From Clostridiales bacterium (GTDB taxonomy: Bacteria > Bacillota > Clostridia > Christensenellales > Aristaeellaceae), in NCBI GenBank assembly GCA_004556155.1, contig SFIM01000006.1, positions 23,760 to 55,759 on the forward strand: a stretch of DNA of 32,000 nt. Reading direction: 5' to 3'. The notes under the pieces are model-generated. The model made no database searches. It was not told the origin of the DNA and saw only the letters and a program-made list of their open reading frames with translations. A program made the position numbers and the translations under genes. Every line of letters begins with the position of its first letter. Position 1 is the first letter of the stretch. Positions 1-32,000 of the stretch are shown piece by piece.

Positions 1-1094
1 TGCACGGCCAGCAGCGCCGCGCTGCCCGCGGCCAGCAGCGCGTGGAAGGCCGAGGTGGAGCGCAGAGCGATATCCGCCGAGCGCAGGACGATGAGCACAT
101 ACACGCAGGCCACCAGCGCGGCGAACACCAGGCCGAACTCGTTGATCAGGGCGGAAAAGATAAAGTCCGTGCGGAACTCCGGAATCACGCTGGCGTTGCC
201 TAGCCCCAGACCCGTGCCCCACCAGCCGCCGTTGGCGATGGCGATCAGCGACTGCACAATCTGGTAGCCGCCGCCCAGCTGATCATAGGTGCTGAAGGGA
301 TCCAGCCAGTTGCTGATGCGGTTTTGCACGGTCAGGAAATAGCTGTTCTTAAACAGCGCGTACAGCACGGCCACCGCGCCCACGCCCGCGCCCAGGATGC
401 CGCCGATCAGCAAAAGGCTGGAGGTGGCGGCGTACAGCAGCACCAGGCCCGCGCCGCCGTAAATGGCCGCCGTGCCCAGGTCGCGCTGCAATACCAGAAA
501 GCCCAGCATCAGGCCGATGAAGATCATGCCCGTCACAATGCGGCGGCGGGATAACAGATAGGACAGCACAAACAGATACACGATTTTTACCAGCTCGCTG
601 GGCTGGATGGTAAACCCGCCGAAGCCCACCCAGGCTGTCGCGCCCTTGCCCGCGTTGACCGCGCGGAATACAAAGGGAAGCGCCATCAGCGCGCAGCTTA
701 GCCCCATCAGCGGCACCATCAGCAGCCTCCAGCTTTTGATGTGACGCACGGCCAGCGCGCACACGACCATGGCTACCAGCCCCGCGCCGCAGTTGAACGC
801 CTGCGTCAGCCCGCGCGAGGGGGTGTAGCGGTATTGCAGCAGCACGCCCAGCGCGCACAGAAATGCGATGAGCGTAAGCAAAAACTCATCCATGGGGAAA
901 AGCCGGGGCAGGATGCGCACCATGGCCCACACGGCCAGCGGCACCAGCAGCGCCATGGCGGCTGTCAGCAGCGAGGGCGACTGCACAAACAAAAGCAAAA
1001 ACGCCGTAAAGAAAAACAGCATCACACCCGCCAGCAGCATCTGCTGCGGCGTGCGGCGCTTTTTTTGTTTGGCGTTTTTCATGGCAATGTTCAT
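1..1094 (-). CDS. SEDS-family peptidoglycan glycosyltransferase (FtsW/RodA/SpoVE family); C-terminal end runs off the window
   Basis: The frame is open to the window edge, so it is absent from the ORF track. My reverse-complement translation of 181-300 reads FSTYDQLGGGYQIVQSLIAIANGGWWGTGLGLGNASVIP, continuing EFRTDFIFSALINEFG, which is the classic SEDS signature. The ATG at 1094 lies 8 nt after AGGAGG (complement of 1103-1108). There is an ATGA overlap with the stop of the upstream FHA gene. Confidence 0.9.
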   Translation of the reverse strand, partial: MNIAMKNAKQKKRRTPQQMLLAGVMLFFFTAFLLLFVQSPSLLTAAMALLVPLAVWAMVRILPRLFPMDEFLLTLIAFLCALGVLLQYRYTPSRGLTQAFNCGAGLVAMVVCALAVRHIKSWRLLMVPLMGLSCALMALPFVFRAVNAGKGATAWVGFGGFTIQPSELVKIVYLFVLSYLLSRRRIVTGMIFIGLMLGFLVLQRDLGTAAIYGGAGLVLLYAATSSLLLIGGILGAGVGAVAVLYALFKNSYFLTVQNRISNWLDPFSTYDQLGGGYQIVQSLIAIANGGWWGTGLGLGNASVIPEFRTDFIFSALINEFGLVFAALVACVYVLIVLRSADIALRSTSAFHALLAAGSAALLAV

Positions 1095-2005
1095 TTTCCC
1101 TGCCTCCTGTCGCTTCTGCGGTGGCGGCGCGGCGCTTCAAAGGGCGCGGGGATTTCCTCCGCCTTTGGCGCATACATGCCCCCGTCGAAGGGCGCGGGCG
1201 CGGCGGCGTCCTCCTCCGCCGGGGCGGCGGGATAGGCCGCCTGCGCAGGATAAACGGGCTGCGCGGGCTGGGCATAGGCTGCCTGCGCGGGATCGGGACA
1301 AACCGGCTGCGGCGGACAGGCAGGCTGCGGATAGACAGGCTGCTGGGGATAAACCGGCTGCGGCGCGGCGTTTACCGCCGGCATGGACAGGGTATCGAAG
1401 GCTTGAAACGCGGGCGGCACGGGCATGCCCGGCTGATCATACGCGCCCTCGGAATAGGGGGCGCAGCCCAGCTGCGCGGCGGCGAAGGCGGCGTACTCGG
1501 GGGCGTAAAGCTCCTCATCCTCATAGGCGCTGTGCCAGTGCTCCTCATACGGGGCGGGGCGCGGCACGTTCAGCCCGGCGAACAGGCGAATGCGCAGCGT
1601 ATAGCCGCCCACGCGCAGCATGGCCCCGTGCAGGGCATAGCCGCCCTTGCCCAGCGGCGCGCCGTCCAGCAGCACCCCGCCCCGGCTGTGGCAGGGGGTC
1701 AGCAAAAGCCCCTTGCCCTCCACAAAGGCAAAGTTGATATCCCTTCGGCGCAATCCGCGCAGGCGGATATCGCACGCGCTGCCGCCGCCCAGCACGCCCT
1801 CGCGCGGCAGGGGATAGGCGCGGTCGTTGTCGATATCGCGCATCTCGCCCACCATGCCCGCGTCGGGCAGCTTTTTCAGCAGCTTTTTGCGCTGATAATG
1901 CTCATGCAAAAGCGCCGCCGCGCCGCGCCATACCAGCACGGCCGCCAGCAGCACAAACCAATAGCGCGCGCCCAGCGCCAGCAGCTGATACGCATTGTGA
2001 TCCAT
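1091..2005 (-). CDS. Membrane-anchored FHA-domain protein with a Pro/Gln/Tyr-rich C-terminal tail
   Basis: 304-aa ORF. It has an N-terminal hydrophobic helix (LLALGARYWFVLLAAVLVW) and a central degenerate FHA-like core (YPLPREGVLGGGSACDIRLRG...LLDGAPLGKGGYALHGAMLRVGGYTLRIRL). The tail is low-complexity (PQPVYPQQPVYPQPACPPQPV...). GGGGGAGGG lies upstream of the ATG at 2005. Its stop overlaps the SEDS start. Confidence 0.7.
   Translation of the reverse strand: MDHNAYQLLALGARYWFVLLAAVLVWRGAAALLHEHYQRKKLLKKLPDAGMVGEMRDIDNDRAYPLPREGVLGGGSACDIRLRGLRRRDINFAFVEGKGLLLTPCHSRGGVLLDGAPLGKGGYALHGAMLRVGGYTLRIRLFAGLNVPRPAPYEEHWHSAYEDEELYAPEYAAFAAAQLGCAPYSEGAYDQPGMPVPPAFQAFDTLSMPAVNAAPQPVYPQQPVYPQPACPPQPVCPDPAQAAYAQPAQPVYPAQAAYPAAPAEEDAAAPAPFDGGMYAPKAEEIPAPFEAPRRHRRSDRRQGK
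1229..1375 (-). repeat. Degenerate 18-21 nt tandem repeats encoding the PQPVYP-type tail of the FHA protein
   Basis: Recurring ggataaaccggctgcgg / ggatagacaggctgctg / ggataaacgggctgcgcg units are visible on the plus strand. They translate on the minus strand to AAPQPVYPQQPVYPQPACPPQPVCPDPAQAAYAQPAQPVYPAQAAYP. Confidence 0.6.
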
Positions 2006-2053
2006 GAACGCGCGCCCTCCCCCTTGGCTGAAATGTTACGGAATTGTGTTTTT

Positions 2054-2082
2054 AGTATAGCATACCGCGGGGAAGAATGCAA
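2054..2082 (-). promoter_or_regulatory. Candidate sigma-A promoter for the FHA-SEDS operon
   Basis: The minus strand reads TTGCAT (complement of 2077-2082), a 17-nt spacer, then TATACT (complement of 2054-2059). This lies about 50 nt upstream of the ATG at 2005. Confidence 0.5.
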
Positions 2083-2154
2083 AGATTTTCGCGGGAGGGA
2101 AAACGATATTTACAGTTCATGCACGGGCGGTTCATACTTCATGGCGTTTCCGCT

Positions 2155-3222
2155 TTACTTTTCCGTCACGTACTTCTCCATCACATATCCATGCATGCCG
2201 TTGGCTTCGATCTCGTACCAGCCATTTTCATGGGATAGAATGGTTACTTCCGTGCCGGTGCGCCATTCGGCCACCTTGGCACTGTCGCCCTTGGGCGTGT
2301 TGCGCACGTTGACAGTAGTTCCGCCGCCCGTGTTGCCTTTGTAGCTGAGAACGCCCTGGGCGGTGCTTTCGCTGTCGCCATAGAATTTCAGGCACGCGGT
2401 TTTGATGTACCCTACCGTACCTTTATAATTGATACGGGTATAGCCATTGCCGATGGCCAGCACAGATACAATGGTGCCTGCTTTGCAGTTCTTCAGCAGC
2501 GTGCCCTTGGACGAGGCCGTCTGACGCAGCGAAGCCTTGCCGGTGCGCGGGGCGTAGATGGTGGCCAGCTTCTTGTTCTCTGGCACGTTTTCGCTGAACG
2601 TCAGGTCAGACGTTGACACGCTGACGGTTTTGCCCTGATACTGAATTTTAGAGGACGTGCGCCCAAGCTCCACAACGCCAACAGCCGTTCCGCCCTCGTT
2701 GGCCTGTGTATCGGTCTGAGCGGAGCTCTGTGATTGTACAGTATTGCTACCATCCTTTCGTTCAGGCTCGGGGCCAGCACCAGCACGGTAGAGATAATAT
2801 GCACTTGAATCACTATATTTCGTTACGTCAAATTCAAGCACACCTTCTTTAATCTTGGCATCATAATTCGGGTCTTTTTCATGAATGTCATAAGCAAGAC
2901 CATCCGATTTACGGATAGTAGAGGTACAGTCTATTAATTTAACCTTTATTGTTCCTTGTTTTTTTACACCATTTTTCATGTAGACCACAGTTGTTCTGCC
3001 ATCTCTCGTGGAACTCTTACATTGCACATACGTACCAGCCGGAATGTAATCAATCACTTCTCCTTCAGAGGAATTAAGATAGCTATAAACAGTCGCTGCA
3101 ACTGCTGTCTTTTTAAAGCAGCGCAATTCAAATTCTTCCTGTGTCTCAGCAGTGGCAAATACAGGCAGCATCAGCAGACATATCAGGATGAGAAGAACCA
3201 AAAGCTTACAACGCTTCATCAT
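2155..3222 (-). CDS. Secreted protein with two C-terminal bacterial SH3 (SH3b) domains
   Basis: 355-aa ORF with a signal peptide (MMKRCKLLVLLILICLLMLPVFATAETQ). It has two SH3b-like modules (ASLRQTASSKGTLLKNCKAGTIVSVLAIGNGYTRINYKGTVGYIKTACL and VNVRNTPKGDSAKVAEWRTGTEVTILSHENGWYEIEANGMHGYVMEKYV). GGAGG lies upstream of the ATG. Confidence 0.8.
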   Translation of the reverse strand: MMKRCKLLVLLILICLLMLPVFATAETQEEFELRCFKKTAVAATVYSYLNSSEGEVIDYIPAGTYVQCKSSTRDGRTTVVYMKNGVKKQGTIKVKLIDCTSTIRKSDGLAYDIHEKDPNYDAKIKEGVLEFDVTKYSDSSAYYLYRAGAGPEPERKDGSNTVQSQSSAQTDTQANEGGTAVGVVELGRTSSKIQYQGKTVSVSTSDLTFSENVPENKKLATIYAPRTGKASLRQTASSKGTLLKNCKAGTIVSVLAIGNGYTRINYKGTVGYIKTACLKFYGDSESTAQGVLSYKGNTGGGTTVNVRNTPKGDSAKVAEWRTGTEVTILSHENGWYEIEANGMHGYVMEKYVTEK

Positions 3223-3381
3223 GTGAACCTCCGATCATCGTTGGATTTGAAATAAATTTGCAACATTTCCGTAATATACAATACCACTATTCTCCACTTT
3301 TAGCAAGCATTGTAATTGTAAATTATGCTATTCTGCGATTGTAAATTGAACGGGTCGGACGGCAAAAATTCGCGCGGCGGA

Positions 3382-3410
3382 TTGACTTGCGCGGCTTTTT
3401 TCTATATCAT
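3382..3410 (+). promoter_or_regulatory. Candidate sigma-A promoter for nadK
   Basis: TTGACT (3382-3387), a 17-nt spacer, then TATCAT (3405-3410), about 50 nt upstream of the ATG at 3459. Confidence 0.4.
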
Positions 3411-3458
3411 GAATGCAGCGCGCCGCGTGCGCGCACCCTATGGATATCGAGGCGCTGT

Positions 3459-4262
3459 ATGAAGTTTTTGCTGTATCCCAATCGTTCTAATCCTGCCGCG
3501 CTGGCGCTGTGCGAGCGCGCCGGGCATTTTTTGCGTCAAAATGGGCACACGGTGCTGCTGGCTGCGGGGGCCGAGGGCGCGGACATGCTGCTGGTGTTCG
3601 GCGGCGACGGCACGCTGCTGCGCGCCGTGCACGAGCTGCACGCGGCCTGCCCGGTATGGTGCGTCAACTGCGGGCACCTGGGGTATCTGACGGATTGCGA
3701 GCTTGCCCAGGCGGAGGCGGTGCTGCCCCGGCTGCTGGCTGGCGATTATCACCTGGAAAAGCGCATGCTGATGCACGGCGCGCTCAACGATCAGCCGGAG
3801 TTTACCGCGCTGAACGAGATGGTGCTGCACCGCGGGGCCTATCAGCACGCGCTATATCTGTATTTATATGTAAACGATCAGCTGGCCATGCGTCTGCATG
3901 GGGATGGGCTGATCGTCAGCACGCCCACCGGATCGACGGCGTACAACCTGTCGGCGGGCGGGCCGGTGCTGATGCCCGAGGCGCGGCTGCTGGCCGTTAC
4001 GCCCATTTGCGCGCACGCGCCCTCCGGCGTGCCGATGGTGGTGTCAGCGCAGGATACGGTGCGCGTGCAGTGGCTACCCGCCTACGACGCGGAGGAGCCG
4101 GACATGCCCTACCTGGTGGTGGACGGCCTGCGCCGTGAGCCGCTGCGCCCGCGCGACAGCGTGACGCTGCACTGCGGCACGCAGAGCGTTTTGCTGGTGC
4201 GCACGGGCGACGAGACCTTCTGCCAGCGCCTGCAGGGCAAGCTGCGCATGAGCGGGGAGTAA
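3459..4262 (+). CDS. nadK: NAD kinase
   Basis: Motifs GGDGTLLRA, NCGHLGYL and STPTGSTAYNLSAGGPV are present. I trimmed the track ORF (3387) to the in-frame ATG at 3459 (MKFLLYPN), which follows a GAGG. Confidence 0.9.
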   Translation: MKFLLYPNRSNPAALALCERAGHFLRQNGHTVLLAAGAEGADMLLVFGGDGTLLRAVHELHAACPVWCVNCGHLGYLTDCELAQAEAVLPRLLAGDYHLEKRMLMHGALNDQPEFTALNEMVLHRGAYQHALYLYLYVNDQLAMRLHGDGLIVSTPTGSTAYNLSAGGPVLMPEARLLAVTPICAHAPSGVPMVVSAQDTVRVQWLPAYDAEEPDMPYLVVDGLRREPLRPRDSVTLHCGTQSVLLVRTGDETFCQRLQGKLRMSGE

Positions 4263-4344
4263 GGGACGGGGAACGTTGCTTTCTTCCGTCATAGCGCCGC
4301 CGCAGGCGGCTGAGGGCGCACTGCCGCCCGAAAAACGCGCAACG

Positions 4345-4373
4345 ATAAAAGCCTTCTCCCAAACGGGAGAAGG
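4345..4373 (-). terminator. Intrinsic terminator candidate (minus strand) downstream of the GT2-TPR gene
   Basis: 9-bp stem ccttctccc (4352-4360) / gggagaagg (4365-4373) with a 4-nt loop. On the minus strand it is followed by CTTTTAT. Confidence 0.5.
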
Positions 4374-4423
4374 TGTCGAGCGCATAGCGAGACGGATGAG
4401 GGAAAACGGAATATTTTATGCAG

Positions 4424-4449
4424 GCTTCTTTTAATGAAGAAGCTTTTTA
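4424..4449. terminator. Hairpin plus T-run between convergent nadK and the GT2-TPR gene
   Basis: Stem gcttctt (4424-4430) / aagaagc (4437-4443), followed by ttttta (4444-4449) on the plus strand. Confidence 0.55.
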
Positions 4450-4465
4450 TAATGAACGCTCCAGC

Positions 4466-5566
4466 TCATTCTTCGGCGCCGCATCCCGCCTTTTCCTCCA
4501 TCAGCCGCACGTTTTCGGCAATACGCGCATCCTGCGGGGCCAGGCGCAGCGCTTCGCGGGCGGCCTGCGCGGCGCGGGGATACTGCTCCAACTGGTAGCA
4601 GGCGATGGACAAAAAATCCCACGGCAGCGCGCCGAAGGATTCCGGCTCGGTCATATAGGTGCGCGGGCGGTCGGCAATCTGCAGCGCCCGCTCGCAGGCA
4701 TAGGCCACGCCGGGCCAGTTCTGCCTGGCATAATACATGCGCGCCAGATCCAGCCAGGGTTCGCGCAGATGCGGCGCTTCGCCCGCCGCGCGCAGCAGAT
4801 AGCATTCCTGCTCGTAGGCGTTGCCGCGTGCGCCATAGGCACGGGCGATATAGCGCATGGACGCGCAGCGCTCATCCCGCCAGGTGGCCGAGGGCAGGGC
4901 CAGATGCCGCTTGAGGGTGGCGATGCAATCATTCCACCGCTGATGGAACAGGTACTCCCGTCCCAGATAGTGCAGGCTGCGGTCATCCTGCGGCGCTTCC
5001 TGCACAGCCAGCTCCAATAGCGGCAGATACTGCGCGCGGGATTTCTGCGCGTCCGGATGATGCTCCAGCCGCATGTCCTGGCACAGCGCGCGCTGCGCTT
5101 CGCCGCCGCCCGTATAGTGCAGCACCTCATGCACGGGATGAATCCATTCAAAGCCCTGCCGCGCGTGCATCTTATCGGCATAAAAGAAGGTGCCTTCGCT
5201 GCCGTCCGCATTGAATGACCACACATAGGGATAGCGCAGCTGCTGCGCGCCCTCCGCCCAGGCGGATTCCACCTGCTCGCGCCAGCCTGGGGTAAAGTAT
5301 TCGTCCAGATCGGTGCAAACGCAGATATCCGCATCCGCGGGCACCAGCTCCAGGGAGCGGTTGCGCGCCGTGTCAAAGCGCCAGGGCGTGATTTCCTCGC
5401 AGGTCACCTGCGCGCCCAATTCCGTCAATGCCTCCGGCGTGCCGTCCGTGGAGCCGGTATCCAGCACATAAACGCCGTCCGCCTCGCGCATGGATTGCAT
5501 CCACCGCGCGGCGAAAGCACGCTCATTTTTGCAGATGGCGTATACATACACCCGATAATTGCCCAT
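4466..5566 (-). CDS. Cytoplasmic GT2-like glycosyltransferase fused to C-terminal TPR repeats
   Basis: The N-terminus (VYVYAICKNERAFAARWMQSM...VLDTGSTDGT...DADICVCTDLDE) matches a GT-A fold with a DxD-like motif. The C-terminal half has TPR-like helices (HYLGREYLFHQRWNDCIATLKRHL, LARMYYARQNWPGVAYACERAL, ACYQLEQYPRAAQAAREAL). I trimmed the track ORF (5821) to the ATG at 5566, which is preceded by AGAGGGGGG. Confidence 0.75.
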   Translation of the reverse strand: MGNYRVYVYAICKNERAFAARWMQSMREADGVYVLDTGSTDGTPEALTELGAQVTCEEITPWRFDTARNRSLELVPADADICVCTDLDEYFTPGWREQVESAWAEGAQQLRYPYVWSFNADGSEGTFFYADKMHARQGFEWIHPVHEVLHYTGGGEAQRALCQDMRLEHHPDAQKSRAQYLPLLELAVQEAPQDDRSLHYLGREYLFHQRWNDCIATLKRHLALPSATWRDERCASMRYIARAYGARGNAYEQECYLLRAAGEAPHLREPWLDLARMYYARQNWPGVAYACERALQIADRPRTYMTEPESFGALPWDFLSIACYQLEQYPRAAQAAREALRLAPQDARIAENVRLMEEKAGCGAEE

Positions 5567-5717
5567 AAAAATCCCCCCTCTTTCGATGTTATGCGGAAAA
5601 AGAAGGGGATGTGATGAACGGAAACGCTGCTTTTTGCCCAGTACAATGAACCAATTGCGCCGCATGAAACGTCCTATAAAGAGAATTATTTGTCCATGCG
5701 ATATGTTGGAGGGAAAA

Positions 5718-6854
5718 ATGAAAAGGTATCTGCTTTGGATTATGCTGGTATGCCTGCTGCCGCCTGGCGGCGCCGGGGCGGAGGTGCAGCGGTATGCAAT
5801 CCGCGATCTGCCTGCGGTCACTTCGCCGCGATGGGAACAAACCTATACGGCTTACGGCAGGACGATTCAGGTGAGCGAGGAGGTTCAAATTCCCCGCGTG
5901 GATAGCGCGCCGGTGCTTACGGTGCGCGCCGCGCCGCCCGTGGCGGATACGATCGCGCAGGAATTGACCGCCTTCTGCGAAAAATCTATGCGGGAGGATC
6001 GCGTCCATTCCTACAGCTTTGCCTCCACAGCCTATGTGACGGCCTACGACCACGCAACCCCGCCCATGTGGGGCAAGACGCGGCAGGCCGATGTTTATAG
6101 TCAGGTGGAAATGGGCTGGGATGCGCATCTGCTGGCGGATTATCAGCTGGGCGCGGCCTATGCGGACAATAACCCGCTGCTTCTGGGCGAGGCGGCGGAT
6201 ATTGCCCAAGCGCAGATTACGGCGCTGTTTCCAGGCGATGCGCTGTATCTGATGAACGCAGCCGTGTTCGACCGTACCTTTTACAAGGCGACCGGAAAGC
6301 CGATCAGCGAGAAGGGATACTATCACCTGGAATTCCATCAGGTTTTCCACGGCATTCCCTATATGGGAAGCGTGCATAGCGCGTTTAGCGTCAAGGCGGT
6401 TGGCAATGAGGATTACTGGCTGGAAAAACGGGGCTGCGCCTCGGCGGATGTTTTCGACGCGGATGCGTTTTTGCTGGCGTGCTGGTTCTATCAGGAAACC
6501 GGCGTGCTGCAATCGGATATCCCGCTGCTGCCCTTTGACAGCGTAAAGGGCAAGGTAGAGGCGCTGATTTATGCCGGGTATGTGCGCGCGGTGGATCGGG
6601 TGGCGCTGGGATATGTGCAGTTTGATACAGAAAACAGGCAGGAGCAATTGCTGCTGCCTGCCTGGGTGGTGTGGTGCGAATACCAGCAGGATGGCCCGCA
6701 GGCAGAGCGCAGCGGTCCCTTCTATACGGATGGCTGGCTGGAGGACGAGCCCTATTACCGACCCATCATCATCAATGCGCAGAGCGGGGAAATCATCGAT
6801 CCGGAGAATAACGCGAATGGTCGCTGTATGGCCCCGGAGATTGAAGCGTGGTAA
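5718..6854 (+). CDS. Secreted hypothetical protein (signal peptide; possible PepSY-like C-terminal module)
   Basis: The ATG at 5718 follows GGAGGG (5708-5713). The signal peptide is MKRYLLWIMLVCLLPPGGAGAEV. Coding-like high GC3 persists throughout. The C-terminus (LLLPAWVVWCEY...IIINAQSGEIIDP) resembles PepSY-type folds, but that resemblance is weak and from memory. Confidence 0.65.
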   Translation: MKRYLLWIMLVCLLPPGGAGAEVQRYAIRDLPAVTSPRWEQTYTAYGRTIQVSEEVQIPRVDSAPVLTVRAAPPVADTIAQELTAFCEKSMREDRVHSYSFASTAYVTAYDHATPPMWGKTRQADVYSQVEMGWDAHLLADYQLGAAYADNNPLLLGEAADIAQAQITALFPGDALYLMNAAVFDRTFYKATGKPISEKGYYHLEFHQVFHGIPYMGSVHSAFSVKAVGNEDYWLEKRGCASADVFDADAFLLACWFYQETGVLQSDIPLLPFDSVKGKVEALIYAGYVRAVDRVALGYVQFDTENRQEQLLLPAWVVWCEYQQDGPQAERSGPFYTDGWLEDEPYYRPIIINAQSGEIIDPENNANGRCMAPEIEAW

Positions 6855-6895
6855 GAAAACAAGGCTGAGCGCTGCAAAACCACGCAGCCTTCTTT

Positions 6896-6924
6896 GATTC
6901 TTTCTTGGGCTCCAAGAAAGAATC
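6896..6924. terminator. Bidirectional terminator hairpin between convergent genes
   Basis: Perfect 13-bp stem gattctttcttgg (6896-6908) / ccaagaaagaatc (6912-6924) with a 3-nt loop. Confidence 0.7.
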
Positions 6925-6944
6925 GTTCCCCCATCGTCTCCCCC

Positions 6945-7682
6945 TCACCGCTGCTTCATCTGCCGGGTGAAGCACCAGGCGGCAACGGCCAGAATCCCCA
7001 CAGCATAGGCAAGCACGATGGCCAAATGCCCCCACACAGCGCCGCCGTTCAGCGCGGCGCGGCAGGCTTCCACAGCATGATAGAAGGGCAGGGCACGGGC
7101 GACGCTGCCAAAGGCATCGCCCAGCAGTGAAATATCAAACCAGATGCCGCTGAGCCAGGCAGTCAGGTTGGTCAGCAGCGCGCCGCATGCGCCGCCTACC
7201 TGCTTGTCGTTGAGCACCGTGCCGCATAGCAGCCCGATAGCGATGAACAGCAGCGAGCAGACCAGCCCGGCCAGCAGCGCGGGCACAAGCGCCCAACAGA
7301 TGGGCAGCCCCAGCAGAAGCGCCACGGCGTATACCGCCGCGCCCTGCATCAGTGCCAGCGGCAGCAGGGGCAGCAGGTATCCCAGCAGAAAGCTCAGCCC
7401 CGTCACGGGCGCGGCATACAGGCGCATCAGGAAGGAGGTGCTGCGGTCGCGGGCAATCAGCAGCGCGCCGAACAGCGACAGGAAGGACTGCCCAAACACC
7501 ACAATGCCCGGCGCAAGCTGCTCAATGCGGAACATATCCACCGGAATGTGGGATTGAATCAGCGATAGCAACAGCAGGATCAGGATGGGGAACGCCAGCC
7601 CGAAAAACAGCGTCAGCAGGTCGCGCAGCATTTCCTTCAGCGTGCGCTGCGCCAGCACGGCGGCTTTGCGAAATTGCTTCAT
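6945..7682 (-). CDS. ABC-2 type transporter permease
   Basis: 245 aa with about six hydrophobic helices. Its ATG overlaps the stop of the upstream ATPase gene (ATGA at 7679-7682). Confidence 0.8.
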   Translation of the reverse strand: MKQFRKAAVLAQRTLKEMLRDLLTLFFGLAFPILILLLLSLIQSHIPVDMFRIEQLAPGIVVFGQSFLSLFGALLIARDRSTSFLMRLYAAPVTGLSFLLGYLLPLLPLALMQGAAVYAVALLLGLPICWALVPALLAGLVCSLLFIAIGLLCGTVLNDKQVGGACGALLTNLTAWLSGIWFDISLLGDAFGSVARALPFYHAVEACRAALNGGAVWGHLAIVLAYAVGILAVAAWCFTRQMKQR

Positions 7683-8413
7683 TTGGCAGCGTCCCCCTCT
7701 CCGGCCAGGGCGATAAAGGCGTTTTCAAAGCTGCTTTCACCGGTCTTTTCAATCAGCTCCTGCGCCGTGCCCAGGGCGATCAGATGGCCGTGGGACATGA
7801 TCCCAATGCGGTCGCTGAGCGCTTCGGCCTCCTCCAGATAATGCGTGGTCAGCACCAGCGCGGTATGCCCGCGCAGGCTGCGGATCACGCTCCACAGCTC
7901 GCGCCGGGTCAGCACGTCCAGTCCCAGCGTCGGCTCATCCAGAAACAGCACCCTGGGGCTGCTCACCAGCGCCATGGCGATGGAAAGACGGCGCATCCAG
8001 CCGCCCGAAAGCGTCTTGGCGCGCTGATTTGCCACCTCATTCAGCCGCAGGCGATCCATCATTTCATGGGTAAGCGCGCGGCACTCGGCGGCGCTATGAC
8101 CGTATACGCCGGCCATCAGCTCCAGATTTTCGCGCACGGTTAGATTGCCGGCAACGGCGGTTTCCTGCGGGGATACGGCGATCATGGATTTGACCTGCGC
8201 CGCCTGATGCACGATATCCTGCCCCAGCACCTGCGCGCTGCCAGACGTGGGTGCGCACAGGCAGCAGAGCATGCGAATCAGCGTGGTTTTGCCCGCGCCG
8301 TTTACGCCCAGCAGCGAAAAGAACTCGCCCTCGTGCACCGTAAGGCTGACGTTATCCACCGCCTTGCGCTGGCCGAAGGAGCGCGATAGCGAGTTGGTTA
8401 CAATTGCTTCCAT
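7679..8413 (-). CDS. ABC transporter ATP-binding protein
   Basis: Walker A GVNGAGKTT, ABC signature LSGGWMRRL and Walker B VLFLDEPT are present. Confidence 0.92.
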   Translation of the reverse strand: MEAIVTNSLSRSFGQRKAVDNVSLTVHEGEFFSLLGVNGAGKTTLIRMLCCLCAPTSGSAQVLGQDIVHQAAQVKSMIAVSPQETAVAGNLTVRENLELMAGVYGHSAAECRALTHEMMDRLRLNEVANQRAKTLSGGWMRRLSIAMALVSSPRVLFLDEPTLGLDVLTRRELWSVIRSLRGHTALVLTTHYLEEAEALSDRIGIMSHGHLIALGTAQELIEKTGESSFENAFIALAGEGDAAK

Positions 8414-8416
8414 TGG

Positions 8417-8635
8417 TTATTCCTCCGACTCGCCGCGCATGGCCTTCAAAATATCGGTGGCAAACTGTTGCAGCTGGCTGGCTTTGACCAGCGCGATGCC
8501 TTGCTGCTCATCGCCCAGCACCAGCAACTGATCGCCAGGATGCAGGTCAAAGATGTCGCGCGCCTTCTTGGGGATGACGATCTGCCCCTTCTCCCCAATG
8601 CGCACCATTCCAAATAGATGCTTGCCGTCCGGCAT
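8417..8635 (-). CDS. AbrB/MazE/SpoVT-family DNA-binding protein
   Basis: The sequence MVRIGEKGQIVIPKKARDIFDLHPGDQLLVL matches a swapped-hairpin SpoVT/AbrB domain. I chose the start at ATG 8635 because GGAGGA lies at the correct spacing. It ends 3 nt upstream of the ATPase gene. Confidence 0.8.
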   Translation of the reverse strand: MPDGKHLFGMVRIGEKGQIVIPKKARDIFDLHPGDQLLVLGDEQQGIALVKASQLQQFATDILKAMRGESEE

Positions 8636-8805
8636 GGCTGATTCCTCCAAGCATACAAATTGTAAAAGTAAGAAAAGTTATACTTTTCGTACATATGATA
8701 CGCCGCAACTGCCCTTCTGTCAAGAGGACGGGATAAATAATCTTTTCGGCTTTCTTAATTTGTGTTACAATTTCCTTAACAGTACAATATATAGATTTCC
8801 AATAC

Positions 8806-8834
8806 TTGAATTTGTGATGAAACGATGATACAAT
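8806..8834 (+). promoter_or_regulatory. Candidate sigma-A promoter for the 8868 gene / EamA pair
   Basis: TTGAAT (8806-8811), a 17-nt spacer, then TACAAT (8829-8834). This lies 34 nt upstream of the ATG, within an AT-rich divergent intergenic region. Confidence 0.5.
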
Positions 8835-8867
8835 ACACTATATTTAGGAAAGAGGGGGCGGCCTGCC

Positions 8868-9350
8868 ATGGGTTCTTTGGCGTATATCGCGCTGGTGCTG
8901 GCGCTGGCCGTCGGAATCTATCTATTGATCCGCTATCAGCGCGAGCGCCAGAAGGAACTGTACCGCATGGAAGCGCTGCGCGACAGCCGCCTCTATAAGG
9001 ACATTTACCCGCTCATCCTGCGCGCCGCCGCGCGCGATCTGGATCAGGTGCGCATCGAGCGCGACCGCATCACCTTCACCCTGGTCTGCCCGCCCGGCAC
9101 GCTGGGCGTGTTTGAGCTGTGCCAGTGCGGGCACCGGCAGATGAGCCGCACGCGCACCCGCGTATTGGCCGAGGTCATCGCCGAGGATATCGAGATCCTG
9201 CGCGACCGGGGCAAGTACGGGCTGTCCCGCTACCGCATCACCCGCGCGAACGGCAGCGTGGATTACGGCTATGTATACACCATTCGCACCCCCTATAAGG
9301 ATGCAGTTATGGAGGCGCGCCGCAGGATTTCCATGCGGATCGGAATATGA
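8868..9350 (+). CDS. Hypothetical protein with a single N-terminal transmembrane helix
   Basis: 160-aa ORF with RBS AAGAGGGGG and a TM helix (LAYIALVLALAVGIYLLI). Codon usage is coding-like. An ATGA overlap links it to the downstream EamA gene. I recognise no family. Confidence 0.6.
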   Translation: MGSLAYIALVLALAVGIYLLIRYQRERQKELYRMEALRDSRLYKDIYPLILRAAARDLDQVRIERDRITFTLVCPPGTLGVFELCQCGHRQMSRTRTRVLAEVIAEDIEILRDRGKYGLSRYRITRANGSVDYGYVYTIRTPYKDAVMEARRRISMRIGI

Positions 9351-10219
9351 ACGAAGCAAGGCAGCCAAAGCCAAACGGAGCAGCCGCGCTCCTTACCTTC
9401 GCGGCCGGATTATCATGGAGCTTCACGGGCATGTTTACCAAACTTGTCGGGTGGAACTCCTTTACGCTTGCGGGCGTGCGCGCCATCTTCGCGCTGCTGG
9501 TGCTGGGGCTGGCGCGGGGCAGCTTTCGCGTCCGTCCCAACCGGGGCATGTGGCTCAGCGCAGTGGGCGTTACGATGACATCCCTGCTGTTTATGTCCGC
9601 GGCGCGCCTGACCACCGCGGCCAACGCCATCGTGCTGCAATACACGGCCTCCATCTTCGTGATCCTGTATATGCTGCTCTTCAAAAAGCAGCGGCCGCTC
9701 AAATCCGAGCTCGTCGCGGCGTTTTTTGTCATGCTGGGCGTGTGCCTGTGCTTTGCCGGCGGCCTGGAGGGCGGGCGGCTGCTGGGCAACATCCTGGGCC
9801 TGTGCAGCGGCGTTACCTTTGCGATGATGTTCCTTGCCAACCGCTATTCGGGCAACGACCCGCTGGACAACGTGTACTTTGGCACGCTGGCCGGCGTGCC
9901 CTTTGCGCTGTCGGCCTGCTTTGATCCGCATTTTTCGCTGTCCCTGCCGCAGCTGGGCTGCGGCGTGGGGCTGGGTGTGGGGCTGGGACTGGGCTACCTG
10001 TTTCTGGCGCTGGGCGCGCGGCGCGGCATATCTCCCGTGGCCTCGTGCATCATCAGCAATGTGGAGCCGGTGCTCAATCCTATCTGGGTGTTTCTGGCCG
10101 TGGGCGAAAACCCCGGCGTATACAGCATTGCCGGGGCGGCGATCGTGCTGCTGGCGGTAACGCTGCAAAGCCTGTACGAAATACGCCGCGCCGCGCGGGC
10201 TAAGCCCGAAAAACAATAG
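9347..10219 (+). CDS. EamA/DMT-family transporter
   Basis: 290 aa with about ten hydrophobic helices in two halves. The N-terminus (LLTFAAGLSWSFTGMFTKLV) is typical of EamA repeats. Confidence 0.8.
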   Translation: MNEARQPKPNGAAALLTFAAGLSWSFTGMFTKLVGWNSFTLAGVRAIFALLVLGLARGSFRVRPNRGMWLSAVGVTMTSLLFMSAARLTTAANAIVLQYTASIFVILYMLLFKKQRPLKSELVAAFFVMLGVCLCFAGGLEGGRLLGNILGLCSGVTFAMMFLANRYSGNDPLDNVYFGTLAGVPFALSACFDPHFSLSLPQLGCGVGLGVGLGLGYLFLALGARRGISPVASCIISNVEPVLNPIWVFLAVGENPGVYSIAGAAIVLLAVTLQSLYEIRRAARAKPEKQ

Positions 10220-10235
10220 AAAAGCAACCTTTTGA

Positions 10236-10264
10236 TTGACATCCCCGGCTTTTGCGGGTATCCT
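10236..10264 (+). promoter_or_regulatory. Candidate sigma-A promoter for asnA
   Basis: TTGACA (10236-10241), a 17-nt spacer, then TATCCT (10259-10264), 30 nt upstream of the ATG at 10294. Confidence 0.5.
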
Positions 10265-10293
10265 TGAAGAATCATCTGACGGGAGGCCGACGC

Positions 10294-11301
10294 ATGAGCC
10301 GTGTTGTCGTATCCGAGGGCTACCGCTCGGTATTGTCGCTGTACGATACCCAGGAAGCCATCGCGCTGATTAAAAAAACCTTTGAAAAATCCCTGAGCAA
10401 CGCGCTGAACCTCAAGCGCGTATCCGCTCCGCTGTTTGTGGAGGGCGCCAGCGGCCTCAACGACGATCTGAACGGCGTAGAGCGCCCGGTCAGCTTTACG
10501 CTGCGCGAAACCGGCGCGCAGGCGCAGGTGGTGCATTCGCTGGCCAAGTGGAAGCGCCTGGCGCTGCACGATTACGGCTTCCCGATGGGCGAGGGGCTGT
10601 ATACCGATATGAACGCTATCCGGCGGGATGAAGAACTGGATAATCTGCACTCGGTCTATGTCGATCAGTGGGACTGGGAGAAGATCATCTCCGAGCAGGA
10701 CCGCACGCTGGATACCCTAAAAGATGCGATGCGCCGCATTGTTACGGCGGTGTGCTGCACGCTGGATTTTCTTAAATGGAAGTATCCGCAGCTGCCGGTG
10801 GAGCTTTGCCGCGACGTTAGCTTTGTCACCACGCAGGAGCTGGAGGATATGTATCCGGATCTAACGCCCAAGCAGCGCGAAAACGCTTACCTGCGGGAGC
10901 ACCGCACGGCGGGCATCCTGCAAATCGGCGGCAAGCTGCGCTCAGGCAAGCCGCATGATGGCCGCGCGCCGGACTATGACGACTGGGCGCTCAACGGCGA
11001 TATCATGTTCTACAACGACGTGCTGGGCTGCGCGTTTGAGCTGTCCAGCATGGGCGTGCGCGTATCGCCCGAATCCCTGCGCGCGCAGCTGGCGGAGGCA
11101 GGCTGCCCCGAGCGCGCCGAACTGCCCTTCCACCGGATGCTGCTGTCGGGCGAGCTGCCCTTCACCATGGGCGGCGGCATCGGCCAGAGCCGCATGTGCA
11201 TGCTGCTGCTGGCCAAGGAGCACATCGGCGAGGTGCAATCCTCCCTGTGGGACGCCGAAACGCGCCGCGTGTGCCGCGATGCGGGCATTGTGCTGCTGTG
11301 A
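10294..11301 (+). CDS. asnA: Aspartate-ammonia ligase (AsnA-type asparagine synthetase)
   Basis: VVHSLAKWKR, HSVYVDQWDWE, APDYDDW, FELSSMG and GGGIGQSR match my recollection of E. coli AsnA almost residue for residue. The ATG at 10294 follows GGGAGG. Confidence 0.93.
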   Translation: MSRVVVSEGYRSVLSLYDTQEAIALIKKTFEKSLSNALNLKRVSAPLFVEGASGLNDDLNGVERPVSFTLRETGAQAQVVHSLAKWKRLALHDYGFPMGEGLYTDMNAIRRDEELDNLHSVYVDQWDWEKIISEQDRTLDTLKDAMRRIVTAVCCTLDFLKWKYPQLPVELCRDVSFVTTQELEDMYPDLTPKQRENAYLREHRTAGILQIGGKLRSGKPHDGRAPDYDDWALNGDIMFYNDVLGCAFELSSMGVRVSPESLRAQLAEAGCPERAELPFHRMLLSGELPFTMGGGIGQSRMCMLLLAKEHIGEVQSSLWDAETRRVCRDAGIVLL

Positions 11302-11359
11302 GGAAAACAAAGGCAAAAAGCCGGAAGGCTCTAAAAAAGATCTGAAGCAGATAAAAAAG

Positions 11360-11397
11360 TTGCCTGGTTAGGAGCAAGCTCCACCAGGCAATTTTTT
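11360..11397. terminator. Bidirectional intrinsic terminator between convergent asnA and miaA
   Basis: Stem ttgcctggt (11360-11368) / accaggcaa (11383-11391), flanked by aaaaaa upstream and tttttt (11392-11397) downstream. Confidence 0.75.
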
Positions 11398-11462
11398 CAT
11401 TGCTTTTCAAATAGGTTGGAAAATGCGAAAACGCTCATGGCTCCCCTTGCGTATTTATCCTA

Positions 11463-12362
11463 TCATTCCGCCAAGAACTGCGCGCACAATCCTTGCGCTT
11501 CGCTTAGCGGGTCGGCGCGCATATCCAGCCAATGGATGCGCGTATCCCGGCGGAACCACGTCATCTGCCGCTTGGCAAAGCGCTTGATGGCGCGGGAAAG
11601 CGCCTCCAGCATGTCCTCCTGCGTGGCAAACTGTCCCAGCAGGTATTGGCTGATCAGGCGGTATTCCAGCCCCAGACGATACAGAAAATCAGGCGATACG
11701 CCTGCCTGGAGCAGGCCGTCCACCTCTTCGATCATGCCCTGCTGGACGCGGCGCGCCAGCCGCTCGTCAATGCGCGCGCACAGGGTGGGGCGATCCCAGG
11801 TGACGCCCAGGCGCAGCACGTCGTAGCGCGGGCGCTTCTGCGCGGGCAGGGTATCGCCGTCGTGCAGCTTTTCCAGCGCGCGCATCACGCGGTTGCGGTT
11901 CTGGGGATCGATGGCATTGCCGGGTGCGGCGGCCTGCAGCATGGCGCAAAGCTGCGGGGTGGGCAGCCTTTCCAGCTCGCGGCGATAGGATAAATCGGGC
12001 TCGATATTGGATAGCACATAGCCGTCGCACACCGCGTCCACATACAGCCCGGTGCCGCCCGCCAGCACGGGCACGCGGCCGCGCGCAAGCACATCATCAA
12101 TGGCGCGATAGGCCAGGCGTTGAAAATCCGCCATGGTGAAAAATGTGCCGGGGTCGCATACATCCAGCAGATGATGCGGCACGCCCTGCATTTCCTGCGC
12201 CGTCACCTTGCCGCTGCCCAGATCCAGCCCGCGGTAGACCTGGCGGGAATCGGCCGAGATTACCTCGCCGCCCAGCGAACGGGCCAGGCTGATGGCCAGG
12301 CTGCTTTTGCCCGAGGCGTTGGTGCCTACCACCGCAATGAGCTTGGGAAGCGCGCCGCTCAT
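11463..12362 (-). CDS. miaA: tRNA dimethylallyltransferase
   Basis: P-loop VVGTNASGKSSLA, ISADSRQVYRGLDLGSGK and the C-terminal KRQMTWFRR are present. I trimmed the track ORF to ATG 12362, which is preceded by GAGGAGGA. An ATGA overlap links it to the upstream mini-ORF stop. Confidence 0.92.
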   Translation of the reverse strand: MSGALPKLIAVVGTNASGKSSLAISLARSLGGEVISADSRQVYRGLDLGSGKVTAQEMQGVPHHLLDVCDPGTFFTMADFQRLAYRAIDDVLARGRVPVLAGGTGLYVDAVCDGYVLSNIEPDLSYRRELERLPTPQLCAMLQAAAPGNAIDPQNRNRVMRALEKLHDGDTLPAQKRPRYDVLRLGVTWDRPTLCARIDERLARRVQQGMIEEVDGLLQAGVSPDFLYRLGLEYRLISQYLLGQFATQEDMLEALSRAIKRFAKRQMTWFRRDTRIHWLDMRADPLSEAQGLCAQFLAE

Positions 12363-12589
12363 GGCTCGTCCTCCTCGTCTGTATCCTTGCCGGCCAGCGC
12401 GTCGCGCACGCGGTCGATATCCTGATTGATCCAGCGCACGGCGGCCAGGTTTTTCAGCTGCTCGCGGCTGACCACCGTGTTGGTGCCCAGGCACGCGCTG
12501 CAGCGATGCCCGCACTCGGGGCACACGCACGCCTCCGCGTCGTCGGCATGGATCATAAACGCGCCGCACTCAATGCATCCGCAACGCAT
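12359..12589 (-). CDS. Small Cys-rich (putative zinc-ribbon) protein with an acidic tail
   Basis: 76 aa: MRCGCIECGAFMIHADDAEACVCPECGHRCSACLG... There are 8 Cys in the first 33 residues, including two CxCxEC(G) units. The C-terminus is GKDTDEEDEP. RBS AAGGAGG lies at the correct spacing. It is translationally coupled to miaA. Confidence 0.65.
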   Translation of the reverse strand: MRCGCIECGAFMIHADDAEACVCPECGHRCSACLGTNTVVSREQLKNLAAVRWINQDIDRVRDALAGKDTDEEDEP

Positions 12590-12623
12590 GGTACATCCTC
12601 CTTAAATACGCAAGTATCGGCTT

Positions 12624-12632
12624 ATTATAGCA
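12624..12632 (-). promoter_or_regulatory. Extended -10 promoter element for the mini-ORF/miaA operon
   Basis: The minus strand reads TGCTATAAT (complement of 12624-12632), about 25 nt upstream of the RBS. The -35 region is poor (CCCACA). Confidence 0.45.
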
Positions 12633-12683
12633 TACATCGCAGCCGTTGTGGGAGAAAAACAGGCGATTTTGCAATTTTCGCAT

Positions 12684-12712
12684 TGACAAACCTCCCCTGC
12701 GCGCGCTATGCT
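12684..12712 (+). promoter_or_regulatory. Candidate sigma-A promoter for the MATE gene
   Basis: TTGACA (12684-12689), a 17-nt spacer, then TATGCT (12707-12712). Confidence 0.55.
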
Positions 12713-12752
12713 GATTTTTGCGTATGCGCAATTACGAAGAGTTGAGGATACC

Positions 12753-14138
12753 ATGAGAATGAAGCGTTTTCGGGGTGAGGGATGGGCGCTGCTGGGGATG
12801 ATCTGGGCGCTGGCCTGGCCGACCATGCTGGAGCAGCTGATGAGCACGGCCGTGCAGTATGTGGACGCGGCCATGGTGGGGCGCCTGGGCGCGCAGGCCA
12901 CGGCGGCCGTGGGCGCAACCACCACCGTCAGCTGGCTGATTGGCAGCACGGTGTCGGCGCTGGGCATCGGGTTTTTGTCCTTTATCGCCCAGGCCTACGG
13001 CGCGGATGACCGGGCGCGCGCGGCGCGCACCTCCTCGCAGGCGGTGCTGGCCGTGCTGTTTTCGGGCACGCTGTTTACGGTGATCCCGCTGCTGCTCAGC
13101 CGCCGCGTGCCGGTGTGGATGCACGCCGCGCCCGAGATCCAGCAGGTGGCGTCGCAGTACTTTGCCATCCTGTATATGCCCATGCTGGCGCGCGCGGCCA
13201 GCACCATATTCGGCACCGCGCTGCGCGCCACGGGCGACAGCAAAACGCCCATGCGCGCGGGCCTGGCGATGAACCTGGTCAACGTGGTGCTGAACTTCCT
13301 GCTGATCTATGAATCCCGCACCGTGCGGGCGCTGGGGCTGTCCATCTGGCTGCCCGGCGCGGGCATGGGCGTGATCGGCGCGGCAATCGCCAGCGCGGTC
13401 TCCTATGCGGTGGGCGGCGTTTGGATTACTTGCGCGCTGTGGAAGCACCCGGTGATCTCCCCGCGCGGCCAGCGCCTGCGCCCCGACTGGGATGTGCTGC
13501 GCCCCTGCCTCAAGGTGGCGCTGCCCTCTGCCCTGCAGCGCTTTGGCACATCGTTTGGCTATGTGGCCTTCGCCTCCATGATTAACGCCCTGGGCACCAT
13601 TCCGCTGGCGGCGCACAGCATCGCCAACACCGTGGAATCGGCCTTCTACATTCCCGGCTACGGCATGCAGACGGCTGCGGCTACGCTGATTGGCAACGCG
13701 CTGGGCGCAAGGGATGAAAGGCTGATGCGCAGGCTGGCGCGGATGCTGGTGGGCATCGAGATGGTGCTGATGGTGGTTTCCGGCGGGCTGCTGTTCATCT
13801 TTGCGCCGGGCATGATGAGCCTGTTTACCATCGACGCGGCGGTGATCGCCCTGGGCGCGACGGTGCTGCGCATGGTGGCGGTGTCCGAGCCGTTCTTCGG
13901 CGTCGCCATCATCCTGGAGGGCATGCTGCAGGGAACGGGCAACACGATGGCGCCCTTTGTGTTCAATATCATCGGCATGTGGGGCGTGCGCATCCTGGGC
14001 ACGTTTGTCTGCACGCGCCTGCTGCATATGGGGCTGGTGGCGGCCTGGGCGTGCATGATCGCGCACAACCTGCTGCTGTTCCTGCTGCTGCTGACCTACT
14101 GCCTGCGCGGCAGGTGGAACCCGCTGACCCGCGGATAA
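12753..14138 (+). CDS. MATE-family efflux transporter
   Basis: About 461 aa and 12 predicted helices. The N-terminal WALAWPTMLEQLMSTAVQYVDAAMVGRLG is the typical MATE opening motif. ATG 12753 follows GAGGAT. Confidence 0.88.
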   Translation: MRMKRFRGEGWALLGMIWALAWPTMLEQLMSTAVQYVDAAMVGRLGAQATAAVGATTTVSWLIGSTVSALGIGFLSFIAQAYGADDRARAARTSSQAVLAVLFSGTLFTVIPLLLSRRVPVWMHAAPEIQQVASQYFAILYMPMLARAASTIFGTALRATGDSKTPMRAGLAMNLVNVVLNFLLIYESRTVRALGLSIWLPGAGMGVIGAAIASAVSYAVGGVWITCALWKHPVISPRGQRLRPDWDVLRPCLKVALPSALQRFGTSFGYVAFASMINALGTIPLAAHSIANTVESAFYIPGYGMQTAAATLIGNALGARDERLMRRLARMLVGIEMVLMVVSGGLLFIFAPGMMSLFTIDAAVIALGATVLRMVAVSEPFFGVAIILEGMLQGTGNTMAPFVFNIIGMWGVRILGTFVCTRLLHMGLVAAWACMIAHNLLLFLLLLTYCLRGRWNPLTRG

Positions 14139-14195
14139 CGCGCCGGACGGCGGGCAAACTACAGATGTAAATGTTTCATCTTCTTTACGAAAACA

Positions 14196-14224
14196 TTGCA
14201 AATAATGTCGATTCGCGGTATACT
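14196..14224 (+). promoter_or_regulatory. Candidate sigma-A promoter for the MoxR operon
   Basis: TTGCAA (14196-14201), a 17-nt spacer, then TATACT (14219-14224), 35 nt upstream of the ATG at 14259. Confidence 0.55.
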
Positions 14225-14258
14225 AAGGGTGTAAATCTGTCTTTGAAAGGAAGCAGCC

Positions 14259-15209
14259 ATGCAGCAGAACCAGGTTCGCTCCATTGTATACTCCCTGCAG
14301 CAGAACATCCGCCGCGTCATCGTGGGCAAGGATGAGGCCATAGAGCTGGCGCTCATCGCCCTGCTGTGCAAGGGACACGTGCTTATCGAGGATGTGCCGG
14401 GCGTGGGTAAGACCACGCTGGTGGCCGCCTTGGCGCGGTCGCTGTCCTGCTCATTCAAGCGCATTCAGTTTACGCCCGACGTAACCCCCAGCGATATCAC
14501 GGGCTTCACCATGCCTTCGCTGCAAACGGGCGAAATGGAATATAAAAGCGGCGCGGTGATGAGCCAGATCGTGCTGGCCGACGAAATCAACCGTACCTCG
14601 CCCAGGACCCAGTCCAGCCTGCTGGAGGTGATGGAGGAGGGGCAGGTGACGGTGGACGGCGTTACGCATCCGCTGCCGCGCCCCTTCATGGTGCTGGCCA
14701 CGCAGAACCCGGTGGATTTTGTGGGCACCTATCCGCTGCCGGAGGCGCAGATGGACCGCTTTTTCCTGCGCATTACCATCGGCTATCCCTCCATCGAGGA
14801 GGAAATGGACGTGCTGGAGCGCTATTCCGGCCAGGCGTCGCCCCTGTCCAGCCTGCAAAGCGTGTGCGGCGCGGGCGATGTGGTTGCCATGCAGGAGCTG
14901 GTGGGCGCGGTGTATTGCAGCCGTGAGGTGCGCGCCTATGTGGCGCAGCTGGCGGCGCTGACGCGCAAGCATCCTGCCCTGGCGCTGGGCGTATCGCCCC
15001 GCGGGGCGATTGCGCTGATCCGCGCGGCGCAGGGCTGCGCGGTGCTGGCGGGACGCGACTATATATTGCCTGACGATGTCAAGCGCATGGCGCTGCCGGT
15101 GCTTTCCCATCGCCTGATTTTGACCCCCGAGGCGCGCATGAAAGGGCAGTCTGCCCAGCAGATTTTGCTGGGGCTGCTTTCCAGCGTGCCGGTGCCGGGC
15201 GCGCAATGA
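14259..15209 (+). CDS. MoxR-like AAA+ ATPase
   Basis: Walker A VPGVGKTT, Walker B VLADEINR and ATQNP are present, and the length of about 316 aa is typical of the AAA_3/MoxR family. Confidence 0.92.
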   Translation: MQQNQVRSIVYSLQQNIRRVIVGKDEAIELALIALLCKGHVLIEDVPGVGKTTLVAALARSLSCSFKRIQFTPDVTPSDITGFTMPSLQTGEMEYKSGAVMSQIVLADEINRTSPRTQSSLLEVMEEGQVTVDGVTHPLPRPFMVLATQNPVDFVGTYPLPEAQMDRFFLRITIGYPSIEEEMDVLERYSGQASPLSSLQSVCGAGDVVAMQELVGAVYCSREVRAYVAQLAALTRKHPALALGVSPRGAIALIRAAQGCAVLAGRDYILPDDVKRMALPVLSHRLILTPEARMKGQSAQQILLGLLSSVPVPGAQ

Positions 15210-16351
15210 CCCGCCGGGGCGGCGCGCTGCTGGCGATATCCATCTTTTGCCTGTTCTGCGGGATGTCGCTGGGCGGACGGATGCTGTATCTGTCCGCCGT
15301 TTTTGGCGTGCTTACGCTGCTGTTTTCGCTTTTGACCGTGCTGATTGCCAGGCGCCGGCTGCATGTCCGCTGCCGCCTGACAACGCCCAGCGTGCCGCGC
15401 GGGGAATACATGCAGGCGGAGCTTGCGTTTGATTATAAGCGCCTGCCGCCCATATCGCCTGTGCTGGTTATCGTGCGCGGGGGCGACAAGCTGTATGAGT
15501 GCGCCTATGAGCGCTTTCCTGCGCGCGCTCAGATATCCCTGCCCGCCCCGCATGTGGGCGTGGTGGATGTGGGGATTGAAAGCTGGGTATTTTCGGATAT
15601 CTTCGGATTGTTTGAAATTCGGGTACGCGGGGGCGAGACCGCGCAGTGCCTGGCCCTGCCGCGCGATTTTGAGGTGGAAGCGCTGCACTTTTTGTCCTCG
15701 GACGATGGCCGCGCGCTGCCCAACCGTACCAGCGAGGATTTGTCCTCGCCTGATGATACGCGCGCCTATCGCGCGGGCGATCCCCTCAAGCGCGTGCACT
15801 GGAAGCTGTCTGCCCGCCGGCGGGAGCTGACCGTGCGCCGCTATGAAACGCCCGCGCCGCCCGATACGTTGATCCTGATGGATTGCACCCTGCCTGGGGC
15901 GGCGGATGAAAGCGAGGAAAACCGCGCCATCCTGCGCGATACCCTGTGCGAAACCGCGCTGTCGGTGGCCATGATGCAGTCGCGCGATGATTCGCCGGTG
16001 CGTATGCCCTTTTATGGCGAACGGACGGCGGAATTTTATATGGCTGCGGGGCGCTCGGACGGCATTGCGCTGCTGCCCGAGCTTTTGGCGCGCCAGCCCT
16101 TTACGGGCGGCACGGATTTTGCCCGCGTGCTCAACCTGGAGCTTCGCCGCATGCGCAGCACGGGCGCGACGGTGATTATCACCTCCCGCCTGAGCGCGGA
16201 CGTGGTGGAGGGCATTGCGCATATCCGGCGCATGGGGCCGTCTGCGCGCGTGTATCTGATTACGCGCACGCCCGACGCCGAGCAGGATCGTCCCTATGTG
16301 GCGCGGCTGCAGCAATGCATGGTGGAGGTGTGCTATGTCTCGCCTGCGTGA
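15206..16351 (+). CDS. DUF58-domain protein (MoxR partner)
   Basis: Two N-terminal TM helices, then the hallmark DDTRAYRAGDPLKRVHWKLSARRRELTVRRYE. An ATGA overlap links it to the moxR stop. Confidence 0.88.
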   Translation: MTRRGGALLAISIFCLFCGMSLGGRMLYLSAVFGVLTLLFSLLTVLIARRRLHVRCRLTTPSVPRGEYMQAELAFDYKRLPPISPVLVIVRGGDKLYECAYERFPARAQISLPAPHVGVVDVGIESWVFSDIFGLFEIRVRGGETAQCLALPRDFEVEALHFLSSDDGRALPNRTSEDLSSPDDTRAYRAGDPLKRVHWKLSARRRELTVRRYETPAPPDTLILMDCTLPGAADESEENRAILRDTLCETALSVAMMQSRDDSPVRMPFYGERTAEFYMAAGRSDGIALLPELLARQPFTGGTDFARVLNLELRRMRSTGATVIITSRLSADVVEGIAHIRRMGPSARVYLITRTPDAEQDRPYVARLQQCMVEVCYVSPA

Positions 16352-18629
16352 TAAGGGGCTGCGCGCGGCCCTGAGCGCGCTGATTGCCTGGCTGCTGGCG
16401 CTGGGTCTGGGCCTGCCGCTGCTCAAGGGCTTTGGCCTGGAGGGGCAGATGCTGCGCTTTGCCGTCTGCACGGCGGGCCTTTCGGGGGTGTTTTCCCTGC
16501 TGCGCACGCGCAAATACCTGTTTTCGCTGTCTCTTTTGCTGGCTGCCGCGGCGGCCGGCGTGCATTATTTGCTGGGCGGCGGCTGGATACAAAGCGCTCT
16601 GAACGCCGGGAATGCCATTGCGATGCATCTGCGCGGGGCGGGCGTTGCGCTGCCGCTGTATGGCGATACGATCGCCTTGCAGCTGACGCTGTACTGCGCC
16701 TTGCTGGGCACTGCGTTGGCTTCGCCCGATAACGGCCTGTATGCGCCGATTTTTATTGTAGGTTCGCTGCTTTGCAGCATGTGGCTGCTTGGGCTGCGCG
16801 GGGCCAGCGCGTATATGCTGCCCGCCCTGCCCGCGCTGCTGCTATTGTATGCCTGGACGCATGCGCGCGATCCCGAGGGCGATACGCCCCAGCGCCGTTC
16901 TATGCCTGCCATTGCGCTGGTTGCTGCGGCGGCGCTGTGCGCGCTGTCCATGGCGCTGGCTCCGGCGGACGGTACCAAGGTGCCCGCGCTGGCGCAGTTA
17001 GCGGATCGTGTGAGCGAAATACTGGACGATACGCTGCTGTTCCGTGAGCAGCGCTCGCGCTACAGCCTGGCTTTAGACGGCTGGATGCCCCAGGGCGAGG
17101 GCCGTCTGGGCGGCGAACCCTCGCCCAGCGATCGCATCATCATGCAGGTGGAAACCGATGAAACAGTCTACCTGCGCGGTGCGATTCTGGATACCTATAC
17201 GGGCGGAGCGTGGTACGATAGCATCAGCGCCCAGCGCTATGGCTGGTATTCGCGCCGATATCGGGAGCTGCGCGATCAGCTGACCCAGGCTGCTTATCCG
17301 TTGGTATCGGCGCAGAGCGAAAAAATGGCGCGTGTGATCATGCTTACCGACAGCGCCAGCACGCTCTTTGTACCCCAGCGCCTGCGCACGCTGACCGTCG
17401 AGGGCACGGCCAACGCTTATTTCAATCTGGGCACCGAGGTGTTTTTGAGCCGCAATTTGCAGCCCAGGGATACCTATACCGTTGAATATTTGCCCATGAA
17501 GGCCACCGACGCAGGCATGGCTGGGCTGGTTGCCAGCAATCAAAACGCCCAGGATGCGGCCTATGCCGGCGCGCAAGCGCAGTATATGGACGTTCCCGGC
17601 CATATGCAGCAGGATATTTATGATATCGTCCAGCGCGTGACTCAGGGGTGTAATACGCCGTGGGAAAAGGCCGTGGCGCTGCGCGATTATCTGCAAAATA
17701 CCTGCACCTATACCCTGCAGGTGCAAACGCCGCCCACGGATGTGGACTTTGTGGCCTGGTTCCTGTTGGCCGAGCGCCAGGGCTATTGCACCTATTTTGC
17801 CTCAGCCATGACCGTGATGTGCCGCATGGCGGGCCTGCCTGCGCGCTATATCGAAGGGTATTTGGTGCGCCCAGAGGCGGGCGGCACGACCGTCGTGCGC
17901 GGGCTTAACGCCCATGCCTGGACGGAGGTGTACTTGCGCGGAGTGGGCTGGGTGGCGTTTGACGCGACCCCCGGCGCGGGCGATCAGGATCAGAGCAATA
18001 CGCCTGACGGCAGCCTGCCGCCCGAGCAGCAGGAGCAGCCGACCCCCACGCCCGAGCCTGCGCCCACGCCTACCCCCTCACCTACGCCTGAAGCGCAGCC
18101 GACTCCCACGCCGACCCCCGCCCCCGAGGGCGCAACGCCCACGCCATCGCCTACGCCCGAAGCGCAGCCTACTCCCACGCCTACGCCTCCGCCGCAGGAT
18201 CCGCCCAAGGATCCTGGCCCGCGGCTGCCCTGGCTGGCGCTGCTGTTGCTGCTGGCTTTGATGCTGCTGCTTGCCTGGCGCGCACGCTTAACCGAACCCA
18301 TGTACCGCGCTGCCCGCGCGAAGGATGATGCGGCTGCGCTGCTGCTGCTGTGGCAGGCTGCGCTGCAATGCGCCGCGCAATTGGGCAAGCCCCGGCAGCA
18401 TGCCGAAACGCCGCTGGCCTATGCCGCGCGCCTGGGGGACAGCCTGGGCGTATCGCTGCAGAGCCTGGCTGAGGCGGTCAGCGCCGTGCAGTATGGCCGT
18501 CACATGCCGTCGTCTGCCGCCGTGCAGGAGGCTGGGCGCGTGTATACCGCGCTGAACGAACAACTGAATCTGTGGCAAAAGGCTGTGCTGTGCCTGCGCC
18601 GCATGCTGCATGTGACGCGCCGTCGCTGA
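16335..18629 (+). CDS. Polytopic membrane transglutaminase-like protein (TgpA-like)
   Basis: N-terminal multi-TM block, then a transglutaminase core with Cys (QGYCTYFASAM), His (NAHAWTEVY) and Asp (VAFDATP). This is followed by a Pro/Thr-rich linker, a TM helix (LPWLALLLLLALMLLLAW) and a helical C-terminal domain. ATG 16335 follows GGAGGTG and overlaps the DUF58 gene by 17 nt. Confidence 0.88.
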   Translation: MSRLRDKGLRAALSALIAWLLALGLGLPLLKGFGLEGQMLRFAVCTAGLSGVFSLLRTRKYLFSLSLLLAAAAAGVHYLLGGGWIQSALNAGNAIAMHLRGAGVALPLYGDTIALQLTLYCALLGTALASPDNGLYAPIFIVGSLLCSMWLLGLRGASAYMLPALPALLLLYAWTHARDPEGDTPQRRSMPAIALVAAAALCALSMALAPADGTKVPALAQLADRVSEILDDTLLFREQRSRYSLALDGWMPQGEGRLGGEPSPSDRIIMQVETDETVYLRGAILDTYTGGAWYDSISAQRYGWYSRRYRELRDQLTQAAYPLVSAQSEKMARVIMLTDSASTLFVPQRLRTLTVEGTANAYFNLGTEVFLSRNLQPRDTYTVEYLPMKATDAGMAGLVASNQNAQDAAYAGAQAQYMDVPGHMQQDIYDIVQRVTQGCNTPWEKAVALRDYLQNTCTYTLQVQTPPTDVDFVAWFLLAERQGYCTYFASAMTVMCRMAGLPARYIEGYLVRPEAGGTTVVRGLNAHAWTEVYLRGVGWVAFDATPGAGDQDQSNTPDGSLPPEQQEQPTPTPEPAPTPTPSPTPEAQPTPTPTPAPEGATPTPSPTPEAQPTPTPTPPPQDPPKDPGPRLPWLALLLLLALMLLLAWRARLTEPMYRAARAKDDAAALLLLWQAALQCAAQLGKPRQHAETPLAYAARLGDSLGVSLQSLAEAVSAVQYGRHMPSSAAVQEAGRVYTALNEQLNLWQKAVLCLRRMLHVTRRR
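18078..18188 (+). repeat. Two-copy 69-nt-period direct repeat encoding SPTPEAQPTPTPTP in the transglutaminase linker
   Basis: The 42-nt units at 18078-18119 (tcacctacgcctgaagcgcagccgactcccacgccgaccccc) and 18147-18188 (tcgcctacgcccgaagcgcagcctactcccacgcctacgcct) differ only at a few, mostly synonymous, positions. Confidence 0.8.
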
Positions 18630-18643
18630 CGCATGCAATTACT

Positions 18644-18676
18644 GCCCTTGGGACACACTGCTCCTAAGGGCTTTTT
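18644..18676 (+). terminator. Intrinsic terminator after the MoxR-DUF58-transglutaminase operon
   Basis: Stem gcccttggg (18644-18652) / cctaagggc (18663-18671) with one G-U pair, followed by ttttt (18672-18676). Confidence 0.7.
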
Positions 18677-18697
18677 GCATGAAAAGGAGGCGTTCAT

Positions 18698-19585
18698 ATG
18701 ACCGGTACGCCGCTGTTTACAGGCGTATGCACCGCGATGATCACGCCGTTTTGCGGCGGGCAGATCGATTATCCTGCCCTGGATGGGCTGCTGGAACGGC
18801 AGATCAACGCAAAGGTTGACGCGCTGCTGATTGCCGGCACCACGGGTGAACCCAGCACGCTCAGCGATGCGGAATGGGAGAGCCTGACCGCCCACGCGCT
18901 GACGCGCATCGCGGGCCGCGTGCGGGTGATCGTAGGCACGGGCAGCAACAATCTGCGCGTCACCCTGCGCCGCGCGGGCTTTGCCGCCGATCATGGGGCC
19001 GATGCGCAGCTGTGCGTGACCCCCTATTATAACAAGGCTACCCAAGCCGGGCTGTATGCCTATTTTACGCGCATTGCGGATGAATGCGCGCTGCCGGTGA
19101 TGCTCTATAACGTGCCTGCGCGCACAGGGCTGAACATGCTGCCCGAAACCTGCGCGGGGCTGGCGCATCATCCGGGCGTGATCGGCGTGAAGGAGGCGTC
19201 GGACGATCTGGGACAGCTGGCGCGCCTGACCGCGCTGACGCCGCTGCCCGTGTACTGCGGCAGCGATCAGTGGATGGCTCCCGCCCTGCGGCTGGGCGCG
19301 CGCGGGGTGATCTCGGTGCTGGCCAACCTGTGCCCCGAGGCCGTGCGCATCCTGTGCCAATCCCAGCAGAAGGGCTGCGAGCAGTCCGCCGCCGCGCAGC
19401 AGCGCCACTTGGCTGCGCTGACGGACGCGCTGTTCTGCGAGGTCAGCCCAAGCCCGGTCAAGTACGCGCTGTCGCTGCTGGGGCTTTGCCGCGCCGAGGT
19501 GCGCCTGCCGCTGGTGCCCCTGCAGCCAGACAGCCGCGAAAGATTGCAGAGCCTGCTGGCCCGGCATGGGCTGCTGCCCGCATGA
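18698..19585 (+). CDS. dapA: 4-hydroxy-tetrahydrodipicolinate synthase
   Basis: ITPF, AGTTGEPSTLS, TPYYNK and the Schiff-base lysine context VIGVKEAS are present. RBS AAAGGAGG. Confidence 0.92.
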   Translation: MTGTPLFTGVCTAMITPFCGGQIDYPALDGLLERQINAKVDALLIAGTTGEPSTLSDAEWESLTAHALTRIAGRVRVIVGTGSNNLRVTLRRAGFAADHGADAQLCVTPYYNKATQAGLYAYFTRIADECALPVMLYNVPARTGLNMLPETCAGLAHHPGVIGVKEASDDLGQLARLTALTPLPVYCGSDQWMAPALRLGARGVISVLANLCPEAVRILCQSQQKGCEQSAAAQQRHLAALTDALFCEVSPSPVKYALSLLGLCRAEVRLPLVPLQPDSRERLQSLLARHGLLPA

Positions 19586-20205
19586 CGGGGCTGCTGTTAT
19601 TTGGCGCGGAGGGCCGCATGGGGCGCGAGGTGGCGGCGCTGGCGGCACAATACGGCTTTACGCTGGGGGAAAAGGCGGAGGCGGCGATTGATTTTTCGCA
19701 TCCGGATGCGTTGGATGCGGTGCTTGACGCCGTGCTGGCGCGCGGCATTCCGCTGGTGAGCGGCACGACGGGCTATTCGCTTGCGCAGCAGCAGCAAATC
19801 CACGCGGCGGCGCAGCGCGTGCCCATCCTGCGCTCGGCCAATTTCAGCCTGGGCGCGGCGGTGATGGCGCGGCTGCTGGCGCAGGCGGCAAGCAGCCTGC
19901 CGGGCTGGGACGGCGCGCTGATTGAGCGGCATCACGCGGGCAAAGTGGATGCGCCCAGCGGGACGGCGATTGCGCTGGCACAGGCCATGGCGCTGCCGCG
20001 GGAGGGCATCCTGTCCGTGCGCGGCGGCACGGTGCGCGGGCTGCATGAGGCAGGATTCTACGGCCCCGAGGAGCATTTGACCATCGTACACTGCGCCGAA
20101 AGCCGCGCGGTGTTCGCCCATGGCGCACTGCGCGCCGCCCGGTGGAGCATCGGCCGCACGGCAGGGCTGTACGGCATGGAGGATCTGCTGGAAACGGTGA
20201 TATAA
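19582..20205 (+). CDS. dapB: 4-hydroxy-tetrahydrodipicolinate reductase (short form)
   Basis: N-terminal GAEGRMG dinucleotide motif, catalytic ERHHAGKVDAPSGTA and C-terminal GLYGMEDLL. An ATGA overlap links it to the dapA stop. I trimmed the track ORF (19270) to ATG 19582. Confidence 0.85.
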   Translation: MTGLLLFGAEGRMGREVAALAAQYGFTLGEKAEAAIDFSHPDALDAVLDAVLARGIPLVSGTTGYSLAQQQQIHAAAQRVPILRSANFSLGAAVMARLLAQAASSLPGWDGALIERHHAGKVDAPSGTAIALAQAMALPREGILSVRGGTVRGLHEAGFYGPEEHLTIVHCAESRAVFAHGALRAARWSIGRTAGLYGMEDLLETVI

Positions 20206-20207
20206 AA

Positions 20208-20262
20208 AAGCCCCGTCTGTGACGGGGCTTCAGCCTGTCGAAAAAGGGTGTTCGACAGGCTG
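20208..20262. terminator. Tandem hairpins between convergent dapB and the DMT transporter gene
   Basis: Hairpin 1 is aagccccgtc (20208-20217) / gacggggctt (20221-20230), preceded by aaaaaa, which gives a T-run on the minus strand. Hairpin 2 is cagcctgtcgaa (20231-20242) / ttcgacaggctg (20251-20262). Confidence 0.65.
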
Positions 20263-20278
20263 CCGCTGAAGGTCAGCC

Positions 20279-21187
20279 TTACGGATCCAGCAGGCCGATA
20301 ATCGCAATGCCCGCCACCGTAATGGCGATGGCCGCGTAGTGCTTCCAGCTCAGCTTTTCCTTGAGGAACAGGCGGCTCCACAGCACCGACACCGCGCAGT
20401 AGGAAGCGATGATGGGCGCGCTCATGGCCACGTGCGCCTTGTCCGCCAGGGCATAGATGTAGAAGAACTGGCCGATGGTCTCGCACACAGCGCCCAGATA
20501 CTTGGGGCCTTCGCTGCGCACGGTCAGCTTTTCGCGCTTGACAAACAGCACGTACCCCCCCGCAAGCAGGCCGGCGATCAGGAAGGTCAGCTCGTAGGCC
20601 ACGTTGGCAGAGCCCTCGTCGAGGGTTTCCAGCACCAGGCTGTCGGCAAAGGTGCCTGCCGCGTCCAGCACGCAGTAGAGGATGGGCAGCAGCAGCGCCA
20701 GGAAGGACTTGGCGTATTTGCGGTTGCCCGCCTCCTGACGGGCGGCGCGCAGCTCGTCGTCCTCGGTGGCTTCCACCACGCCCAGCAGGATTACGCCGCC
20801 GGCCACCAGCGTGATGGCGATCAGCTGCAGCGCGCCCATATCGCCAAGACCCGCCGTGATGAGGGTCAGTATGGCCACCAGCGCGCCGGAGGAATTGCAG
20901 ATGGGCGAGGAAATGGAAAGCTCGATGTAGCGCAGGCCGATATAGCCGATGGCCATGGATACGATGTAGAGCAGCGATACGGGAAGGTAGGTCAGGATGA
21001 TGCTCAGGTTGATCTCTACGCCGTTTACGAAGATTTCGTAGCAGGCGTGCAGACCCATCACAACGCCCACGGCCATGACCATCTTCAGGTAGGCGGTTTT
21101 ATCGCCGCTCTCACGGCAGCCAATTTTGGAAAACAAATCCGAGCCGCTCCAGCACAGCAGGGCAGCCAGGGAATACCAAAACCACAT
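20279..21187 (-). CDS. DMT-superfamily (EamA-like) transporter
   Basis: 302 aa with about ten helices. The N-terminus (WYSLAALLCWSGSDLFSKIG) is typical of DMT transporters. RBS AAAGGAGAG. Confidence 0.78.
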   Translation of the reverse strand: MWFWYSLAALLCWSGSDLFSKIGCRESGDKTAYLKMVMAVGVVMGLHACYEIFVNGVEINLSIILTYLPVSLLYIVSMAIGYIGLRYIELSISSPICNSSGALVAILTLITAGLGDMGALQLIAITLVAGGVILLGVVEATEDDELRAARQEAGNRKYAKSFLALLLPILYCVLDAAGTFADSLVLETLDEGSANVAYELTFLIAGLLAGGYVLFVKREKLTVRSEGPKYLGAVCETIGQFFYIYALADKAHVAMSAPIIASYCAVSVLWSRLFLKEKLSWKHYAAIAITVAGIAIIGLLDP

Positions 21188-21225
21188 GGTTGTATTTCTC
21201 TCCTTTTTTTCTGATGAAGATCCGT

Positions 21226-22095
21226 TTACTGCGCCCGCGCGCGGCTGAGGGTGATCAGGTGATACTGCGCCCGCGCGCCCAGCCGCAGCGGCAGCCAGGT
21301 GGTGCCCACGCCGTTGGAAACCAGCACGGTGACGCCGTGCTCCTCAATTTCGCCCGAGCGGTAATGGTTGCCGTAGCGCAGCCCGCGCCGGCTGGCGGTA
21401 TAGGGCGCAAAGCCCAGCAGCGTCACCTGACCGCCGTGCGTATGCCCGCACAGAGCCAGATCAAAAAACGGATCCCTTTGTACATTATAAGCGTCCTCCA
21501 ATGCGTCGGGCGCATGGGGGGCGTAAATCACATAATCCGCGCCGCGCACCTGGGCGGCCACGTCCTGATAGTCGGGCTCACCCCAATAGCAATCGTCCGT
21601 GGCGCACAGGGCGATGGTATCCTCCCCGCTGCGCAGCGTCAGCGCGCTGTTAAGCAGCGGGGTGACGCTTTTTGCCTGCATGGCGGCGCACAGCGCGTCT
21701 ATATCGCCGTCCGCACGGTCATGATTGCCGATGACTGCGCACACGGCCAGGCGCGCGTGCAACGGCGGCACGATGTGCCAGAATTCCAGGCTGTGGGCTG
21801 CGTCCTCGCCGTAATCCCCGCCCAGCAGGATGATATCGGCTTCCAGGGCGTTGAGACGCGCCGCCAGGTCGTTTACGCGCGCCGCATCCAGCAGCGCGCC
21901 GTAATGGATATCCGAGGCGTAGGCCAGCTTCAACCCGCTCAGCGATCTTGGGACGTGCGCGGAGCTGATCTCGTGCCGCTCCAGCCGCAGCTGGCGCGCC
22001 GTGTAGATTGGATACAGCCAGCGCCGGGGACGCAGCGAGGCCATCAGGATGCCCAGCCGCGAGGGCGTATGGGGTCGCTTTGCGGGCGTTTTCAT
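21226..22095 (-). CDS. Calcineurin-like metallophosphoesterase
   Basis: Motifs SDIHYG, GGDYG, GNHD and GHTHGGQ appear in the canonical order. I trimmed to ATG 22095, which is preceded by GGAAAGGAG. Confidence 0.88.
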   Translation of the reverse strand: MKTPAKRPHTPSRLGILMASLRPRRWLYPIYTARQLRLERHEISSAHVPRSLSGLKLAYASDIHYGALLDAARVNDLAARLNALEADIILLGGDYGEDAAHSLEFWHIVPPLHARLAVCAVIGNHDRADGDIDALCAAMQAKSVTPLLNSALTLRSGEDTIALCATDDCYWGEPDYQDVAAQVRGADYVIYAPHAPDALEDAYNVQRDPFFDLALCGHTHGGQVTLLGFAPYTASRRGLRYGNHYRSGEIEEHGVTVLVSNGVGTTWLPLRLGARAQYHLITLSRARAQ

Positions 22096-22132
22096 GGGCG
22101 AATCAGCTCCTTTCCTATCATTGAATAGGGAT

Positions 22133-22161
22133 ATAATATCATAGCCGCCCCAAAAGCGCAA
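22133..22161 (-). promoter_or_regulatory. Candidate sigma-A promoter for the phosphoesterase-DMT pair
   Basis: The minus strand reads TTGCGC (complement of 22156-22161), a 17-nt spacer, then TATTAT (complement of 22133-22138). Confidence 0.45.
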
Positions 22162-22262
22162 GATGGCGAAAGCGGCAATTATCAGACTGCGCCCTCCCCA
22201 CGCAGTACAGCGCCCGCAGCCGTGTCAGCGACAGGCAGGCTCCTGCCAGGGCATGCAAAAGC

Positions 22263-22290
22263 GCCTGCAATCTGATTAGCGATTGCAGGC
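22263..22290 (-). terminator. Terminator hairpin ending the FAD-oxidoreductase / ABC / kinase operon
   Basis: 10-bp stem gcctgcaatc (22263-22272) / gattgcaggc (22281-22290). On the minus strand it is followed by GCTTTTGC. It lies 16 nt past the stop at 22306. Confidence 0.6.
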
Positions 22291-22305
22291 GTTTTGATTT
22301 GCAAT

Positions 22306-24060
22306 TTAAACGTCCATGATTTCGCACCCATACAGGCCGATATCGCCGCCGCCCCAGGATGATTCCAGGCACAGGGTAAGGCGGGATGCGCCGTCCGGCA
22401 GGGGGATGCGCAGCAGCGCCTGATGGTTTTTCAGCTTCAGGGAAACGGGGCCGTCCGGCATTTCGCAGATCAGCGTGGCCTCGCGCAGCAGCGGGGCGGG
22501 CATTTGCAGCGGCGGATCGTCCGCAAACACATGCGCGCGCATGGCAAAGTCCTGATACTTTTTACGCGGGGAAATGCTCTCCCGCGAAAAATCAGCATCC
22601 AGCGCCAGCCGCAGCGCCTGACGGCGCGCAGGGGCGGGCAGGGTGATGGTCAGCCGCGTGCCAGCGGGCAGCAGGATGCGGTTTTCAACGCCCGCGTGCG
22701 GGCGCTCCCAGCCGTTTTGCAGGAGGGCCAGCTGCTCGGACGGCAGATCGATCTGCGTCGGCGCGGGCTTGCGCACCAGGCCGGGCAGGTAGCAGCCGTC
22801 CTCCATCAGGCGGCGCTGAAGCTCCGCCATGTGGCACAGATAAACCCCGCGCGGATCGCACGTTTTTTCCACGGCCAGCGCGGCGGCGGCGCCGGCTGCC
22901 TGCCCCATCAGCGAGCAGGTAGCCATCACGCGCGTGGAGCTCATGGCCAGGTGGGAAGCGCTGATGTTGCGCCCGGCGAACATCAGGTTATCGATGTTGC
23001 GCGAGTAGAGGCAGCGATAGGGAATGGGATAAGGCGCGTTGACGGGCAGATGATGCGAGGAGTAGCCCGGCGCGTAAAAGCCGGCGGGCAGGTGATTGTC
23101 CATTGTCCAGCCGCCGTAGGCCACTACATCGGGGAAGGGACGGCCGGTGGACAGATCCTGCTGGGTGAGCATATAGTCGCCCTCGTAGCGGCGGCTTTCG
23201 CGTTTGCCGGGCAGGAAGCCCACCCACTCCAGCTCCCAATTATCCGCGCCGTGATCGCCACGGTTTTTGATATGATCCCACACGCCAAAGGCGATTTTGA
23301 GCAGCTCCATGTTCAGCGTTTGCGTGTCGGCAATGGTATCCTGCTCGCCGCCCAGCTCAATCCACCAGAAGTTCACGCCCGTGCCGATGAAATCATGGTT
23401 CTTGTCCATCATGCTGGCGTCATCGGGATAGACGTTCGCCCATTCGGGCGCGGTGAAGGGGCAGGGATGATCGGTCTGCCGGGCTTCGATCAGGCAGGAA
23501 TTGCCCATCGTTTTGCGGTCAGCCTGCGCGGGAGCCTCGGATTCGCCCAGATCGTTTTGCCCTTCTCGGCCCACGCGGTAGGCTGCGCCGCACAGCGGGG
23601 CCAGGATGCTGTCGCCCGAGCAATCCAGAAAGATCTGCGCTTCCACGGTGTGGAAGGCATAGGTATTCAGCTGCCAGCCGGTAACGGACGTGATGCGGTT
23701 GCCCGCAGTTTGACAATCCAGGCAGGAGCAGTTGAGCAGCAGGGTGATGTTCTTTTCCGCCATCACGGCCTGCAATAGCACGCTATCCCAAAGGGAATAG
23801 TTCATGGTGGGATTGCGGTAGATGTTTTCCAGCTCCAGCTCCTGCAGGATGCCCGTTTCGCGGTTTTCCCTGCCGGCCGCGCCGCGGATCCACATGCGGA
23901 TCTCGCTGCTGGCGTTGCCGCCAAGCACAGGGCGATCGTGCATCAGCACCACCCTGGCACCATGGCGCGCGGCGGAGATGGCGGCAATCATGCCGGCCAT
24001 GCCGCCCCCGATGACGCAGATATCGGCCTGATGGCAGATGGCGTTATTCATGCTTAGCAT
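22306..24060 (-). CDS. FAD-dependent oxidoreductase, long paralogue (584 aa) with an extra C-terminal domain
   Basis: N-terminal ADICVIGGGMAGMIAAISAARHGARVVLMHDRPVLGGN (dinucleotide-binding fold), central LPGKRESRRYEGDYMLTQQDL and distal STRVMATCSLMGQAAGAAAA. About 130 further residues follow with no motif I recognise. Its start overlaps the kinase stop by 17 nt. Confidence 0.85.
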   Translation of the reverse strand: MLSMNNAICHQADICVIGGGMAGMIAAISAARHGARVVLMHDRPVLGGNASSEIRMWIRGAAGRENRETGILQELELENIYRNPTMNYSLWDSVLLQAVMAEKNITLLLNCSCLDCQTAGNRITSVTGWQLNTYAFHTVEAQIFLDCSGDSILAPLCGAAYRVGREGQNDLGESEAPAQADRKTMGNSCLIEARQTDHPCPFTAPEWANVYPDDASMMDKNHDFIGTGVNFWWIELGGEQDTIADTQTLNMELLKIAFGVWDHIKNRGDHGADNWELEWVGFLPGKRESRRYEGDYMLTQQDLSTGRPFPDVVAYGGWTMDNHLPAGFYAPGYSSHHLPVNAPYPIPYRCLYSRNIDNLMFAGRNISASHLAMSSTRVMATCSLMGQAAGAAAALAVEKTCDPRGVYLCHMAELQRRLMEDGCYLPGLVRKPAPTQIDLPSEQLALLQNGWERPHAGVENRILLPAGTRLTITLPAPARRQALRLALDADFSRESISPRKKYQDFAMRAHVFADDPPLQMPAPLLREATLICEMPDGPVSLKLKNHQALLRIPLPDGASRLTLCLESSWGGGDIGLYGCEIMDV

Positions 24061-25729
24061 GTGCTTGTTCCTTTACGGCGGCGGAGAGATCGCGCAGCCG
24101 TTTCATCACATCGTTGGCGCCGCGGCCAAAGTAATCGTGCAGAGCGATGTATTCCTGATACAGCGCGTCGTAGGCGGCGGCCTGGCTGGCGTCGGGCTGA
24201 TAGCGGATATCGCTCAGGCAGCTCATGCGCGCGGCAGCCTCGTCCAATTGATCGTAGCCGCCCTTTTGCGTGCCCGCCGCACAGGCGGACAAAATGGCCA
24301 TGCCCACGGCCGGGGTAGGCAGGGGCTTGGAAATGTAGAGCGGGCGCTGAATGATATTGCTTAGCAGCTGCATGAACAGGGGGTTTTTGTAGGATATGCC
24401 GCCGCTGACATGCAGGGCGCGGATGGGCACGCCCGCGCGCTCGTGCGCATCGATGATGCAGCGCAGGCCAAAGCCCAGCCCCTCCATCAGCGCGCGGTAT
24501 ATCTCCTCGGGGCGGGTTTGCAGCGTCATGCCCAGCAGCATGCCGCTCAGGCGCATATCAGCCAGGCAGGAACGGTTGCCGTTCCACCAGTCCAGACAGA
24601 TCAGCCCGCTTTCGCCCGGGCGCAGGCGCGCGGCGCGGCGGGAAAGCTCCTCATGTGCGGAGATGTGCGCATCCTGCGCGGCGCGAAGCACTTCCTCGGG
24701 CGCGCAGCGGCTGACAAACCAGCCCAGCAGGTCGCCGAAGGCTGCCTGACCGGAGGCATAGCCGTACAGACCGGGCAGGGTGTTGTCCAGCGTGATGCTG
24801 GTGGTGCCCTCTACGGGCAAAAATTGGGAGTAGCACAGGATCATGGCGGAGGACGTGCCGGCTGCTAGCGCGGCGGGGCCGGGGCCTGTGATGCCCAGCG
24901 CGGGCAGGGAAGCCATGGCGTCGGGATGCGGGGCGGTGACGACGATGCCCGCGGGAAGACCCAGCCAGGCAGCCTGACGCGCGGTCAGATAGCCGCTGAC
25001 CGCGCCGATATCGATGAGCTTGCCGCGCACCTTGGCGCCGATCATGCCGGCCAGGCGCGGATCGGCATAACGCAGCAGCGGCGGATAGCCCACGCCCTCG
25101 CGGTACTGCGCCTTGTGCGTTGCCAGCGAGCGCGCCAGGTTCTCATTGCCGGTAAGCCGCTGGGTCAGCCAGTCGCCGACCTCCAGAAAGCGGTCGGCCG
25201 CGTCAAACACATCGGGCGCCTCGCGCAGCACCTGCCACACCTTGGGAAAAAACGCCTCGGGGGACAGCCTGCCGCCCACGCAGGGAAGCAGCTCCGGGTC
25301 ATGCTCGCGCATCAGCTCGGTCAGCCGCGCGGCCTCCCACTGCGCGGCATGGTGCTTCCACAGCTTGATATAGGCGTGCGGATTGCGCTCGAACCGGGGA
25401 TCAAAGCACAGCGGCGTGCCGGCCTTATCAACAGGCAGGGGCGTGCTACAGGTAAAATCCATGCCCATGCCGATGATATCCGCGCGGTTGATATCGGACT
25501 GATCCAGCACGCCGTGCACGGTGGCATGCAGGCCGTCCAGAAAATCCTGCGGGTGCTGCAGGGCATAATCGGGGGGCAGGGGCGTGCCGCAGGGCAGACG
25601 ATCGGACATTACGCCGTGGGCATAGGGACATTCGGATTCAGATAGCACCGCGCCGTCGGATACGCGGCACAGCACGGCGCGGGCGGACTGGGTGCCAAAA
25701 TCAACGCCGATGGTATAGGTTTGCTTCAT
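24044..25729 (-). CDS. FGGY-family carbohydrate kinase, ribulokinase-like
   Basis: At 561 aa it has the length typical of AraB-type kinases. The N-terminus (YTIGVDFGTQSARAVL...LPPDYALQHPQDFL...IIGMGMDFTCSTPLPVDKAGTPLC) closely parallels my recollection of Bacillus AraB. I left the gene symbol empty because no araA or araD partner is present. Confidence 0.85.
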   Translation of the reverse strand: MKQTYTIGVDFGTQSARAVLCRVSDGAVLSESECPYAHGVMSDRLPCGTPLPPDYALQHPQDFLDGLHATVHGVLDQSDINRADIIGMGMDFTCSTPLPVDKAGTPLCFDPRFERNPHAYIKLWKHHAAQWEAARLTELMREHDPELLPCVGGRLSPEAFFPKVWQVLREAPDVFDAADRFLEVGDWLTQRLTGNENLARSLATHKAQYREGVGYPPLLRYADPRLAGMIGAKVRGKLIDIGAVSGYLTARQAAWLGLPAGIVVTAPHPDAMASLPALGITGPGPAALAAGTSSAMILCYSQFLPVEGTTSITLDNTLPGLYGYASGQAAFGDLLGWFVSRCAPEEVLRAAQDAHISAHEELSRRAARLRPGESGLICLDWWNGNRSCLADMRLSGMLLGMTLQTRPEEIYRALMEGLGFGLRCIIDAHERAGVPIRALHVSGGISYKNPLFMQLLSNIIQRPLYISKPLPTPAVGMAILSACAAGTQKGGYDQLDEAAARMSCLSDIRYQPDASQAAAYDALYQEYIALHDYFGRGANDVMKRLRDLSAAVKEQAHAKHE

Positions 25730-25738
25730 AAAAAGTGC

Positions 25739-26572
25739 TTAGCCCTTTACGCCGGAGGTGGCGATACCTTCAACAAAGTATTTTTGCCCAACGATAAACA
25801 GGATGACGACCGGCACGATGGCGCTGGTGGCGGCGGCCATGGTGAGGTTATGCTCCTTGAATTCATCGAGCATGTACCACTGAATATTCTGCGATACGGT
25901 GTACAATTCCTTCTTGACCAGGAAAATCAGCGGAGCCATATATTCATTCCAGCTGCTGATGAAGGCCAGGATGATCAGCGACATCAGCGCGGCCTTGGTC
26001 AGCGGCAGCATGATGCGCAGGAAAATGCGCAGATGCCCTGCGCCGTCGATCTTGGCGGCTTCAATCAGATCGTTGGGCAATCCCATATAGAACTGCCGCA
26101 GCATGAAGATGGACGTGGCGCCAAAGAAGGCGGGCAGAATGATGGCCCACAGGTTGTTGTACAGGCCAATGGTCTTAAACAGCATAAAGCGGGGGATGAT
26201 GGTCAGCTGGCTGGGCACCATCATGGAGGACAGGAACAGCATGAATACGACCTGCTTGCCCTTAAAATTGATCTTGGCAAAGGAATAGGCCGCCAGGGAG
26301 GAGATGAACATCTGCCCGATGATGCTGAACAGCGCGATATACAGCGTGTTGGCAAAGGCGCGCAGCATGGAGGCTTCTTCGTTCATCCATACGGTGGCGT
26401 AGTTTTGCCACTGGACCCTGGCAGGCAGCCAGTGGAAGGGCCGGGCAAATACCTCCGGCGCGGTTTTGAGCGAGGAGAGCACCATCCATACCAGCGGAAC
26501 GACAAACAACACGGCGATGAGCGAAACAACGATGGTGCGCACGATGGCGGCCGCTCTTTCATTCTTTTTCAT
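25739..26572 (-). CDS. Carbohydrate ABC transporter permease (MalG-like)
   Basis: EAA loop LPNDLIEAAKIDGAGHLRIFLRIMLPL and six helices. I trimmed the track ORF (27025) to ATG 26572, which is preceded by AAAGGAGAA. Confidence 0.9.
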   Translation of the reverse strand: MKKNERAAAIVRTIVVSLIAVLFVVPLVWMVLSSLKTAPEVFARPFHWLPARVQWQNYATVWMNEEASMLRAFANTLYIALFSIIGQMFISSLAAYSFAKINFKGKQVVFMLFLSSMMVPSQLTIIPRFMLFKTIGLYNNLWAIILPAFFGATSIFMLRQFYMGLPNDLIEAAKIDGAGHLRIFLRIMLPLTKAALMSLIILAFISSWNEYMAPLIFLVKKELYTVSQNIQWYMLDEFKEHNLTMAAATSAIVPVVILFIVGQKYFVEGIATSGVKG

Positions 26573-26589
26573 GGGGCGTTCTCCTTTCT

Positions 26590-27519
26590 TTAATAATGAA
26601 CCCACTTCTTCTGTCCCCAGAAGTTGAGCAGGGTAATGACGAGAATGAGCACGAACAGCACCATGGACTGCGCTGCGGCATAGCCAAACTTGTAGCTGCC
26701 AAAGGCGTTGCCGTAGATTTCCACCACCATGGAGGTGTTGGCGTAGGAGGGGGAGCCCATGGTCATGATGTTGACGGAGGAGAAGATCTTGAATACTGCG
26801 ATCATACGCACGATGACCAGATAGAAGGTGGTGGGGGATACCATGGGCAGCGTGATGTAGAAGAACTTCTGCATGCCGGTGGCACGGTCGATGTCGGCGG
26901 CCTCGTACAGGCTGGCGGGCACGCTTTGCAGCGCGGACATGTAGATAACCAGCTCGTAGCCCACGGCCGTCCAGATGACCATCACGATGATGGGAATTTT
27001 GTTCAATTGCAGGCTTACAAACCATTGCGGCGGGTTCTTAATGCCCAGCGCCAGCAGGATGGAGTTGATCACGCCGTCGTCGCGGAACATGAACTTGAAT
27101 ACGGCGGCCAGCGCCACAGCGCTGGAGATGTAGGGGATGAAGAAGGCCATGCGCAGCAGCTTTCTGCAATAGACCTTGTTGTTGAGGATATAGGCCAGCA
27201 CCAGGGCCAGCAGGATGGAGGTGGGCACGGTGGCGATGGAATAGATGAACGTGTTGGCAAAGGCCTGGCCGAAGCGGCGATCCCTGGCCAGGTTGGCAAA
27301 GTTTTGCAGGCCGACCCACTTCAGCTTTTTCCAGCCGCCCAGAAAATTCCACTTGGTAAAGGACAGACCGATGGAGGCGAAGAAGGGGAAGGCCACGAAG
27401 ACCAGAAACACAATCAGCGCGGGCAGGATGAAGGCATAGCCGATGAGGGTTTCCTGCCGCTGCAAGGCGCTGGTGCGCTTTGTCAGCCGCTTGCGGGCTG
27501 CCAGATCAGGATTGGACAT
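26590..27519 (-). CDS. Carbohydrate ABC transporter permease (MalF-like)
   Basis: EAA loop SVPASLYEAADIDRATGMQKFFYITLPM. The N-terminus (LIGYAFILPALIVFLVFVAFPF) is typical of CUT1 permeases. Confidence 0.9.
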   Translation of the reverse strand: MSNPDLAARKRLTKRTSALQRQETLIGYAFILPALIVFLVFVAFPFFASIGLSFTKWNFLGGWKKLKWVGLQNFANLARDRRFGQAFANTFIYSIATVPTSILLALVLAYILNNKVYCRKLLRMAFFIPYISSAVALAAVFKFMFRDDGVINSILLALGIKNPPQWFVSLQLNKIPIIVMVIWTAVGYELVIYMSALQSVPASLYEAADIDRATGMQKFFYITLPMVSPTTFYLVIVRMIAVFKIFSSVNIMTMGSPSYANTSMVVEIYGNAFGSYKFGYAAAQSMVLFVLILVITLLNFWGQKKWVHY

Positions 27520-27540
27520 GGTGTTTTCCTCATTTCTATG

Positions 27541-27571
27541 GCCCTCCCGCCCCTTGGCGAGGCGGGAGGGC
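27541..27571 (-). promoter_or_regulatory. Intercistronic GC-rich hairpin between the binding-protein and permease genes
   Basis: Perfect 11-bp stem gccctcccgcc (27541-27551) / ggcgggagggc (27561-27571) with a 9-nt loop. No U-run follows on the minus strand. It sits in the 89-nt gap after the SBP stop. Confidence 0.6.
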
Positions 27572-27608
27572 GCTGTGTTGCTTCAATCCGCCCTGGGATT
27601 GAAATAAA

Positions 27609-28964
27609 TTAGTCAGCGTTCTTGATGGCTTCGTCGGCGATTTGCTTGGCCTGGGCCATGGCCTCCTCAGCGGTCATCAGACCCTGATGCGCATAGCGGG
27701 TATACTCGTTGATCGCCTTGTTGACGTCGGTGTAGGCGGTCAGGATGGTGTCGGTGTAGGGAGGATTGTCATAGTTGACAACCACGCGCTTGAAGGATTC
27801 CACATCCACCAGCTTTTCGGCGTTTTCCTCGCTGCCAAATACCAGATCGACCAGCGCGTTGGTGTCGGTGCCCTTCCAGGAGGACTGATGGCCGGCGCAG
27901 ATCAGATAGCGGGAGCCGTAGGTGGAATACCAGGCCAGCCAGTACCAGGCGGCCTCCTCATCGGCGCAGTTGGCGGCGATGCCGGCATGGGAGAAGTTGG
28001 ACACGCCCGCCATGTAGTTGGTCTGACCCTTTTCCTCCACAGGCCAGGGGGCGAAGCCGGTGATCCACTGGGTGGGGTACTTGCTGGTATCGCGGATGAA
28101 GCGCACCATGTTGGGGCTGATGGCGGAGGCGGCGGTGTGACCCATGAACACGTCCTGGGTCTGGATGTTATCGTTGCGGTACACCTCCAGCGGATACCAG
28201 ATCTTATCCTCTACCTCCGCCTTGATTTCGCGCTTGAGGGCGTTGACAATCAGCGGATCGGTGAAGTTGGACAGGCCGTCCTCGCCGAAATACTGATCGT
28301 GGCCGTACACCTGGTACCATACATAGGTGAAGTAGTTGACGCTGTGATAGTCGGAGCCGCCGTAGAGCACGGTGTTGCCCGCCTCGTCCTTCTTAGTCAT
28401 GGCGGCGCAGGCGGCCAGGTACTCGTCCCAGGTCCATTCGGTGGGCAGCTCGCCCAGGCCGGCCTCGTTCCAGTCGGTCATGTTGATGGAAACATAGTAG
28501 CTCAGGCCGCCGCAGGGGAAGGTGTAGTACGTGTCGTCATACTTGTACACATCGGTGCCCCAGTTGTCTACCAGGTTGATGTTGTACTTTTCAATGTAGT
28601 CGGTCAGCTCCATGTACAGGCTGTTTTCCCAGCGGCGATAGGCGTTGGCCAGGCCGAAGGAGGCCAGTACGTCGATTTCACCGGCCATCAGGGCGGCGTC
28701 AACGGCCAGGTTGCCGTCGGAGTTGTTGTTGTAGGAGGTCAGCTCAACCTTGACGTTGGGATAGGTCTGGTTGAACTCGGCGATCATGTCGTCCATGCCC
28801 TGGGAGCCCTTGAAGGGGATCCAGAAGCGCACGGTGCCGCTGACGGCGGCGGGATCCTTGGCCAGGATCCAGGAGGTGATGTCGGGCTGCTCATCGGCCA
28901 TGGCCATGGGGAGGGCGCACAGCAGCAGCACCAGCGCGGTCAGGAAAGCGAGTGCCTTTTTCAT
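27609..28964 (-). CDS. ABC transporter extracellular solute-binding protein (family 1, sugar type)
   Basis: Signal sequence MKKALAFLTALVLLLCALPMAMADEQ, about 451 aa, aromatic-rich (many W/Y) as is typical of CUT1 sugar-binding proteins. It is adjacent to MalF/MalG-like permeases. I trimmed to ATG 28964. Confidence 0.88.
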   Translation of the reverse strand: MKKALAFLTALVLLLCALPMAMADEQPDITSWILAKDPAAVSGTVRFWIPFKGSQGMDDMIAEFNQTYPNVKVELTSYNNNSDGNLAVDAALMAGEIDVLASFGLANAYRRWENSLYMELTDYIEKYNINLVDNWGTDVYKYDDTYYTFPCGGLSYYVSINMTDWNEAGLGELPTEWTWDEYLAACAAMTKKDEAGNTVLYGGSDYHSVNYFTYVWYQVYGHDQYFGEDGLSNFTDPLIVNALKREIKAEVEDKIWYPLEVYRNDNIQTQDVFMGHTAASAISPNMVRFIRDTSKYPTQWITGFAPWPVEEKGQTNYMAGVSNFSHAGIAANCADEEAAWYWLAWYSTYGSRYLICAGHQSSWKGTDTNALVDLVFGSEENAEKLVDVESFKRVVVNYDNPPYTDTILTAYTDVNKAINEYTRYAHQGLMTAEEAMAQAKQIADEAIKNAD

Positions 28965-29024
28965 GTGGGGATACCTCTTTCTTTTATATTTTGGAAACGC
29001 TGCGGCGTTTGCCATTCTCTGTTG

Positions 29025-30407
29025 TCAGCCCAGGAAGGCGCCCTGTCTGCGCAGGGCGTCGCGCAGGGCCTGCACGTCGATCTGCCGGGGGGAGATGTGC
29101 GCTGCGGCGGCCTGCGCGGCTGCCGTGCCCGCCGCCTGCCCCAGCGCCATGCAGGGGGGCATCACGCGGATGGCCCCGGCAGCCTCGGACGTGGCCGACA
29201 CGCTGCGCCCTGCCACCAGCAGGTTTTCCACCTTCAGGGGCACAAGGCAGCGGTAGGGCACGCCGTAGTACTCGCCGTTTTCCACCGTGACGTACTCGTT
29301 GCTCATCGGGCCGAAGCGCCCGTGCACGTCGATGGAGTTGGCGGCCAGCAGGATGCTGTCGTCAAAGAGCACGCCGTGCAGCACATCGTCGGTGGTCAGG
29401 ATATATTCGCCCTTGATGTGCCGTGTTTCGCGCACGCCAATGTGCGCGGGCGTGCTGAGCAGCACGGCGTTTTCGCAGCCGGGCACATATTTGCGCAGGA
29501 AGCGGAAAATCTGCTGCACCTGCCGGCGGCCCTCCATCTCGGCGCGGGACAGCTGATCGGGATCGGTGGCGTCCACGCCCATGATGCGCGAGGTGTTGAT
29601 ATTCCACTCATCCTCGCGCACACCGCGGAAGATGCCGATGGACACGCGCTGCAAATCCCAGTCGCCGTTGGCTCGGGCCTGAGCCACCCGCCAGTGGAAG
29701 GAGCGGTAGTTTACGCCGTCCTTGCGGTAAAAGTTATCGCGGTTCGCATCGATATCGGCCTCCACCTTGGCGGAATCCACATGGCCGATACGGAAGAACA
29801 TCGTCACCGGCTGGATGCGGCCGCTGGCCTCGTCGCCCATCTCGCAGGGCACGCCGCTGCGATAGGCAACGTCCGCGTCGCCCGTGCAGTCAATCACGAT
29901 ATCGCTCTTTACCAGCTTCAGCCCGCCCTTGGTCATGATGACCAGGCCGGTCAGGCGGTTTTCATCCATCACAGGGGACACGAACGTGCTGTGGAACAGC
30001 ACCTGCACCCCGGCCTCGCAGCACATTTCATCCAGCACCACCTTGAGCGTTTCTGCGTCAAAGGGGGTGACGTGGTTGTGCCCCACCACGATGTAGGAGG
30101 TAAAGGCGGAGCCTGCGGGCACCTGGCCGGGATCGATGGCCGCCCCGCGGGCAACCAGGCGATCGACGATTTCCTTGAACAGGCCGCGGATGATCATATT
30201 GTCGCCATCCTTGTCATAGCAGGTCATAAAAGGATTGACCTGCCCCAGCGTCGCCATACCGCCCAGGCAGTTGCCGCTTTCAATCAGCAGGGTTTTGGCG
30301 CCGTTGCGCGCGGCCGCAATGGCGGCGCATACGCCCGCCGGGCCGCCGCCCACCACCGTCACCTGCGCGGCGTAGCTTTCATTCAGCGCACAGGAAAAAT
30401 TGTACAT
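29025..30407 (-). CDS. FAD-dependent oxidoreductase, paralogue A (460 aa)
   Basis: QVTVVGGGPAGVCAAIAAARNGAKTLLIESGNCLGGM, FLRKYVPGCENAVLLSTPAHIGVRETRHIKGEY and IRVMPPCMALGQAAGTAAA are present. ATG 30407 is preceded by GGGGAGGA. Confidence 0.88.
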   Translation of the reverse strand: MYNFSCALNESYAAQVTVVGGGPAGVCAAIAAARNGAKTLLIESGNCLGGMATLGQVNPFMTCYDKDGDNMIIRGLFKEIVDRLVARGAAIDPGQVPAGSAFTSYIVVGHNHVTPFDAETLKVVLDEMCCEAGVQVLFHSTFVSPVMDENRLTGLVIMTKGGLKLVKSDIVIDCTGDADVAYRSGVPCEMGDEASGRIQPVTMFFRIGHVDSAKVEADIDANRDNFYRKDGVNYRSFHWRVAQARANGDWDLQRVSIGIFRGVREDEWNINTSRIMGVDATDPDQLSRAEMEGRRQVQQIFRFLRKYVPGCENAVLLSTPAHIGVRETRHIKGEYILTTDDVLHGVLFDDSILLAANSIDVHGRFGPMSNEYVTVENGEYYGVPYRCLVPLKVENLLVAGRSVSATSEAAGAIRVMPPCMALGQAAGTAAAQAAAAHISPRQIDVQALRDALRRQGAFLG

Positions 30408-30426
30408 GCTCGGTTCCTCCCCTTGT

Positions 30427-31740
30427 TTATTCCTGGTCAAACAGCGTGCAGCCCGCCTTTTGCAGCGCATCCTGCACCAGATGGTAATCCAGCTCACGCG
30501 GCAGCTCCCCGCGCTTGGCGCACAGCGCCGCCGCCGTGCCCGCCGCCTGACCCGTAGCCAGACAGATAGCCATCACGCGGTAGGATGCGTGCGCGCGGTG
30601 CGTGCCGCTGATGCAGCGCCCGGCGGTCAGCATGCCGTCCACGCCGCGCGGCACCAGCGCGCCGTAGGGGATATCATAGGGAATGGCGGGCTGGGAGTGC
30701 CCCTCGGCCTGGCCGCCGCCCGCGGGATTGTGGATATCAATCAGGAACCACGCCTTATGCACCGCCACGTCGGGGCAGCGCGTGCCCGTTTCCACATCGA
30801 TATCCTCGATGCGGCGCAGACCCTCGATGCGGCGCGTCTCGCGCACGCCCAGCGTGGCGGCGGAGGACTTGACGCGGCAGTTTTCATAGCCGGGCACATA
30901 CTTGCGCAGGAAGGCGATGATCTTGTCAATCTGCGCGCGCAGGGTCAATTCGGCCGTTACTTCGTCCTTGGGGGTCAGGATATCCAGGCCGTTTGCCTGG
31001 GTGGCGTTCACATTGCGCTCGCCGGGATAGAAGGTTTTGTGCAGGCGCACGATGGATACGCTCTGGGGCAGCTCGCCGCGCTCGCAGCACTCGCGGCACA
31101 GCTGGCTGTATTTTTTGCCGTCGGGCAGGGTGACGGGATCACTGCCGCCAAAGCAGGACAGCGCGCGGCTTTCATCCAGATGATCGACCAGGAACTCGAT
31201 GGTTACAGGCTGGCAGCGGCCATCCTGCTCGCGGCCGATGTGATACTGCGCGCCCGCGCGCATCGCGGCAAAGCCGTCGCCCGTCGCGTCGATAACTACG
31301 CTGGCGTGCAGCTCCTGCAGACCCAGCGCCGTGCCTGCCAGCACGCCCGTCACGCGGGAGCCGTCCTTGAGCACCTCCACCACCGGGGTGTGCAGGAAGA
31401 TTTCCACGCCGCTTTCGTGCGTCAGGCGCAGCAGGCGCTCCTTGGCTTCTTCTACATCCACGTGGATTTCGCGCCCGTTGCGGGTGGAGAGCAGCGGCAC
31501 ATCCTCATGGCCCTCGGCCAGCAGGGCGACGATTTCATCATAAAAGCTGCCTGGGGCGACATTGCCCAGGATGGGCTGCACCTGCCCGGCGGTGAGCATG
31601 CCGCCCAGCAGGCCGCCGCGCTCCAGCAGGGCGGTGTGCGCGCCCATACGCGCCGCGGCAACCGCCGCGCCAACGCCCGCCGGGCCGCCGCCCACCACAA
31701 GCACATCATACTGCAAAGAGGGAACAGTAGCGGAAATCAT
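30427..31740 (-). CDS. FAD-dependent oxidoreductase, paralogue B (437 aa)
   Basis: YDVLVVGGGPAGVGAAVAAARMGAHTALLERGGLLGGM, FLRKYVPGYENCRVKSSAATLGVRETRRIEG and YRVMAICLATGQAAGTAAA are present. RBS AAAGGAG. Confidence 0.88.
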   Translation of the reverse strand: MISATVPSLQYDVLVVGGGPAGVGAAVAAARMGAHTALLERGGLLGGMLTAGQVQPILGNVAPGSFYDEIVALLAEGHEDVPLLSTRNGREIHVDVEEAKERLLRLTHESGVEIFLHTPVVEVLKDGSRVTGVLAGTALGLQELHASVVIDATGDGFAAMRAGAQYHIGREQDGRCQPVTIEFLVDHLDESRALSCFGGSDPVTLPDGKKYSQLCRECCERGELPQSVSIVRLHKTFYPGERNVNATQANGLDILTPKDEVTAELTLRAQIDKIIAFLRKYVPGYENCRVKSSAATLGVRETRRIEGLRRIEDIDVETGTRCPDVAVHKAWFLIDIHNPAGGGQAEGHSQPAIPYDIPYGALVPRGVDGMLTAGRCISGTHRAHASYRVMAICLATGQAAGTAAALCAKRGELPRELDYHLVQDALQKAGCTLFDQE

Positions 31741-31765
31741 AGCTGCTTTCGGCTCCTTTTTGATT

Positions 31766-31781
31766 TTTATACCGGTCTAAA
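31766..31781. promoter_or_regulatory. Imperfect palindrome (candidate LacI-family operator) overlapping a possible -10 box
   Basis: tttataCCGGtctaaa has arms matching at 5 of 6 positions around a CCGG centre. On the minus strand it contains TATAAA, about 25 nt upstream of the paralogue-B RBS. This is a weak call. Confidence 0.25.
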
Positions 31782-31813
31782 AACTAAAAATAAGAAAAAA
31801 TCGGGCTTTTATG

Positions 31814-32000
31814 TTAAACGCTTTCGCGCTCAACCATATAGGAAGGCACCACGATGGAGCGCATGGGCTGCTTGGGATCGGCCAGGCGGGAGAGCATCAT
31901 CTCCGCCGCCTGCGCGCCCATGGCGTCCTGACGGATGTTAACGGCCGTCAGCGGGGGCGTGGCGTAGCCGCACAGGGAGTTATCCTCGTAGGAGATGATG
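31814..32000 (-). CDS. LacI-family transcriptional regulator, C-terminal fragment (N-terminus beyond the window)
   Basis: My reverse-complement translation reads IISYEDNSLCGYATPPLTAVNIRQDAMGAQAAEMMLSRLADPKQPMRSIVVPSYMVERESV-stop. The motif [FY]xxPxLT[TA]V followed by a helix is the usual LacI/GalR effector-domain end. Confidence 0.8.
   Translation of the reverse strand, partial: IISYEDNSLCGYATPPLTAVNIRQDAMGAQAAEMMLSRLADPKQPMRSIVVPSYMVERESV

Follow-up and report, generated by a model that had tools for sequence, protein, structure and literature searches.

In an uncultured Clostridiales bacterium of the gut, seven co-directional minus-strand genes lying 3′ of a LacI-family repressor gene encode three flavoproteins of the PF12831 family, a sugar ABC importer and a kinase derived from the ribulokinase AraB, a combination pointing to an undescribed processing of a pentose-type carbohydrate. 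Our preferred, still tentative reading is that they may constitute a regulon, repressed by LacI, for the catabolism of a pentose-type carbohydrate taken up from outside, in which the flavoproteins would replace the usual glycosidase or isomerase and would pass a ketopentose-like product to the kinase. No characterised pathway with this architecture was found among Pfam and NCBIfam names, in sequence, profile and fold comparisons with the PDB or in the literature.

Organisation of the locus

The window, that is, the whole 32-kb stretch of DNA analysed, contains the genes in the order FADox-B, FADox-A, binding protein, MalF-like permease, MalG-like permease, kinase and FADox-C (Table 1). Profile matches and coordinates bear out the gene list, the PF12831 assignment and the operon-like packing originally proposed, and the range given for the junctions (17-nt overlap at one extreme, 89-nt gap at the other) is exact. 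The start of FADox-A was placed at the ATG at 30407, the mechanical open reading frame reaching a GTG at 30497. Downstream of FADox-C, 15 nt past its stop codon, a hairpin with an 11-bp stem (7 GC pairs) and a T-rich tail is the probable end of the operon.

Table 1. Features of the flavoprotein/kinase locus; junctions are computed from coordinates and refer to the gene in the row above
Feature	Position	Strand	Length	Junction	Match or remark
LacI-family repressor gene, 3′ end	31814-32000	minus			Stop codon 31814-31816; continues past window end
Operator-like palindrome TTAGACCGGTATAA	31767-31780	minus-strand reading			lacI/FADox-B spacer
FADox-B	30427-31740	minus	437 aa	gap 73 nt (from lacI)	PF12831, E 5e-104, match full-length
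FADox-A	29025-30407	minus	460 aa	gap 19 nt	PF12831, E 5e-125
Binding protein	27609-28964	minus	451 aa	gap 60 nt	SBP_bac_1, E 2e-20; N-terminal signal peptide
MalF/UgpA-like ABC permease	26590-27519	minus	309 aa	gap 89 nt	BPD_transp_1
MalG/UgpE-like ABC permease	25739-26572	minus	277 aa	gap 17 nt	BPD_transp_1
FGGY kinase, AraB-derived	24044-25729	minus	561 aa	gap 9 nt	NCBIfam NF003154
FADox-C	22306-24060	minus	584 aa	overlap 17 nt	PF12831, E 2e-92, residues 13-418; start over kinase stop
Terminator-like hairpin	22262-22291	minus			3′ of FADox-C

Neither a glycoside hydrolase nor araA, araD or a redox-partner gene is present across the whole window, and when the conserved loci are considered as well, none of them shows a consistent glycoside hydrolase, known type of isomerase or electron-transfer gene. 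The initial statement that the locus has no hydrolase or isomerase thus stands within the window. Just past its end lie a GH13 gene and an AP_endonuc_2 gene (xylose-isomerase-like TIM barrel), so that "no isomerase" is valid for the window only. The AP_endonuc_2 gene is immediately 5′ of lacI and bears the same operator as the flavoprotein locus; in the relatives L093 and L010 its counterpart is directly upstream of the flavoprotein genes and co-directional with them. It therefore appears to belong to the same regulon as the seven-gene unit.

The binding protein, an extracellular solute-binding protein of family 1, and the permeases are predicted to form an importer of the CUT1 type. Orthologues of the binding protein (58-77% identity) occupy the equivalent position in L008, L014, L015, L171, L172 and L174, and its closest PDB match, Lmo0181, is weak (E 2e-6). 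The MalF-like permease matches the UgpA and MalF profiles, and the MalG-like permease those of GlcU, UgpE and MalG, in all cases below the cutoffs.

Regulation and conservation in other genomes

The C-terminus of the repressor (31817-31999) matches Peripla_BP_3 (E 8e-14), and its closest NCBIfam matches are RbsR-type regulators; a complete lacI gene (343 aa, with a LacI helix-turn-helix) is visible in L001-L006. Sites of the motif family TTDGANYGKTMYAA number 22 per 208 kb in 10 window-like loci and three in each of two control sets of loci (1.35 Mb and 0.95 Mb), a density about 40-fold higher, the pattern having been derived from some of the very loci that the count covers. In L001, three copies are located 5′ of AP_endonuc_2, lacI and FADox-B. 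Taken alone, the site in the window is not above chance. Across loci, a palindromic, TTGGACCGGTCCAA-like operator seems to mark the flavoprotein/kinase loci.

The co-conservation of the flavoprotein, transporter and kinase genes that had been anticipated is found in other Clostridia, with 42-79% identity. L171 is the sole genome with the identical order, from AP_endonuc_2 and LacI to B, A, binding protein, MalF, MalG, kinase and C (51-75% identity). The same order without LacI occurs in L093 (53-79% identity), and variant versions of the locus are present in L014, L015, L172, L173, L174, L008 and L010. Conservation of the gene set and of the operator extends over more than one family. Other genes are lineage-dependent: some loci carry AP_endonuc_2, which is absent from many, and others carry extra SGNH/SASA esterases and an uncharacterised protein of ~300 aa, so the substrate may differ between lineages. 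Phosphoesterase-type genes (MetallophosN/C, an Exo_endo_phos protein and a GH2::GDPD fusion) are found near related loci; a Metallophos phosphoesterase gene is also located inside the window.

Three flavoproteins of one family

A three-way alignment confirmed that the flavoproteins share the motifs first noticed. FADox-A, FADox-B and FADox-C have in common GGGxAG...LGG, DxxGD, G(V/K)RE(T/S)R, D-x-H, (V/I)PY, AGRxxS and RVMxxCxxxGQAAGxAAA; identity to FADox-A is 37% for FADox-B and 26% for FADox-C. As had been reported, none of them has a signal peptide, the Rossmann motif beginning at residue 12-20; FADox-A and FADox-B are predicted cytoplasmic proteins. All three match the whole PF12831 (FAD_oxidored) model with high scores. 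The family name denotes FAD-dependent oxidoreductases with no defined reaction attached, and the orthologue groups of A, B and C are each far better conserved than the family overall.

Orthologues of FADox-A (alignment A1) show 63-87% identity and ~190 invariant columns, those of FADox-B 59-70% identity (L014, L015, L093, L171-L174) and those of FADox-C (group A3) 60-77% identity over the full length. FADox-A is the best-conserved of the three and probably their core member. FADox-C has ~165 additional C-terminal residues beyond its PF12831 match, modelled by AF2 as an all-beta domain of ~150 aa (beta strands within 462-583, pLDDT 80-90) for which there is no Pfam match. The AF2 model of FADox-A (pLDDT 83) has no close fold in the PDB: Foldseek returned TM <= 0.5, the best being generic GR2-type flavoproteins. 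Sequence matches of the flavoproteins in the PDB are confined to the Rossmann segment, PF01266 matches are weak and limited to this same N-terminal segment, and neither a solved structure nor functional literature was found for this clade.

Orthologues of FADox-A (53-70% identity) in Bacteroidales, Kiritimatiellae and other diderms have twin-arginine (TAT) signals, and several of them adjoin SusC/D. No kinase gene is present within 10 kb of the FADox-A orthologues in Bacteroidales loci, which limits the link from FADox-A through a ketopentose to the kinase to Firmicutes.

A kinase lacking one ribulose ligand

The kinase exceeds the cutoff of the NCBIfam ribulokinase model NF003154 (522.6 bits against 428), stays under that of the stricter TIGR01234 (504 against 583) and aligns with the Bacillus halodurans ribulokinase 3QDK at E 1.6e-156. 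The ribulose ligands of AraB are Ala96, Lys208, Asp274 and Glu329 (PMC4880283). Lys208 and Asp274 are retained in the window kinase, as is Trp126, and Glu329 is replaced by Ala, which is also found in all PF12831-linked kinases. All 11 Ala329 kinases scored are encoded beside PF12831 genes, three of them being copies of the window gene, and none of 74 AraB-like genes with Glu329 has a PF12831 neighbour. The kinase thus appears to be a specialised AraB derivative, of a subfamily present only beside PF12831 genes. The first-pass description of it as AraB-like holds, but it is neither a plain pentulokinase nor a plain AraB, belonging instead to this separate subfamily.

In loci of the araBAD type (L-ribulokinase, EC 2.7.1.16) a repressor and a sugar importer likewise accompany a pentose kinase. 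Here, in contrast, araA and araD are missing from the window and from the available flanks of related loci; they could sit elsewhere in the genome.

A proposed route and its alternatives

In the reading that we prefer, the CUT1 system would bring in the substrate, which could be an oligosaccharide, a glycoside, or a pentose or pentitol bearing decorations. The PF12831 flavoproteins, with FADox-A as core member and FADox-B and FADox-C as accessory ones, would then take on the sugar-transforming or bond-breaking steps for which ordinary loci have glycoside hydrolases and isomerases. These steps would precede phosphorylation, an order that we infer from localisation and gene content, and would give a ketopentose-like sugar; the kinase, with its remodelled pocket (Glu329Ala), would phosphorylate this sugar and so channel it into pentose-phosphate metabolism. 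The host bacteria live in gut and rumen and are presumed to be anaerobes. Because of this, of the lack of an encoded redox partner and of the periplasmic orthologues, the flavins most probably need no electron acceptor from outside, operating either by transient oxidation and re-reduction in a single active site or through mutually balancing steps; redox-neutral catalysis is here an argument from absences. The same three observations make an O2-dependent oxidase unlikely. The first-pass proposal that the substrate is oxidised or cleaved to a ketose, which is then phosphorylated, is plausible as a hypothesis.

Oxidative (3-keto) cleavage of glycosides, known from the CarA/CarBC and DgpA/DgpBC C-deglycosylation systems, the "alternative" glycan-breakdown pathway of Bacteroidota and LgdA/B acting on levoglucosan, can stand in for a glycoside hydrolase. 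In these systems, too, an oxidoreductase that binds its cofactor tightly and is TAT-exported in diderms is paired with an enzyme of the AP_endonuc_2 fold. Their oxidoreductases, however, are of the GMC or Gfo/Idh/MocA families and not of PF12831; no DUF1080-type hydratase was seen at the present loci. The AP_endonuc_2 protein, missing in many related loci, is nearer to CbiR than to the known lyases. CbiR is its best profile (E 9e-20, 71 bits, below the 105-bit cutoff); it also matches, far under cutoff, fructoselysine 3-epimerase (E 7e-10). CbiR is a cobamide-remodelling phosphodiesterase of the AP endonuclease 2 superfamily (PMC7733943), but no cobamide genes are near the AP_endonuc_2 gene, which sits outside the window.

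An unlikely alternative is that the FGGY kinase acts first on an imported pentitol (for example ribitol or arabinitol, possibly from teichoic-acid-like phosphodiester polymers), the flavoproteins then oxidising the phosphorylated pentitol to give a ketopentose phosphate, with AP_endonuc_2 as an EryC-like isomerase or a phosphodiesterase. In the glycerol pathway (GlpK/GlpD) and the erythritol pathway (EryA/B/C/D, as in Brucella), a single regulon likewise brings together an FGGY kinase with an FAD enzyme, an importer of the ABC type and a repressor, ery adding an AP_endonuc_2 isomerase; AraB accepts pentitols, and the CbiR match and the recurrent phosphoesterase genes, Metallophos included, would fit. 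EryB and GlpD, however, are members of the DAO family (PF01266); in their pathways they follow the kinase and feed electrons into a respiratory chain. Here the enzymes are three PF12831 paralogues with only the PF01266 resemblance noted above, in presumed anaerobes and with no quinone or other acceptor system encoded, and the phosphoesterase neighbours are not kept across independent lineages. Moreover, the TAT-exported FADox-A orthologues reside where there is no ATP and cannot rely on an earlier kinase step there.

It is also improbable that the flavoproteins act as enzymes of the geranylgeranyl- or fumarate-reductase type, drawing on NAD(P)H or ferredoxin to reduce a sugar derivative, keto or unsaturated, to a product that the kinase would trap. 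Flavin reductases are widely used by anaerobic bacteria of the gut, and the closest folds are geranylgeranyl reductase, flavocytochrome c3, FrdA and PHBH-type enzymes, but these matches are weak (TM 0.3-0.5, identity <= 19%), electron-donor genes are not linked, and NAD(P)H would be missing for the periplasmic orthologues. Three conserved paralogues with a sugar importer favour carbohydrate processing over a single reduction.

Catabolism of Amadori compounds or glycated amines is very unlikely. A ribulosamine- or fructosamine-type substrate would enter by CUT1 import as in the B. subtilis frl system (CUT1 importers of fructosamines exist) and be processed by amadoriase- or deglycase-like flavoproteins, an FrlC-like 3-epimerase (AP_endonuc_2, in line with its fructoselysine 3-epimerase match) and a kinase acting on the ketosamine or the freed ketose, for whose C1 substituent Glu329Ala could open space. 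Known amadoriases, however, are O2-requiring DAO-family enzymes, the PfkB kinase and FrlB deglycase of the known anaerobic routes are both absent, and the neighbours seen in other phyla (SusC/D, sulfatase, GH27-like, GH123 and esterase) suggest glycans. An ordinary locus for L-arabinose or arabino-oligosaccharides, with a normal L-ribulokinase, with araA, araD and glycosidases elsewhere and with unrelated or ancillary flavoproteins, is likewise very unlikely despite the NF003154 score, the 3QDK match and the retained Lys208, Asp274 and Trp126, given the failed TIGR01234 cutoff, the perfect tracking of PF12831 neighbours by Ala329 and of their absence by Glu329, the 17-nt overlap between the kinase and FADox-C genes and the conserved gene set and operator.

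In conclusion, the set appears to recur in many gut and rumen bacteria and, rather than a solved pathway, offers a strong lead towards new carbohydrate enzymology.

Gene organisation of the locus

The first-pass annotation had described seven co-directional minus-strand genes after the 3′ end of a lacI gene, a layout confirmed by Pfam and NCBIfam assignments and by the coordinates. The genes encode three flavoproteins (FADox-B, FADox-A and FADox-C), the binding protein and two permeases of a CUT1 importer, and a kinase. The junctions calculated from the coordinates are gaps of 73, 19, 60, 89, 17 and 9 nt and one overlap of 17 nt, and a terminator-like hairpin with an 11-bp stem begins 15 nt 3′ of the FADox-C stop. 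Unlike a glycoside hydrolase (GH)-containing CUT1 locus, the unit between lacI and the terminator has no GH by Pfam, and the 32-kb window as a whole lacks GH, araA, araD and electron-transfer genes. The nearest PDB match of the binding protein, Lmo0181, is weak. The operon contains no cognate ABC ATPase of the MsmK/MalK type; Firmicutes commonly share one CUT1 ATPase encoded elsewhere.

Elsewhere the window carries housekeeping genes (NAD kinase, AsnA, MiaA, MatE, a MoxR/DUF58/transglutaminase set, DapA, DapB). The MoxR set adjoins dapA/dapB and is unrelated to the operon. The genes for a YaeI-like phosphoesterase and an EamA transporter lie on the same strand 3′ of the operon, and they were rejected as members because the hairpin and a stretch of about 210 nt lie in between and because they are not conserved beside FADox-C elsewhere. 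Long antisense ORFs of up to 971 aa are mechanical and not genes, as is typical of DNA with 60-65% G+C.

The exact protein sequences were found on many metagenome contigs of uncultured "Clostridiales bacterium", one of them, ERZ28751751 contig_1402, of 3.3 Mb. On that contig (L005) the kinase is called as two ORFs, which reflects a frameshift or else faulty assembly. In two further strains (L091, L092), whose kinases are 99% identical to that of the window, the 3′ end of the operon differs, which suggests allele replacement or rearrangement.

Coordinates of the operon, neighbouring features and related loci (window positions unless a contig, L number, is given)
Feature	Position	Strand	Assignment or remark
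FADox-B	30427-31740	-	PF12831 full-length, 349 bits
FADox-A	29025-30407	-	PF12831 full-length, 418 bits
Binding protein	27609-28964	-	SBP_bac_1
Permeases	26590-27519 and 25739-26572	-	BPD_transp_1
Kinase	24044-25729	-	FGGY; FGGY_N and FGGY_C present
FADox-C	22306-24060	-	PF12831, 311 bits
Predicted operator	31767-31780		TTAGACCGGTATAA, in the lacI/FADox-B spacer
Metallophos (YaeI-like) phosphoesterase	21226-22095	-
EamA transporter	20279-21187	-
MoxR-type AAA ATPase, DUF58, transglutaminase-like membrane protein	14259-18629	+
Long antisense ORF	27642-30557	+
AP_endonuc_2 gene	L001:221-1042	operon strand	273 aa
Operator-like sites	L001:175, 1178, 2281
Split kinase	L005:8331-10017		ORFs of 359 and 215 aa
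FADox-C	L091:3241-4740		cut to 499 aa, other genes before EamA
FADox-C	L092:5109-6878		73% identical
Family of about 300 aa	L015:16322-17200; L017:2969-3889; L020:7513-8439; L173:11848-12759
Family of about 300 aa	L174:298-1212	-
Domain of about 300 aa fused behind GDSL	L008:19622-21217		C-terminal part
Fusions SASA::PF12831 and GH2::GDPD	L170:5676-8300; L170:14381-17113

Conservation of the gene set

Related loci were collected from a one-genome-per-species scan with a FADox-A alignment, from contigs encoding homologues and from a metagenome scan with the kinase. Co-conservation had been proposed as a check on the operon, and flavoprotein, transporter and kinase genes were found to recur together in nine related loci, one of which (L171) has the identical order. 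The arrangement is real and more than chance.

Gene orders in related loci (A, B, C, flavoproteins; SBP, binding protein; F, G, permeases)
Locus	Order
L171	AP_endonuc_2-LacI-B-A-SBP-F-G-kinase-C; order identical, 51-75% identity
L093	as L171, without lacI
L172	as L171, without C
L014	LacI-A-SBP-F-G-C-kinase, with B and two additional PF12831 genes
L015	LacI-B-A-SBP-F-G, kinase nearby
L174	LacI-A-SBP-F-G-C-DUF624-kinase, B divergent
L173 (Lachnospiraceae)	LacI-B-A-GDSL-C-unknown-kinase-GDSL
L008	LacI-A-SBP-F-G-DUF624-kinase-PfkB-ADH-GDSL::unknown-PF12831
L010	AP_endonuc_2-A-kinase

The predicted LacI operator and genes past the window end

Only the last 61 codons of lacI fall inside the window; the full gene, present on the six contigs that carry the same locus (L001-L006), has PF00356 and PF13377. 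The predicted operator between lacI and FADox-B is palindromic with a central CG, and related palindromes, with a consensus of about TTGGACCGGTCCAA, precede the lacI and AP_endonuc_2 genes of the same genome. Operator-like sites are present in 9 of 10 related loci, including the promoter regions of L008, L014, L015, L093 and L171-L174. The degenerate pattern TTDGANYGKTMYAA occurs 22 times in the 208 kb of ten window-like loci, roughly a 40-fold enrichment over two control sets, other PF12831 loci (3 sites in 1.35 Mb) and canonical araB loci (3 sites in 0.95 Mb), that is partly circular because the pattern came from some of the counted loci. New sites also turned up in loci and positions outside those used for its derivation. 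Taken alone, the window site is at chance level (1 match against 1.06 expected), and its weight comes solely from position and cross-locus conservation. The distribution of the palindrome indicates a predicted single orthologous LacI regulon that would include the AP_endonuc_2 gene.

This gene, for a xylose-isomerase-like TIM barrel, lies just beyond position 32000, upstream of lacI. It is kept in L010, L093, L171 and L172 at 61-69% identity and absent from L008, L014, L015, L173 and L174. In L093 it precedes FADox-B by 15 nt, lacI being absent between the two, and in L010 it lies immediately upstream of FADox-A. The best profile match of the protein, below cutoff (E 9e-20), is to CbiR, a cobamide phosphodiesterase (PMC7733943). 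Weaker profile matches point to ketose 3-epimerases, and the nearest PDB entries, MJ1311 and TTHB071, are both uncharacterised. The protein may have isomerase, lyase or phosphodiesterase activity. The description of the operon as having no hydrolase or isomerase therefore holds inside the window, but as regards the isomerase it merely reflects where the window stops, since the AP_endonuc_2 gene of the same regulon lies just past the edge. A GH13 gene that shares the strand of lacI and is the second gene upstream of it, also outside the window, was rejected as part of the system, as it is not conserved in L010, L093, L171 and L172.

A PF12831 clade of flavoproteins

All three flavoproteins belong to PF12831, as the first-pass annotation had proposed: their matches span model positions 1-416, far above the gathering score of 27 bits. 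The motifs that it listed are common to the three, with GGGxAG, LGG and RVMxxCxxxGQAAG invariant in the three-way alignment, which adds an invariant DxxGD as well as D-x-H and (V/I)PY; each protein carries both the N-terminal GxGxxG dinucleotide-binding motif and the C-terminal GQAAG flavin motif, and the absence of signal peptides also held. Invariant residues of FADox-A include Asp173/Asp177, Arg326-Glu327-x-Arg329 and Asp360/His362. The FADox-A orthologue group is very tight (63-87% identity, about 190 invariant columns), and the FADox-C group shows 60-77% identity over the full length. At E <= 1e-30 the FADox-A family comprises 2143 clusters at 50% identity. Its carriers include Clostridia of gut, rumen and environmental origin, Bacteroidales, Kiritimatiellae and Verrucomicrobia, among others.

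Functional annotation of the clade is limited to the database name "FAD-dependent oxidoreductase". No NCBIfam model reaches its cutoff for these proteins, and PDB sequence and profile searches with FADox-A and FADox-C gave matches confined to a Rossmann segment of about 40 residues. With the AF2 model of FADox-A (pLDDT 83), Foldseek matches at TM <= 0.5 and <= 18% identity went no further than generic flavoproteins of the GR2 type (geranylgeranyl reductase, halogenases, PHBH-type monooxygenases, flavocytochrome c3). The model of FADox-C is moderate (pLDDT 65) and its matches are likewise generic, with FrdA/SdhA as top match at a TM of about 0.3, and it contains a confident all-beta C-terminal domain to which no Pfam family matches. 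No characterised member, structure or assigned reaction was found for the clade in the PDB, NCBIfam or the literature, and the literature search found no functional study of it or of a locus combining flavoprotein, ribulokinase and ABC transporter. A possible earlier annotation of PF12831-like proteins as xanthan lyase was dropped as a lead, since the literature search gave it no support.

An AraB-derived kinase that has lost Glu329

The kinase had been described as pentulokinase-like and AraB-like. Its likeness to AraB stood: with 522.6 bits it exceeds the cutoff (428) of NF003154, the ribulokinase model of NCBIfam, and it aligns end to end with the ribulokinase of B. halodurans, 3QDK (E 1.6e-156), whose numbering is used here. 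It is not canonical, however, since it fails the stricter TIGR01234 equivalog (504.1 against a cutoff of 583.25) and has lost Glu329. The L-ribulose ligands in 3QDK are Ala96 (main chain), Lys208, Asp274 and Glu329 (PMC4880283). Lys208 and Asp274, together with Trp126, are retained in the window kinase, position 96 is Cys and position 329 is Ala (GYASGQ). Beyond the residue at position 329, it differs from L-ribulokinase AraB, with which it shares the FGGY domains, in its linkage to araA/araD: neither gene accompanies the kinase within the 32 kb of the window or on contigs L001-L006.

The residue at position 329 tracks the presence of flavoproteins. Among the 79 AraB-like kinases of the metagenome scan that could be scored, 74 have Glu329, none with a PF12831 gene in the locus, and one has Asp329. 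The remaining four have Ala329 and PF12831 neighbours in every case, three of them (L090-L092) being copies of the window kinase itself at 98-99% identity. Ala329 is also found in seven further PF12831-linked kinases (L008, L014, L015, L171-L174), and a second FGGY gene of L014, located away from the ABC transporter and FADox-C genes, retains Glu. Judged by sequence, the window kinase is a specialised AraB derivative, and the Ala329/PF12831 association provides the strongest single evidence that kinase and flavoproteins would work on one pathway. The association also suggests that the phosphorylated sugar is a relative of ribulose, not ribulose itself.

Orthologues in diderms and accessory genes

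In Bacteroidales, Kiritimatiellae and other diderms, FADox-A orthologues (53-70% identity) carry textbook twin-arginine signals (MNRREFL..., MDRRKFL..., NRRNFLKG), and several adjoin SusC/SusD pairs. They are thus predicted to be exported folded, with cofactor, to the periplasm. The FADox-A of Firmicutes is cytoplasmic, behind an ABC importer, and in each group the enzyme thus sits where the breakdown of imported oligosaccharides normally takes place. Since the periplasm has no ATP, the flavoprotein step should come before phosphorylation. No conserved cytochrome, ETF, ferredoxin or quinone-linked partner was found near the flavoprotein genes in the loci examined, and the carriers are gut or rumen organisms, presumed to be anaerobes. 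An oxidase that depends on O2 is accordingly unlikely, and the most economical inference is a flavin reaction complete in itself, redox-neutral or internally balanced.

The neighbours in related loci are diverse. SGNH/GDSL or SASA esterases recur, and a family of about 300 aa with no Pfam or NCBIfam match is found beside FADox genes and GDSL esterases in Firmicutes and Bacteroidia, being absent from the window locus; L008, L173 and L174 contain both. Near a FADox-A orthologue with a TAT signal, L170 encodes two fusions, in one of which a sialate-O-acetylesterase-like SASA domain is joined to a FADox-C-like PF12831 protein (41% identity), while the other links GH2 to a glycerophosphodiester phosphodiesterase (GDPD) domain. 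Phosphoesterase- or sulfatase-type neighbours include Metallophos, Exo_endo_phos (EEP), the GDPD fused to GH2, formylglycine sulfatase and weak MBL-fold proteins in several copies. Around the FADox-A orthologues of three Bacteroidales loci (L020-L022) there are 2-5 copies per locus of a protein of about 410-480 aa with a weak metallo-beta-lactamase signature, along with sulfatase, an SSF transporter, a BACON-domain protein, SusC/D and a GH27-like protein. The latter is one of the occasional GH neighbours, the others being GH172 (L007) and GH123 (L027). These genes are weak hints of decorated glycans, the substituents being esters and possibly sulfates or phosphodiesters, and might fit a glycan or glycoside with decorations that has a backbone unit converted in the end to a pentulose. 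In the related loci examined, none of the accessory genes is shared by independent lineages, and for this reason no substrate is named.

Interpretation

Tentatively, we read the locus as a LacI-controlled regulon that would handle an imported pentose-type carbohydrate, in which the PF12831 flavoproteins would stand in for the usual glycosidase or isomerase and act ahead of the dedicated AraB-derived kinase. The earlier proposal of an uncharacterised flavin-dependent route is supported in part: the system is conserved and no earlier description of it was found, but the AP_endonuc_2 gene, the canonicity of the kinase and the role of O2 needed correcting. A more specific proposal, which we consider doubtful, is that clades A, B and C form a new class of flavin-dependent carbohydrate-active enzymes that would break or rearrange glycosides by non-hydrolytic chemistry and deliver a ketopentose-type product. 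By analogy with GH4 and GH109, in which NAD+ mediates transient oxidation and elimination, one possible mechanism for non-hydrolytic cleavage is transient flavin-mediated oxidation and elimination; conversion of an aldoside to a ketose by the flavoproteins is a possible alternative. Non-hydrolytic flavoenzymes would explain their presence where glycoside hydrolases are usual in Firmicutes operons and Bacteroidota SusC/D loci, TAT export with cofactor and a dedicated AraB-derived kinase that co-evolved with the flavoproteins. The known oxidative 3-keto-glycoside cleavage systems have a lyase partner of the AP_endonuc_2 fold. The AP_endonuc_2 protein of the regulon here might be such a partner, its sub-cutoff best match being CbiR and its gene being absent from several related loci. 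Their GMC or Gfo/Idh/MocA oxidoreductase is absent here, the flavoproteins being PF12831 by Pfam.

A polyol-phosphate route of the Glp/Ery type is unlikely. The flavoproteins do match PF01266, the family of GlpD and EryB, but marginally (25-34 bits) and largely in the N-terminal Rossmann part, and their assignment to PF12831 speaks against this route. GlpD and EryB act on a phosphorylated polyol, whereas FADox-A orthologues are predicted to be TAT-exported. A reductive route via the flavoproteins is improbable to the same degree, and catabolism of Amadori compounds is very improbable. Least probable of all is an ordinary arabinose locus with unrelated flavoproteins, which the AraB derivation of the kinase would fit and the Ala329/PF12831 association disfavours.

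Implications

A catabolic operon made of repressor, importer and kinase is of a familiar kind, and it is the enzymatic core that is uncharacterised. For a recurrent blind spot in carbohydrate-utilisation loci, a defined module of three flavoproteins, kinase, importer and repressor now offers a handle for experiments. The predicted operator and the diagnostic Ala329 provide further handles, the palindrome being a candidate regulon signature usable for a genome-wide search of further member genes. Public metagenomes contain the carrier species in abundance: 222 blocks of the searched collection index the sequence of its FADox-C. If the flavoproteins turn out to break bonds or to act as isomerases, they would represent a new mechanistic class of carbohydrate-active enzymes, and many PUL genes now labelled "FAD-dependent oxidoreductase" could receive a new annotation. 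Should they instead be dehydrogenases or reductases of an ordinary type, the locus would still define a catabolic route that is new, together with its substrate, for a gut lineage that is abundant and uncultured.
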